In this document: one piece after another, positions 1 through 64,000 of the stretch | How the letters are laid out: each line of letters starts with the position of its first letter | Numbering within the stretch: position 1 is the first letter of the stretch | Origin: Rotaria sp. | Taxonomy: Eukaryota | Assembly: GCA_905250055.1 (NCBI GenBank) | Contig: CAJNOF010000027.1 | Location: forward strand, 908,618 to 972,617 | Reading direction: 5' to 3' | DNA length: 64,000 bases | The notes under the pieces: generated by a model | The model's input: only the letters and a program-made list of their open reading frames with translations | The model's database searches: none | Told to the model about the DNA's origin: nothing | Translations under genes and position numbers: made by a program

Positions 1-2025
1 ATGCTAAAATTTTGATTATTTTGAGATTTAAGGAAAAACCTTATGATATTACTGATTGGGACAGACTACTGAGAGTTTTATAACAAGAGTTTATCATATT
101 ACGAATCTGCAAACATTTTTCTGAAGTTTCTCTTTCGATAGGAATTCAGAAGGATCTTACGTATGGTATCTTATGTATTCTTGATTATTCGATAGACTCA
201 GTCTACTACTAGACATGAACATTTTTTTTCAATCAATTTTTAGATTTAAGTGTTATGAAAAGTGAATCTGATTTTAATGATATTTTAAAAATGTGCGTTT
301 CTAACGAAACGTTTGACTGTTTGAATGGGAAGTTGTTGTCACTATCAGCCTTCTCTACAACCGCACCTATATGCACATCGACATCGTCTTCTCATGCACT
401 GAAAAACTGTTAAGTGAAGTGTTTATGAGACTAATATAGCCGAAAGGCTTTCTTGTATATACGCATATTCTTCAAAATCTCTCACAATCTCTTTTTTCAT
501 GTGTGAGCTTCTCATAAACCATTTTATAAACCGTTCTTGGATACACAAACTTATTATCAACGTTTTCCTAAACACCTATAGAAGTCTCGTACAAGGGAAT
601 ATAAATCTCAAACTCTTTCGGCTACTTCTCATTTGCGAGCATGAAGAAAACTAAATTTAAATAAAATAATATATTTTAAATTTTCAGTTAATTTAAATTT
701 AACAATGTTATTTGTTTTGTATAAAACGATTAAATTTGATAGTTAACTTTTTAAAGATTTGACTTATGAAAGCACATATAGAAAATAATTCGTTTTAAAA
801 ATATCTGAATGGAAAGGTATATTGTTTGAACACAAGTTACAGCGATTTATAGAGAACGTAAGTTTGTCGTTAAATGAATATTTGTTTTTTTTTTGATAAG
901 AAAAATTACTCCAATGTGTGAATGGCATGAGTTTTTGTTCAATACAGATTGACAATCTGAAAAGATGTAGTGAAATATATAGAAAACGTGAGGTTTCAAT
1001 CGAAAAAATTTTTGATTGAAGTAGATTTTAGATGATATCCAGAAAGGTGTACCATATAAAGAATGGTATGATGTTTTTTTCGATAAATAATAACTATCAA
1101 GTATTAGATGGTATAAAACTATATGCATAAATTAGCATGTATTAAAAGCAATCGAACTATTAAAATAAATAAATATTATCATCAGGATATAAGATTGTTT
1201 TTTCTGAAAGGAAGCTAAATATTGAGGATAGATATTGACTAGCTGATAGTTTTTTTTTGTTACCGATAAAGTAATACTCCTAAAACACGAGCGATGGTCA
1301 TCAATATAAACTTAGTTAAGAAGGGTTTGTATTAAAGTCAAAGCGAGTCTTCAAAGAGATTTTATCATAAGTTTTAGCGGTAATTCAATTTGTTTTGCGA
1401 GTTCAAGGTGAGTAGATAGGGGTGTATTCATGAAGAGAAGTCGCTCACCAACATTCACATTCCAAACCCATGGTATTTTTTGAACGCCATTATATGTTTT
1501 TTACTTTTGTATATGAATTCTTTGCACCTCAATGAATTTGTCTCCATGCGAAGTTTGATTCCATGTTAAAATGGCAATTAAATGGTGTGTTCAAATTTGA
1601 AAAAAGTTTAAGACATCCATCATAACAATTATTTCCGGCAAAATCTATAAATTGTAGTTGAATAAGAAAAAAAAGAAAAAAGAAACACAATTTACGGCAT
1701 AAAATAAGTTTTTTTTAAAGGCTCCTCCCCTCAAACAAAGTCAATTTTCTTCGAGTTCATCAATTTTGTGATCTATAGCTCGTTAGATAGAGCCAGATAT
1801 CTACTGTCGAATGCGCTATAGTTGATTGGTTTTATGATGAGCTTTAAGGATATTGCATAAGTTTTTCTGAACCTCCATATTGAAAAAGATAGGGTTTTTA
1901 AAAATTTATTTTCCGTTTTTCTTAAAATCCGTTTTTTCGACTATACTGTTTGCGTGGACAAATCTTACTCAATAACGACTCAATATACAAGTGATAATTT
2001 TTTTTATTCAATAGAGAACAGTTAG

Positions 2026-2200
2026 GGGTAGGTCGTAACAGAGCTTCATTTTTGAATTTCTGTATTCGTCAAATAAAGCACTTACATATGTCATTTTTAT
2101 CAGCGATTTTTTGGTCATGAATTCGAGAATTTTTCGAAAAAGTTTTTTTACAAAACAAACAAAGGGAATTTCAAAAATCGAGCTCCATTACGACCTAGCG
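2026..2200. repeat. short inverted-repeat (MITE-like) structure; arms about 2026-2060 and 2160-2200
   Basis: ggtaggtcgtaacagagcttcatttttgaatttc at 2026 is nearly the reverse complement of gaatttcaaaaatcgagctccattacgacctagc at 2163; about 100 bp spacer. Confidence 0.35.
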
Positions 2201-2619
2201 CTAAGGGTACTCCACAACTTAAAAACTGCCCAGGCATGTTAGCTCGTATTCTGATTGTGAAAACCTTGTCCGCATACAGGATACCTTTGACCAATAAATT
2301 GATTATAACTCGTGAATAACTCGCAGTTTTGAGGAGATATTTTAACCATAATCTACTCTAGCCAAGATTAATATTCTCTGAAATTTTGGCTGAACTCCGT
2401 GGAAAAATAAAAAAGTTTCTTTGTGAGGGGCCCCCTTAAATTCATAGAAGTGAATTTTTAAGAATTTTAACAACAAAAATTTGAGGCTTAAAATTGTACT
2501 GTATTTGAATAAATTAAATTGAAAAATCAAATGAAATTGAAGCTAATAGCTTTTGAATTTTAAGTTTATGTTAATGAATTTCTCAAACCCTTCGGAAGGG
2601 TCTATTGAAGCGTTTATAA

Positions 2620-2795
2620 CGCTGAAAGTGTAGGTGTACGTGGAGGTATGAGTCTGCATATAGGCGTGTGAGTATCGGTATGGCTATATGTGTGAGCGAA
2701 GAGAATACCTACACTCATGTCCCACTTATACTCATGTTCCCACCTACAGTCACACCTTCAACACCACTCATATCCCCAAAACATCGACACACGCA
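2620..2795. repeat. GT-rich / CA-rich imperfect hairpin module (gtgtaggtg...cacctacag), one of at least three similar modules in the window
   Basis: Left half GT-rich (gtgtaggtgtacgtggaggtatgag...), right half is its approximate reverse complement (…ctcatgttcccacctacagtcacacc); similar modules at 21770-21850 and 23760-23950. Confidence 0.4.
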
Positions 2796-4446
2796 ATCCA
2801 TCTGAAATGAAGTATACTCATTAAAAAAAGTCAAAGAAAACTCTGATTTTAATCGATTTTATTTAAATATTAATTGATTATTCGCTTTTAATGGATTTTA
2901 ATCTAATTTATCGGCGTTTTGTCTCACAGGGAGTAAGTATGAATTGATGTTGTACATCCGAGTGTATGAAAGATAGGAGTAGTATTACACTTACCAATCT
3001 ATCGACGTGAGGAGTCAGAAAAAATAATAAAAAATTGAAGCTTCTAAAGTAAAGCTAGAGAAAAACCTGTTTTATAGTCATAGCAATTAAAGTTGATTTA
3101 AAATTATAAAATCTGATCAAAATCGTGCCATTTTAATCGTTGTTTAATAAAAAAAACGAATAAAATCAAATTTTTTTTTATTTTTTTTTACATGAGTAAG
3201 ACTTCTACCCACCCGATTTGATTGGCAACTGTTCGGTTTGCGTACGAAGCATTAAAGTAAACAGGTTCTATGAGAGTGAGGGCATGGTATGCATTAACTG
3301 TTTCACCACTCAGTCCGTCACGAAGAAAAAAAGAGCGAAGAGAGTAGTGCATGAATCGTAGTTTGGTGACTGATTTGTATTTTTTTTTCTGTAGCTACTT
3401 ATGCCACTGAGAGGTGGCGTTTGTTTATCTTTGTGTATTCGAGATGAAAAAATGAAGAGAACAGTTAAAACTTGATTGAGTCTAGAAGAAATATTTCTTT
3501 CGTTCTTCACTTCTTTCTCTTTGGAGCATTTCATTTGTACAATGTAAAATTGAACATGACATTGAAGTTTGATTCCTTAGATGACAGGTGAAGTGGAGAT
3601 TATTCAATCTGGGATTGCGACGATTTTGACATGTGAAAACTTAGTTCGTATATTTGGATTGTATTTATACAAGATGAGGTGCGTGAAACATTTCTTATTT
3701 TGAATAGAAAGATTTCAAAATAAATAAGAGAAAATAGTTCTGTATGTTGTAAGTTGCATAACTTCTGTTCTGGAAAGAGAGTAAACGAAATCGTTACATT
3801 TTTGTACGTATATGCCGTCCCAAAACCATATTATTGACTGATTCATATTTAGAAAGTTGTTTTCACGATGAAAGTTTGTGTGTACACAAGATTACAGGTT
3901 GATAGATGTTCTTGAAGAACGACAATCAATGTTAAGTCAATGAAAAAGTGCAAAGCGAATGAAATAGTACCATTAAAACATTCATTCGAACTGTCGAGAA
4001 CAGAATACATAAATAATCAATGTTAAATAATAATCTATAGAAAGAAACTTGAAAGATATAGATCTGTGCGCAATTTACCAAAGGATATAAGACGCGGCTA
4101 ATAACAAGAAGCAGGGTGAGAATGTTCGAATACACGGGCCGACTTCGACCTAGTCTAGACGTAGGTGTGAAGAAAACTTTTTCTGGGCACTAGAACTTTA
4201 CTTATATAATAACGTTGCTAATTATCTGACGTTGAGGAAAAATCCAACACTGATTCCAAATACTGACCTGGTAATAGATAAATGCAGACTATTTTTGAAG
4301 CACAGATGTTTTCAGTAACTACAATAATCTTTAGTCCAAAACAGTGTCAAAATATAACACAGTCCTACTTCTGTTATATATGAGACTCAAGTATTATTTT
4401 CAGCTGTTTCTCGATCTTTATTACGATTAGTTATCAAAACACTATT

Positions 4447-4545
4447 CATTTTTACGGTTATCTATGGTTGTGCTTTGTTAGTGAATGGTATAGTAATTAG
4501 TCATCTGTCATCAATTTTTGGATTCTTGTGATGAGACTTTTTTTA
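4447..4545 (+). ncRNA. candidate spliced-leader (SL) RNA gene; putative SL exon ending ...GTTAGTGAATG|GTATAG at 4487/4488, Sm-site AATTTTTGG at 4513-4521, T-run at 4537-4545
   Basis: Exon-like segment ACGGTTATCTATGGTTGTGCTTTGTTAGTGAATG followed by a GT donor resembles trematode SL exons (S. mansoni ...ACGGTTTTACTCTTGTGATTTGTTGCATG|GTAAG; Fasciola ...TATATTAGTGCATG). It ends in ATG, has a consensus Sm-binding site about 26 nt downstream and then a T7 run. The 5-prime end is uncertain. Confidence 0.35.
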
Positions 4546-4652
4546 ATATTCTTCAGAAAGAATTTGTATTCATGCATTGGTATAGCTACATTTAAGAACA
4601 ATACTCACGCAATTTCAATGAATCAAATGCAACTTTAAGAAAGTCCGTTCAA

Positions 4653-5525
4653 ATGTGGCGGTTAAAGTCAAGGTACGCGTACAATAGTGCAATCTGTGGA
4701 ATTATTGTTATTACTACTATATTTTCAAACTATTACTTCTGCAAGACTTTGTCAATACTGCAAACGCAGCAAGACAAAAGTCCAACACCCGTAGCATATA
4801 TTATTACGGTTCCAGGTCATGATGAACGAGTACCAAGTGTTGTGGATAATTTTAAGAAATATGCTAATATAGATCTTCGACGTTTCGATGGCATTCGTTT
4901 TTCTCATCAACATCATGAAAAAAATAAGTCTCTGAAACTGGGAGAACAGAGTCTACGAGCGACAATGACAATGTTCTATAGCATGTTGGTTCGTGAGAAT
5001 TACGAAAAAGTATTCGTGTTTGAAGATGATGCGATTCCACATCGTAATTTTACAGCATTGTTCAGAGAATTGCCTCGTCGTTGTCTTGAAGCCGATGTTT
5101 TATTATTAGGAGCCACTATATGGCATAGAAAGCATACAGATTGGCCCAGTGGAGCGTGCTTCGATGCTAGCAGTGAAACATTTGGTGCTTTTGCTCTCTT
5201 GCTTAAAAGAGTATCCTACCGTCCTATACTCCAATGGTTACAAGCTGGTCCATCGCAACCATATGATCATGTTTATCGCCACTTGCAACGAAAAAAACTC
5301 TCTGTTCGAGTGGCATTTCCTCCTTTCCTGGTGATTGCAGATATTTCGCATCCATCTTTAGTTGATAATAATCGAGTTAATATTCAATTTGATGTGAACA
5401 AACGGGCTGAAGTGCATCTCTGGCACTTGAAAGATTATCCAATGATTCGAATACCAACTCAGACCAAGAAGATCAATGCATCGGAGGCTAAACTTTTCAA
5501 GAACAAAGTGAATACACACACGTAA
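4653..5525 (+). CDS. glycosyltransferase family 25-like protein, intronless, N-terminal signal-anchor (type II membrane topology)
   Basis: 290-aa uninterrupted ORF. N-terminal hydrophobic segment AICGIIVITTIFSNYYF. GT25-like layout: YIITVPGHDERVPSV..DGIRF ... LGEQSLRATMTMFYSMLV...VFVFEDDAIPHRNF (DD motif). Confidence 0.55.
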   Translation: MWRLKSRYAYNSAICGIIVITTIFSNYYFCKTLSILQTQQDKSPTPVAYIITVPGHDERVPSVVDNFKKYANIDLRRFDGIRFSHQHHEKNKSLKLGEQSLRATMTMFYSMLVRENYEKVFVFEDDAIPHRNFTALFRELPRRCLEADVLLLGATIWHRKHTDWPSGACFDASSETFGAFALLLKRVSYRPILQWLQAGPSQPYDHVYRHLQRKKLSVRVAFPPFLVIADISHPSLVDNNRVNIQFDVNKRAEVHLWHLKDYPMIRIPTQTKKINASEAKLFKNKVNTHT

Positions 5526-8500
5526 TCTAATTTAAATAGAAAAGCGAGAATCAACTTGAACATTGAGAAAAGATTCGAGTAAAACATGTTATCGATAAAC
5601 TAACTAAATTAACAAATAAAGTCTTCTGTTTTCTTACAATCGTACTGATAATTTTGATTTCTTCGATATGATACTGAATATAGCTTATACTAATGTTCTA
5701 GATGTGGGCCAGTATAGATGGATGTGTGGAAGACGAGATTGAAGTCGAAAATAGTAAATTGAATCTGTTAGGTGTTTTGCATGTTTTTTCCTTTAAGAAG
5801 AACGTAAGGCTGTCTTTTTCGTCAATGAAACACTTTTAATGATATGAAAAGCTAGTTCTGTGAGATAAAAAATGCAACAGACTATTTCTACATAGACAAA
5901 GCTCATAATGACTTACACAACAAATTTAATCAATCCGCTTTCAGATCAAGCTGCACTATCGAAACAATTGAATAGTAGTTTAGCATTGGGGTTTATCATA
6001 CATTCACTTATATTTCCCTTGTGCTTGTAGGATTTATTTCGCAGAGATGTCAGAGATAGCAAAGCAAATAAAACCTGGGAAGTAAATTAAATATACAATG
6101 AATTGAGTACGTACGCATCTGACAAACTGTTTATGAAGGTGAAAAGCTGAAGTAGAATTTGTAGTCTTAGGCAGTTTTCTGTTCACCCATAGATACTAAG
6201 AGACAAAAAGACTTATGAAAATAAATAGTAAAGAGCACTATAAAACAGGACGGTTATGCAATAACTGTAGTAATAACGACGCAAATATGGCTAATGGAGG
6301 GTTTGATTTGACTGTTGTAGGGTGGAAAAAATAGAGAATGACTTATGCCGATATTCCGATCGATTCGGTCTGGTATGATCGTTTCTATCGTTATCAGTAA
6401 GGAAAAACTCTTATAATTCCAACTATGTCGTAAAGATGGATCTGGGTATGGTTAATCTCGTTAAATACACACATGCACACCTCAGAGAATGTACAAAAAA
6501 TGACTCTGATAACAAAGAACGCTGACTGGCAGCCTATAAATATTTTTTATGATAAAAACAGGCGTTAATATTGATTGATAGATTAACGATTGAAACTCAA
6601 AACATGGTCTGATGTAACGGAGAGTAAAATGTGTCTTATTTCTTTAGTGGAGACTTGACTTATATTTCAAAAATCATGGAGTAGCTTCATACAAGCACCC
6701 AAGTGTATTAGTACTAGCATCTACCTAGTTTTCAAGAAGCATCATTCTACTACTTGAAATCTAAAATTCACCTGGATATGTCGATAAAAGACGATGATAC
6801 TGGAAATATTTCGCTATTTTCGTTTTTCAACATTGTGCGACGTAGCTCTGCTTGATTTTATTCTTTATCTGTTTATTGATTTTAGAAACTAGAGAATTCT
6901 ACAATGCTACAAGGCAGGCGATTCAAGATGTTTCACTGGTTTGTGATTGAGAAAAAAAGCATAGAAACATTTTTCACTTTCAAGATCCACACCACATCCC
7001 AAAATCTTTTCCTTTGCCTCAGAGCAAAATAGCTGGCTATTATCTCTAGAGATATATCCGGGTGAATGTGGTCACAGCTAAAGGTCCAGCTCAAAATATT
7101 GAACTCTTCAACAGCTAGCTGAGCCTTGTAGTTCAAATAGTGAGTACATTTTTTTTCACAATTGCTCCTTAAAATGTTATGACATAGACTTCGTGTTTAT
7201 GTCACAATTAAGTTAAGACCTACCGCTGCAACTTAATACAGTTCGATATTTCAAGATTTGTGAATTTTTTTATCTTGCTATCTGATGAAGCGACTACTTA
7301 AAAAATCCAAAACATTAATGATGTTGTTATCGAAAAAAATTCACTTTTGTGACGTGAAAAACAAAAAACCCGGCGCTGTCGGGTTGTAGAGGGCATGTTT
7401 CTCAATTGAAAATATTCTCGAGTTTGCAGATATCTAAAATGGTCGAGCAGATTCTGGAACGATAACATTGAACAACAGAAAGATCCAGTTCGAGAAAATA
7501 GCAAAATGAATTTTGACATGAAAAGCCAAAGATTTTTTCGTCATAAGGTCCTAAGGTGTATGAGCGTAATCACCTGTTGCATAAACCGTCTCTCTTCATA
7601 TACATTGCCAAGAGATGGTGATTTGTTGCGAATTCATATATTCTGAAACTATTTTCTGTATGCGTAAATCATTTTTTGGGTATATGAATGGGTTGAACCT
7701 TGACGCAAAAGGTTTCTTATTGTACGATTATGTTTAAAATGAACAATGATAAACGCTTAGCCTGAGAGTTTTTCGGTTCATATACTCAAAAATTGATTCA
7801 TGAACACGGAGAACACTTAAAGAATATATATGAACTTGCGATGGCTCACAAATTCTTGCCAATATCTATGAGTAGAAAGGGTTTATTAAAGGGTAGACTA
7901 AGCTCATAGACCTATAAAAAAAGATTTATGCATTGACAATAAACGCTTATAAGAGTTCAAAATTCTACACGCATTTTTGCAGTACCATGGTTATGTAAAG
8001 GAAGAAGAGAGAATCTGAAATTTTGTTGCTCTACAGTCTGTATCATTTAGTGCAGAAACTTGCTTCAAAAGGTAGCGAAATCTATATCGAAAAGCTAGCT
8101 CACTAGCAACATCAACGTAAGTATATTCTTCTATAGAACGCACGCATATTTTTAAAGAAAATAGTGAATGTGAGTTTCAAGTCAAATTTTCGTATCTGCT
8201 CACTCCAGCCTTCCATTATAAATCTTAGTAACCGAGACAGAAAGTGCTAAACGACATCAAGAGCAGTGCTTAGGAGGTTCTATAATATTTCAGAAACTTT
8301 CTTTAAATTTTAATGGTTGAAGTACGTTCCTACATATTCGACGAAGCGTAGTGTCAGATTTTTGCGCAGATAAACAATTTTATGATAGATATCAAGAAGC
8401 ATATGTTGATTTCTCACAAATATCATACGACCAATAAAAAAAAAGCATGACCTGATCAAATTCTGTTTCATTAATAATCAATTTCAGGGTTTCTGAGTTC

Positions 8501-9089
8501 TTCGAGATACATGATGGATCATTTAGATCTATTGTAGATATAACGAATGTATAAAACAGGATTATTTGTATATTAAATCAATGGGTAGATTTATAATAAA
8601 TTGTGAAAATGAAGCAAAAAACAAAAAAAAATAAATACCAAGCTAATAATAACAAGACAAATAAAAAAAAGAGCACCAGCCAAAAAAATACACAAAGTTT
8701 CTGTTCAAAATGTAAAAATAAAAAAAGATATAGCGTTTTCTGAGAATTCATAATTGTTGGAGAAGAGCTATGATCTTTTGGAGGTTGATATGAGGTTAGA
8801 GAAAAGCTTTGGCTTCTACGTTTCAGCATTAATGGGACTGCACTAAGAATATTTTTCTCTCATGAGACTAAACTCAAGATTGAAAATCCATTTCACTCTG
8901 ATATGATAGACTTTCTTGTATATCTTCCAGCATTAATAAAGAGGATCCAAACAACTACTTCTGATGATTGATGCCTTATGAACCTAGTAGTTTGAAAACT
9001 ATGATAAATAACAATGCATTCTTGCAATTCTAATCTAACAGAATCATTAAAACAAAATACAGCGATATCGCTTGAAAGTTCCCTAGTCT

Positions 9090-9700
9090 CAGTCCTGCTC
9101 TTTCCTTAAGAAACCTTGGAACGATCTGTCTGAATTCTAGATTTCTTGGATCTTGTCTTCATTCCTGATAATACCTGTCTTCAGAATTTTTCGAAGTTAG
9201 ACAGGATCTTGATCAGGGCTTTCTCAGATTCCTGTTCAGATTTTTCTAACTCATGCATGCAGGATTCTACAAAAATTCAATCTTGATCCTTCTCGAGATC
9301 ATCGAGGAACAAAAGAGAAGATTCTCTCGAGATTTCATCAAGTTTTAGACAAGATCGCATCTGGACCCTTATATAAGGATCCTGTCAATTATTGTTGCTT
9401 AATCACACGAGGGTCTTAACAAGAATCCAACAGAACGATGTATTAGTGACTCTAACTGTCAATTAACATAAGAAGAAATCGCATACATACTCATAAACAC
9501 CTATTTGTTCGTGAATGACTCTCGGTTAAAAACAAAAGGGTAAACTACTAAGGATCCTGATTGAATCCTATTTCAAATCTTTCAAGGATCTTGAAATTCA
9601 TGGCTGCACGCTTCTTTTAAGGTTTAGTCGTTTCTTCAGGAAAAAAGATCGAATCCTTGAAGAATTCTGATTGGATTCGTTATGGATCTAGAACGAAAAC
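9090..9700. repeat. degenerate tandem repeats of about 20-25 bp built around GGATCYT / AGGATCCTG motifs
   Basis: Recurring units ttcttggatcttgtcttcattcctga, caggatcttgatcagggc, aaggatcctgtcaatt, aaggatcctgattgaatcc, aaggatcttgaaattc; the related unit family at 23560-24130. Confidence 0.4.
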
Positions 9701-12700
9701 ATCAAAGATTTTCTTTAGAGTTCACATATTGGAAAATGAACAATCTTCGCATAAGAACATTCATATTTTGTGGATTATTTATTGGAATAATTGTTGTAAT
9801 CATGTATTTTTGTATGAGTCTATGTTCTGCCATTGCTGAATGTCCGTACAATCATGAATGACTAGAAAATATGTCAATAGTTCATGAGACTTTTGTGAGT
9901 TTTCAATGGAATGACACTATTGAACTAATTTACACTGGTGCACTTGAACCGCCTAGATTTATATGGTTTTTTGGTCAAGGGTTTATGGATATATGTGAAA
10001 TTGTCTTAGGTTTATTGGATCATCGAACAACAAGGATAAAAGAGACAAAAAACAATCGACTTTTTTCAATTATTAGTAAGCTTTGCTCTGCTCTATTCCT
10101 AACGATCTGGAGTTTGAAGACAAACTAACTATTATCAATCGAGCAAAACTTGTGAACTCAATTGGACGGTACAATCTGCAGGATCACCAAGTAATTAAAA
10201 AACTGCTATATTTTCTATGCTGTGTTGCGGCCATTAGAAATTTGACATATTTGGTCGAGAAATGGTTGGAATATCATCGTCATGTAGATTTTGATCATCT
10301 AATAATTTATTATATAATTCAACGGATGGTTTCGGTACGTTGCTTGCAAATAGAATTGGCCTTGGAATTGTTTGGCGATCATAGAGACGATTCTAGAATC
10401 AAGCATACACACATGCTCTCTTAGTAACAAAAGATCAGTTTGTTTGAACTCTATTCTTTGATCTTGATGTTTTTTATATTTCTACTATTATCAAATTCAC
10501 TTCGAAAAGTCATACAAACCAAACAAGTTCAGATATACCTCAGGTTAGTTTCAAGCTACTCAAAATGTCTCATGAAAATCTTGTTGAATGTCTGAATACT
10601 TTGCTTGCAGAAACTGACATTCATCGAAAACAACTGTCGGATGCTTGGCATAGGAGTTTGTCATCAGCTGTTATCATCTCATGCGCTGCACCGATGCATC
10701 GAATACACCATGCTCGATTGTTGAATCCTTACAATCCCATCATTCTGTCATTAGATGTTGACTATGATATCTATTATAGTGATTGTTGTTGGCAAAAAAC
10801 TTCCTTCAGATAGACATTCTTTGAAGCGATTTCAAAGATGGTTTTTTATCCAGAACCATTAATATATTCAATCCGAGTGAGAGTTGTCGAAAACTATTGA
10901 AATGAGCAACGACAAAAGAATACAGATTTTTAAGACTTCAAACATAAGATCGTACAAGTGTCTATGCCAAGACATGCTATATTGCGATGATTGCTAGTAC
11001 CAAGTATTCTGCACATTTCAATAGCGGGAAATCAGCATAAAAATCGAAGAATATAGTGTCCTTGGACTAGCATTCGGAACAAAAAATCCGCCAAGAGTTC
11101 AACACATCCATACATTTTCTTTAACTTATCATTCGATGCACCCTTTTCGTCTACTATAAAATCTTGCATATATCAATTCACAATAGACAAATCACGTAAT
11201 TCGTCATGATCATTCCTATTAGAGTCACACAAGAATTCAAGATACATTAGTATGTTTTTCAACAAACTGTTAACCTGAAAAGTGATGACATGCTACTTAC
11301 TTGAGTAGTACTATATAGTTTATGTGCTTGAGATATGAAATCTAACTATTAACGTACGAAAATAAAGTCAAACAAACAAACAGTTTATTATCAGTGTATG
11401 CGTAAAACTTGGGGTAGCTATAGGTCGGAGTGTGAGTGAAGATCTTTTCTCGATTCACAATCATATTTAAATTTTTTCATATCCATAAACATTATAGTGT
11501 ATGTTCATTAAATGAGAACGTGATATCATAAAGGTTATCAAAAAACAGAATATCAACACGATGTAACTCATTGTTTTCATACCATCTTTAATAAAACCGC
11601 TGAATCCATACTTGATTTTGATCTGTATTGCTAATTTCATTGGTATCTTATTCATTATTCTGTAATTTCTAAATATCATGAAAGTCAATATAAGCTTGAA
11701 AACCATATACCATTCCTAACTATGTTAATTATTTATTTGATTAGTCTCGAATATATCTTTATATTCAATAGCATCTTCTTTTCTTTAGTATTGCTAGTTT
11801 GAACGATTCTCAAAGAACTCATTTATTTCTTATTTTTGCAAAGATATTTTCATCAATAGGATACTTGTTCGTGAAATTTACAAAATTTTCGAGTTCGTTT
11901 TGTATTATTATTCTATTGATGAATGTGCGAATCGCTCTGTTCAGACCGAATCAGTTTAAGAACTGTTGAAAATTTTCTTCCATTATGAAACGACTTCGAT
12001 GAGTAATTCTTTTTAAGCAGAACTGAGCTATTCCAAAAGCTTTTGTTCTATTACTGTGAATAAAATTTTTCGAATAGCTTTATTGAAAAAACTTGTTACT
12101 AAATATTAGTTTTTCTCAAAACACTCGTAAATATTCTGTTATTGAACTGCTCATTATACATATGAGCAATAAAATGATAGAGATATATATTTCTTTCATT
12201 TTGCAATGATTAAACATTCATTATCTGTTTCAGTGTCAACTATATTTTTCAAAAACACCCGATACTATGCTTCGAATAGTAATAAAACAGATATTTTGAT
12301 GCCATCACAAGTTGTCAGAAGAGTTTTATATCTTTATCATCCATTTAGAGCTTAAAGATATTGCGTACGACCATTCCATTGTGTTCTTAACCTTGTTTTA
12401 AATGTGTATAATGCAGACTACAATGCTTTAAGTTAATCCTGTGCGATTGAAGCATCTTTTTTTTCTTAAAATTATATCTTTGTCAGATTATGACCAATTG
12501 AGCTAAATGAATAAATAAAATAATCCAGTATAAAGTCAAGATGATAGCGGCGTTCAAAAAGCTATGAAATATTATCATGGTAATATTACGTTTTTATTAG
12601 GCCTATCACAACGTAATAGTTTCGTCTTTTTATCTTTGCTTCTCACTCCTCAGTGTAGAGAATTTACAGACTTCACTACTTTTTTCTTGAGAAAAAAACA

Positions 12701-12873
12701 TACAAAATATTCAATTTTCATTTATTATAGGACGTAAGAGATAAGAAAAAATTCTTTTTTAATGTGAACTAGATTGTTAATGATACGAGTTAAAGATAGT
12801 TTGTTCATCAAGTAAGATGAAAATATAAGACAATCATAGGGTAAAATTAAGGATTTTTTTTTACAAAACCATA

Positions 12874-13677
12874 CTACAGAATATTATATGAAGCAAGTTC
12901 GTCTTTTGATCTTGATTGATTGACGAGTTTTTTCAAACCACTCAAAAGTCGACTATATTCATCGAGATGAAAAACATCTTTTCCAATTTTATCTCTCAAT
13001 CGATCATACTCCTGATCAATGCGTGTTGATGAATCAATAATTAATTTTCCATACATAATAAGTTGAGATCCATCGATAAAATCCAATGCATTTAATAAAT
13101 TATCGGATAAATGATTTTGCTGAAACCAATATATTTTATCTTGCTACATGTCCATTGATCAGGTAATTCGTTTGATGTTGCTTTAGTATCATTTAATGAA
13201 CAAACAGATTCAATTGATGATATTAAATTAGAAAATTGCTTTCGACTTACACCATGATGACGCATTCGGTGTTCATATTCGTCATATTGTGCATCGTCAT
13301 GTGATAATAACTTCATATATGTTAGCAAAGCTCGACCAGATGACAGCTGAAGAGTAGATGGTGGCAAATGAAGCCATTGTTGTACTTCTTCACAAGTCCA
13401 TTGTTCGATTGGAGAAGTGGGCATAATGCCTGTTGTAGTAAGATTTGACTGTACGTTTATGTCGGAAATTTCTACAACTGGATTGAAATTTACAGGTAAT
13501 GGTTTTTCAACAATTTGAATATTGATAATTCTATTTGAATCAATTTGTGATTTACGCCTCAAATGAGATTCATTTGACGAAACAAGTCTGTTATCATTTC
13601 GTATAACTTTATCTCGTACAGTAATTAATCCTAAAAGAGTTTCCATAACTTCTTCATCATTTTTTTTATCTCCAAAG
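12874..13677 (-). CDS. exon(s) of a SAM (sterile alpha motif) domain protein; two ORF segments in different frames (possible intron or frameshift near 13090-13150)
   Basis: Minus-strand ORFs 13092-13646 and 12874-13086. The SAM signature WTCEEVQQWLHLPPSTLQLSSGRALLTYMKLLSHDD is in the first. An acceptor-like caaaatag precedes GTTCGCTTTGGAG at about 13677. The downstream segment continues in the -1 frame after a TTTCAG-like site. Confidence 0.4.
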
Positions 13678-15516
13678 CGAACCTATTTTGCAGAACCAGC
13701 ACGAATTTCAAACCATATTATAGTTATCGTACAAAATGATAATAAAAACAGAGTAAGTTGCTTTCTTCATGTTAATTCATGTTGAAAACTATTAGAAAAA
13801 AACAAAAATTAGTTTTCAAGACAGCTTCGAAAAGTCTTTTAATACTTTAATTTTCACATAAAAAAAAAACCAAGTCTCTGTCTATTTCGATGTTGATAAA
13901 TTGTTGTCTGTGTTTAACCCATTTTTGATTAGATTGAACATATTTGATTGTTTATCTATCATGTGTATATACTAAATGAATATCATTATCATCACCTCCA
14001 TTCTAAAAGCTATGCAATAATCAACGATATGAACACTCTGATTGATATACTATTATTATCATCATTATCATGACTTTGAATATTTTCTTGACACAGCCAT
14101 ATTATTCCATTATCCTAAGAAAACTTGATTTTCAATGGTGATCTTGGTTCACATGCACCATTATGATTATTGAATGCGATAATTAAAGCTCCAACTTTTA
14201 ATACATATGCTTCAATGCCTACATTATTGTTTGCCAAGTATGTGAGTTTTGATGTTGTACAAATTAATCCATCACCATTATTGTTAGCATAATATATTGA
14301 TGCTGTATTTTTACTAAGAATAAATGCTTACACTGGTGAAGTATTATTCAAATAAAACATTGTTAGTTGAATAAGATCAAGGGTTCTATTTATATCGATA
14401 CGAGTTCATTTTGATGCACTTCAAGATCATCGAAGTATGAATGAATAGTCAACATCATCTAGTTTGGTATCAGAAATATGCAGAAATTGATTAGATTACA
14501 CATAATAGATTAAACAGATTTTTTGCAAAAAAGAAATAGCTTTGTAGAATATATTTGCTTCATTCTTTACTTTCTATATACCATATTTGAGAACTCGTTT
14601 CACTTTTGTTCTCGTATTTTGATCAATGATATATATGTCGTATTTGTGTTTCACTATTCGAGAAAAACATTGGATTTTGATTTGAATAATTAATACATTC
14701 ACTCGAAATGATATGTGGAATAAATGGTTATGATACGATTTCTAAAAGTAATATTGCAATAGAACAGTTTGATAAATCTTCACTACCTGTAAACCAAGCA
14801 ACATCTAAAGTATCCATTGGTATCATTTGTTCAATGAATGATGCATGTTTTCCTGTTTTTAATGGAGAGAGAGAAATGCACAAGAATTAACATCAGCTGG
14901 TTGATTAATGATGGCGTCATAGGGAGTTGTTGCACTTAAGAGTGGATAGTCCCAGCAAACATTTCTTTTTTTCTCTGATCACTATAATGATCTCTCACAT
15001 TTCTACTACTTATTGACTATAATTTGTATTTCATTAAACTCAATATGCTATTAGTTGCTCTTTATTTTTTCAGAAAACAATACACTGTTAACGTTATTTT
15101 CTTGTTAATCTGTTAAAGGAACAATAAACTTCTCCATGTTATAAAAAAAACCTTAAGAGAAGTCTATATATAAAGAGTAAGAGTATGGGTAAGATTATTC
15201 TTTATCTCTATTTTTTTTATGGCACTACTTTCATCGAGGGTAGATTCGAAGAAGAGAAAGAAGCATGAATAAAGATAAAACAGCTGCAGCAATTTCTCAT
15301 ATAACTATTCAACATACTTTTTTAACTGATTATTTCTGAAGATTTATAATCCTAGCTAAATTGATGATAGACGTCTCAGTATATTTAGATCGTTTTTTTT
15401 TCTTCACTTTTTCATCATATATTCTACAGAATATAAGTTCATTCTGAAGATAATAAGAAATACGAAACAAAAAAAAGCAAATAATATTCGTATAGAATTA
15501 TCTTACAGTGCATACT

Positions 15517-15564
15517 ATGAATAATAAAATGACAGAGGAACAAAAACAAGTGGACGCTGTAAAG
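15517..15564 (+). CDS. RidA/YjgF (reactive intermediate deaminase, L-PSP endoribonuclease family)-like protein, exon 1
   Basis: ATG AAT AAT AAA ATG ACA GAG GAA ... GTA AAG followed by GTAAGA donor; MNNKMTEEQKQVDAVK. Confidence 0.55.
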
Positions 15565-15668
15565 GTAAGAACAATTGCATTATAAATTCACATTGATCAC
15601 TAGTCAGAATAAATATTTGATAAATCAATTATTGATAACGTACCAAAATAACATTTATCTTATTTCAG

Positions 15669-15869
15669 ACTATTCATTTTGAAACCGATGAAACTAAATC
15701 CAACCAATCGAGCGCTGGAACTATTGTTGAAACGCTTCCAGGTCGTCTTGAATTACGTACAAATAATCCATGGGAGGAAGTATGTGGTCACACACGTGCT
15801 GTTCGACGTGGACCGTTTGTCATCATAGCTGGTACAACAGCAAGTGATATCACAAAAGGAGTTCTTTAT
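15669..15869 (+). CDS. RidA/YjgF-like protein, exon 2
   Basis: Acceptor tatttcag; TIHFETDETKSNQSSAGTIVETLPGRLELRTNNPWEEVCGHTRAVRRGPFVIIAGTTASDITKGVLY; donor GTAAGT at 15870. Confidence 0.6.
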
Positions 15870-15919
15870 GTAAGTTGAATTTCAATGATTAATAAAAATA
15901 ATGAAATGATACGCTTTAG

Positions 15920-16026
15920 CCTAAAAGTACATATCACCAAGCTGTAATCATCTTTGAACGTATTACTGCTGCATTGTTAACCATGGGAGCTCAAGTGTCA
16001 GATGTTGTTCGTGTACGAATGTTTAT
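15920..16026 (+). CDS. RidA/YjgF-like protein, exon 3 (ends in phase 2)
   Basis: Acceptor ctttag; PKSTYHQAVIIFERITAALLTMGAQVSDVVRVRMF + AT; GT donor at 16027 chosen so the frame joins exon 4. Confidence 0.55.
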
Positions 16027-16082
16027 GTTTGTAGTTAACACATGTATTTTCAATCATCGAATATTTTCTTTTATTTCTATAG

Positions 16083-16239
16083 TATCGATATAGCTGATCA
16101 AGATGAAGTTTGTCGAGCATTCAAAGAAGCTTTCCATTCTTATGGCATTCGAGTACCTGCAACACTTGTTCAAGTCAATGCTTTTGTTCATCCTGATATG
16201 CGCGTTGAGATTGAAGCTGATGCTATAGTTATGTAACAC
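16083..16239 (+). CDS. RidA/YjgF-like protein, exon 4 with stop TAA
   Basis: Acceptor ttctatag. (I)IDIADQDEVCRAFKEAFHSYGIRVPATLVQVNAFVHPDMRVEIEADAIVM* matches the family C-terminal pattern ...PAR..V.V..LP....VEIE..A. Confidence 0.6.
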
Positions 16240-18189
16240 TCTTTTTGTCTGCTATTATTTTCCTTATTTTAATAAATCCAACCGACACATTAGAAGAAGA
16301 AGAAGAAATACCCTAGTCTTTCAGCTACCTCGTAGTATGAAGTGCTTCCTAGTAGCAGATTCAATAATCCGATAGTATTCCTACAGCTATGACTAGCTGT
16401 AGCTCTGAACAAAAAGTCAGCTTGACACTAAGTTCTTTCGTTTACTTGCTTGAGCCATCCATACATATGGGTAGAACACATTCTAGTCACAACATAGTCA
16501 GTATGTTATCTGACCGGTCATCCAAGACAAAGAACCGTGAATGACTTGTCCAAGGTCGTTTCATGGCTGTTAATACTGTAGTTTGAACACAGTATCTTGC
16601 AGATACGTGTCGAACAACGTAGCTACTTAGCCATGGCGACTAACAAACAAATATTCATTATGTTTAATATCTATTTGATTATTCATTATGTAAAACAGTG
16701 TTTTAAACAATGCTCGTATGTCTATGAAAGTTATTACCATTCAATTGGGTGTATGTGTAATTATTTTTTTGATTGCTCTTATAAGAGTCATAAGAAAATG
16801 CATCAGTATTGACTAATGTCGAAAGAGAAAATAGTGAATCGTTTTGTTTTTAAATACTTTCAATTATTTTCTTTTCCAGAATCAACACATGCATAATGCA
16901 GAATGGTTTTGAATTATTTGGTTATAACTGAGTATAATCTAATAGTAAAATTAAGAAGAAATGCGTTTACTATGCGCTTGCAAGTTTATATTTTATTATC
17001 GAAATTGAGTGATAATATAAGTGATACATATGCATAAAATACATCTGTATGTGCACTCAATTCATGTTGTGAATGTCCTTTTGGTATCCCTTGTTATGTG
17101 TTTCTTTTTCTTTTTCTTTTTCTTGTATTTCCTTTTGTACTAAAGTGCTGAAAAACTACGATGCAAAGTCCTGATGAATGCTTATATTTAAATCAATAAC
17201 ATGAAACATGTCGCCAAATAGAACCTTGTACTTTATTTATTCTAAACAAGCACACTAATTAGTTTATTATTGTATTATTATTTAGCTTCGACAAAAGATA
17301 GCTTAATGAACAGCAAGTGTTAAGACTAGAAAATTGAGCTTGTTTTTTTTATCAAATAGATCAATTTGTTTTTTCGATTGATTGAACTGCATAATTATAT
17401 CAGCCGTTCAATTATGTGACTATTACTTGTAGACTTTGATCCATTTATGTATCATCATATTTAGAATTGACGCCAACAATGAATCATTATTATAACGAAG
17501 TAACATTGGAACTAGAATCATCACAAAGATATCTGAATCAACGTGATGGCGTTTATGGAGGCAACCAATCGAAATACTATAACAAATATTAGAATAAAAA
17601 TTCAAATCAACTTATTACAACAATATTATTGGAATTTGGCTGTGACATATCAATGAAAAAAAATGGCAGTAGATAATTCACATTTGCAATGATCTGTAAA
17701 CCTAGTATAGAAATCTTAAAAATTATCTTTTTCTTTTTGAAAAAGCCTAGTTTATCTACTATTAAGACTGAATTCCGAGTGTTTTCAAAGGCAGTCTCAT
17801 GCAACTTTCGAATAAAGGCAAAACACTAATTATGCGAATTGATGGTTGGAAAGAAGATAAAACTTTGTTTTTGAATCATATTTTTTCATCATGCAGAATA
17901 CTTCAAAGTACGTTAAAAGTTATTAAACTCATCTCTTAAAAACTTTTGTATTCTTTTCGAATATAAATAGATATGACAGAGAAAGCAAAACATGTCGGAT
18001 TATTATTATGGAAAAAAACATTCAAATATAGTGAGGTTAACGTTAAGAACTATTATTCTTGGCATATAGAAATAGAAATAGTTTTTCTGTTCGCACAATC
18101 GTATGAGAGTATATAAATGCGAATGCTTATAATCATAGCTATCTAAGCACTAGAAATAGTATCAAAAATCAATAGTAGTAAACGATCAG

Positions 18190-18996
18190 TTAGGTTTTAG
18201 AAGATGGTAAAAATGTTTCTTCGTCATTCTCGCGATGGTCGTCCATGTTATTAGAATGAGATGGTATTTTCCGCCAATAAAGGAGAGACCATGTAAGAAG
18301 AGCAATAAAGATTGGTATTAAATGACCTGCATAGAACCAAAATTCGTTTGCATTGAGTGGAGAGAAAAGGAAGGGTATTGAGCCAGCGAGTACATATATA
18401 GCGTCCGTTAGAAGACAAATACTCGTAATAATCAACAGCTGCTTAATGTAACGACGGCGAACATTTAATATATTGAAATACCACAGAACAAAGAAGAATA
18501 TAATGTATAAAATAATAATTCCGACTGAGATTTGGCGCAAGCGGAAACTGAGCAGAAGACGTTCAGGATTAAATGAGAAATTTTTTGCAACACCGAGCAA
18601 CGTACCAGCTCCTATCAAACCGATAGGTACCATGACCGCTGCAACTCGATCAATTATCCGACTTTTCATTTGACCCCGCATTTCAACTAAGCATTGAAAA
18701 TTAGACGCCAATAAGACTTGGGAGCTTATAGTTATGAGTGATGCCGTAAACCTGTACAATTGTGGTGTGTTTCGCTTCTCAATAGTCAGCGTGGCACGTA
18801 GAATGAGTTCAGTAAAAGTGAGAAAATGCGACAAAAATATTAAAATAGCCACAAGCCTTGGTCGACAACCAAACACTAATGATTGAACAAACCAAGCAAT
18901 CAACGACAGATATACAAGTCCGGCAAAAACTGCAGCAGCATAAATTGAAGGAGTATATGAGAAGTATGGATAAATACCACCAGTGCGATTCATCAT
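18190..18996 (-). CDS. intronless 7-transmembrane membrane protein of unknown family
   Basis: 268-aa ORF with seven hydrophobic helices (…IYAAAVFAGLVYLSLIAWFVQSLVF…, LVAILIFLSHFLTF…, VAAVMVPIGLIGAGTLLGV, ISVGIIILYIIFFFVLWYF, LLIITSICLLTDAIYVLAG, FWFYAGHLIPIFIALLTWSLLYW) and a hydrophilic C-tail. Confidence 0.5.
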   Translation of the reverse strand: MMNRTGGIYPYFSYTPSIYAAAVFAGLVYLSLIAWFVQSLVFGCRPRLVAILIFLSHFLTFTELILRATLTIEKRNTPQLYRFTASLITISSQVLLASNFQCLVEMRGQMKSRIIDRVAAVMVPIGLIGAGTLLGVAKNFSFNPERLLLSFRLRQISVGIIILYIIFFFVLWYFNILNVRRRYIKQLLIITSICLLTDAIYVLAGSIPFLFSPLNANEFWFYAGHLIPIFIALLTWSLLYWRKIPSHSNNMDDHRENDEETFLPSSKT

Positions 18997-21769
18997 AAAA
19001 TTGTATTGATGCGAAGCAAAGATTTATTTCGATGTTCAGATTTTACAACTTATTTTTGTAATTAGCTTTCACGAGTACGAGTGCTACGCTATCGTTCTTT
19101 ATAATAATAATTTGATCGTAACATCAGTGTTTCTTTATAGAAGTACAAACATTTAGTTCTGTTCGGGTATTTTTCTTTTGCGTTCTTTCACATTTTACGT
19201 GACGTACACTGCAATAATAGGCACAGAAAAAAATTCTGATTGCGCCAATGCTTTAAGAGTGGTAACGGAGGTGGCAAAATATTTTTTCTTCCTCTTACAC
19301 TATCTCTTACGTTGCACATTACATGATTGTTACAAACTACTATTGTGATAGTCTACGTTGACTAACTTGTTTCCTGGTTTTTATTTTTTCTTCAAACAAA
19401 ACAAAAATAGCAAACAATAATCACAAATATCTACTTGCGTCGTGCGAAACACCAAAGAAAAAGCACAACACTAAAGAAAAACGAAAAGAAAAGAAAGGTA
19501 GTGCTTGAAGAATAGTGCAACTATCTAATATGTTAATACAAGGACAAATGACCGTACTTACATGGAGGACGATGGAAATAATTTTTCTAAACTAAACAAT
19601 AGGATTGATATATTTTACGACAGATTTATTATTTAGATTGAGTCGAGTCTAAATAAAATCTCTGATAGAAGTACAGTATAAGTGCATGCAATGAGTATTT
19701 AAGTAGCGAGTCTTTGCAAAGCTAAATACATTTTGGAGTGCTCTGCTAAAAGTGGTCCCAGTAGATAAATGCTATAAATCCAATATTTTCACTAATTTTA
19801 GTAGACGATTTATTTATGCCTTGAATGACAGAGATGAAAAATTTTTTTTACTCTATTTGATGTTTCTTTGAGTATTTTTTGTTAATTATTTACTTCGGCC
19901 GAAAAATGAATCTACTCCTTTTTCATGAACATTATGTTACAACGAATAAGTGTTTGGTAATAGCTAGCAAATGGTGTACATCATTTGTTCATTAATAAGC
20001 TTGCCTTTCATTTTCAAAACAATAGACCATTGATGAACGGCATAGTAACTTTATATATTTACATGTGCTCAAATATGTGGAACCATGTTTGAAATTGGTT
20101 GTCCCAAACAATATTAATTGTAAAAGAATGATAATTTCATTATTTTTCTGCCGTATTTGCATGTATGCTTCTTAAGAATGCAAATATACGAACCGTCAGT
20201 ATGCTTCAGCATTATAAAACAATTCAAATCGAGCACGATGATGAAAAAATTAGCATAAAAACTATTGCATTTATTTATAGATACACATGCAAACGTGTAT
20301 TATAACACAATTGAAAATAATTTATGAGAAAAAAAGTTACCATCAGAAATCGAAATATAGTTTGAAGAAAATTGCTGATTCAAAATTGATGAAAGGATAA
20401 TCATGTTTTCCAAAAAAATTTATGTAGCCATGGCTTACTCCTATTATTTTCAGATGTCGTGCCGACCTCATATCAATCAAGAAGAGTTAAACTCAAGAAA
20501 GCTAGAATAACTCTCTACTTTTTTCCAAAAATACGTTATTTAAAATAAAAAAAAAAGATTTCGTAGCAATGTTTATGATCAACAGCCAAAGTCGTGCACA
20601 GTATTTTTCTATGGAAGTCATGTCATTAGGATGAGAAACAAGCTCCATTTGCGACAGTTTCATTTCTTCTACATCTCTAAAAGAAAAGCATTTGATCGAG
20701 GAAACCAGAGATCCTCTTACCCTATCTTCTAGATACAACTCTTTCGACCGAAATCATTGTAGATTAATCGTGACAGAGCAACGTTGAAAATAGAGTGAGA
20801 CAACGTTTCAATATCTTTGCTGTGTGCACATTGTTGCTATTCTGAGTTTTGAAGTGCTACACAGCACAGTCTGAATAGTGTGTTATCTATCAATCATCTT
20901 TGTGGGTATATTTGTACGGTAGATAGAAAAATTGAAGAAATTATTGAGATCAAAATAAAAACTACGAAAGTTATCGTAGTGCAATAAATCAAACATGTGG
21001 TTCGGTAGCACGAAATGAAATGTTGGATCTTGTCGAGCTATTTAGAAAAATTTTCTAATCACTGACAAAATGCGGAGAAATTTTCTTTGTATAGATTTAT
21101 CGATAGATTCGAATATTTCGGTAGTTTTTCTTTTTTTTTAATTCGTACATCCTTACTCTTTCTTTCTTCTTCTCCCATTGTTGTTGTCATGCTTATTGTT
21201 ACTACTCTAGTTCTCGAACATCGACGTGCATCTTTTGACATTATCTCGCATGTCATATTTGAGCATGTCAACTATTTTTAATAATTTGTTTATAATTGTA
21301 AACATATCCATAAAACTCGACTATCGATCTGTCTTGTGATAAAAATAAACAATAAATGAAGGCTAGTATTTATTTGAGCAATAAAAATATTGGAATCAGC
21401 AATAATTAAAATACGATTTCGCTATAACTTTTAAGGAATACAAAAAACTTTATCTGAGCAATTTTATATTATTAAACGTACAATAATTAATTCTTTCAAT
21501 AGCAGTAGTAATTTCATATTTTGGCAATAAAAAAAAGAAAAACTACATTATTTTTAGTCACAATTGAAAATAAAAAAAATGAAAAATGAAAAAATAGTAT
21601 ATTATTGTGTCAATAAAGCTTTATTTGCTTTAAATGGTCTGTCTCTTTTTCTATTTGTATTAATTTTCACATTTTTTTGCCTCTGGTGAAGGTTTGCAAT
21701 ATTTCAACCGAATGGATATACCAATGATGTGCTTGCAAACATAATTTTCAAGAAATGATGGGCAAGTGC

Positions 21770-21850
21770 AAGTTGCTTTGGGTGTGGGTGTTAGTCTTCT
21801 CTTCATTCACATACATATCCCACGTCCACACTCGACACCCACACCCATAT
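21770..21850. repeat. GT-rich/CA-rich hairpin module (gggtgtgggtg ... cacccacaccc)
   Basis: gggtgtgggtgttagtc...cgacacccacaccca; same style as 2620-2795 and 23760-23950. Confidence 0.4.
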
Positions 21851-23559
21851 ATTTTATAATTTAAGTAAATTCTTACACATTTAGTATAATTATTGCTCAT
21901 TCAGTATAACTATTGCTAAATTGAATTATTGCTCAATTAAATATAAGCCATAAACAAACACATGCAATTCTTGTGGATACCAAGGAGTAGAGCAAATATC
22001 TATTCATTCGAACAATGGTTTTTATTTGTTTTCTCTCATGCCAACGCTTTAAACCAAGTTTCTTATTCTAATGTTCAAAATGGATGAAAAGAGAAAAGCA
22101 TAGAGTTTACTGCGTTGCTCCTCTGTTTATCCTCTTTAGCTGTAGATAGCGATTGCGAACACACTACATGCTTGTGTACTTAATGTGCATGCTTGCAATT
22201 TTTTAGATTTCAGTTTGTATACTGATCATTATACAGTATTTGGAAAAAACGTCGCTTTCTTAATGAATCATACAGTGATATAAATTGACAAAGACATCAA
22301 GGCTTCAACGAACACGATCTATTTCATTCACGCAGACGACTATTTTGATTATTGCTGAGGAAGTTTCATACTCTCATGCAACAACTGTCCTAACGTCTCT
22401 GAAATATCTTTCAAAATAGGCTTTCAGTAAATAAATAATCTGTTTTTGTCCCTTACCTGTTTGATTGTCTGAAAAATCGATGCCACCGGTTTTCTGTTGT
22501 ATAGCAAAGTAAAACTAGAATATTGATAATGAAAATAAAGGAGCTGTGCCAGATGTTTTGTATTGAATAAGATATTAATTTTTTTAGTTGTAGAACATGA
22601 GAACACGAGTTTTAGAGACATAACTGTTTTCTACAAGCAAATGAAGGAATCAGAGCCTGAAATATCCTCTCTTCATTCGCTAAGTATTATTTGTTTAACG
22701 TTTTTTTATTAAAGATGATGTGAAGATATATAATCACTGGATCAGAGAGCTTAACCTTTTTCAGTCACAGCAAAAAACATCTCAATATCTTATAGAAGAG
22801 TCATTTTCAAGAGATATTGATCCTTCTATTATATTATTATTTATCTCTTCTATATTTGCATAAATAATTACCAAATTGGAGTTAAATACTCAATCAAAGA
22901 TTCTCTATAACATGAAAGAAGAGTCAATTTAATCAATTGATTTCATCACAAAGTAGTACTTCCTTTTATAAAATTTACTCTGTAGAACACTCATTTTTCA
23001 TTAGAATTTAGACATGATTCAGCCTATAATTTTTCAATAGCTCTGATTTAAAAGATGAAATTTGTACCACAAATGTATTTTCATATAGTGCTTCAAATAA
23101 TTTTCACAAAAGTCTAAAATAATGATCATTTATATCATTTTGGTTTAAATTTTCGAGAGAGCGGACCCATAAGGCAATCAAGAATTCTTATGAAACGGTT
23201 AAAGGAGTTCGTGCGTACACATATTGAACACTGTTAAAATGGGTGGAATTTGTTGAAAAAAAGGACTCTAAGATGAATTAACTTCATTTAGTTCTACGTG
23301 GAATTCAGGCACACTGAATCAGCAGTAGGGTCATAGCGAATCACCTTAGACTACAGTTGCACTCTGATCTCAGATATCCTATTTCATTTGTCACTGTCAA
23401 TCCAAAAGTACATGAATATCACGAGATAATTAATTTGAAATTCACTTCATGTTCATGGTCTAAGGAATGAGAAATATCCAGATGCCACGAATTTCGAACA
23501 CTTGAAGATTTCAGTATCCAAGCTTTAATAAAAAATAAGCACTCCTCAACTATAGCTAA

Positions 23560-24130
23560 ATATAACTCACAGAACTCGAGGAATCCATGGGACTAAAGAA
23601 ACCTAAGGAAACAAAGACGTCCTATGACCTCGAGAGACTTAAGAACTGAAGAACGTCACTGAGCAAACCAAATTCATGGAATACAAAGAACTCGAAGAAC
23701 CTAAGGAACTACAAGGATCCTCAAAACTCGAAAAGTCCAAAGAATGACGTGAAGGTATGGATGCGTGCTGTGGATATGCCGATCTGAGTCTTCACTTCAC
23801 CATCAGACACTTCCAGAGCAACGACAATAATTATGCCTACAATTACATACCCACACCCTCACACACATAGCCATCGGCAAATCTCATACCCCACAGTCAC
23901 ACTCTCGTTGACAACTGCACACCGACATTCGCATACACACACACATCTATCGTGATTTTCTTGACTTCGTGTATTCAATCAATTCCTTGGATTCCTTTGG
24001 ATTTGGGGTTCCGTTTATACGGTGAGGAACTTGAATTTCTTTGATTCTGAAAATGTCGTAACATGATTCAGTTCTCGTTAGTTCTAGTAGATAAGTTCTT
24101 GTTTTTGATTGATGTACGAGTTCCAAAATC
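23560..24130. repeat. composite inverted structure: tandem about 22-bp repeats (23570-23760, + orientation), CA-rich core (23760-23950), same repeats inverted (23950-24130)
   Basis: Units like gaactcgaagaacctaaggaa / caaggatcctcaaaactcg on the left; their reverse complements (ttccttggattcctttggatttgg..., gttctcgttagttc) on the right; core cccacaccctcacacacatag...cacacacacacatc. Confidence 0.45.
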
Positions 24131-24218
24131 GTCAAGAAATCGCAAGATCCGAAAATATCTTGCTGAAAACTAATAGAATGTGCATAAAATGAATAAAATA
24201 TGATATATATATATATAT

Positions 24219-24236
24219 ATCACTACAAAAATGTCA
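24219..24236. repeat. (AT)n microsatellite
   Basis: atatatatatatatatat. Confidence 0.9.
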
Positions 24237-25938
24237 GTAATATTGTTCTCCAGAGAAAAACATGGAAGTAAAGCAGGCGTGTTGGTTTCGAAGCATTTCA
24301 CTTGAATGAGAAAGTATTGGGCGATGGTGTTTATTAATCATTTTCTTAATTAAGAAACGATATTTTGAGTTGTATTTATTAAAACTTAGTTGGAAAATTC
24401 ATGCAAATGATGTTGTAACGATGTTTATAGAAGACATAGACATAGTTATTTCATTTTTTGATACTTACCTTTTTGCAACCATATGATAGGCAACCGAATA
24501 CTTCCTAATATGCATGCACCCTACGGCAGGTCATCAAAGAAGTCGCGAACATCAGATCATTTCTTTCGATCATATCCACGACAGAGAATCGATCGACAAT
24601 CGCTTTACATAAACCCATCCCCTGCCGAGAGCAAGAAACCTAAAAAGACACCATGTATGAAAGTTTTGTGGAGTCTCATCCAATGCATAATATCCTGCTG
24701 TGCGCAAGGCGGTAGTGCTTATAGAACACCAATGACTTTTATTTGCATAGTGGCTATCCCTTTTGTTGTTTTTACAGACTCTGTTGGACTTAAAGATGGC
24801 TAGAGACGTCTAGATACAAACGCTGTCTTACTAACCACTCTAATGGTAAAACATGCAACAACCATCACTATCAGATCGGACAACATCATGGACTTGCCAT
24901 TGTGCATGTTAGGACAACGACTAGTTTGCTCTTTGTTTCAGCTAGGCTGATTTGCTGACGTCTTCATTCCTGGTTTCTTTCAACATTACATGCTATATAC
25001 ACATGCTAGATGTAGTGTAATGGAGTAATCATGATTAACAGGGTGGTATATTATAGCGAGTTTTTAACGATCCATTTCCAAGTTTTTTGTTTAATTACAC
25101 TGTAAAATATAGATATTTTTAAATGAAAGTAAAATTTGTTTGTTGAAACACAACATGAATAAACTTCGAATATTTGATTGATATGAAATTTCGCATCGAA
25201 GAAAAATAATTTTTAAGTGTAAATGCAGAAGTCCAAATCATTTCTCAAGAATGATGAATAGATCTCGACAAGTAAATCAAAAGTCATACGAAATTCCGAC
25301 TTTCGAAATTCTTTTAAGTCAGAAAAATGAAAATGATTTGTAGTATTTCATCTCCTGAAAACTCTCTATTAAACTGTTTTTCAATAATAAATAAAATCAT
25401 ATTGGAATCACAGGCTTTTACTCTGACAAAAAAATCGTTTCTGATTACTATCCAAAGTAGAAATACTAAGGTTATTGAAAAAAATATAGCTTTTTTACCA
25501 ACGAAAAGTATTCATACCTGACAAAATGGTATCTTTTTTTCACTGAACTAAAGATACATTTTTGTGAAACACTCAAAAAATTCTAAAATTTTATCTAATT
25601 TTATTTTTACATACATAATAATTACTACGCTGATGAATGAGTATGCGTAAGAAAAATCAATCGAAGTTCAATAATAATCTGTGGTCAATCAAAACTCTTG
25701 AAATCTTTTCATGCATATATAGGACATTGTCTTGAGGAATCTGAAAAAAAATCAGTGAAATTCTATATATCCATTTTATCAATGCACAAAACAACTTAAA
25801 AATATTCATTGATTTTCTTTTACTAGAAGAGAAAGAAAGCATAAAAAGTACTACAGGACAAAATTATTCTTCAAATTTTATTGAAAGAGAGCCTTGTTTA
25901 ATTGAAGATAGTATAATCATTGTGTTATTGAATGTTTA

Positions 25939-28609
25939 TTACACCGTTGTTACTGGATTTAATATATCTCTTCTAATGTAAAATAGAAGATAAGCATCTC
26001 GCGATACAATTTCATCTTTCAAATCATCAAGTCTTACACGTGTTACACTCGAATCATCGAATCTATACCAATCATTTCTATTCAATATAAGATGCTTAGC
26101 ATACGCTGTATAATGACCTCCAGAAATCGATCCCATATGATTACAAGTTGCGATTAAATCATAAATAGCTTCTTTCTCGGAAGATGGTAAGAACTCACTT
26201 AAATTTAGTTTTTCTATGGGATAATCAACAAATGTTTCGATTTTTTGATGTAAACCGTTTTCATGCGAAAATCTTTTGAATTGAATAACTAATACAGGTG
26301 GAAGCGTGCAAAGTTTAAGTTGTTTAGTAGCTGCCGTCTTCTTTTTACATTTTTCTTGTTGGCAAGTCCATTCATCTTCGAGTGTTTCTGACGAAAAAAA
26401 TTGCTCAAGACAATCGTCAAGTGTCAATGTTTTCGTAGATATTTCCAAGCGTTCAGGTAGAGCATTATCTAAATGTTCGTCTCGTTCCATTAATATAATT
26501 TCGTCATGAAGTATCTCACTAACTGGTGTTTTAAAGTTCAGTTCACCATCGGGTAACATAGCGAGTATATAGTGAAAGAGTTCAGGTCGTTTACAAGATT
26601 TAACGAATTGTTCTACAATATGCCCAACTTGACCACTGATAGGCACGTACACCATAGATATTTCATCCTTTCCTGTTTTTGCAATATAATTAATCCAAAA
26701 AACTCGTTCTTGTCGATTGAGTGGTATTGACAAAAAACTGATAGGATTTTTGGTTGATTCTTCTTTATTACATGTAGTACATGTTATAGTCGATTTTATT
26801 TCTCCAAAAAAGAGTTGTTTTATTATAGTATTTTTCCCATGTTTATTTTTTTCTTTTAATTCTCTGTGTATAGCATCGAGAACGAAAGTCATAAATTCTT
26901 GAGCATCTTGCTGATCAGTTGTAGAAAAACGTGGTTCCTTCTTACCAATTATGTCTTTAATACGAGTAGGTTTAAATGAATCGTAACTACAATCGTTATC
27001 ATCAAATTTCCGTAAATTCCAAAGTAAATCAACATATGCTCCCGTTACATCGCCTACTTCATCGTATGGATTCCAATCATTATCTGTATGTTCACCATCG
27101 TCCATATAAGTATGACGAATACCCTCCAAAAAGAAATTAGTTAATGGTGGTATATGAGCGAGACATTGAATTGCACTGTTCATATAGCATGAATTGCCAA
27201 GATTATCCAAACCAATAGGTTTTTTGCTGATGCGATTAGTTTTCGGTCGTTTATCTTTCTTGAGTAATGGAGAGGATTCTGTGCTTACAATCGATGAATG
27301 AGTAGGAGGTTTATCTATTATGATGGCATCGATAATGTCGCCCGGTTTGAATCCTATATCGGCTAAACATCGGGATGTTTCGTTACCTTTTTGGACCTTG
27401 AAAACAGTTTTTCCTGAAGATATTTCAGATAATACTAATCGTTTATGTTTTTTTAAACTGTATATTTCTTTAATCAGTTGATCAACAGTATCTCTCACTG
27501 ATGCTTCTATTTTTTCAGGATTGTCCGACGGAAATCTACAAATGACAGTGACCTTATCATAATTATTTTTCGTAGTCGATGATGAAAATGATTGTTTAGA
27601 TGTTTTGCTTTCATTATTTACAATAGCTGACTGAGTGTTTCTGGTAGCCAGATGAAAATTAGCAAAAATGGTTTGATCAGGTTTAATGCCGAACGATTTT
27701 AAAATTCGATCAGAATCATTCGAGTGAATCTCTTCTTTTGCTTCATTTAACAATTGGAACTTAGTAATATGTTCATCGCCATATCGTTTCTGAATTTTAT
27801 TTTTTAATTCACCAATTGTTTCTGTATTCGGTACGTGTATAACAAAGTTATTATTACCATTAGTGCATTGAACATGAACATCTTTTTTGTGATTTTCAAT
27901 GGTCAATGGAAGTGGTGGAATGATCTGAACATAAATCGCCATTCGATCACTAACACCTAATTCACTTAATCGTTTATAAGAATCAGAGAGCAAGTTGAGT
28001 TCATTGCAAATCGTTAACAGATGAATTCGTTGGCGTTCCACCAAATGTAATGAAAATTTTTCGATAACATATTTAAGAAGCATAGCCAGTGTTGTTTTTG
28101 CTCTGTACCACTGAAATATAACAGTTTCCTTGTCATCTGGTCCAATAATTGACGATTGACATTTCTTCGGTGGAGCTGCATTAAGTGTTGGTTCAAAATA
28201 AAGTATACAATCGTTGGTCACGTTTAACTCTCGTAGTGTCTTCGATGTGTTGATTACATCCAATGGATAACAGTCCTTCTTACACCTAAATCCAACAAGA
28301 CGAACCTCTTCTAGAGGAATATCATCGAGGTAAAGGATTTTTAATAGATCTTGTGTAATATCACGAATGGTAATTGCCAGTAGACTATTAACATTTACTT
28401 TTAATTCTATATCATGTTTTTTGTCTGTGTATTGAAGTTCCAATTCAATTCCTTGATTTAACCGAGAGTGTGACGGACAGTCAGGGTTGCTACAACCTCT
28501 CACATGCGATATAGTCCCATGAATCATGATGTTATTTTTCAAACGTAAAGTGTTGCGACTATATTTATGGCCCAATATTTTATTCGAACAAATTAAATAA
28601 AATTCTTCA
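25939..28609 (-). CDS. ubiquitin carboxyl-terminal hydrolase (USP, peptidase C19) - large 3-prime coding exon; 5-prime end uncertain (acceptor at 28610-28611 implies an upstream exon; first in-frame ATG inside at 28527)
   Basis: 916-codon open frame. Cys box GLDNLGNSCYMNSAIQCLAHIPPLTNFF. His box SGGHYTAYAKHL...WYRFDDSSV and C-term ...DAYLLFYIRRD. UBL-like segment upstream of the catalytic domain. Stop TAA at 25939-25941. tcattatag acceptor immediately 5-prime of the coding frame. Confidence 0.85.
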
Positions 28610-31600
28610 TCTATAATGAAAAATAATATCTGATAACAAAAGAAAATGTATGTCACGCTTTTTCTTAAATAACATGAATAATAATTCATCAGATACTCAA
28701 TTGTTGTGAAGGAAGCATAATGATTGCGTTGTGAGTCATTATATTTTATATATTATTAATTTTCCATATACCATATAAATATTTATCATGTGTTTTTATT
28801 AACTATTGTTACAACGAACAGTAAAAATGCAAAAGATGTATAAACATCGAAATTACTTTAAACATTTTCTTCCGATACTCACACATCCGAATTTTTAAAC
28901 GAAGTAAACGTGCAAACCATGTTTTTTTTATATGACTCGTCGTCTGATTTTTACCTTTTTTTTTTGTTCTTCCTTCTATATGCAACTTGAAACAAATAAA
29001 CTTCGATCGTCAACAACAATGAAGAAACATGTAATATAGAGACACTGACACATATAGTGGAGAAAAGACAATTTTTGTTTTTTTTCTGTTCTGTTTTCCT
29101 TGGAAAAAATAAAGAGCACCTTTTGTTTATTTTGCATTCGTATATTTACTTGTTTTTTTTTTAAATAAAACGAAATGATAGTAAAAACCTGAAAAAATAT
29201 TTCATTTTAACGAATGCTAAATCGTTTTTTCATCAAGATTCTCACAAAGATACTTTGAACTCTTTCGTCATAGAAATTAAATCACAATTAAAATCATTTA
29301 GTCTATGATCTTCTCTTTCAAAATTACTAAGAGTTTCATCTTCTATAATTTTGAACTAACAATTTATATAAAAATTTTTCTTTGTTATTGCATCAAATTT
29401 TTCAAAAATATATTATCTTCCATCGAATAAATGGAAGAAATTCGTCATGTGAAGCTATCAGATATCAACAACAATTTTCTCTTTTTGACTTGGCTATGAA
29501 TAATTGATATCATCTAATGTCAATTATTCTTTGTTTCGTTGAATTATTCATTTAACACTTCCCTTTCTATGAAATCATTTCTGTCAAACTGTTTGATGAC
29601 CATCGATCATTCTTTTCATATACGAATTAATATGTTTAAGGTAGTCATTATATTGATAGTAAGTTATATAATTATGATTACCTATAGATTATTATCGAAG
29701 AAAACTTTGTTTTGATCATTAAATACATTGGTACAAAATGGATGATAGAGAATTAGTGTTTATGCATATTAGACGCCGCATTAGCGGTAGATAATGCACT
29801 TATCTCATACACAACTTGGTTGACAATAAGTGAAGTTAAATACTAATAATAATTTCATTTAATAAAAATGATTCCATGAATTTCGAAAAGCTAAGAGAAG
29901 AGTATGAAAGTGGATGCAAGTGCAAATGTTCTCTTCCTTTATTCACATTCACATCCTCTCTATTTCTACTATTTATGCTAGTTTGTGTACCGATTTTTGT
30001 TTCATGTATTTTTCTGAAGTATGATTATTATTCCTTATAATATATGCTATTACATTAATAATAAATTTGGTGATCAAAAATATTTATACACTTTTTATTG
30101 TGTTGATCTTAATTGTGAATATATGAATACAATAAATTAGAATTTTTAGTGACTGTAAACTTTGGAAACCGTTATTACACTTACTTTTTTGCTTCAAATA
30201 AAGTCGATTTAAACTTTCGGATGGACACACCTAGATACTTGAAACTTCCATGGGCTTCTAGTAGTTCTCTATGAATTACATCTATACCTATGTTTTGTCA
30301 ATCTAAGAGTATTTGAAACATATCGAGCTACGTATACAGACATCATTGAAATATATGTTTTATTATAGTGCAAGCATGCATAAGTATCAGAGCTTTAGGG
30401 CTTAGATAAGCTAGTCTCTTATACATAGATTTCGTCGACTAGGATAAACTCAAATATTCGTTTCAAGTTCCACCAAACTAATAGATTTGTCTAGTGCATT
30501 GAAATTCTCGTTTAAATATCGAAATTCTTATTATTTACGGAGGTTCATAGTATGAGTGATCCATTGGAACAAACATAGAAAACGTTTTTGAAGAGCTAAC
30601 GAGTTTTTTATGACTAAATATTAAATTGTACATTGACAACAAATTTAAGTAACGCTTCATCTTTGCAACTGAATAAAAATTGTACAAAAAATCAGAGATT
30701 GATGAGCAAGAAGCTACTATCAAATTTTTTTCCGCATACAGCAACTAAATGCACGTTCTCGTTAAATATTCCCAGTATAATGTACAAATCTACAATTTAA
30801 TCTCTTTTTAGTGAATGAGTACAAGCATTTTAACATAAACTACTAATTGCTTCCGTTTTCTGGTCTACGCTCTTAAAAAAAAACCGTTTGACACCGAACT
30901 CTTCTTCAGTGCGGTAGGGAGCTTCGAAACTTAAAAACATTCTTCACTGGGATACACTCTCGAAACTTTTACTACGAAACCTTTTTGAGATCTGTAGAAC
31001 AAAAAGAGTTCTGCATCAAAAATACAAAACCTTTTGAGGGTGATACAAATTCTTGAGAATATAATACGAAACCTACAAGATTTTGTTTTAAACTGGAATG
31101 GTTTCGTAGTAAATACTTTAAACATGTATCCTAATGAAGAACTATTTTATGTTTCGTAGCCCCTGACGAACTCAGAGATGTTCACTATAAAACCTTTTCT
31201 TTTTAGAATGTATACTAGTGTTAGACACAGCCAAATATAATTTTTAAACCAGAAGCAATATGTTTTATGTAAACGGCATTAAAACACTCGTTCTTGCTGC
31301 TCTATTTTTAATTTCTCTAGTGTCGACCTTACAAGAAATGTTAATCCTATTCTCAATTCAAAAAATTTCGTCGTCTATGCAAACATGATGTTACTATATT
31401 ATAGTTTTCATTTTCTTCCGTTTCTTTATATACAGATAAAAATGAATTTTTACTTTCGTAGATAGCATCTATAAAAACATCATTGCAAAAGTGAGACATG
31501 ATGATGGAATGAATGATGGATACTTTTTTTCGAAATGTCTTACTAAATCTGAATTAAGAATAGATGAAAGTACGTACAATTATAAGTTTTGAACTATATA

Positions 31601-33383
31601 TCAGTAAATCAAAGAAATGAAAATCTGAATTACGATTGCGACTAAAACATGATTTATTCATGTCAACATAATTCATCAAATAAAAAAACATTTTTCAGTT
31701 GTTAGGTATTATCATCTTGAATTTTTTATTAAATTCAACAGTGACAAAATTACAGATGTATCTTTTGCATGAGAAAAGCAACATACTTCGAAATCCATAG
31801 AATTTACTTCTATTGTGCTCTATTGTTGATTGAATATAAACTAGAAGGAACGTTAAAGCGAAATATCTGAGGAATACTTGCCTCTCTAACAAATGTCATA
31901 TACTCACTTACGCATTTAGAAGTCTTGCACACGATTTCAAAAGAAAATGTTGGAGTCATTTCAAACCTAATTTTGTTAATTATTTTTAGTTGAAAAATTT
32001 TGAAAACTAGGTATAATTCTAATGAAATCTGATCAGTTTAGATTATCCTTTAGGTGTGTGTCTTGCATCATTTTTTCCTGAAACCAAAATTAAATAAATC
32101 TTAATACCTTCCTCTCTTGAAATTTAGCATCATGTGTTCAGATATTTCAATAAGATATCTCTTATAGTGACATCTATACTTCTTATTTTATGTTGCATTC
32201 TAATATTTGTAAATTAATAGAAACAATTCAATATGAAGAATCTACGAATAGAATAAAATAGGTCATTAATTGTTTGTATTGATAAAAATGAAATATTATT
32301 GGTACTCATGATTTTTCAATACATGTGCGTTTGAAAGAAAGAATGATATGTTCATGCTTTGTTTGTGATATTGTGCATAAGTCGCTTATGTGTCAATTTT
32401 ATACAATGTATCGAATAAATGATTCATTAATTTCGAAGCAAAAAAAACCAAACACCCATAATTTATCGTAATTATCAACAATCAAAATGATAAGAAAAAT
32501 TAATAAATCTATAATATTCTCTAACTAATTTGGGATTCTATAGACAGAAAAAATGCTATGGTCATCAACACTATGGTACAATGTTTTTATAGTTTAGTAT
32601 TTGATTTAAAGTGAAGGTCAAAAGAGAAGGATGTGTGTAGTACTTTCAAAAATTCAACTCCTCTGTACGGAACATAAAACTTGAGTAAAATTCAGGTATG
32701 TTTAGACAGAAAAATATATTCAACTAACACTACTATTAATATGGCATGAAAGAATTTCTTACTTTTTTTTTAAACTTATGTTCAAAAAAAATAAAAATTA
32801 CTTTATTTTTGAAATGTATACGTAATACGATTGTAATTAAAAACTAGCAACCAGTTACTGTCTTGTATCAAACAAATTCGATAATAACTATGCCAATAGA
32901 TTTAGTTCACAATCTTTTCAATAACAGTGGCTCATTCTAAGCTGCACTGGACTATTTGTGTCAATATATCACTTCTTGTAATGTATATCGAATCATACAT
33001 ATTCAACGATTGTATGTATTTCATAAGATGAAACATGAAATGATTGTTTTAGGTTTTTTCTTTGAAATATACATGAAAAAACAACTGATTTTGTCTATCA
33101 TTATTTCAAGCAATTTTATTCATATATCAAAATAAGTAGAAATTTTCTCCAGTCTTAATATATATATATATAAATATCTATTGATTTCGATATGAAACAA
33201 TAGGCATCAGAGATAGGATCAGTTCGGTTCAAACTTTAAAAAAAAAACTAGGTCGACTCGATTTGAGAAAAAAAATACGAACCAATCCAATAACGAATAT
33301 GTATTTGATCTAGTTCAATTATATTATTTTTATTTTATTTTAGATTTTATATAAAAAAAACAAAAAATAAGCGTGTTCTTCTA

Positions 33384-34005
33384 ATGAAATTATTAGTAAT
33401 TATTTTGAGCTTTATTTTACTTTCTCATATATATGGATTGAATACAGATGAATCAACTGGTATTAATGTATTAGAAACATTAAAAGCAAAAAATTTATCT
33501 TGTGATCTTCATGTTTTTGTAAATTCAACTGGCAATTCTCAAGATGAATATGAAGTTTTTATAAATGATCTAACACAATACTGTTCGAATTCTGAATCAA
33601 CAAAATCATATAGAGTTTTATGTCATATGATATTAATAGAACTTGAAATTGGTTGTTTATCTCTAAATAAAACACAACCATTACCAATAAAATATATAAC
33701 TTCGTATACACCAGATAAAATATGTTCAATCAATAAAATACTATATATAAATCGTTGGATATGGGACAAATTAAAAACAAATGAAAAAAATCAAATTGGT
33801 ACAACATCGATTAAATTATGTTCTACAATAACTTCATTTAATGAGACACTTCGATTGGCAAATTTTTTTTATAAAACTGCATCACGTATTAGAGAAATTG
33901 ATACATATAATATACAGTCTTTATCACATCAAACACTTACTAATTCATCTGCTAATAAAGTCCGACTAGTTAAAAAAAAATCGTTCAAAAAAACAAATAA
34001 TACAA
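33384..34005 (+). CDS. secreted protein, exon 1 of a candidate micro-exon-type (MEG-like) gene: signal peptide MKLLVIILSFILLSHIYG, 6 Cys, several N-glyc sites; ends in phase 1 at donor GTAATT (34006)
   Basis: 209-codon ORF in a region with about 25% GC, where chance ORFs this long are very unlikely. Its last codons ...ACA A|GTAATT give a phase-1 donor compatible with all downstream short exons. Confidence 0.5.
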
Positions 34006-34055
34006 GTAATTAAGCTCTTGTTTTTTTCAAACTTTTTTTTATTATATAAAAATAG

Positions 34056-34151
34056 GTGGGAAGAAAGTCGAACTAGAAAATCAATTATTAGTTAAAAATA
34101 TAAATGAAGATTCTTTATTACAGAAACATAATTTTGAAGACAAAATAACAA
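34056..34151 (+). CDS. MEG-like gene, symmetric phase-1 short exon (96 nt)
   Basis: Acceptor aaaaatag; open in the continuing frame (S)GKKVELENQLLVKNINEDSLLQKHNFEDKIT; donor ACA A|GTAAAA. Confidence 0.35.
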
Positions 34152-34221
34152 GTAAAAAAAAATATTTTATTGTTTCTTTTCATATAAAATAAAACATTTT
34201 TTTTTTTTTGTTTTATTATAG

Positions 34222-34272
34222 AAAATAAAACACAATTAGTGTTAGACTTAAAACACGAACAATTCCAATTTG
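34222..34272 (+). CDS. MEG-like gene, symmetric phase-1 micro-exon (51 nt)
   Basis: Acceptor ttttattatag; (K)NKTQLVLDLKHEQFQF; donor GTAAAT. Confidence 0.35.
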
Positions 34273-34330
34273 GTAAATTATTTCTATTTATGTTTTTTTT
34301 AAAATAACCATTTAATGTTTTGTTTTAAAG

Positions 34331-34357
34331 ATATTAATGAAACTCAGAATATAGAAA
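34331..34357 (+). CDS. MEG-like gene, symmetric phase-1 micro-exon (27 nt)
   Basis: Acceptor gttttaaag; (D)INETQNIE; donor GTAAGT. Confidence 0.35.
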
Positions 34358-36559
34358 GTAAGTTTTAAAAAAGTTTTTTTTTTCGATAATAGTGGAAAAA
34401 AAAACCAATGTACTGTTGAGATTAGATCAAACATAAATACTTTAGTGAATTTTCTTTTGCAGAGAGAATTATTTGAATAATAATGAGAGTCATGAAAAAT
34501 AATATTGATTATTTTGGTGCTAAAGACAAATTAAATGTTGAACAAAACAAAATCGATTGAGAAAATCTTAAACAACTATTTCAGGTTCAATGATAAGGCT
34601 TGTTTTGATAGAAATTCGAGATGTGCAGCGTCAGCTTTTGTCATACACTATATGTTGAGTAAGAACAATTTTCTTACTCTGTTCTGTACTGAATCTGTTC
34701 TTACCTTATCCTACGAAATGTTTATCTCACTCCCTCTTAATCCTATTCTATGTAGTTAGAAGCCTCTAAAAGTGACAAATAGCGAAATAATATCGCAATA
34801 TAGATGTGCTGGGTAAACATTTTCCGTATCCTATAGTTTAACTAATGAAGGAACCTCATTAAATGATACATTATGTTTGAAGTCATACGTAACGCTTATA
34901 GTGTAGATAAAAAGTCTAACAGGTTTTTCTTCATCAGTTCTCTGTTCTTGGCTTATGACCAACTTACTGAATTTCCAGTCTATGGCAACGGACAAAGAGA
35001 AAAACCAAATCGAGGAATTTCAATCTGAAAATATGTCATGAAAGCAGATCTCATGATCCTTAGAATTCTCAGAAAGTTTAGTCTACAATGGATAATATAT
35101 CACTAAAAGAACAAATAGGCAAAAAAGGTCGTTTCTCATAAAACATTCGAGAAAATCCGATCTGTTTGATATTCAATATTTTGAGAAGAAAGCATTCATG
35201 TTGGCTGAAATTTTCGTGATATTATAAGAGCTATGAAGTCTCTTTTTAGACAAAATTTCAAATGAAAATTCAGTAAAAATGATCATAACATGAGAACAAG
35301 GACCTAATGTGAAGCATCCTTTTAGGGTTTTTATCTACATTACGAGTCGTATCTATGAGCAAAATATGAGTTCAAATAGAGTGTATCAATGGATGAGATT
35401 CACTCGAGAGAAAAATTTTGACATGTTTACCCTGCTCTGCAGGATAGGGTGGGATAATTCTGCACATCTCTAATCAAAATACAGGAAGAACAATTAATAT
35501 TACTGCGACAAACAGTTGAAATATCTCCACTTCGGTTCGTTCGAACGGACTGATATTTTGGTTAGTGGTACTAACTTATTTAAAGTTCTATTTTTTTTTT
35601 ATACGGATAACGTAAACAAATACTACTGTCTAGTTAGATCGTTGATCTCGCTAAAGATGTTTTGAACATTGTTAAGTAAGAAAAGACAACTGTGAAGCGT
35701 TTCGTGGAAAATTTTCAATTATGCTGTAAGCAAATAATGAAAAGTCAAAATGAACTATATTTCTGTACAGAGAGCAAGTTTTTGAAACTAGTCTATGTTA
35801 ATGCGAAAATCTATGCCGCATAAGTAAAACATATAATGGCAGCTCCGTGGGCACCAACTTTCTTGCAAAAAACTATTGTTCCATACTTACAAAGTCGAAA
35901 CTTTGTAATCCTTGACTTTTAGACTAACTAGTTCTGAAAATTTACTCTATATACCATCAGTATAATATCATTTATAAAGTTAGTTTTGATTTCTTCTTCT
36001 TCTTATTCTCTTCGATAAAAATTAAAAACTATCCATGAAATGCTACCGTTCTATTTTTCTTATTTGATAACAAATAAAATTGCTTTCATGACATCAACAA
36101 TAACACTTAACCGTAATATTTCTTTACCTTACCCATATAAAAAAAAAGCTTTGAATAAACTACTGCTACTAATCAATAAATCAGCTCATTTGATTCAACC
36201 AAAGTGAAGATATTTCATTCTTGTTTAAATCATAATCCTATTTGAGATCCATCCCTGTCCTTCAGATGATTAATGCAAGTTTAAAATATGATTGATAATC
36301 ATAATTGAGCTAATTAATAAACTAAAATTAGAAAAATCTTAGTTCTTTTAAGCAAATAAACAAACAAAGTGGAATCAATTCGATGTTCATTATATTAGAA
36401 ACATTTTGAATCATCTCATATTTTTAACGAGTCGTAGATATAGTTAAAATTTATCACTTCATGTTTTTCCGAAACCTAATCATCATCATTTATTGATGCA
36501 ATTTTCTGTAAAATTGATAACAAAAATTTGATTGATTTTTCAACATATTTTCATTATAG

Positions 36560-36622
36560 ATGATGTAGAACAAGTGGATGAAACGGAAGTACAACTAGTG
36601 CATGAAAGAAAAAGGAATGAAG
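36560..36622 (+). CDS. MEG-like gene, symmetric phase-1 short exon (63 nt)
   Basis: Acceptor tcattatag; (N)DVEQVDETEVQLVHERKRNE; donor GTAATT. Confidence 0.35.
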
Positions 36623-36674
36623 GTAATTAATTGTTTATCATTCATTAAAATTAATCATAGATAAATATATCTAG

Positions 36675-36710
36675 TGGGAATTCCATTAGGACGAAATGAA
36701 GAACTACCAG
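36675..36710 (+). CDS. MEG-like gene, symmetric phase-1 micro-exon (36 nt)
   Basis: Acceptor atatatctag; (V)GIPLGRNEELP; donor GTATAT. Confidence 0.35.
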
Positions 36711-36851
36711 GTATATAGTTTTGTATTATTTGTATTTTTTTTTATTATTCTTTTTTCTATAGCACGGGTACAAGTTAATGAACGACCGAGTACGTCATAT
36801 TTTTAGAATGAATGAAACGACAAAAAAAAATATATAATTTTATTTAAATAG

Positions 36852-36920
36852 AACCAAAAGCTCTGGATATTGAAGTTGTCTTTCAATCAAATGATGGTGA
36901 AAAACGAAATTGGATTGAAG
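36852..36920 (+). CDS. MEG-like gene, symmetric phase-1 short exon (69 nt)
   Basis: Acceptor tttaaatag; (E)PKALDIEVVFQSNDGEKRNWIE; donor GTATCA. Confidence 0.35.
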
Positions 36921-37010
36921 GTATCACTTTAATTTAACACGAATTGGGATACGGGTACTAAAACAAAATTTTGAAAATTTAATTTTGTCTAACACTGACA
37001 AACACTTATA

Positions 37011-37133
37011 GGACGAGATGGCAAACATAAAGAAGAAAATGAACCACATTTTCACTCACTTCAGTATAATCGAACAAAATCTCAAGAAAATCGATTTGTC
37101 GTTCCTTCAGCAGCAAAGAGAAAACCTAAACTT
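37011..37133 (+). CDS. MEG-like gene, symmetric phase-1 exon (123 nt); terminal exon not resolved (possibly acceptor at about 37452 giving ...I-stop)
   Basis: Acceptor acacttatag; (G)RDGKHKEENEPHFHSLQYNRTKSQENRFVVPSAAKRKPKL; donor GTAAGA. Confidence 0.35.
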
Positions 37134-39571
37134 AGTAAGATATTTTATTTTATTTTATTTCTTTTAATTCAATAGAAAAATAGATATAATTGTATCAAGA
37201 ATTGTTCACTGAAAAATAAATTGAAAACGTGTTACTAGAGTTCATCGGATAGATCTCAGATCTAACGGACGCTACTCTGAAAGTTAGAATCAATTATAAA
37301 TTAATTTCTATAAGATCACCTTGAATATTCCTGAAGAGATGTGTAGGATGTGTTCATCGTCGAACATAAATAATTAGACAGTGTTTCAAAAGCTCGAACA
37401 AAAAACCGTGAATACCTCTTCAGCAATTTAAGGAACTTAAATATCGTTTTTTTACAGTTTGATGACATATTCATTGAAGTTTTCAGATAAAATGTCTGTG
37501 TTTGCAGACGTCAGAATTAAAATAGTTTTACTGATGATCAAATTTGATTTAGGTATCATTGTAAAACGAAAGCTGCAAATTAAATGCGGCAAAAATGCAT
37601 CAACAGAACCACCTTTCAGCGATTTTGTCAAACTAGTACTATCGAAAACCGATCGCATTCTGAAAGATCTATGGCAATTACTGAATAAAAAGTCAATGAA
37701 GTTAAGGATACTTATGAAAATAAGCCAGAATGATGCATTCAGTCTATTACTCAAACTTGCTCATTAACCACAAACAATAACATACCGGTTTATGGTAAAA
37801 CATCTGTTACTAAAGCCATACGAGATAGAATTTGTTCAATAGTTCTACGAACAAGAGTTACATAAACCGAACACTTGATTCTAGATCATTTTCACAAACG
37901 TCATGAACTTCATCGATTTTCGATAGTACTATTTTTATAAAATCACTTGAATGTGTTGCTAATTGAACATTTAGTATGGGTACTTTTTTTTCTAAATGTA
38001 ATTTGCAGCTATCATTTTACAATGCTGATTTATTTGAATTGGCCTATGAATAAAACTATTTTAATCGGACTTCTCTAGATGTCTAGAGATTTTAATTGAA
38101 ATATATTGAATAAAACTTTAATGAATATGTGATTAAACTTTAGAAAAAATATTTAAATCTTTTGAATTACTGAGAAGCTATTAATAGTTTGTTTTTCGTT
38201 CGGAGTTTCTTGGAATAACCTATGATCGAAAAAGTATCTCATACCTTCGAAGCAATTACTGGACTCAAATTAAAAACTCTATTAGGAATATGAAGAATAC
38301 GGTTTGGCATTGGTTCCCGAAAATTTTGAAATAGACAGCCTCTATTCGTCACCAAAGCCAATTTTATTCGAATGAACAGTTTCATTGAATGTCATTGTTT
38401 CGAAATTTTTTCAATCAGCATTATAATGTCGATGTTCTCATGGGTCGTTTATTCTCATATCTTCATTCGAATAGCAATTATTTCCTCATTACTTAATATT
38501 CAGTTATATTATTTTGTTGAATCATACCTTTCGCCTTTATTTTCTGATAAAATACCTGAAAAACTATTTTAAGAGCTGAAAATTTATAACACAATAGCTT
38601 TAAGCAAAATAAATCTTCATCCGAGTAACATACTAAATCAAAAATATTTTATTTAGAAGAGTGCGTTATTCAAATATTCGGTTATAAAAGGACAATTTTG
38701 AATATTAAATGAGCATCAGTCTATTGAGTCCAATCCTGAAGAAAATACTAGTTCGATAAATCGTTGATAATCTATCAAATTTTTCTTTTTACTTATTAAA
38801 TTATTTACTCTAATATTTCTCTTTTAAGAACCAAGATTAAGTTTATATCGTGATGATGACGATGATTGGTTAGACAAGGTTATCACTGGTTTTCTTGTTT
38901 TTATCTTATTTATGATTATCATTTATTTGATACTAAACCATAAGAATAAAGTAAATAAATTATTTTTCAAAAAAAACTAAAAGAAAAAGGAAAACTCCCA
39001 TTTTCTTCGTTAATATAGATATTAGGTTTGATAATTGAAGGATGCAGACGACAACGTGTAATACATGGACGTCGTTTTGGTGTAAGTTCTAGTACAACAC
39101 GTCTTACTCGTTCAACGCATTCGATTTAAAAAACGCTATTAAATAAAAACAAACATTTATAATCTTTTCTTTTTTTTTCGAGAAATTCTTATTTGAATTT
39201 TCTTAACTTTTTTTTTGTGTAAAGTTAATCTTTATTTATATTGAAATATTCCATCGTGACAATTAGAGAACAATATAATGCAAGTCTTATTCTCAATAAA
39301 TTTATATCAGTTTGATGAATCATTCTGTATTGTTTTCTTTTAAATGTTGAGCTTTTGCAAACAATCTGTATCATTATAGTATATTTTTTCTTTTCTTAGT
39401 AATTCGTACTAATCATATATCATTAAAAAACATTATCTTTTTTGTCATTAGTGAAAATTAATAAAGAAAGGATGAAAAAGAAGATTTAATAGATGCTACA
39501 TAATTTAATTAATTATTATTTTGATGTATAAGAATAATTTTTTGATGTATTTTTGAATCTTACTTCAATAT

Positions 39572-39660
39572 CCGAACTTAGCTCAGCTGGCAGAGCGGTA
39601 GGCTGTAATGGTGTAATCATAGTAACCTATAGGTCCCCAGTTCAAATCTGGGAGTTCGGA
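39572..39660 (+). tRNA. tRNA-Tyr (anticodon GUA) with about 16-nt intron
   Basis: Acceptor stem CCGAACT/AGTTCGG. D-arm GCTC-AGCTGGCA-GAGC. Anticodon stem GTAGG/CCTAT with loop CT-GTA-A. Intron tggtgtaatcatagta after position 37. T-arm CCCAG-TTCAAAT-CTGGG. Discriminator A. Confidence 0.9.
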
Positions 39661-41570
39661 TTCGATATTTTTTTCTTTCTTTTTTTTCTTTCCTGTGTGT
39701 TTATATGGTAATAGGGTTACAATGATGAAAATATTTATTTTTGAAATAACTGAGCAATGAAAAGAAGTAGGAATTTGAGATTTTTTTTTCATCATAGATT
39801 TTTAAAAAATTCACAAAATTTCAAGATTTTCTTTTTATGTAAAATTTTACCTTAATTGAAAAATAAAATATCCAAATTATGTTCGAGATTTAGCTAATAG
39901 ACAAACATTATTTAGTGTATATTTGATTAATTGAACCAGCTGTAATTATTGAGTCAATGTGAAAAATATGTCATAGAGGAAAAACCATTTTTTTCTAATT
40001 TAGTCTTATGTTTATGTAAACAGTTTAACGCATCTGATTTAATCCACTTTAGGAATAAAATTTTAGATTGATAATTTTGCACTGTGAGTATCTTACAAAT
40101 TTATTCATCTTATAATTCTTTGATTAAATCTATTTGAATGTGTCTATTCATTCATTGTTTTCAGAAATACCAGCTGTATGAGTATAATACGTTGAAAGTG
40201 GCGCCAAAAATAGCGTTATCTTGGATGAATTATACCTCAGAGCTGGCAGGCTTGACTCTATGTATGTTATTTCTATATTTGCTAGTCAAAATGAATAGTT
40301 GATTGCTGTATTAAGCGTATTAATCTTATGTGAGGGTGTCATTAAGCTGCAAATGAAACGTCAGTCCTCTTAAAAATAGTAAAGCAGTAATTATATACAC
40401 ATGTATAATGCACTACCGGAAATGAACATTATGTTTTTGTTACCCACGTGTATGAAAGCTTTCATCAATGATGTAATTATTACGAGATACATGGACCATC
40501 AAGACTAAATTATGGTTCATGGACTAATGAATTTTATTATCATAATTGAGCTGTTATACTTTACAAATGTATAGAAAAAAAAGGATTCTATATAAATGCA
40601 AAAAAAGGAAAGTAAGAGCTGTATTTTGTATAGCAACAGTGTTAAAAACCAAATGATTTATGAAAAACCACACCATATTTATGATTTTTATTATAGACCC
40701 AAAATGTAATATTTAATTTCTAAATTAAAAACAAAAATCTTGTGACGGGCATCTGAAACATATCGAAATGAGAATTCTCAAAAGAATCTCTGTTTATTCG
40801 CTATAGTAGAACAATTCAACGATAAAGTGATTATTCTTCTAAACTTATCATAAAACCCTTACTGACATAGCTTGATAATCATGTTCTTCAGTGTATAGCT
40901 ACCACATAATTATTGTATTCACGCATTGGACAGCTTATTTTATGGCTAGTCACTTCAGATTATTCATCAGATAGCCTCATGGAAGATCATTACAAATTCT
41001 TTTGTTGTCTTTGTTCATACTCATTCGATTGATTTTTTTGGTAGTGTGCAATGTACTCGAATAGCATCGAAAGATAGTTATCATCTTACAGATCCAATTC
41101 TTATCCTAATTTTTGTAATTCACCGTTAAAATAAATGCCAAGATTTGTAGTAAAATTGTCAATAAAAATCGACCTATGAAGTTGCTGTGCTACTAATAAC
41201 AAATCAACCTATTCAAAACTTGTCTACTATAGAGTTAATATCAGACTCTCGGAAATAGTTTGGTAACGTTATCAATTCTACGTAGTATTGATCATCACAA
41301 AATAGAGCTTTCTGAAAAGCATTCTATTGCTTGGAAATATTTTACTTTTAGAAACTTTTCATCACTAAAATTTGCCTAATGGTGTTTTTATTTCTTTTTT
41401 TATTCGAATATGAATTTAATTTAACTTTTGCAGCTGAATAAAATACACAAAAATTCAATTCGAACGAACATTGAAAACATTTCATCATTCACTGTACATA
41501 TCAAAACTTAGTATACTTAATAGTAGATGTTTTTCATTATAGTTATTTCGTATCAAATGAAGATTAAGTA

Positions 41571-42363
41571 TTATGTGAGACCAATAAGTGATTTCATCAA
41601 TGGATACAATTCCATTATTTTGCCTTGTTTTTTCAGGTTTTCTCGATAATCTTCCGCATTTCTTTGAACTTTAAATAAATCATTAATGAGACGTATCATT
41701 TTAAACACTGCTGTATTAAATGAAAAACAATCAATTAAATAACGGGAAAGTAAATCAACATATTTAAAATGTGCATTTAACACACGTTGAGGATCGGACA
41801 AATTCCAAATTTATTCATTGTTTATTGAGACACCTTTTAGAAATATTAAAACAAGTATAAGTATTTGAATAATCAATCTATCATTATCAATAGTATTAAC
41901 AATTGAACGAAGAATAGATAGATAGTCTTGTGTTGCTTTATAACCATAAAATAGAATATTTAAACTTTTATGATATTGAGCAAAGATTTCATCCTTTGAT
42001 GATATTGATGTTGATCCAGTATCATCATACAATCAATCACTTTTTAGATCGAATACTAAAGCATCTCGTAATATAAGTAATGGAAGAAAATTATATTTAA
42101 TAAGTGTTAAACGATCTTGATCATATAATGATTCAAATTCAGGAATTAATCAAAGAAAATTAATAAGTTTTATTCGAAGAAATTTTTCTATTTCAATTAA
42201 ATCAATATATGAGAATGGTTTATTTAATGATTCAGCAAATGATATAACAGATGAAGCTGATGAATTTAATTGCAATGCATAAAGATAAGCATTTCGAATA
42301 TATGATAAAGAAGAATGATTGATATTATTTAAAAGAAATGATGAATTTAATGAAATATTATTA
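41571..42363 (-). pseudogene. protein-coding exon of unknown function with three in-frame stop codons (TGA, TGA, TAA) in an otherwise continuous 264-codon frame; preceded by a 49-nt GT..AG intron and an upstream exon (about 42413-42470)
   Basis: Minus-strand frame reads TNNISLNSSF...KLINFL*LIPEFESLYDQDRLTL...DLKSD*LYDDTGSTSISSKDEIFAQYHKSLN...GVSINNE*IWNLSDPQRVLNAHFKYVDLL...KIMELYPLMKSLIGLT* with no frameshift. ttttttctag acceptor directly upstream; intron gtaagaag...ttttctag. Confidence 0.45.
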
Positions 42364-44517
42364 GTCTAGAAAAAATAAGATGTCATGTTAGCTATTATTT
42401 TTTTTACTTCTTACCGGTCCACATTTTTTCGCATGTTTTGTGATTTCCGTTGAATGAAGTTGACGATTTCGTTGATTATGCCATTTTTTTGGATAATTCT
42501 CTTTTTTGTTTTATCAAATGATCTTTACACATGCCTAAATTTTAATTAGTATTATTAAATATAGCAAAAAAAAAACGCTAATACTTGAAGAAAAATAGTT
42601 TTTCCTGAAATGATTCAATTTTATTGGTTAAATAAAAAAAGATGAATGCATACTATCGACGAAAGAATTCTATATAATAAGTTATACAAGTAATGACTTA
42701 ATTGGAAACTTATTTATGTTTGGATTTTCCTTTACATGAACGACATGAAACCTGCATAAAATTATAACTTGATATAGGAGCTTCACAAATGACACATGTT
42801 AAAGCAACTTGACGTGGTTTTTGTAGTTGAATATTTTCGAAGAATCAGTCGATCTGTTGTATTCCTTTAACGAAAATAATACTTTAATACTTGTTAAAAA
42901 TCAGTACTTCTTGAGATAAAAATCGTTTATTTTCTTTTTTTCTCTTTATTTGATTTCAACGGTGAAAAATGTAATTATTTCGACTTAAAATATCTTTATC
43001 GTTATCAGTCAGTAATAAAAAGGTTTTGTTGTTTTAGTTTATAAACAAAGATTATATGATGAAATTTCACAGCTACTCCTATGTATGTATTGATGTAAAC
43101 AATCATAATGAAAACCTTTCATCCATAAACATGTTTATATAATGTTCTTTATTTGATGTGAGTCATACGTATGCTTTTAGACAAAATAAAAGGACTCACA
43201 AGAAAAAAGAATGTAAAAAATCGAAATGCATTTAACACTACTAAAACGATAATATTATTGAGTATATATCTTGATTCTACTAAATTGACATGAGTCAATC
43301 TTTTTTTTTAAACATATGGTATTAATTATTTGAAGAAATTTCCCTACGGTTCTTATTGGACTTTGTAAAATGTCAAAGATTTAAATGAATATGAAAAAAT
43401 GTACGAAGTCGAAAGTGCCACTGTCTCACTTCATTCAAAATCACACAATTGTACTATTTTAATTCTTTTCATTATTAACAGTTACTTTATAATTAGAAAA
43501 CTGATAAATTTGAATTGTATATATTAAAAAATCGTTAAACAATAAAATATTTTCTAAATATTGTTTATAATCAAATCCATCATTTATTTCTAGTTGTTGA
43601 AATATAATTTTTGTGATTTTCGATAGAATAATTGTATGAATGATAATTACAATAACCGCTGTCTTTGAATATGAAATGAGGAAATTAATAAACAATACAA
43701 AAGGCTATGGTAAAGAAGCGATTTTATCTAAACGATGTGCTCGAAACATACCATTGATAGAGTATAAATAGGAAACTTTAAAGTAAACAAAGTGTTCACA
43801 AACGTGTCTTGTTGTACCTACATAGTGATTTTATCATAGAATACTAAATATTTGTTAATAAATCTTGTGAATGAAAGAAAATTTGTTGCTTCGTATTCAT
43901 CAAACAAGAAGTTTCAATTTCATCTAGTGAAAATTAAAGTTTTAGTTTTGACCACGACATGTAAATATATATACATATATATAGAGTAATAATATTTCCT
44001 GATTTATATACAGATCAATGAGAAAGACTAATGATATGTTAATCAAAAAGATTCATAAATATATATTTTTTTGTACTAGTTATTGTCAATAAAATGCATT
44101 CAAAGAGTAGATGAAAAATGTTTATCAAAAGACTAATAGTCTATTTGTAACAATAAACAACAGTTTTCAACATCATTGAATATTGAATACAAAAAATTAG
44201 GTTTTTTTTTTGTATGATGTTCTTTTATGAAGACATTGCTTGAAATTTGCTGGTAGCATATAGTTAACTTTGATTTTTATGATTTTTGACAACTTAAACA
44301 ACAAATAAAGAATACTGAGCCTTTTCTTCAATGATAATAATTGGAGAATAGAAACCTTTTACTTGTAAGAAGCATGTTTCAAAACTGCGTAAAGCGAAGC
44401 ACTTTTTATTTTGTAAGAGACTGGATAGATTTATCTCTCTCTCTCTTATCAGTATGTATATTAATAGCAACACAGTTGTCTTTATACTAATCAGTTTTAT
44501 TACTAGCAAATTTTAGC

Positions 44518-46396
44518 ATGCAAATATTTCTTGTGCTTGCATTCGTTATGGTGAATTGTTTACTGGAAACTTTACAAGCCAATCGAACAGTTATAGTTCG
44601 TACTAAGTATCGTGATGTACTTGGTTATGAGACAAATATGGCTCGTATTTTTTATGGAATTTCATATGCATAACCACCTATTGGTGACTTGAGATATGCT
44701 GTTATTTTAAAATATTTATGATAATTGTTTCATATGGGATTCATAGATGGAAGCGATCAGTGCCAATTTCGAAATGGACTTCGAAAGTGTTGAATGCAAC
44801 AACACGGGTTTCAGCTTGTCATCAACCACCATGTGTTGGAATTTCTTTATTTCTTTGTCCGACAATAGTAGATAAATACACGATCTATTTTATTATTACT
44901 TTTAATATTATCCATTATTTTTTCCCGTCGATTTAGTACTCTGAAGATTATCTTTACTTGAACATATTTATACCACTATTGAGTGATTCATCATCAACAT
45001 CTCGTTTGTCAGTTATGATTTTTATTGCTGGTGGTAATTTCCAATATCTTGATGCGTCGGTACCAGTCTACGAATCTGAACGACTTGTTAATACAACGAA
45101 TGTCATTATTGCTCTTATTCAATATCGTCTTGATAAATACAAAGTAACATAGTAGATTCACATTTTTTTATCAAATATTTGAAAGGTGTACTTGGTTTTC
45201 TTGCAACGGGAACGAAACCAAATGATATAAAAAGCAATTATGATCTTCTTAATCAACGATTGGCTATTGCCTGGATTAAAGCGAATATTGATGCTTTCGG
45301 TGGAGATTCTAAACAGGTTCTATATATAGATCGAGAATGAATTTAAAAAATTTTCATATATATTCTTTTTTACAGATAACACTATTTGGTCAAAGTGCTG
45401 GAGCACAACCAGTGGCATTGCATCATATAACAAGTGAGATGCAATCCTTCTTTCAGGCGAATATTGTTCAAAGTGCTCCAATGGCAATCCCATTTCGGTA
45501 ATAATAATGACCATTGAATATGAAATGGTAGTGTTTTCTTTGAATTCCGAACTTATGAACAATATATTACACCTGCTACTCTTCTTGCTGAAGCACTTCA
45601 TTGTGTTATTGGAGATATAGGCTGTTTGCGCAAAGCATCTTATCAGGATATAGCTGCTGCTCAAATAAAAGTAAATACCATGTTGACTTCGTTGGAATTT
45701 TTACTATTTTTTGAGCCATGGGTACCTGTAATTGACAATACTATTGTAAAAGATCAGCTTATCGAAATAGTGAAGAATACATCTTTTCCACTTAAACCAC
45801 TTGTAATTGGGACATTGAATGAAGAAGCAATTTTTTACGTCTATGAAGCATGGGTAAAACCGATCACATTGTCGTTTTATCTTGAAATTATACTTTTCAC
45901 GTTTCGTGCAAATGCATTTAAAATGATGGAACGTTATCCACCTATTGAAGTTGACGATCTACGGCCACTCGTATGTCAAATGGCTATACAATGGGTATTA
46001 GCATGTCCGACACGTATTTATGCTCGTCAAGCTGCTTCATATTCGTATGTTTTTGGTTTTCCACTTGATTTTGATGGATGGGAAAATGAAACGTTTTGTG
46101 ATCATCATGTCTGTCATGCTGATGAACTACCTTATACATTTGAGTCCGTATGGGTTAATTTTGCAGATGCTGGCAAACGTGTTGCAATGAGTATGGCTAC
46201 TTATTGAACTAATTTTACCAAAACTTATGATACAAACCAACCCGTATCACAGTCAATAGTATGACCAAAAATGAATACTGATGAACTTTATTTGTACTTT
46301 CAAGATCCACTAGATGTTCGAAACGCTTATTTGAAGGATGAATGTGACTTTTGGGATGAAATTGGTTACAAAACAATCCCTTCAATCTATGTCTAA
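44518..46396 (+). pseudogene. carboxylesterase type B (cholinesterase-like alpha/beta hydrolase) pseudogene, 6 exons. In-frame TAA at 44671-44673 (conserved YA-E-PP position). Splice donor of intron 3 mutated GT to AT at 45132-45133. In-frame TGA at 46205-46207 and 46262-46264, both at conserved Trp positions
   Basis: Exons approx 44518-44700, 44754-44867, 44937-45131, 45186-45316, 45376-45497, 45522-46396. Family motifs: FYGISYA*PPIGDLRYA, PISKWTSKVLNATT..CHQ, SEDYLYLNIFIP, IAGGNF, YRL|GVLGFLATG..LLNQRLAIAWIKANIDAFGGDSKQ, ITLFGQSAGA (nucleophile elbow), FFEPWVPVIDN, SYSYVFGF..FDGWENE..HADELPYTF, Y*TNFTKT...*PKMNTDELYL...CDFWDE. Confidence 0.75.
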
Positions 46397-46740
46397 TTTA
46401 TGGATTCCGAATGACTGAGAAATTAAATATTGTCTATTCCTTTAATACATGTCATACGAACGAAAACTCTTCAAAGACACACAATTGTTATTTTTGCAAC
46501 TCTATAGATGTATCTCCTTGCCTCTTGTGATCATATTCTTGCTGTATCCGGTTATTGTTCAACATTTTTTGATTATTCCCAAATTTGTGTGATGATTCAA
46601 ATATAGAATATTTACTAAATGAATCGGAATTAAGTGAATGTTTCGGTGATGATGTATGAGCAAGACGTAGTGCTTCTTAGCTGAATTTGTTGACTTTCTT
46701 GAACTTTTGAATAGTTCTTTGTGACTTTAACCTCTGTGTA

Positions 46741-47690
46741 AAAAGTCTTCGGACAAAATATATGTTCAATTTTCTTTCATTTTTAAGTTGCAGGAGACAA
46801 TAAAAAGTAGTCAGCTAGAATGAAAATTTTGTGCTCTTTCTAAATATATAATCAGAATTTTTCAATGTCTTAAAGTTGTTTCTGAAAGAGCAAATTTTTG
46901 ATAGAAATCAAAAACAATGTTTGTACAAAACACTGGTTTCAAAGGCATTGGTAACTATGTTCACTCATTTTTCAGAGACCTAATTGTAATCGAAAAGGAT
47001 CAAAATCAGTTAGGTAGAAGCAAGATTTGATGCTCTTTCTAAATATATCGGTAGAACTTGGCCATGACTTACGGCTACTTGGCTATAAAGGAATACGTAA
47101 CTAAATAATTCGCCGAGACAAATAAGCTCTTTTCTCTGACGTGCAATTTCTCATAAGGATATTTTTGACTAGTTTTTTTCTGTCTAGTTTTGTAGGCAAT
47201 GTTATATGCTACAAAGCTGTGGCTTCAAATATTTTATAACTCAAAACAATCAAAATTTACAAATGATCTTCTACATACCACTCTATAGATGAGATAAAAT
47301 TTTTGAAACAATCGGTTTTTGACAGTTTTGATATCTTGAAATAGAAAGACACTGATCCTTTTCTACAATGTGTAGAAAGCAAATGAAGTTGTGCATTTTT
47401 TAGAGCAAGTTTTGCTCTACAAACCAGTGTAATAGTAGACTTTCTTATGATTAGAATTGAAGCACTTTTAATCGATATAGAAAAATGTAGTACAAGAAAA
47501 ATTCTGTACAAAGATTGCTTTTGGTTCCCATCAAAGATTTGCTCTTTCAGAAACAACTTTAAGTCAATGAAAAATTTTGAATATATATTTAGAAAGAGCA
47601 CAAAACTTTCATTCTAGCTGACTACTTTTTATTGTCTCCTGCAACTTAAAAGTAAAAGAAAATTGAATATATATTTTGTCCGAAGACTTT
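46741..47690. repeat. foldback / long-TIR non-autonomous element: about 220-bp near-identical inverted arms (46741-46960 and 47460-47690) around an about 500-bp core
   Basis: 46741 aaaagtcttcggacaaaatatatgttcaattttctttcatttttaagttgcaggagacaataaaaagtagtcagctagaatg... is the reverse complement of ...cattctagctgactactttttattgtctcctgcaacttaaaagtaaaagaaaattgaatatatattttgtccgaagactttt ending at 47690; a partial third copy at about 47020. Confidence 0.6.
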
Positions 47691-48523
47691 TTACATGGAG
47701 GTCAGTAGTCTTTTTTTCGAACATGGTTAATGTCTGCCTAGATATATTAATTTTTATTTCATTCATATACAGCTACTTGGCATGTCTATGATAATGATAT
47801 GAAAAATGTGACAAGATAAGAAGTTATTACAGAATAGGATGAAAATCATACTCTCGTTTTTCTCATACAAAGATAAAAGACGAACTAACGTGTCCTATTT
47901 ATAGTTGCGTATGTAAGCTTGCCAACTCACTCGAGAAACCTCTCTGACGTCTGATTTCTCGCACGAATCAACTTAGTCAAACAATCGTACTGGTTAGACA
48001 ACTGTATCTTAATCGAAATCCGTACGATTTTATCAAAGACCAATGAGTGGCCGTTTTCTCTTTGTTTAAGAGAATAATATTTGTTTAAAAACTCAATGAA
48101 TTCAATGACTTTAATTCTGTAAGGTACAACAAGTCGATAAAAAAATGTAAGAACCATTATTTGGAATAAAGATAGGTTTTATTATGCATTGAGTCGAGAT
48201 CATGATATTAAGAAGATAGACATATCGTCCATATATGCTTGCTCTTCTACAACCTGTTTTATACTTCTATTCTCTTTAAACTCTTTTTGATCTGTCTGCA
48301 TTTAAAATTGATTACATTGCAGAACTCTTGCACAAGATAAGAGTGTTGTTTTCTTTTGCTGTGTTATTGCAAGTAAGCTGCTGTATTTTTCATCTTCGTA
48401 AATAATGTGACAAAAAAACGTCTTATCATTGCACTCTACTGATATGGCATATAAAAATGCAATCACCTTTTCAATTATATTTTCATTTGTGTTTTGACAA
48501 CAGAGAAGTAACATACAACAAAA

Positions 48524-48666
48524 ATGAAAATAATTTTTGTCTTCTGTCTCCTTTTCGTGAACGTTTATTGTGTACACGCCTTTGAAGAACAATTGAACGA
48601 TTCATGGACATTATTTAAACGTATTTTCAAGAAAGAATATGCATCAAAAGAGGAAGAAATTGTTCG
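48524..48666 (+). CDS. cathepsin L-like cysteine protease (papain family C1A), exon 1 (signal peptide + start of propeptide)
   Basis: MKIIFVFCLLFVNVYCVHAFEEQLNDSWTLFKRIFKKEYASKEEEIV(R); donor GTGAGC. Confidence 0.9.
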
Positions 48667-48732
48667 GTGAGCAAAGTACATTATTTATAATTGTTACAAA
48701 TAGCACTTCTTTCTTTGCTATGATATCAATAG

Positions 48733-48838
48733 ACGAACAATATGGGAAAAAAATCTTGCTAAGATTCGTAAACACAATCTCGAATCCGATATGGGTCTTC
48801 ATAGTTACACAATGGAAATGAATCGTTTCGGTGATTTG
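48733..48838 (+). CDS. cathepsin L-like protease, exon 2 (propeptide, ERFNIN-type motif)
   Basis: RTIWEKNLAKIRKHNLESDMGLHSYTMEMNRFGDL; acceptor atcaatag; donor GTACGT. Confidence 0.9.
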
Positions 48839-48888
48839 GTACGTCTTTTAGGTTTATTGATTTTGTTAGTAGACACTTTATTGTATAG

Positions 48889-49009
48889 ACTCATGAAGAA
48901 TTCAAGAAACAAATGAATGGATTTAAGATGAGTACCAATGTTGATCAAAGCAAATACGATCGTCATATGTTTTTGGCACCATCAAATGTTGTTATTCCAG
49001 ATCAAGTCG
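48889..49009 (+). CDS. cathepsin L-like protease, exon 3
   Basis: THEEFKKQMNGFKMSTNVDQSKYDRHMFLAPSNVVIPDQV; donor GTAAGT. Confidence 0.9.
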
Positions 49010-49076
49010 GTAAGTATTTTCATTGAATAACTTTTCCGATGAATAAAAGATATTCAACATCTGTGGGTCTACATAG

Positions 49077-49390
49077 ATTGGCGTAAAGAAGGATATGTTA
49101 CTCCTGTTAAAGATCAAGGCCAATGTGGATCATGTTGGGCTTTTTCAGCTACTGGTTCACTCGAAGGTCAGACCTTTGCTAAAACCAAAACACTTCCTTC
49201 ACTCTCTGAACAACAATTGGTCGATTGTTCGAGCAAATTTGGTAATGAAGGCTGTGATGGTGGATTGATGAATAATGCCTTCGAATATATCAAACAAAAC
49301 AACGGTATAGATTCAGAAAAGAGTTACCCATATCAAGCCTATGATGGAAAATGTCGTTTCAAACCAGAAGATGTTGCTGCCACAGATATT
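49077..49390 (+). CDS. cathepsin L-like protease, exon 4 (mature domain, catalytic Cys)
   Basis: [32 protein letters not shown]...[13 protein letters not shown]...ATDI; donor GTGAGT. Confidence 0.9.
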
Positions 49391-49444
49391 GTGAGTGCTA
49401 TCTATCAAAAGAAAATAACAAGTCATTATATACGATTTCCATAG

Positions 49445-49777
49445 GGTTTTGTTTATGTCAAGGAAAAAAATGAAACTGACCTCACGATTGCAATTGCTAC
49501 AGTCGGTCCTATTTCAGTCGCTATTGATGCTTCGCAAGACTCATTCCAATTTTACTCGGGTGGCATCTATAATGAACCAATGTGCTCGTCGACTGACCTT
49601 GACCATGGTGTGTTGGCTGTTGGATATGGTAGTGAGGGAAAGAAGCATCCAACTGATTATTATATTGTAAAAAACTCATGGGGTGAAGGATGGGGTGATG
49701 GTGGTTATATTTTAATGCTTAGAAATTCGAATAATCAATGCGGTATAGCCACTATGGCTAGTTATCCACTTGTTTAA
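49445..49777 (+). CDS. cathepsin L-like protease, exon 5 (catalytic His/Asn, stop TAA)
   Basis: [30 protein letters not shown]...[12 protein letters not shown]...[39 protein letters not shown]. Confidence 0.9.
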
Positions 49778-50859
49778 ATTTGTAAGCTTTCAATGTGAAA
49801 ACATTATCACATTGTTTGTTTTTTTTTCATTTGTTTCAATAAAGTTTAAGTGAACATCGAACAAGAAGGTCAAAGTTTGTTGTTTGAATAAGAATATATA
49901 ACATCTAAACGTGGCATGCAGTATCCATTTTAATCTGAGGAAATGAATATAATGAATTGATTTCAGTAACGCTCATGATGGTTGACCAATCCAGTTATAA
50001 GACAAACCATTAGTCAAGGCTATCCTACCCTATTTCAAAGAGTTGAGTTACTATTGTTCTTGTTGACGTACTTTACTTCTGCAAACGTATAGAAAACTTT
50101 GTGGTCTCAATTATTAAGGAAAGTTTCTTGATTAAAGACAGATTTTAATGTAAACTTTCGTTATCGTTGATAACGAAAAAAAATTAGCAATGCAACCAAT
50201 GTGTAGCTGATTACTTTATCTTATTCCAGAATAATATGAAATAGTCCTCTTCATTTGCAAAAACGACTTAGCTCGACACATACGAATTTCTTCTATCTTT
50301 CATCTCATTTTTTTTTTATTATTCATACTTCTTACTTATTTTCAATATAAATAGAGCTGATGCTAGGGAGAAAAAGCCTTTCGTTTTACATAGAAGACAA
50401 GTCTTTACTAAGATCTGAATATAGACTCATTCAATACCTATCAGTAAATAGGTCTTTGATGAAAAATCTCTTTTCACAAACAAAATATGATGACTTTACA
50501 TTGAAGGTAACAGAAGAAAAGCATACTGGCATTACATGATTGAAATTTGCAGAGATGTCATGGGTATTATCCATTAAGGTGGTCACACTCAAAGATATAT
50601 TCGACGAGTTCAAAACTTGCTTTGTAAAGAGAGGTATCAGTGGACGCAGAGAATTTTAGTCATATTCTTACACAGAGCATACCAAAAGTAATGGTGCCTA
50701 CCCTATAATATTTTACAGAAGACTCCAGGTAGTTTTTTCTATAATATTCTGATAGTCTAATTCCTGTTCTATTAATTCTACAGTATTTCATAAATCTTTA
50801 AACGATAGTATAATATTGAAAACATAGCAAAAAATAGTGAGTGGTTCACAAAAGACTTT

Positions 50860-51960
50860 TGTTTAAAGCAAGTTTATCAAGTTTTTATTACATCAAATGT
50901 TCAAAATAATCACTTTGGTTGTTTACACATAACTGCATTCGTTGAATCCATTTATTAAAAATTTTTTTATACTCTTCTTTTTTCAACGACTTCATAAATT
51001 TGATTACAGATTCATACAATGATTCGGAATCATCTTGATCGTCAATATTTTGTTTGATCAAATGAAACAACCAAAAGTAACATGGAGCCAGGTATGAAGA
51101 ATTAGGTGGATGTGGCATTATTGTTACGCCTTCCGATTCAAGATAATTAACTAAGTCTTCATGAATATGTGGTTTTCCATTATCATGATGAAGTTTAATT
51201 GATCGAATATCTAAGGAAGGTAGTTGGTTCTTAATTTCATCAATAACAGCTTGCAAACAATTATTGATGTAATATTGATGATCGATTGTTTCTCCACGTT
51301 TAACAGAATGAATTAAAACTGGACCAATTGACTTAAACAAAATAGACAGGAGAGTTCTTGGAACAAAACGAATACGTCGAACCACCGCCAGTAGAGGATC
51401 TTCACTTCCAACCCAATCAGCATTCGATGACTTTCGACTGATTTGCTTGTGATAAAATCATGATTCATCACTTGTCACTACATGACATCATCTCCAAACA
51501 CCTTGTTCATATTTTAACAAGTTTTCTTGGTATATTCGTACTCGTTCAGCCTTTTGAGAGTTCCTCAGATGTTTGAGAACATAACGTACAGTAATTTTTT
51601 TCAACTGTGGATGATCAGAAATAATTCGTTGAACGGTGCCATAACGTAGACCATTTTGTGCTTCGAGTTCGTCAATTGTACCATAAGACTCATCATTAGT
51701 AAGATTGTGAACTTATTCAATATTTTCAGATGTGGTCTCCATTATAGGTCAGCCAGCTCTTTCTTCATCTTCAACTTCTTATCGATCTTCACGAAACCAT
51801 TTGACCATCTTTGAACAGTTCTAAGAGGGGGACCTTCATCATCAAAAGACAGTATATAGTTCATTATGAAAAACTATGGATTGAATATGAAGTGCACTAC
51901 GTATTTTAATATAGAAACGAAAATGTTCTTCATCCATTTGAAGAGAAGCGAACAGTTTTG
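50860..51960 (-). mobile_element. degenerate mariner-like element (Tc1/mariner, cecropia/mauritiana-like transposase) with internal stops/frameshifts; termini not resolved
   Basis: C-terminal ORF 50888-51385: HDNGKPHIHEDLVNYLESEGVTIMPHPPNSSYLAPCYFWLFHLIKQNI...DYFEH (D,D34D region, PHPPYSPDLAP-like). N-terminal remnant MDEEHFRFYIKIRSALH... at about 51914 followed by stops. Confidence 0.8.
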
Positions 51961-52019
51961 ATCGTATTATGATCTACATTGAAAACACCATGCTACATTG
52001 TCGTGGACGTATTATTTCT

Positions 52020-52090
52020 TTTCTCCTCTTTTTTTCTATTAATCTTCTCTTCTCTTCTCTTTTCTTTCTTTTCTTTACCTTTTTACCTTC
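52020..52090. repeat. CT-rich low-complexity tract
   Basis: ttctcctctttttttctattaatcttctcttctcttctcttttctttcttttctttacc. Confidence 0.6.
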
Positions 52091-52593
52091 TCTGATATTT
52101 AGCTGCGTTTATACATATAAAACACACGTGCTCTGTTTCTTTTGTGTGTATGTGTGTACAGTTAGTTCTTGTGTATTCTGAAGATGATAATTTATAAAGG
52201 TAACACCAAACTTTAGTGTATCAAAATTTTTGCTAATGTAATATCACTTGAAGATTCATAAAATATTGTACAATTATAGAGCACGGCTTGGGCTATCAGA
52301 ATATACAGAAAAAACTTCCTGAAGCCTTCTGTAAAATACTATAGGGTCGGCGTCATTACTTTTGGTATGCCCTAAGTAAAACACGCAATTAATATAGTCA
52401 ATTATACCTGTTTATTAATAAAATAAAAATATACTCATATTTATATAATATAGCAAATAACCACAAATATGAATTATATTGCAAGTAAGGACTATTTCTT
52501 ACTCATGCATTTACAAGGCTTTAAATCAAAATAAATAAATAAAGTCGATTCTAATCTCAATTCCAAACTCAAATGCAACAACTCTGTAATGAA

Positions 52594-52723
52594 TCAACTG
52601 GATTTGCTGAGTGCCAAAAATTCTTCACGTGCTTTGTGATCAGTACGAAAGACACCAAGCATCGAAGATGTTGTTGTGCGTGAATTTACCTTTTGAACTC
52701 CTCGCATGACCATACACATATGA
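52594..52723 (-). CDS. GCH1: GTP cyclohydrolase I, exon 6 (last, stop TGA)
   Basis: (V)[42 protein letters not shown]; acceptor tttttttcag. Confidence 0.85.
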
Positions 52724-52786
52724 CTGAAAAAAATAAGGCAAAATAGATATCATATTAATGTTTCTACTTTCATTACGTATACTTAC

Positions 52787-52871
52787 ACACATTCGACGAT
52801 AACAGCAACGCCTCGTGGTTGTATGACTTCTTCAATTGCTTCAGCTATCTCTCTTGTTAGCCGCTCTTGAA
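52787..52871 (-). CDS. GCH1: GTP cyclohydrolase I, exon 5
   Basis: (V)QERLTREIAEAIEEVIQPRGVAVIVEC; donor GTAAGT. Confidence 0.85.
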
Positions 52872-52917
52872 CTATAATAAGAACAAAATAGAAATCTGAT
52901 ATACTGCTAAAGCTAAC

Positions 52918-52949
52918 CTTGCAGACGGCGACTAAAAATTTCGACGATT
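52918..52949 (-). CDS. GCH1: GTP cyclohydrolase I, exon 4 (32 nt)
   Basis: (R)IVEIFSRRLQ; flanked by ...attcaag acceptor and GTTAGC donor. Confidence 0.75.
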
Positions 52950-53018
52950 CTTGAATCACAAGAGAATCAATTCATATGTGTACATATAAGTTTATGCTGT
53001 AAAGAAACTATTGCTTAC

Positions 53019-53093
53019 CTTGCTACTTTACTCAAGCCAAGCACTGTCTTTTTAGGTAAATATCCAACTGAGACTTTGCCGAAAAAAGGAACT
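53019..53093 (-). CDS. GCH1: GTP cyclohydrolase I, exon 3
   Basis: (L)VPFFGKVSVGYLPKKTVLGLSKVA; acceptor ttattttag; donor GTAAGC. Confidence 0.85.
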
Positions 53094-53147
53094 CTAAAAT
53101 AAGTATGAACAGCAAAGATATGTCAAATGAATATATAAAGCTCTTAC

Positions 53148-53313
53148 AAATGATGTTCACATAGTGAAAAAATATCAATATCTTTGATAACGACCATATT
53201 TTCGCATGGCTCATCAAAAATTGCATTTTTCACAACATCAGTGATTGACTGTTCATAGCCTTTAGTGAAAAATAACATCGCTTCAGCGGCACGCTTCGGT
53301 GTCTTTAGAAGAC
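53148..53313 (-). CDS. GCH1: GTP cyclohydrolase I, exon 2
   Basis: (G)[54 protein letters not shown]; donor GTAAGA. Confidence 0.85.
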
Positions 53314-53360
53314 CTATGAATAAAATCTACCATATAGCAGAAAATGCATACATTGAATTA

Positions 53361-53647
53361 CCTGGACGTGAAGAATCTTCGCCAATGGCATTAATTATGT
53401 CTTGGTAATGTTTACCAATGACTTCAAGACGTATATCGTGAACCGAGCTAGTATCGTGTTCGCGCAACGCATTGTGGTCGACTACACTTACATGGGATGT
53501 TCCGTTACACAATTTTTGTTTTTTCTTTTTGACAGCAGATGTGTCCAAAGTATTTGGAGCTTTTTCAGTCGACTGGTCTGAATTATGAGTTTCAATGGTA
53601 ATTAGATTCACTCCTTCAGCTGTTAAGTCGTCATTTTGCGTCATCAA
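53361..53647 (-). CDS. GCH1: GTP cyclohydrolase I, exon 1 (variable N-terminus; start codon choice uncertain)
   Basis: MMTQNDDLTAEGVNLITIETHNSDQ...VHDIRLEVIGKHYQDIINAIGEDSSRP; donor GTAATT at 53360. Confidence 0.7.
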
Positions 53648-56600
53648 AGAGCAACTTTCTAAAAGAAATGTTGAATATGTTTTATCACTAGGGTTTCTCG
53701 AGAGATTTTCGCGAAAAAAATTTATGTGTCAGGCAAAGTTGAAATTTAGGCACAATAAAGCAGAGCTTTTAAAACATCTAAAAACTAAAAAGGTTGAATA
53801 AGATGAGAAGAAGGAACTAATCGTATATATTTATATTAAGTAATGTTTAACTTTAAATGAAATCTAATTAAATCTAGGAAGTTGTAGAGTTTGCAAGTGT
53901 TCTCGATTGAAATTTAGTTTGAATCAGCAAGCTTCTACATAAAACATTAGAAAATATTTTTAAACTTATGATTTTTAATTATTATTTTTTATCGATATTT
54001 ATTGATCTTCGAGTTTAGCGTGTTAGTAGACGATATGTCAAATATAGATGTGTGATGCTAATAAATTTTTTGAAGCCATTTATTAACCAAAAAAAAACAT
54101 AATGGATATTTTAGCTTGTGTATTTTCTGTGGTAGTATCCATACCTGCCTTCTCTTAGAATTTAATACTCTGAAAATTTAAAATGCTACTTCACTTGTTC
54201 ATAAAGATACTTCGGAAACCTATTCTCGGATGTCAACGCAGCAGTAGTTATTGATGTATACATTCAAGTATGAATAAGTGAAAATGAATACTCTCTCTAG
54301 TAAAAAGAAGCATATACATGCTATGCTTTCTTAATATAAACGAAAGTTCGACTGTATTGTTAGATAAAACGAAAATATTTTGTGCTTTTGCGCCTAAATA
54401 AAATCGAATTCGACCTAAGTTTAATTTTGTCTGTTATAAACATATAATAGCCTACGAAACAAAAATTTTCTACCTTCTGTTTTGTTTACCACGTGTTGAG
54501 ATGAAGCTTCTGTAGAGAACACTTGTGTAGTTGGACTGACAATATTATTCATTTTTTACTTGTATGTGCTGGTGAATGTATTAAATGTTTAGTGTGCAGA
54601 AACGGACGAAAAAAACAATATGAGGCACTTATACGCATAAACGTTTTTTATACATTTTGATTCATCCGAAATGATTGTTATTCAAATGACCTTCAGGAAC
54701 AAAAGCAAAATATTATGCGTCATGTGTGAACGAGCAAGTCATTATTCATCAAATACATGTGTTCGTAAGTGACTGTCGACAAGAATAACTCTTAGTGAAC
54801 TCGATATCAAACAGGGAATATAGGAATAAACTGAAGTATAATATAGAAATATACCGAAGAAAAAATAAACTTTATGCGATGTTCCCTACTTCATCATGTT
54901 ATTAATGACCTGTGTCATCAATTTTTCATAAAAATCGACGATTCACGGCAATTGATAAAAACTTGATGACTTGAACGATTTGCCCTTTTTTCCAAATTAC
55001 CAAAAGTCTGAGGAGATTGATTTCTACTCAAAAGAATTGAGTTGAATATGGCTGTGGGCACCATTTAAGGGAAACGACGAATTAAGGAAAATAATGTGCA
55101 ACACAATGGAGGTCATAAAAAATCCATAATGGTGGATCAATAGGATTCAGTGTCTGTAAAGCATGAATGATCCGTGTTTTACTAGAAATAAATCCCATTG
55201 ATCCTCGATTATGGATTTTTTGTGCCCTCAATTCTGTTTCACAGTTTTTCCCCTTATTTCGTTATTTCCTATAAACGGTGCTCACAGATGGCACACAGTT
55301 TTTTGTGAAATGGAACTACACGTTTTTTATTAGTCAAATATTCTAACAAATTACTATTTTTGTGGCATAATCTTCTATTAATAATTAACCTCGAAATCTA
55401 AGTGATAACAAACGATGCGGTTGATACCAATGACTTGAACATACTTCCATTCGTTAGCCATTGAGATTTTCGACTGAAATGTAGCATTTTTCTAGGAATT
55501 TAAAAATAATCATGTAGTGTGTCATGAAAAAACCAAGAGAAGAACTGTATTTAACCAATGGTTTTCGAACAGTTTCAATAACACGACGAAGATTCAATCA
55601 AAGCGGATTGACATTTATTGTAGTTCTAAAAAGACTGCTTAAACACAAAATATACTTTTTTTTTTTTAGAAACGATCAATATGGCATCCTTATAGTTGTT
55701 ATTTTCGAAAAACCACATGAAGATATGATTAAACAGATTATTAGACAAAAAAGAATACTCTGTGCAGTAAAAAACTTATTATACAGGCAGGTAGTTGTCA
55801 TCCGTATAGGAGAAGCTGATAACCATTTGATAATCAATAATGTCCTTATTGGAATCATGCGGCACATCAACGATCACATACGTCTCAATTATCTGGTATT
55901 TGATTTGAAAACGATTCTTGCATTCATTACATCCTGGTACAATCCATGATAACACAGTAAAATGGTGTATACCATGATCGTTTATTTATATAATATAAAG
56001 ATGCTTTATGCAATCGCAGTATTTCGGCTGAAATGAAAAATAACTCTATATCAACATGGTCTGCGTACTGTATTGTTGAAGTCTTGTAAATCTATGGTGA
56101 AATACCATGCACTAGTACACAGTCAATAGATCTCGTTGAACCATGTCCAACATTGCTACACTGCTCACCATAAGATGTCACAAAGAAATGCTACGTGCTA
56201 AAACAGTTCTTTCTCTTTTGTGTCTAGTGAACTGCGTCGGACTTCGAAACCCGATTTCGTCTCCGATGGAGTCAAAGTGATTGAAAACGCGTTTTTTTCG
56301 AAGTTAATGTCTGAGTTATATTAATACAACAATGAGTAGTTTGACTTTTATTCAGAAACAAGGTTATTCATTAAATATTATATAATATTTAATGGATGAG
56401 TATGTCAACAGTTTTTACATGTATTGCAATAGAAAAATTGTTGCTGATCATCTTTTAAAACAATATGATGAAAACGATTCCATCATTTACTTAATTTTAA
56501 TGTTTTCTACTTGTCAACAAATTTTAGTGATGGATCAACACCTTGTATTCATTTTTCTGGCACTGTTTTTTGTAAAAACCTTCTGACTCATAATTTTTTT

Positions 56601-58537
56601 GTTGTCTCTGAAAACAAACTTGAAAAGATAAATCCTATGACAATATAAACTGTTTTTGTCTTACTGAATCGCTTTCTTTTTTTATTCTTTTAAGATACCA
56701 AATATTGATATGAATCAGACATTATGGCTAAACTACTAAAAATTTTTTGGAGTTGGAGTCGAGTTTTGGAATCAAAAAGTGTGACACCGCTGAGAACTAT
56801 TTGTCAACAACCGATTTTCACTTTTCTGGTGTATGTGAGAGCAATGAGTCCAGTTCAATCAGAAAGTCTGAGTTCGGTTTTTAGCAACGCTTTTGAAAAC
56901 GTATTTGCTACTGAAAGATTTAAATAAGAAATGAACGAGATGCAATATAACACACGTCGAACGAAATGTATCTTTGCATAGAAGATAATAAAAATGTAGC
57001 ATAATAAAAAAAAAATTCACTTACATTTCATACTTTGTGTGTAATCATTATGGATATTTATGTTCTTTTTTTCTGTCTTCTACAACTTATCTGTTTCTTA
57101 TTGGTATTGAAAAAGTGTTTTACTAAGTGTGTTTGCCTTCTTCTATTTGCTTGTATATGTATGTAAAAAAGATGATAAAGTTGTATGTGACTAGGTTTGA
57201 GATACTGCCTTCCAGGCGCTAGTATTCAATGTACATTAATCAACTGATTGACGGCGTAGACAAATGAGAGTGGTGAGAAATTATCTTTGTATATGATATG
57301 ATGAAGATATTTCCTTTAAGTTTTCATATAGGTTTCAATCATAGTGTTTAGCTCAGTCACTAGCCGCTAAGATATTGATGTTCTAGAACCTGTTACGAAT
57401 GTTTTTTTCATCCCTCCTAGGACAACTACATGCATGTTTCTGGTAAGATCTTAGATCAAAATTTGAAATTAAGACGATGCACGAGTAACAATCTAATATA
57501 TATAAGATAAGATTCGATATGATCTACATTGAAACAACATTAGCTGCTGTCAAATCGAGACGTCATTTGTCAAACAATTGCATTGAAAAAATTCTTGCTT
57601 TGCTTTTTTTTGTACAAGAAAAAACCATTTTGTATGAGCTTGTGTCAGAGAGGTCTATAACGTGTAGCAATGACAAGCTTTTTAAATAGCTTACGTGACT
57701 TACATAATGTTTTAGTAGTATCATCATGTTGGCGGTGCTGTGGTGGCCTATGCTTGTGACGACATTCCAATTCTGGATGGATTAGTGCAGGATTTCAGCA
57801 ATTACAAATGTAGAATTCTGAGATTAAATGAAAGTCGTCAGTAAGTAAGAGCAGCGAGTATAGCGATATCAGAGATACTCGAAACTTCTTTTTGAATATG
57901 GAACCATCACGCGACAGTAAAAGATTTCTAGCTGCGATATACATCTTTAGTACGTGCCTAATAATGATTGATTCAGAAGGTACCTTTTACTACAATAAAG
58001 CATAATGTAAATTTTATCCTATGTGATCACGATTATAGCATCGTTTTTATTGCTTTTTATCAAGGACAAAATAGTTTCGAATCAACATTTGATGATAGTT
58101 AAATGTGTATTATAAAAAAATTTCATAGGTTACACTTGTCGGATGAAATCCTGATTCTGATAGAATCGGATCCAGAATTCAATTCTGAACAAAATGATAC
58201 ATGTGTTCAAGTAAATCAGCGCCATGCTTTAGGCGTATATAAATAAATCATCAACAAAAACTTGGATCTGTCTGAAAAAAGCTTTATGTTCATTGCCCAT
58301 CATATAGAGTTACAATTGATAAACGTGAACTGTCGATCCAGTTCGTTAGAAGATTTCTTGTCCATCGGTCTAGATGCTTCTTAAGTTTATACATCTATTC
58401 TTTCAAGACAATGATCAAAAAAGATTTTTTTATCGATGAAAAATTTTTAATAATGATGTCCAAGACTGTTTCTGCAAGGAGACATACATCAGACTATAGT
58501 ATTAAGAGAAAACTAACCATAGTATAGCTAATATATA

Positions 58538-59500
58538 ATAGCGGACAAAATTTTTCGTACGATTTTCTTTTTCAGTATAACTCCATTAAGAAACTGCCTT
58601 TTGAGTCCCCATTTTAGCCGATAGTGCAGTCATGGTCTGTAGTATATGCACACAAAAATTAAGATCATAAAATCGAGTTGTAGTTGAATTGAAATTATAA
58701 CATTAAGATATAATGACTTTTTCGTGGACAGAATTTCTTATACAATTTTCGATTCACATTATTTTTCTTTGAGTTTGTTTAGATAAAAAAAACAAAGCTT
58801 GTATAGATAACATAGAAAAAAACACGAGCTATATTATGGCTATTGAAATTTTCTTCGAAAAATATTTTCTTTTGAGTGGCACATTTCGATTTCATGAGAA
58901 ACACGGTATGTTACTAATGTGGCACACAACGTTTTCGCACTCACATACCCGAACTTTTTTTTTAAATATAGCATTCGCAACAACGTTAAAACCTGTGTAG
59001 AAACAGCATATGGTCTTGCGGAAAAACTTCATTCGTATGATACTCTCCGCTGTCTCTGCTACTCTTGAAAATCCTATGTTTTTAAAAAATGAAATATGTA
59101 AGTGCAAAAATATTGAGTGCCACATAAGCAACATGCTGTGTTTCTCATGAGGTAGAAATGTGTCACTCGAAAAATAGTTTGTTTTGAAGAAAATTCCAAT
59201 AGCCATAATGTAACTCATATTTTCTTCTATGTTGTCTATACGAGCTTTGCTTTTTTTCTAAACAATCTCAGAGGAAAACAATGTGGATTGAAAATCGTAC
59301 AAGAAATTCTATCCATGAAAAGTCATTATATCTCAATGTAATAATTCCAATGCAACTAGAACTCAATTTGATTAGCTTAGTTTTTGTGCGGATATACTAC
59401 AGACCATGACTGCACTATCGGCTAAAATGTGAACTCAAAAGGCAGTTTCTTAATGGAGTTACACTTACAAAGAAAATCGTACGAAATATTTAGTCCGCCA
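58538..59500. repeat. about 960-bp near-perfect palindrome (foldback element / long hairpin), arms about 450 bp each, about 85-90% arm-to-arm identity
   Basis: 58575 ataactccattaagaaactgccttttgagtccccattttagccgatagtgcagtcatggtctgtagtatatgcacacaaaaa mirrors 59386 tttttgtgcggatatactacagaccatgactgcactatcggctaaaatgtgaactcaaaaggcagtttcttaatggagttac. The inner arms also mirror (58868-58935 vs 59101-59168; 58660-58835 vs 59215-59385). Termini share ...gcggacaaaatttttcgtacgattttc. Confidence 0.7.
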
Positions 59501-62336
59501 CTGTATATCCATAACACTGACACCTTTGAATCATTTCATTGGTACGCGTTCGATGGGACAGGATGCAAAGACATCAATGGTTGGTAAAGACTTCAAGCTA
59601 CATAGTCTTGAAAGTCTTTGCTTAGTGAACGCGTCAGTATTTTCAAAAGGCTTTATATCCAAATAACATTCTTGTTTGACTGTCTATACTTTAGCTGAGA
59701 AAACTACAGATATTTTGAGGCAACACTATTCGCGATAATAAAATATATCTGCACTTACATTGGGATTATTTTTGCCAATATCTGCAATTCCTTAGCTAAG
59801 AGAGTTTGCGAGTTATTTGTACGTGATATGTATACAGAAAAATCAAATTACCTTTATTTAGGCATATATTGAAGTCCTAATCTTTCAGTAGCACCATGTT
59901 CTCACGCTCAATACGTAAATATTCCTATAAACTAGTATGTGTAAGACATCACTCAAAAACTCGACCATATACTCAACTCATGTCACATAACTCAATAAAA
60001 CTATGTCAGTTTGTAGCATTAAGTGATAATTAAAAATGCTTGAAAATTTTAAGTTCTAAAACGAGTCTTTTATTGAAAAGAAAAACCACACCATACACCC
60101 TCGAATGTGGGAATCAGAATTATCAATTGAGTATTCTTTCATTGCATATTATACCTTTATTCAATGATAACGTTTCAATTCTTCTATATTTAAATTATTG
60201 TTAGTCATTGCGTCGTTTCATATCAATACAGGGAAACAGCAATACTGATTTCCTAAAGAAGCAGGCCTTTGACTCAAAATTATTAATTTTGCGAATACAG
60301 AGATATTCGTTGCGCAAAACTACGGTAATATTCGTAATCAGCGCATAAAACTGCGTCGGTTAACGTGCAATACAATATATTTTCTGAAGATAAATAGTTT
60401 CAGAAGACATGTACTTCGGTTTCACAAAAGTGATTTTTACTGAAATTCTTCTTTTCACAAATGAGTTATTCTATCAAAAGTGATTTACTAAATCATATAT
60501 AACAATTGTTGAGCGAGAAAAATCCATTTTCCAGAGCGCAATTTTTCTGTTCATCTTTTATGCAAAAGTTCCTTATCCCGTGTTTAGGTATTCTTGCTAA
60601 TCATTTGTTTATTAATGGATATCAAGATAAATTTACAGCATACATATATACATCATTTTCTGGTGTTATCTTATAAAATAGATTATCACTATATTTCCGT
60701 TTTTAACACCTTATTTTATGGTTTTTGCATCAATCGATCGATATTGTCTTGGTTCAATGCTTGCCAAATTCTAAGCTCAGTAGTATAATCGTTACTCGCT
60801 GGTGTAATTTTGATCATGGTTATTTTATATACAATATTCTCTATAAATACTGAATGAATAAATAGCTAAGATGATGGACTTTGATCCGCTATATGAATGA
60901 ATATTATTTACAATTGACCTATACATAAGTTTACAAGTTACGATTGTCGCTGATATTGTTGCTTTTCTTATGATCCTATTCGGTCTATTAGTAATGTTTA
61001 ATGCAAAACAGTTACATGTTCTTCGTATTGCAGTTAACCATCATTTTTGTACTAAAGTTCAACTAGTACATATGTATCCTATTCAACTAGATATTTACAT
61101 AATTCATGATATGTCTTTCTATATACTATAATACGTATTCATCTTAGTAACAAGATAGAAATCTAGAAAATAACTTGTTTATTTGCTGAATAAATTTTTA
61201 TTGACCTATGATGATAATCTTGTTCTTTCTGAACCAAAAATATCCTGTGATTCATTTCAAATCACCGAATTTATTGATATCTGATAGTATCAGGTAGAAC
61301 TAACTTTTAAATGAACATTAAATGTGATACAAGCGTAACAGAGTAATATACAAAACTTTATTGTAGTTTTAAAACTGTATCGAACAGAGATGAATAACTT
61401 GTTCTGTTCTTTGTGTATGTAACCAGAAAATTTTTATTCTCAGAATTTCGATCATTGTTGTATTACATTAGACGAAATTATGCGTGATATTTGAGCAACA
61501 TATTGATCAAAAAATAAACTAAGTACTTTGAAAGATTACCAGAATGGATTCAAAATCTCTGGTAAATTATAAAATATTCTAACTGAATAACGATAACCGC
61601 ATGACTAGTTTTAAGACAATGTAGATGGCGATAGATTCTTATAATAAGTGTCGCTTCGCACGTTTGAGTTTATATGAAACGTTCTGTTCTTCGGCTAATA
61701 AAATTTCTTGGTATGTGACTCAATGACCTTGTATACACCAAACAATTTAAGCCCAAATTTATGAACCTGTTTAGTGGAAAATGTAATCCGTATATAATGC
61801 ATTTTCAAGAGACGAGCTAATTTAAATGCATCAATCAAATTGACATTGTCGATACCAATTAAAAAAACGATAGAATGTGTTTTCAAAAACATTAAACGCT
61901 AAAATAACGTTTACAAAGAAATTAAAAAAATATATATAAAATAAAAGAAGAATGACACGAGCAGCGACTTCTCTGTCATTGTTAACAAACAAAAAATGCA
62001 ATAATTGCTTTTGCAAAAGTGCTTGTTACATATGCCTTTCAACTGCATCATAATAGCAGAGTCTAATTTTTTTATTCGTGCATTAACTATTAAGTGTATA
62101 AGCATGTCGATTTATTACTAAATTAATGCCACATTATGTTTCTGGTGTAGACAAGGTCACTATAAATGATGTAACGAATTTGGCTTTAAAGTTATTGCCT
62201 TCTCTCTTTCTTTCTTTCTTTGTTTTGTTTCAAAGTAAATTTTGACCTCTTCGACTAAACAATTCAACACATCATTTATCTCTGTTGAAGATTTTAGGAA
62301 GAATTTTTCATTTTAAAAAAAATTTTTTCTAGTATC

Positions 62337-63149
62337 ATGTCATCTCAACAATGTATATCTTCGTTTCGTTTAATGACTTACAATATTCGTCTTGATACTA
62401 AGTACGATGGAATAAATCAATGGCATCATCGTAAAAATCGTGTTATTAATCTTATTCAACATTATTCACCTGATTTACTTGGTGTTCAAGAACCTCTTCC
62501 TCAACAAATGATTGATTTACAAACAGGATTACCGAATTATGGTTCTTACGGTGTTGGTCGAAACGATGGCAGAGACCGTGGCGAGTTCTGTGGTATATTT
62601 TATCGTCATGATCGTTTTGAGCTCAATGATAAAGGTACTTTTTGGTTGTCAGAAGCACCAGATACGCCCGGTACTAAAGGATGGGATGCAGCTCTTCCAC
62701 GTATATGTAGTTGGGTGAAACTCAAAGATCGACTGACAAACAAAGAAATTTATTATTTCAATACACATTTCGATCATGAAGGTCGTAACGCTCGTCGGCA
62801 AAGTGCTCATCTTATCTTAAATCGTGTAGAACAAATAGCTGGACCCTCGACACCTACAATACTGACTGGTGATTTTAATTCAGGACCCGAATCAGATGCT
62901 TATCGTACTATTATAACAAATACTAATTTTCAAGATGCGAAACTTTCCACCGAATTGCCTCATTGTGGTCCAGATGGTACTTGGTGTACCTTCAACGTAA
63001 AACATGGGATAGGCGATCGAATAGATTATATTTTCATTACATCGTCACATTTCAAAGTATTGCAACATGAACATTTAACTGACTCCGAAAATAAGTTTTA
63101 TCCATCAGATCATTTACCAGTATTGGGAGTATTGGATTATAAAAATTGA
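62337..63149 (+). CDS. endonuclease/exonuclease/phosphatase (EEP) family protein, intronless, 270 aa
   Basis: Uninterrupted ORF: LMTYNIRLDT...DLLGVQEP...TGDFNSGPESDAYRTI...YPSDHLPVLGVLDY (EEP catalytic motifs). Strong acceptor-like ttttttctag 4 nt upstream of the ATG. Confidence 0.8.
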   Translation: MSSQQCISSFRLMTYNIRLDTKYDGINQWHHRKNRVINLIQHYSPDLLGVQEPLPQQMIDLQTGLPNYGSYGVGRNDGRDRGEFCGIFYRHDRFELNDKGTFWLSEAPDTPGTKGWDAALPRICSWVKLKDRLTNKEIYYFNTHFDHEGRNARRQSAHLILNRVEQIAGPSTPTILTGDFNSGPESDAYRTIITNTNFQDAKLSTELPHCGPDGTWCTFNVKHGIGDRIDYIFITSSHFKVLQHEHLTDSENKFYPSDHLPVLGVLDYKN

Positions 63150-64000
63150 TATAAAAATTACTCAAGCTTAATGTTTTTTATTAAATAATTAAATTCAGCG
63201 TTTTTTTCTGTCATATCATTGTTATTCTAGAATTGCATAAAATTGCTTTGAAAACATATATAATGGTAGTAAAATATTCAAGCAATTTTACTCAAATATA
63301 ATATTGATTTTAGTTTGAAGAAATACTTATTAGAATCTCTTGAATATTAAAATGACAGTGTTAGAAATGAATAATTTTAGAGAACATATTTTTCGAAATT
63401 CTTCAAGTCTTGCTCTTATATTTATAATTTGATGAAGACTTCATTGAACCGAAAAATGAATAATTCAAAACCAGAGGGATGTCAATGTCATCTAAAAACC
63501 ATTTCAAAAGTGTGCTGCATTTAATACATATTACATTTGATTCTATTGTAAGAATAACGTGTAGAACATGAATGAGAACCGTATAAATAAAAATAGTTGT
63601 TTTAATTTTCTTTTCTAATCGATATTGACATTTATACAAGGAATTAACAAAGAATAGGAAGAAAACATTTTTTTACTATTATAGGGTGTTCTAGAAGTTC
63701 GAACAACAAGAAAATGCCAATAGTTCTCAAATATTACAAGATATTTATATCAGACTTTTATAGTTTCATTTTATGCTTGTCAAAGTTTTTGTTTTATATA
63801 ACTTAGTACAGTAAAACCTCTCATAGTAGACACCTCCTTATAGTAGACACTTTTTCACGGTCCCTGTTTCATAAATAACTTCTGTATAGTGGACACTAAC
63901 TATGAGTTCAAAGAGAATGTCGTGATGACTATCATTAGTTATTCAACATAATGACTCTTCTTTATGGATCAGACTGCGGAATGGAAAAAAATACATCTCA

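What the first reader, a model, noticed from the sequence alone, without database searches (positions are those of the whole stretch)
44518..46396. Recently decayed carboxylesterase gene: stops only at conserved Trp/Glu positions plus a GT to AT splice-donor lesion
Exon structure and the family motifs (PP.G.LRF, SEDCLYLN, GQSAG, FGGD, FW) are intact with no frameshift. Exon 1 has TAA where the family has E/Q (GISYA*PPIG). The last exon has TGA exactly where the family has W (Y*TNF, *PKM). The intron-3 donor reads YRL G|ATAAAT instead of G|GTAAAT. All four lesions are transitions of the expected AT-biased type (TGG to TGA, GT to AT), indicating a young pseudogene. The pattern superficially mimics a UGA=Trp/UAA=Glu code and could mislead automated annotation.
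Basis: partly seen in the sequence, partly recalled or inferred. Interest (0 to 1): 0.55.

Follow-up and report, generated by a model that had tools for sequence, protein, structure and literature searches.

The report
Dead carboxylesterase gene in a rotifer
This is an ordinary dead copy of a carboxylesterase gene in the bdelloid rotifer Rotaria sp. 'Silwood-1': it carries six disabling point mutations, it is intact in three sister species, and its only practical importance is that it has fooled the public gene annotation.

Summary
The feature is real and is a pseudogene. Window 44518-46396 (+) holds a six-exon type-B carboxylesterase gene (Pfam PF00135, E 2.7e-79). The window is 100% identical to Rotaria sp. 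'Silwood-1' assembly GCA_905250075.1.

Compared with the syntenic orthologues of R. sp. Silwood-2, R. sordida and R. socialis, which are all intact, the gene has six disabling substitutions, not four:
- three in-frame stops: TAA (from CAG) and two TGA (from TGG);
- two splice donors changed from GT to AT, in introns 1 and 3;
- one splice acceptor changed from AG to CG, in intron 5.

A conserved cysteine is also lost (SEDC to SEDY). There is no exonic indel.

All six lesions are present in three Silwood-1 assemblies, one of them about 1% divergent, so they are not sequencing errors.

On the Silwood-1 branch dN/dS is 0.53, against 0.21-0.23 in the orthologues, while dS is the same. Constraint was therefore lost about 4-5% neutral divergence ago. 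That is after the species split and well before the haplotype or isolate split.

Five other genes in the window use the standard genetic code. An intact paralogue lies elsewhere in the same genome. The public annotation models this locus as truncated proteins and as chimeric esterase-cathepsin proteins.

This is an ordinary finding of low interest.

The parts
44518..44693 (+). Exon 1 (signal peptide to ...PPIGDLR). It contains the in-frame TAA at 44671-44673, where the orthologues have CAG (Gln).
44694..44746 (+). Intron 1 (53 nt, phase 2). The donor is mutated from GT to AT at 44694-44695.
   Evidence: Silwood-2, R. sordida and R. socialis all have GT; three Silwood-1 assemblies have AT. Splicing at this position reproduces the invariant LRW.
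44747..44867 (+). Exon 2.
44868..44936 (+). Intron 2 (69 nt, GT-AG, intact).
44937..45132 (+). Exon 3. The codon at 44949-44951 is TAT (Tyr) where all homologues have Cys (SEDC to SEDY), so a conserved cysteine is lost.
45133..45185 (+). Intron 3 (53 nt, phase 1). The donor is mutated from GT to AT at 45133-45134.
45186..45316 (+). Exon 4 (...FGGDSKQ). GNYGILDQ has become SNYDLLNQ through three G-to-A changes.
45317..45375 (+). Intron 4 (59 nt, GT-AG, intact).
45376..45497 (+). Exon 5, containing the nucleophile motif GQSAG, which is intact.
45498..45549 (+). Intron 5 (52 nt, phase 2). The acceptor is mutated from AG to CG at 45548-45549. A cryptic AG at 45530-45531 exists only in the window haplotype.
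   Evidence: At position 45531 the window has G, L019 has A and the orthologues have T.
45550..46396 (+). Exon 6, with in-frame TGA at 46205-46207 and 46262-46264 (both TGG/Trp in the orthologues) and the original terminator TAA at 46394-46396.
46730..47702 (.). A roughly 970-bp element bounded by 201-nt inverted arms (92% complementary), 330 bp downstream of the pseudogene. It is absent from the Silwood-2 locus and is probably a non-autonomous DNA transposon. It is context only and is not shown to be causal.
48524..49777 (+). The neighbouring intact cathepsin L gene (5 exons, 338 aa). Public gene models wrongly fuse the pseudogene to it.

Best explanation
The locus is a unitary, non-processed pseudogene of a secreted type-B carboxylesterase, sitting at its ancestral syntenic position (UCH - esterase - cathepsin L - EEP) in Rotaria sp. 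'Silwood-1'. After this lineage split from R. sp. Silwood-2 and R. sordida, purifying selection on the copy stopped. Redundancy with the many intact paralogues in the genome may be the reason; that is an inference. Ordinary AT-biased point mutation then accumulated: three nonsense codons, two GT-to-AT donors, one AG-to-CG acceptor, loss of a conserved cysteine, and many Pro-to-Ser and Gly-to-Asp/Ser replacements at otherwise invariant positions. No full-length esterase can be made from this locus. What is shown: the lesions, their absence from the orthologues, their presence in three assemblies, and the relaxed dN/dS. What is inferred: lack of function, the cause of the relaxation, and the order of events.
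For: - Source. The window is 100% identical to GCA_905250075.1 over 21,254 bp. Exact protein matches are named Rotaria sp. Silwood1.
- Orthology. The locus is collinear with the Silwood-2, R. sordida and R. socialis loci.
- Conservation. The gene span is 88.6% identical to Silwood-2, and all indels lie in introns.
- Lesions. All six are AT/CG/stop in the three Silwood-1 assemblies (the window, L017 and L019) and GT/AG/sense in the three other species.
- Constraint. Branch dN/dS is 0.53 for Silwood-1, against 0.21 and 0.23 for the orthologues, while dS is equal (0.109 against 0.105).
- Private changes. There are 54 nonsynonymous, 20 synonymous and 3 stop changes, against a neutral expectation of 56.7/15.8/4.5 (p = 0.26). 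Against the orthologues' 33 nonsynonymous and 36 synonymous changes, Fisher p = 0.0013.
- Continued decay. The second Silwood-1 haplotype or isolate has its own replacements at invariant residues.
- Genetic code. Five other window genes have 27 TGG Trp codons and no in-frame stops.
- Paralogue. An intact full-length paralogue, P0005, lies at a non-syntenic locus in the same assembly.
Against: - There are no exonic indels. From the noncoding indel-to-substitution ratio (25 indel events per 554 substitutions), about 2-3.5 were expected, giving P(0) of about 0.03-0.13. This is mildly surprising, but noncoding DNA here is richer in homopolymer and AT runs.
- The catalytic Ser, Glu and His codons are still present.
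- No expression or proteomic data could be examined.
Confidence: 0.95

Rival explanations
1. The organism reads UGA as Trp and UAA as Gln/Glu, so the gene is intact under a variant genetic code.
For: The three stops fall exactly on Trp, Trp and Gln positions.
Against: - Five other genes in the same window encode all 27 Trp as TGG, have no in-frame stops, and terminate with TAA or TGA.
- The orthologues in three congeners have TGG/CAG at these sites.
- Three splice sites are also broken, and dN/dS is raised.
Confidence: 0.005
2. The stops and splice-site changes are sequencing or assembly errors in an otherwise functional gene.
For: None. This is only a generic possibility for any single assembly.
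Against: All six lesions are identical in the 10x linked-read assembly and in two Illumina single-individual assemblies (GCA_905331515.1 and GCA_905331525.1). The last is a genetically distinct copy, 98.86% identical over 24.8 kb. Library types are taken from PMC7943196.
Confidence: 0.01
3. The gene is still used, and its G-to-A lesions are reversed at the RNA level by A-to-I editing (UGA to UGI read as Trp; AU donor to IU) or by stop-codon readthrough.
For: Five of the six lesions created an A where the orthologues have a G. No frameshift has accumulated. The catalytic triad codons persist.
Against: - The UAA at a Gln site and the CG acceptor cannot be repaired by A-to-I editing.
- A conserved Cys and many invariant Pro and Gly residues are replaced.
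- dN/dS is 2.5 times that of the orthologues, and the second haplotype keeps accumulating replacements at invariant residues.
- An excess of G-to-A among disabling hits is expected anyway, because TGG to TGA and GT to AT are the commonest one-step knockouts under a GC-to-AT bias.
Confidence: 0.02
4. The locus was hit by a burst of targeted cytosine deamination (RIP-like or APOBEC-like hypermutation) rather than by slow neutral decay.
For: GC-to-AT transitions make up 41 of the 96 private substitutions, against 11-12 in the orthologues. C-to-T changes are enriched where the C is followed by another C (15 of 93, odds ratio 2.8, p = 0.005 uncorrected).
Against: - Synonymous divergence on this branch equals that of the functional orthologue (dS 0.109 against 0.105), so the mutation rate was not raised.
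- CpA and CpG contexts are not enriched.
- The CC enrichment is what release of constraint on Pro (CCN), Trp and Gly (GG) codons would produce.
- AT-to-GC changes and transversions also occurred (55 of 96).
Confidence: 0.03

Closest known systems
Type-B carboxylesterase/cholinesterase family (Pfam PF00135), specifically the bdelloid rotifer clade represented by Rotaria sp. Silwood2 P0001 (530 aa), R. sordida P0002 and R. socialis P0003
   Same: Full-length match to the family profile. Same six-exon structure and exon lengths, and the same syntenic neighbours. 82%, 79% and 76% amino-acid identity. GQSAG nucleophile elbow and catalytic Glu and His codons are present.
   Different: Three premature stops, three broken splice sites, a lost conserved Cys, and relaxed constraint. 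It is a relic of a family member, not a working one.
Unitary (non-processed, non-duplicated) pseudogenes, such as lineage-specific gene losses by point mutation in animals (general knowledge)
   Same: It sits at the ancestral locus with introns retained, the orthologues are functional in sister species, the disabling substitutions are shared within the species, and dN/dS rises toward 1.
   Different: Nothing essential. The only slightly unusual trait is that all lesions are substitutions, with no indel yet.
Paralogue P0005 in the same genome (Rotaria sp. Silwood1, loci L014/L015)
   Same: Same family and same intron-1 position, 73% amino-acid identity, and an intact ORF with a signal peptide.
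   Different: Different chromosomal context (HET-domain and RabGAP neighbours), and it diverged before the Rotaria species compared here. It is not the allele of the pseudogene.

Membership tests
Carboxylesterase type B (PF00135) | Full-length sequence match to the family profile above the curated threshold | tested here: met
   267.9 bits against a cut-off of 27, profile positions 4-515 of 515. PDB cholinesterases match at E 1e-42.
Carboxylesterase type B (PF00135) | Catalytic Ser (G-x-S-x-G), Glu and His present | tested here: met
   GQSAG, the Glu of TL(N/T)EEA and the His of VCHA(D/G)EL align with invariant columns of the rotifer clade. They are present as codons only, because the ORF is broken.
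Carboxylesterase type B (PF00135) | Conserved cysteines of the N-terminal disulfide loop (SEDC motif) | tested here: not met
   TGT to TAT at 44949-44951. Cys is present in all eight homologues aligned.
Carboxylesterase type B (PF00135) | Uninterrupted, spliceable coding sequence (a functional member) | tested here: not met
   Three in-frame stops, two AT donors and one CG acceptor.
Unitary pseudogene | Orthologous (syntenic) position with intact orthologues in related species | tested here: met
   Collinear with the Silwood-2, R. sordida and R. socialis loci, which carry intact genes annotated as 530, 515 and 528 aa.
Unitary pseudogene | Disabling lesions that are real and shared within the species | tested here: met
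   The same six lesions occur in three assemblies, including one copy that is 1.1% divergent. Only one to three individuals or clones were sampled.
Unitary pseudogene | Relaxed purifying selection on the lineage | tested here: met
   dN/dS is 0.53 against 0.21 and 0.23. Fisher p = 0.0013 against the orthologues, and the counts do not differ from the neutral expectation.
Unitary pseudogene | No functional transcript or protein | not testable with these tools
   No RNA-seq or proteomic data are accessible here.
Processed (retro-)pseudogene | Lacks the parental introns; poly-A tail; new location | tested here: not met
   All five introns are retained at the orthologous positions and the locus is syntenic.
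Variant nuclear genetic code (UGA = Trp, UAA = Gln/Glu) | In-frame TGA or TAA at conserved sense positions across many genes of the genome | tested here: not met
   There are no in-frame stops in five other window genes (2082 codons), and all 27 Trp codons are TGG.

The most novel reading that the evidence does not exclude
The most novel reading not excluded is that the locus is still expressed and its G-to-A lesions (two UGA codons and two AU splice donors) are corrected post-transcriptionally by A-to-I editing. That would be a 'restorative editing' gene like the stop-loss-edited genes of some fungi. It would also explain why no frameshift has accumulated.
Probability: 0.02. Interest if true: 0.75.

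Novelty: new member of a known kind. Interest (0 to 1): 0.12.

Why it matters
The finding matters little biologically. It is one more lineage-specific gene loss in a large, redundant esterase family of a bdelloid rotifer.

Its practical value is as an annotation correction. The public Rotaria sp. Silwood-1 records model this locus as truncated esterases (245 and 175 aa) and as spurious esterase-cathepsin L fusion proteins (487, 557 and 602 aa). Those models then appear alongside unrelated neighbouring genes in one 90% protein cluster.

It is also a clean, datable example of neutral decay that could be used to calibrate the mutation spectrum and the indel-to-substitution ratio in an asexual animal.

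Tried and rejected
1. My first gene model used a 34-nt intron 5 (acceptor AG at 45530-45531), which adds six residues (VFFEFR). I rejected it because all orthologues lack the insert, the ancestral acceptor maps to 45548-45549, and the cryptic AG is absent from the second Silwood-1 haplotype.

2. I considered a canonical GT donor for intron 1 at 'gct|gttatt'. It is out of phase with the only AG. The orthologue alignment shows that the true donor is the mutated AT at 44694.

3. The parsimony count of private substitutions suggested full neutrality (nonsynonymous to synonymous ratio 2.85). I treat this as an overestimate, because saturated synonymous sites are excluded. The NG86 branch estimate gives dN/dS of 0.53, which implies loss of constraint over roughly 40% of the branch.

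The homologue search used too strict an E-value cut-off and did not list the Silwood-1 protein. I reached the locus through an exact cluster look-up instead.

5. I first took window 29895-42599 to be a 12.7-kb insertion specific to this genome. It is shared with R. sordida and R. socialis, so it is simply missing from the Silwood-2 loci I fetched.

6. RIP-like and CpG-deamination signatures are not supported.

7. By eye, the 165-aa ORF at 50888-51385 (-) looked like the C-terminus of a mariner transposase. Pfam gave no significant match.

Full report
**What is there.** Window 44518-46396 (+) is an AT-rich eukaryotic gene with short introns.
- Six exons assemble into a 1593-nt reading frame: 44518-44693, 44747-44867, 44937-45132, 45186-45316, 45376-45497 and 45550-46396.
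- The conceptual product matches the Pfam carboxylesterase family PF00135 end to end (267.9 bits, E 2.7e-79, profile positions 4-515 of 515). It also matches solved cholinesterases at about E 1e-42.
- The frame is interrupted by TAA at 44671-44673 and by TGA at 46205-46207 and 46262-46264.

**Source and orthologues.**
- The closest proteins are all from bdelloid rotifers: Rotaria sp. Silwood2 P0001 (82%), R. sordida P0002 (79%) and R. socialis P0003 (76%).
- Exact look-ups of other window ORFs return proteins named Rotaria sp. Silwood1.
- The window is 100% identical over 21,254 bp to GCA_905250075.1 contig CAJNOP010000050.1. The Rotaria sp. 'Silwood-1' assemblies, a 10x linked-read assembly of a clonal line and Illumina assemblies of single individuals, are described by Nowell et al. 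2021 (PMC7943196).
- The Silwood-2, R. sordida and R. socialis genes lie in collinear loci with the order UCH hydrolase, esterase, cathepsin L, EEP nuclease. They are therefore orthologues, not paralogues.

**The lesions.**
- The gene span is 88.6% identical at the DNA level to Silwood-2. All nine gap columns lie in introns.
- At six positions all three orthologues are intact and Silwood-1 is broken:
  - CAG to TAA;
  - intron-1 donor GT to AT (44694);
  - intron-3 donor GT to AT (45133);
  - intron-5 acceptor AG to CG (45548-45549);
  - TGG to TGA, twice.
It missed the intron-1 donor and the intron-5 acceptor.
It reads SEDYLYLN, because the conserved Cys codon TGT has become TAT at 44949-44951.
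- Many other replacements hit residues that are invariant across eight rotifer homologues: eight Pro to Ser, Gly to Asp or Ser, and Asp to Asn.

**The lesions are not errors, and they are shared within the species.**
- The same six lesions are present in GCA_905331515.1 (L017), where the gene is identical to the window.
- They are also present in GCA_905331525.1 (L019). That locus is a genetically distinct copy, 98.86% identical over 24.8 kb, with 11 differences inside the gene.
- L019 has its own replacements at invariant residues: Ile to Asn, Pro to Leu and Tyr to His. Decay has therefore continued independently since the copies split.

**Selection and age.**
- A three-taxon Nei-Gojobori decomposition gives dN 0.058, dS 0.109 and dN/dS 0.53 for the Silwood-1 branch. 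Silwood-2 gives 0.21 (dS 0.105) and R. sordida gives 0.23.
- The equal dS values show that the mutation rate was not raised.
- The raised dN/dS fits a switch from about 0.22 to 1 over roughly 40% of the branch. That corresponds to about 4-5% neutral divergence since constraint was lost.
- Private substitutions comprise 54 nonsynonymous, 20 synonymous and 3 nonsense changes. This does not differ from a neutral expectation built from the observed spectrum (56.7/15.8/4.5, p = 0.26). It does differ from the orthologues (Fisher p = 0.0013 and 3e-6).
- The parsimony count overstates neutrality, because saturated synonymous sites drop out.
- The loss is therefore younger than the species split but several-fold older than the 0.6-1.1% divergence between Silwood-1 copies. 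'Young' is only relative.

**Mutation pattern.**
- GC-to-AT transitions occur 3.9 times more often per site than AT-to-GC transitions. This matches the roughly 30% GC content of the window.
- Under such a bias, TGG to TGA and GT to AT are the most likely single-step knockouts. The predominance of G-to-A among the lesions therefore needs no special mechanism.
- CpA and CpG contexts are not enriched. An enrichment of C-to-T before C (p = 0.005 uncorrected) is what release of constraint on Pro, Trp and Gly codons would produce.
- There are no exonic indels. About 2-3.5 were expected from the noncoding indel-to-substitution ratio of 25 per 554, so P(0) is 0.03-0.13. This is mildly surprising only.

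**Alternative genetic code rejected.** Five other genes in the window were checked: cathepsin L, the EEP nuclease, a GT25-like ORF, the 916-aa UCH ORF and a 268-aa membrane ORF. They contain 27 TGG Trp codons and no in-frame stops, and they end in TAA or TGA.

**Paralogue and annotation.**
- The same assembly has an intact paralogue, P0005, with 73% identity. It sits at a non-syntenic locus, and its in-frame signal peptide lies just upstream of the annotated start. Further paralogues such as P0007 and P0014 also exist.
- Public gene models of the pseudogene locus are artefacts. P0176 (245 aa) and P0185 (175 aa) are truncated. P0183, P0184 and P0180 (487, 557 and 602 aa) splice from just before the first TGA into the neighbouring cathepsin L gene.

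**Verdict.** This is an ordinary unitary pseudogene of a carboxylesterase. It has no unusual mechanism, and its main use is as an annotation correction.

Noticed in passing
window 45015-49777; proteins P0176, P0185, P0183, P0184, P0180: The public Silwood-1 annotations model the pseudogene as truncated esterases, or as chimeric esterase-cathepsin L proteins that splice around the TGA stops. In the 90% cluster listed these models sit alongside the unrelated neighbouring genes; the chimeras may be what links them.
   Followed up: partly
window 46730-47702: A roughly 970-bp element with 201-nt inverted terminal arms (92% complementary) lies 330 bp downstream of the pseudogene. It is absent from the orthologous Silwood-2 locus and is probably a MITE-like DNA transposon insertion.
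   Followed up: partly
window 58531-58947 and 59095-59508: A second large inverted repeat has arms of about 417 nt at 84.7% identity. It is seen in all Silwood-1 loci compared.
   Followed up: no
L011 (GCA_905331535.1) against window 34988-41345 and 59473-64000: In this Silwood-1 assembly, sequence matching window about 35.0-41.3 kb is joined directly to about 59.5 kb. This implies either an 18-kb deletion haplotype lacking the esterase pseudogene, cathepsin L and their neighbours, or a misassembly.
   Followed up: no
window 44518-46396 against L019: All 11 differences between the two Silwood-1 copies of the gene lie in the 3' 725 bp (45531-46255), and none in the first 1013 bp. This could be a gene-conversion or homogenisation tract.
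   Followed up: no
window 44518-46396: Private C-to-T and G-to-A changes are enriched where the C is followed by another C (15 of 93, against 26 of 410 elsewhere; p = 0.005 uncorrected). This is probably release of constraint on Pro, Trp and Gly codons rather than a mutational signature.
   Followed up: partly
window 4653-5525 (+): An intronless 290-aa ORF gives a borderline match to Glyco_transf_25, an 'LPS biosynthesis' glycosyltransferase family (24.0 bits, exactly at the cut-off). It is a possible horizontally acquired gene. It is annotated as 290 aa in one Silwood-1 assembly and 255 aa in others.
   Followed up: no
window 50888-51385 (-): A 165-aa ORF looks by eye like a degenerate mariner/Tc1 transposase C-terminus (HDNGKPH...PHPPNSSYLAP). 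Pfam gave no significant hit.
   Followed up: partly
window 29895-42599: A 12.7-kb stretch carries a Ser/Thr/Asn-rich membrane-protein gene (P0173-like; first exon at 33384-34013). It is present in R. sordida and R. socialis but missing from the Silwood-2 loci fetched, which suggests a structural difference in Silwood-2.
   Followed up: no

What the first reader, a model, noticed from the sequence alone, without database searches (positions are those of the whole stretch)
58538..59500. About 960-bp near-perfect palindrome (long hairpin / foldback element)
The two arms are reverse complements over about 450 bp each, about 85-90% identity, with nested inner inverted repeats and a short central spacer near 59020. 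Such structures are typical of foldback transposons. Alternatively it could be a hairpin-RNA locus, a source of endogenous siRNAs. A 108-aa minus-strand ORF inside (58892-59218) is probably incidental. Termini carry a CGGACAAAAT-type motif. The 46741-47690 element also has this motif.
Basis: seen in the sequence. Interest (0 to 1): 0.6.

Follow-up and report, generated by a model that had tools for sequence, protein, structure and literature searches.

The report
Decayed long-inverted-repeat transposon in rotifer
The roughly 970-bp palindrome is real and is most likely the dead, non-coding remnant of a cut-and-paste DNA transposon in a bdelloid rotifer genome, sitting where a 2.8-kb deletion removed most of an oxidoreductase gene; it is an ordinary kind of element.

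Summary
Window 58536-59503 is a palindrome with two arms of about 425 nt at 84.7% identity and an unpaired centre of about 120 nt. The window comes from the bdelloid rotifer Rotaria sp. 'Silwood-1'.

The orthologous loci of R. sp. 'Silwood-2' and R. sordida lack the element. Homology stops at 58536 and resumes at 59504. In those species the interval holds 2.8 kb, including the first 430 codons of a GMC oxidoreductase gene. Only the last 76 codons, now carrying a stop, survive in the window, directly next to the element. The element is therefore foreign DNA that arrived in the Silwood-1 lineage and lies at a deletion junction.

The arms contain no tandem subrepeats, so it is not a Drosophila-type Foldback element. 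The right end reads CAGTG next to TA. A 25-nt terminal motif recurs 183 bp inward in each arm. This is the IR/DR layout of Tc1-like transposons such as Sleeping Beauty and Tc3.

It codes for nothing, and mismatches between the arms show no strand bias that would indicate a selected RNA hairpin. No second full copy could be found with the data reachable here. Only a diverged homologous terminus in one other assembly points to a family.

Verdict: a new member of a known kind, of low to moderate interest.

The parts
58536..59503 (.). The whole palindromic element, 968 bp. The left boundary is uncertain within 58536-58541.
   Evidence: Homology to R. sp. Silwood-2 (L005) ends at 58536 and resumes at 59504. 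R. sordida (L006, L007) also resumes at 59504.
58536..58960 (+). Left arm (long terminal inverted repeat).
   Evidence: 84.7% identical to the reverse complement of the right arm.
58961..59079 (.). Non-palindromic centre of about 120 nt. No recognisable coding remnant.
   Evidence: The alignment degenerates here. Six-frame Pfam scan gave only sub-threshold matches: TELO2_ARM at E 0.01, 15.8 bits against a cut-off of 27, and DUF3985 at E 0.13.
59080..59503 (-). Right arm (long terminal inverted repeat).
58543..58567 (+). Outer 25-nt repeat of the left arm: GGACAAAATTTTTCGTACGATTTTC. Candidate transposase-binding site.
58726..58750 (+). Inner copy of the 25-nt motif in the left arm, 183 bp inward (5 mismatches).
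   Evidence: With its mirror site it is the best non-self match in the 64-kb window on both strands. Also seen as I4.
59290..59314 (-). Inner copy of the 25-nt motif in the right arm (4 mismatches).
   Evidence: (D2, I4).
59472..59496 (-). Outer 25-nt repeat of the right arm (2 mismatches to the left outer copy).
59499..59505 (-). Right terminus ...CACTG followed by TA. Read inward this is TA|CAGTGGCGGAC.
   Evidence: Sequence. The sister species read AAT|TATATCC at this point, so the TA belongs to the target.
58531..58541 (+). Left junction ATATA|TAATAG. Either the terminus CAGTGG altered by three transitions, or a terminus cut back by about 5 nt when the flank was deleted.
   Evidence: Similarity to Silwood-2 is still about 69% up to 58540 and at chance level beyond.
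59505..59732 (+). Remnant of the last 76 codons of a GMC oxidoreductase gene, with an in-frame stop, directly next to the element.
   Evidence: tblastn with the 507-aa Silwood-2 protein: residues 431-506, 68% identity, E = 2e-27, with no other match in the window. My reading of the frame shows the stop.
58892..59218 (-). 108-aa ORF, incidental.
46730..47702 (.). Second element: 201-nt terminal inverted repeats at 92% and a non-palindromic interior. Shares the subterminal motif CGGACAAAAT...ATTTTCTTT. Possibly mobilised by a related transposase.

Best explanation
The element is a non-autonomous, now decaying cut-and-paste DNA transposon. It consists of two long terminal inverted repeats of about 425 bp and a short leftover centre. 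It is most likely an internally deleted derivative of a Tc1-like element of the IR/DR type, which has two transposase-binding repeats per arm, as in Tc3 and Sleeping Beauty.

It entered the Rotaria sp. 'Silwood-1' lineage after the split from R. sp. 'Silwood-2' and R. sordida. It inserted at a TA inside codon 430/431 of a GMC oxidoreductase gene. The 2.8 kb to its left, comprising the upstream region and the first 430 codons, was then lost. That deletion ends at, or about 5 nt inside, the left terminus.

The deletion probably arose from an aberrant or one-ended transposase cut followed by end joining. It destroyed the gene and probably immobilised the element. Since then the two arms have drifted apart neutrally by about 15%.

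Shown: the palindrome, its absence from two sister species, the exact boundaries, the gene truncation, the repeated terminal motif and the lack of coding capacity.

Inferred: the superfamily, the order of insertion and deletion, and how the deletion happened.
For: - Organism: the neighbouring gene is found exactly in assemblies GCA_905331525.1 and GCA_905331535.1. These are Rotaria sp. 'Silwood-1' individuals in PMC7943196, and protein names agree.
- The element is present at the same site in L001 and L004 and partly in L003.
- It is absent from the orthologous site: breakpoints are at 58536/59504 against L005 and at 59504 against L006 and L007 (alignments).
- The interval in the sister species is 2.8 kb carrying the GMC gene, of which only residues 431-506 survive in the window.
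- The element has no similarity to that interval.
- The right end reads TA|CAGTGG, and the target in the sister species has TA at that position.
- The 25-nt terminal motif is repeated 183 bp inward in both arms. These are the best non-self matches in 128 kb of searched sequence. The rest of the outer and inner arm halves are unrelated (43 against 35 +/- 6 for shuffles).
- The IR/DR definition, two transposase-binding direct repeats per inverted repeat, is from PMC5224488.
- No coding capacity.
- Arm divergence is about 0.17 (my Kimura two-parameter calculation from the counts). Flank divergence between Silwood-1 and Silwood-2 is about 0.30 (my Jukes-Cantor calculation from the 74-76% identity). 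This fits an arrival after the species split.
- A diverged homologue of the outer arm exists in assembly L002. It shares the last 31 nt exactly and aligns at about 62-68% over the remainder (nhmmer E = 5e-10; z of about 8 against shuffles).
Against: - No second full copy and no autonomous partner were found. The six-frame protein search gave nothing. Two metagenome scans gave nothing. nhmmer over about 170 kb of fetched loci, roughly 110 kb of it from Silwood-1, found nothing beyond this locus and the L002 variant. The Silwood-1 genome itself could not be searched.
- A TA duplication cannot be demonstrated, because the left flank is not the original one.
- The left tip reads TAATAG, not CAGTGG.
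- CAGTG also fits the hAT terminal consensus (my own knowledge).
- Sleeping Beauty mobilises MITE-like substrates poorly, and no MITEs accompany the IR/DR element Tdr1 (PMC5224488). Internally deleted IR/DR derivatives are therefore not expected to spread well.
- The mariner in the same window has unrelated ends.
Confidence: 0.6

Rival explanations
1. A palindrome made on the spot during double-strand-break repair. The 2.8-kb gap was filled with captured DNA that was duplicated in inverted orientation by fold-back priming. On this view it is a unique structural palindrome and not a member of a mobile family.
For: It lies exactly at a deletion junction. No second full copy was found. Bdelloids repair many breaks, and microhomology-mediated joining at transposons is documented in them (abstract of PMC2861651).
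Against: The arms have no similarity to the lost or neighbouring DNA. The right end is a clean CAGTG next to a target TA. A 25-nt terminal motif repeated 183 bp inward is a transposon feature that fold-back repair does not predict. A diverged homologue of the arm exists in another assembly. A second element in the window shares the subterminal motif.
Confidence: 0.13
2. A member of the Foldback (FB) superfamily in the strict sense, or of another superfamily with long inverted repeats such as hAT, P/Galileo-like or MULE, rather than Tc1/mariner.
For: Almost the whole element is inverted repeat. A foldback-like DNA transposon insertion has been reported in bdelloids (PMC2861651, citing Arkhipova and Meselson 2005). 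CAGTG fits the hAT end consensus (my own knowledge). The target duplication cannot be read because the left flank was deleted.
Against: The arms contain no tandem subrepeats. The 9 bp on either side differ: gctaatata against tatatccat. The TA next to CAGTG and the two binding-site-like repeats per arm point to Tc1-like IR/DR elements.
Confidence: 0.15
3. A functional hairpin-RNA gene. The palindrome is transcribed, folds into a duplex of about 425 bp, and is diced into endogenous siRNAs that silence related transposons or a host gene. This is compatible with a transposon origin.
For: A transcript of either strand would form a very stable hairpin (-504 kcal/mol, z = -46). Weak matches to long-hairpin miRNA precursor models reflect this shape.
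Against: There is no strand bias in wobble-compatible mismatches: 19 against 26. The arms have diverged at a near-neutral pace. The locus is absent from two sister species. No complementary target was seen in the window. The Rfam scores are far below the gathering thresholds: 52 against 195, 46 against 140 and 35 against 85 bits. Expression and small RNAs could not be examined.
Confidence: 0.07

Closest known systems
Tc3 of Caenorhabditis elegans and the IR/DR subgroup of Tc1-like transposons (Sleeping Beauty/Tdr1, Minos, S, Paris, Bari3)
   Same: Long terminal inverted repeats. Two direct copies of a roughly 25-nt motif in each, one at the tip and one about 180 bp inward. The IR/DR definition is from PMC5224488. 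From my own knowledge of Colloms et al. 1994, Tc3 has 462-bp repeats with binding sites at the end and about 180 bp in. The end reads CAGTG next to a TA target.
   Different: There is no transposase gene and no recognisable remnant of one. The arms of about 425 bp extend well beyond the inner repeat. The left tip is altered or truncated. The TA duplication is not demonstrable. No autonomous partner is known. The sequence is unrelated to any named element I could compare.
Foldback (FB) elements of Drosophila, and the foldback-like DNA transposon insertion reported in bdelloid rotifers
   Same: The element is almost entirely two inverted arms and would snap back into a hairpin. Bdelloids are reported to carry such an insertion (PMC2861651).
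   Different: FB arms are built from short tandem subrepeats and are flanked by 9-bp duplications (my own knowledge). Here there are no tandem repeats and no 9-bp duplication.
MITEs derived from Tc1/mariner elements (Stowaway-like)
   Same: Non-coding, inverted-repeat ends, TA target, dependent on a transposase supplied in trans (inferred).
   Different: At 968 bp, with arms of about 425 bp, it is larger than typical MITEs. High copy number is not shown. PMC7943196 classifies under 1% of the unclassified repeats in bdelloid genomes as MITEs.
Hairpin-RNA (hpRNA) loci that give endogenous siRNAs in Drosophila
   Same: A long, imperfect inverted repeat with arms of several hundred bp.
   Different: No evidence of transcription, of small RNAs, of a target or of selection on pairing.

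Membership tests
Tc1/mariner, IR/DR subgroup (non-autonomous derivative) | Two transposase-binding direct repeats in each terminal inverted repeat, one at the tip and one inward | tested here: met
   The 25-nt motif lies at 58543 and 58726 (+) and at 59496 and 59314 (-), spaced 183 and 182 bp apart. The inner sites are the best non-self matches in the window. This holds at the sequence level only; binding was not tested.
Tc1/mariner, IR/DR subgroup (non-autonomous derivative) | Insertion at TA with TA duplication | tested here: inconclusive
   The right flank is TA, and it is the TA of the target in both sister species. The left flank also reads TA, but it is not the original flank because 2.8 kb were deleted.
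Tc1/mariner, IR/DR subgroup (non-autonomous derivative) | Termini of the CAGTG type | tested here: inconclusive
   The right end reads CAGTGG. The left end reads TAATAG, which is either three transitions or a truncated tip.
Tc1/mariner, IR/DR subgroup (non-autonomous derivative) | A related autonomous element encoding a DD34E transposase with the same ends | not testable with these tools
   The rotifer genome cannot be searched by DNA here. The only transposase in the window is a mariner with unrelated ends.
Foldback (FB) elements, Drosophila type | Long inverted arms making up most of the element | tested here: met
Foldback (FB) elements, Drosophila type | Arms composed of short tandem subrepeats | tested here: not met
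   Tandem Repeats Finder found nothing at minimum score 30. The arm halves are unrelated apart from the 25-nt motif.
Foldback (FB) elements, Drosophila type | 9-bp target-site duplication | tested here: inconclusive
   The flanks gctaatata and tatatccat differ, but the left flank is secondary.
Any transposon family / MITE | Several dispersed copies in the genome | tested here: inconclusive
   The only relative seen is a diverged terminus in L002. About 170 kb of fetched loci, two metagenome scans and a six-frame protein search gave nothing.
Any transposon family / MITE | Presence/absence difference at orthologous sites, with sharp ends | tested here: met
   Absent in R. sp. Silwood-2 and R. 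sordida, with breakpoints at 58536 and 59504. It is accompanied by a deletion, so this is not a simple filled and empty site.
hpRNA / endo-siRNA locus | Long transcribed hairpin that yields small RNAs | not testable with these tools
   The fold is very stable. No expression or small-RNA data are available.
hpRNA / endo-siRNA locus | Pairing preserved by selection (strand-biased G:U, conservation in relatives) | tested here: not met
   G:U counts are 19 (+) against 26 (-). The locus is absent in sister species.
Rfam miRNA precursor families MIR8007, MIR6140, MIR530 | Score at or above the family's gathering threshold | tested here: not met
   52 against 195, 46 against 140 and 35 against 85 bits. 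These are plant families, and the matches reflect a generic long hairpin.

The most novel reading that the evidence does not exclude
The element did not insert by ordinary transposition. Instead an excised linear or hairpin-ended transposon was captured at a chromosomal break, or its two ends integrated 2.8 kb apart, deleting a gene in a single step. This would be a direct trace of transposon-mediated gene loss during break repair in an anciently asexual, desiccation-tolerant animal. The resulting palindrome might since have served as a source of hairpin siRNA against its own family.
Probability: 0.1. Interest if true: 0.5.

Novelty: new member of a known kind. Interest (0 to 1): 0.25.

Why it matters
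This is a clean, datable example of a DNA transposon linked to the loss of a gene (a GMC oxidoreductase) in one bdelloid lineage, with the intact gene still present in two sister species. Bdelloids are studied for how asexual genomes cope with transposons. Individual, well-resolved insertion and deletion events, and a possible uncatalogued Tc1-like IR/DR family, add detail to that picture. It does not change any general view. Long palindromes like this one also break short-read assemblies, as contigs L003 and L002 show.

Tried and rejected
1. Other copies in the window. blastn at word size 9 and nhmmer with an arm profile found none. A 52-bp match at 33314 (79%, E = 1e-4) is not convincing.
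2. Other copies through spurious gene calls. The exact 108-aa ORF is not on record. A six-frame concatenated translation of the element found no protein with E <= 0.001.
3. Two exact-pattern scans of JGI metagenome contigs, using a 23-mer conserved between the arms and a degenerate terminal 25-mer, gave 0 matches.
4. Sampling more Silwood-1 sequence through mariner transposase relatives gave three loci totalling 49 kb, with no copy.
5. The neighbouring mariner (50668-52379) as the autonomous partner: rejected, because its ends are unrelated.
6. A local inverted duplication of the lost GMC region: rejected, because there is no similarity.
7. Arm-to-arm gene conversion as the cause of the SNP cluster at 59217-59420: rejected. 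Five variants pair in the window allele and four pair in the other allele.
8. Arms built from two tandem units of about 183 bp: rejected.
9. A coding remnant in the centre: no Pfam match above threshold.
10. Known RNA families: only sub-threshold generic hairpin matches.
11. The papers of Arkhipova and Meselson 2005 and Colloms et al. 1994 are not held in the library. Statements about them rest on my own knowledge or on secondary citation.

Full report
**Observation.** The palindrome is real. The repeat finder reports three collinear inverted blocks between 58531 and 59508: 191 nt at 88%, 71 nt at 85% and 163 nt at 82%. A local alignment of the region against its own reverse complement runs from end to end. 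Arm against arm there are 360 matches in 425 aligned positions, or 84.7%, with 45 transitions, 20 transversions and 9 gap columns. About 120 nt in the middle (58961-59079) are not palindromic. As a single strand the region folds at -504 kcal/mol, against -188 +/- 7 for shuffles (z = -46). Tandem Repeats Finder finds nothing in the region.

**Organism and setting.** The window is eukaryotic at about 31% G+C. It carries a 916-aa ubiquitin hydrolase ORF, a decayed mariner and other genes.

The endonuclease/exonuclease/phosphatase gene at 62337-63149 occurs with exactly this product in four NCBI assemblies. Two of them, GCA_905331525.1 and GCA_905331535.1, are listed as individuals of the bdelloid rotifer Rotaria sp. 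'Silwood-1' in PMC7943196. Protein names from the homology search agree, and the nearest orthologues are in R. sp. 'Silwood-2' (89%) and R. sordida (88%).

The element is present at the same site in L001 and L004. L003 is a contig that starts exactly at the outer right arm, which is the kind of break a palindrome causes in short-read assemblies.

The window contains seven other palindromic or long-inverted-repeat elements, unrelated in sequence to one another. Such structures are therefore common in this genome region.

**Comparison with sister species (the decisive result).** I fetched the orthologous loci of R. sp. 'Silwood-2' (L005) and R. sordida (L006, L007).

- Similarity to L005 runs up to window 58536 (L005 3384) and resumes at window 59504 (L005 6186).
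- Similarity to L006 and L007 also resumes at 59504.
- The element therefore has sharp boundaries and is absent from both sister species.
- In those species the interval is not empty. It holds 2.8 kb containing the upstream region and the first 430 codons of a 507-aa GMC oxidoreductase gene.
- In the window only residues 431-506 survive (59505-59732; 68% identity, E = 2e-27), directly next to the element. My reading of the frame shows an in-frame stop.
- The element has no detectable similarity to the missing 2.8 kb.

The palindrome is therefore DNA from elsewhere that arrived in the Silwood-1 lineage, and it sits at a deletion junction that destroyed a gene.

**Ends.**

- At the right junction the window reads ...GTCCGCCACTG|TATATCC, where both sister species read ...AAT|TATATCC. 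Read inward, the end is TA|CAGTGGCGGAC. That is a CAGTG tip next to a target TA, as in Tc1-like elements (my own knowledge).
- At the left junction the window reads ...CTAATATA|TAATAGCGGAC. This differs from the right tip by three transitions.
- Alternatively the flank extends to 58540, with about 69% similarity to Silwood-2 up to that point, and the first 5 nt of the element are missing.
- Because the left flank is not the original one, a target-site duplication cannot be read.

**Internal anatomy.**

- The terminal 25-mer GGACAAAATTTTTCGTACGATTTTC recurs at 58726-58750 with 5 mismatches. Its mirror recurs at 59290-59314 with 4 mismatches. Each lies 183 or 182 bp inward of the outer copy.
- These are the best non-self matches in the whole window on both strands. 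Only one unrelated site reaches 6 mismatches.
- Apart from this motif, the outer and inner halves of an arm are unrelated (score 43, against 35 +/- 6 for shuffles).
- Two direct copies of a binding-site-sized motif in each long inverted repeat define the IR/DR subgroup of Tc1/mariner transposons (PMC5224488; three such repeats occur in Bari, S, Paris and Minos, PMC3828361).
- From my own knowledge of Colloms et al. 1994, Tc3 has 462-bp repeats with sites at the tip and about 180 bp inward.
- The simplest reading is an internally deleted IR/DR element. Two long inverted repeats joined over a short leftover centre necessarily look like a near-perfect palindrome.

**Coding and RNA.**

- The 108-aa ORF (58892-59218, minus strand) has no Pfam match and is not on record as a gene product.
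- No frame of the element has a relative among 5.8 billion proteins.
- The ORF is mirrored by a 54-aa ORF on the other arm. The two differ far more at the protein level than at the DNA level. The ORF is incidental.
- The centre has no coding remnant.
- Arm mismatches would be G:U 19 times in a plus-strand transcript and 26 times in a minus-strand transcript. Nothing suggests that pairing is preserved for an RNA of either strand.
- Matches to three plant long-hairpin miRNA models lie far below their thresholds and only reflect the hairpin shape.

**Age.** Arm divergence is about 0.17 (my Kimura two-parameter calculation from the counts). The flanks differ from Silwood-2 by about 25%, or about 0.30 after Jukes-Cantor correction. 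If the arms were identical on arrival, the element is roughly half as old as the species split. This agrees with its absence from the sister species and its presence in all Silwood-1 assemblies that cover the site.

**Is it a family?** This is the weak point. I could not search the rotifer genome by DNA.

- Within the window, within about 170 kb of fetched loci, in two metagenome scans and in the protein collection, no second full copy appeared.
- One relative did appear. In assembly L002 (individual RSIL806) the right flank and the last 31 nt of the element are identical to the window.
- The preceding 117 nt in L002 are a diverged homologue of the outer arm (nhmmer E = 5e-10; alignment score 68, against 28 +/- 5 for shuffles).
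- Beyond a single 'n', L002 continues with window 41345.
- Whether this is a true haplotype or an assembler's jump into a paralogous copy, a second, diverged version of this arm exists in the species.
- The 46730-47702 element (201-nt inverted repeats) shares a subterminal motif, CGGACAAAAT...ATTTTCTTT, matching at 24 of 29 nt. In that element the motif lies 20 nt from the tip rather than 6 nt, and no inner copy is visible.

**Mechanism proposed.** A non-autonomous long-inverted-repeat element, moved by a Tc1-like transposase supplied in trans, inserted at a TA in the GMC oxidoreductase gene. The left flank was then lost up to the element's tip. A cut at only one end, followed by resection and end joining, is the likeliest way for a deletion to stop at a transposon end. 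Integration of the two ends at sites 2.8 kb apart, or capture of an excised element at a break, would give the same product. The element, probably crippled at its left tip, has decayed since.

- Shown: structure, boundaries, absence in relatives, gene truncation, repeated motif, no coding capacity.
- Inferred: superfamily, order of events, cause of the deletion.

**Comparison and verdict.** It behaves like a foldback element in the loose sense, and foldback-like DNA transposon insertions have been noted in bdelloids (PMC2861651). It fails the Drosophila FB hallmark of tandem-repeat arms. It fits the Tc1-like IR/DR layout at the sequence level, but membership is unproven without a TA duplication, a second copy or a transposase partner. 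It is a new member of a known kind and of modest interest. Its main value is as a well-resolved case of transposon-associated gene loss in an asexual rotifer lineage.

Noticed in passing
window 1922-2308, 7554-7913, 30860-31218, 35517-36217, 37395-38198, 55052-55287: Six further palindromic elements of 236-804 bp (58-78% arm identity), unrelated to each other or to the 58536 element by blastn. Hairpin-type repeats are unusually dense in this 64-kb stretch. The 55052-55287 hairpin lies in a 2-kb block that corresponds to only 281 bp in R. sp. Silwood-2.
   Followed up: partly
window 46730-47702: A 973-bp element with 201-nt terminal inverted repeats (92%) and a non-palindromic interior. It shares the 29-nt subterminal motif CGGACAAAAT...ATTTTCTTT with the studied element. 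Its true ends and target duplication are unresolved because no sister-species sequence covers the site.
   Followed up: partly
window 50202-53082 (mariner at 50668-52379): A decayed mariner with ends of the ...GCATACCAAAAGTAATG... type and a 165-aa transposase fragment. It lies in a 2.9-kb block that is absent from R. sordida, where L006 2178 and 2179 are contiguous. Relatives at 75-84% DNA identity occur elsewhere in Silwood-1.
   Followed up: partly
L002 7000-7172 (= window 41345 joined to 59473): In the RSIL806 assembly, window 41345 is joined through a single 'n' to a diverged copy of the element's outer arm. About 18 kb of the window are missing. This is either a large structural difference between individuals or haplotypes, or a scaffolding or assembly artefact at a repeat.
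   Followed up: partly
window 59505-59732: A GMC oxidoreductase pseudogene remnant: the last 76 codons, with an in-frame stop. The full 507-aa gene is intact in R. sp. Silwood-2 and R. sordida.
   Followed up: yes
window 62337-63149 and 4653-5525: The endonuclease/exonuclease/phosphatase gene has Bacteroidota (Hymenobacter, 56%) as its nearest named non-rotifer relatives. An intronless glycosyltransferase family 25 (LPS biosynthesis) ORF is also present. Both look like horizontally acquired genes, as is common in bdelloids.
   Followed up: no
window 59217-59420 and 57646-57756: Differences between Silwood-1 individuals are clustered. There are 10 in 200 bp inside the right arm (window against L001 and L004) and 7 in 110 bp upstream (L001 against the others). 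There are none in the rest of 2.8 kb. The pattern is not arm-to-arm conversion. It may reflect switching between haplotypes, or conversion from paralogous copies.
   Followed up: partly
window 39571-39661: A tRNA-Leu (anticodon TAA) of 91 nt, the only RNA gene reaching an Rfam gathering score in the window.
   Followed up: no
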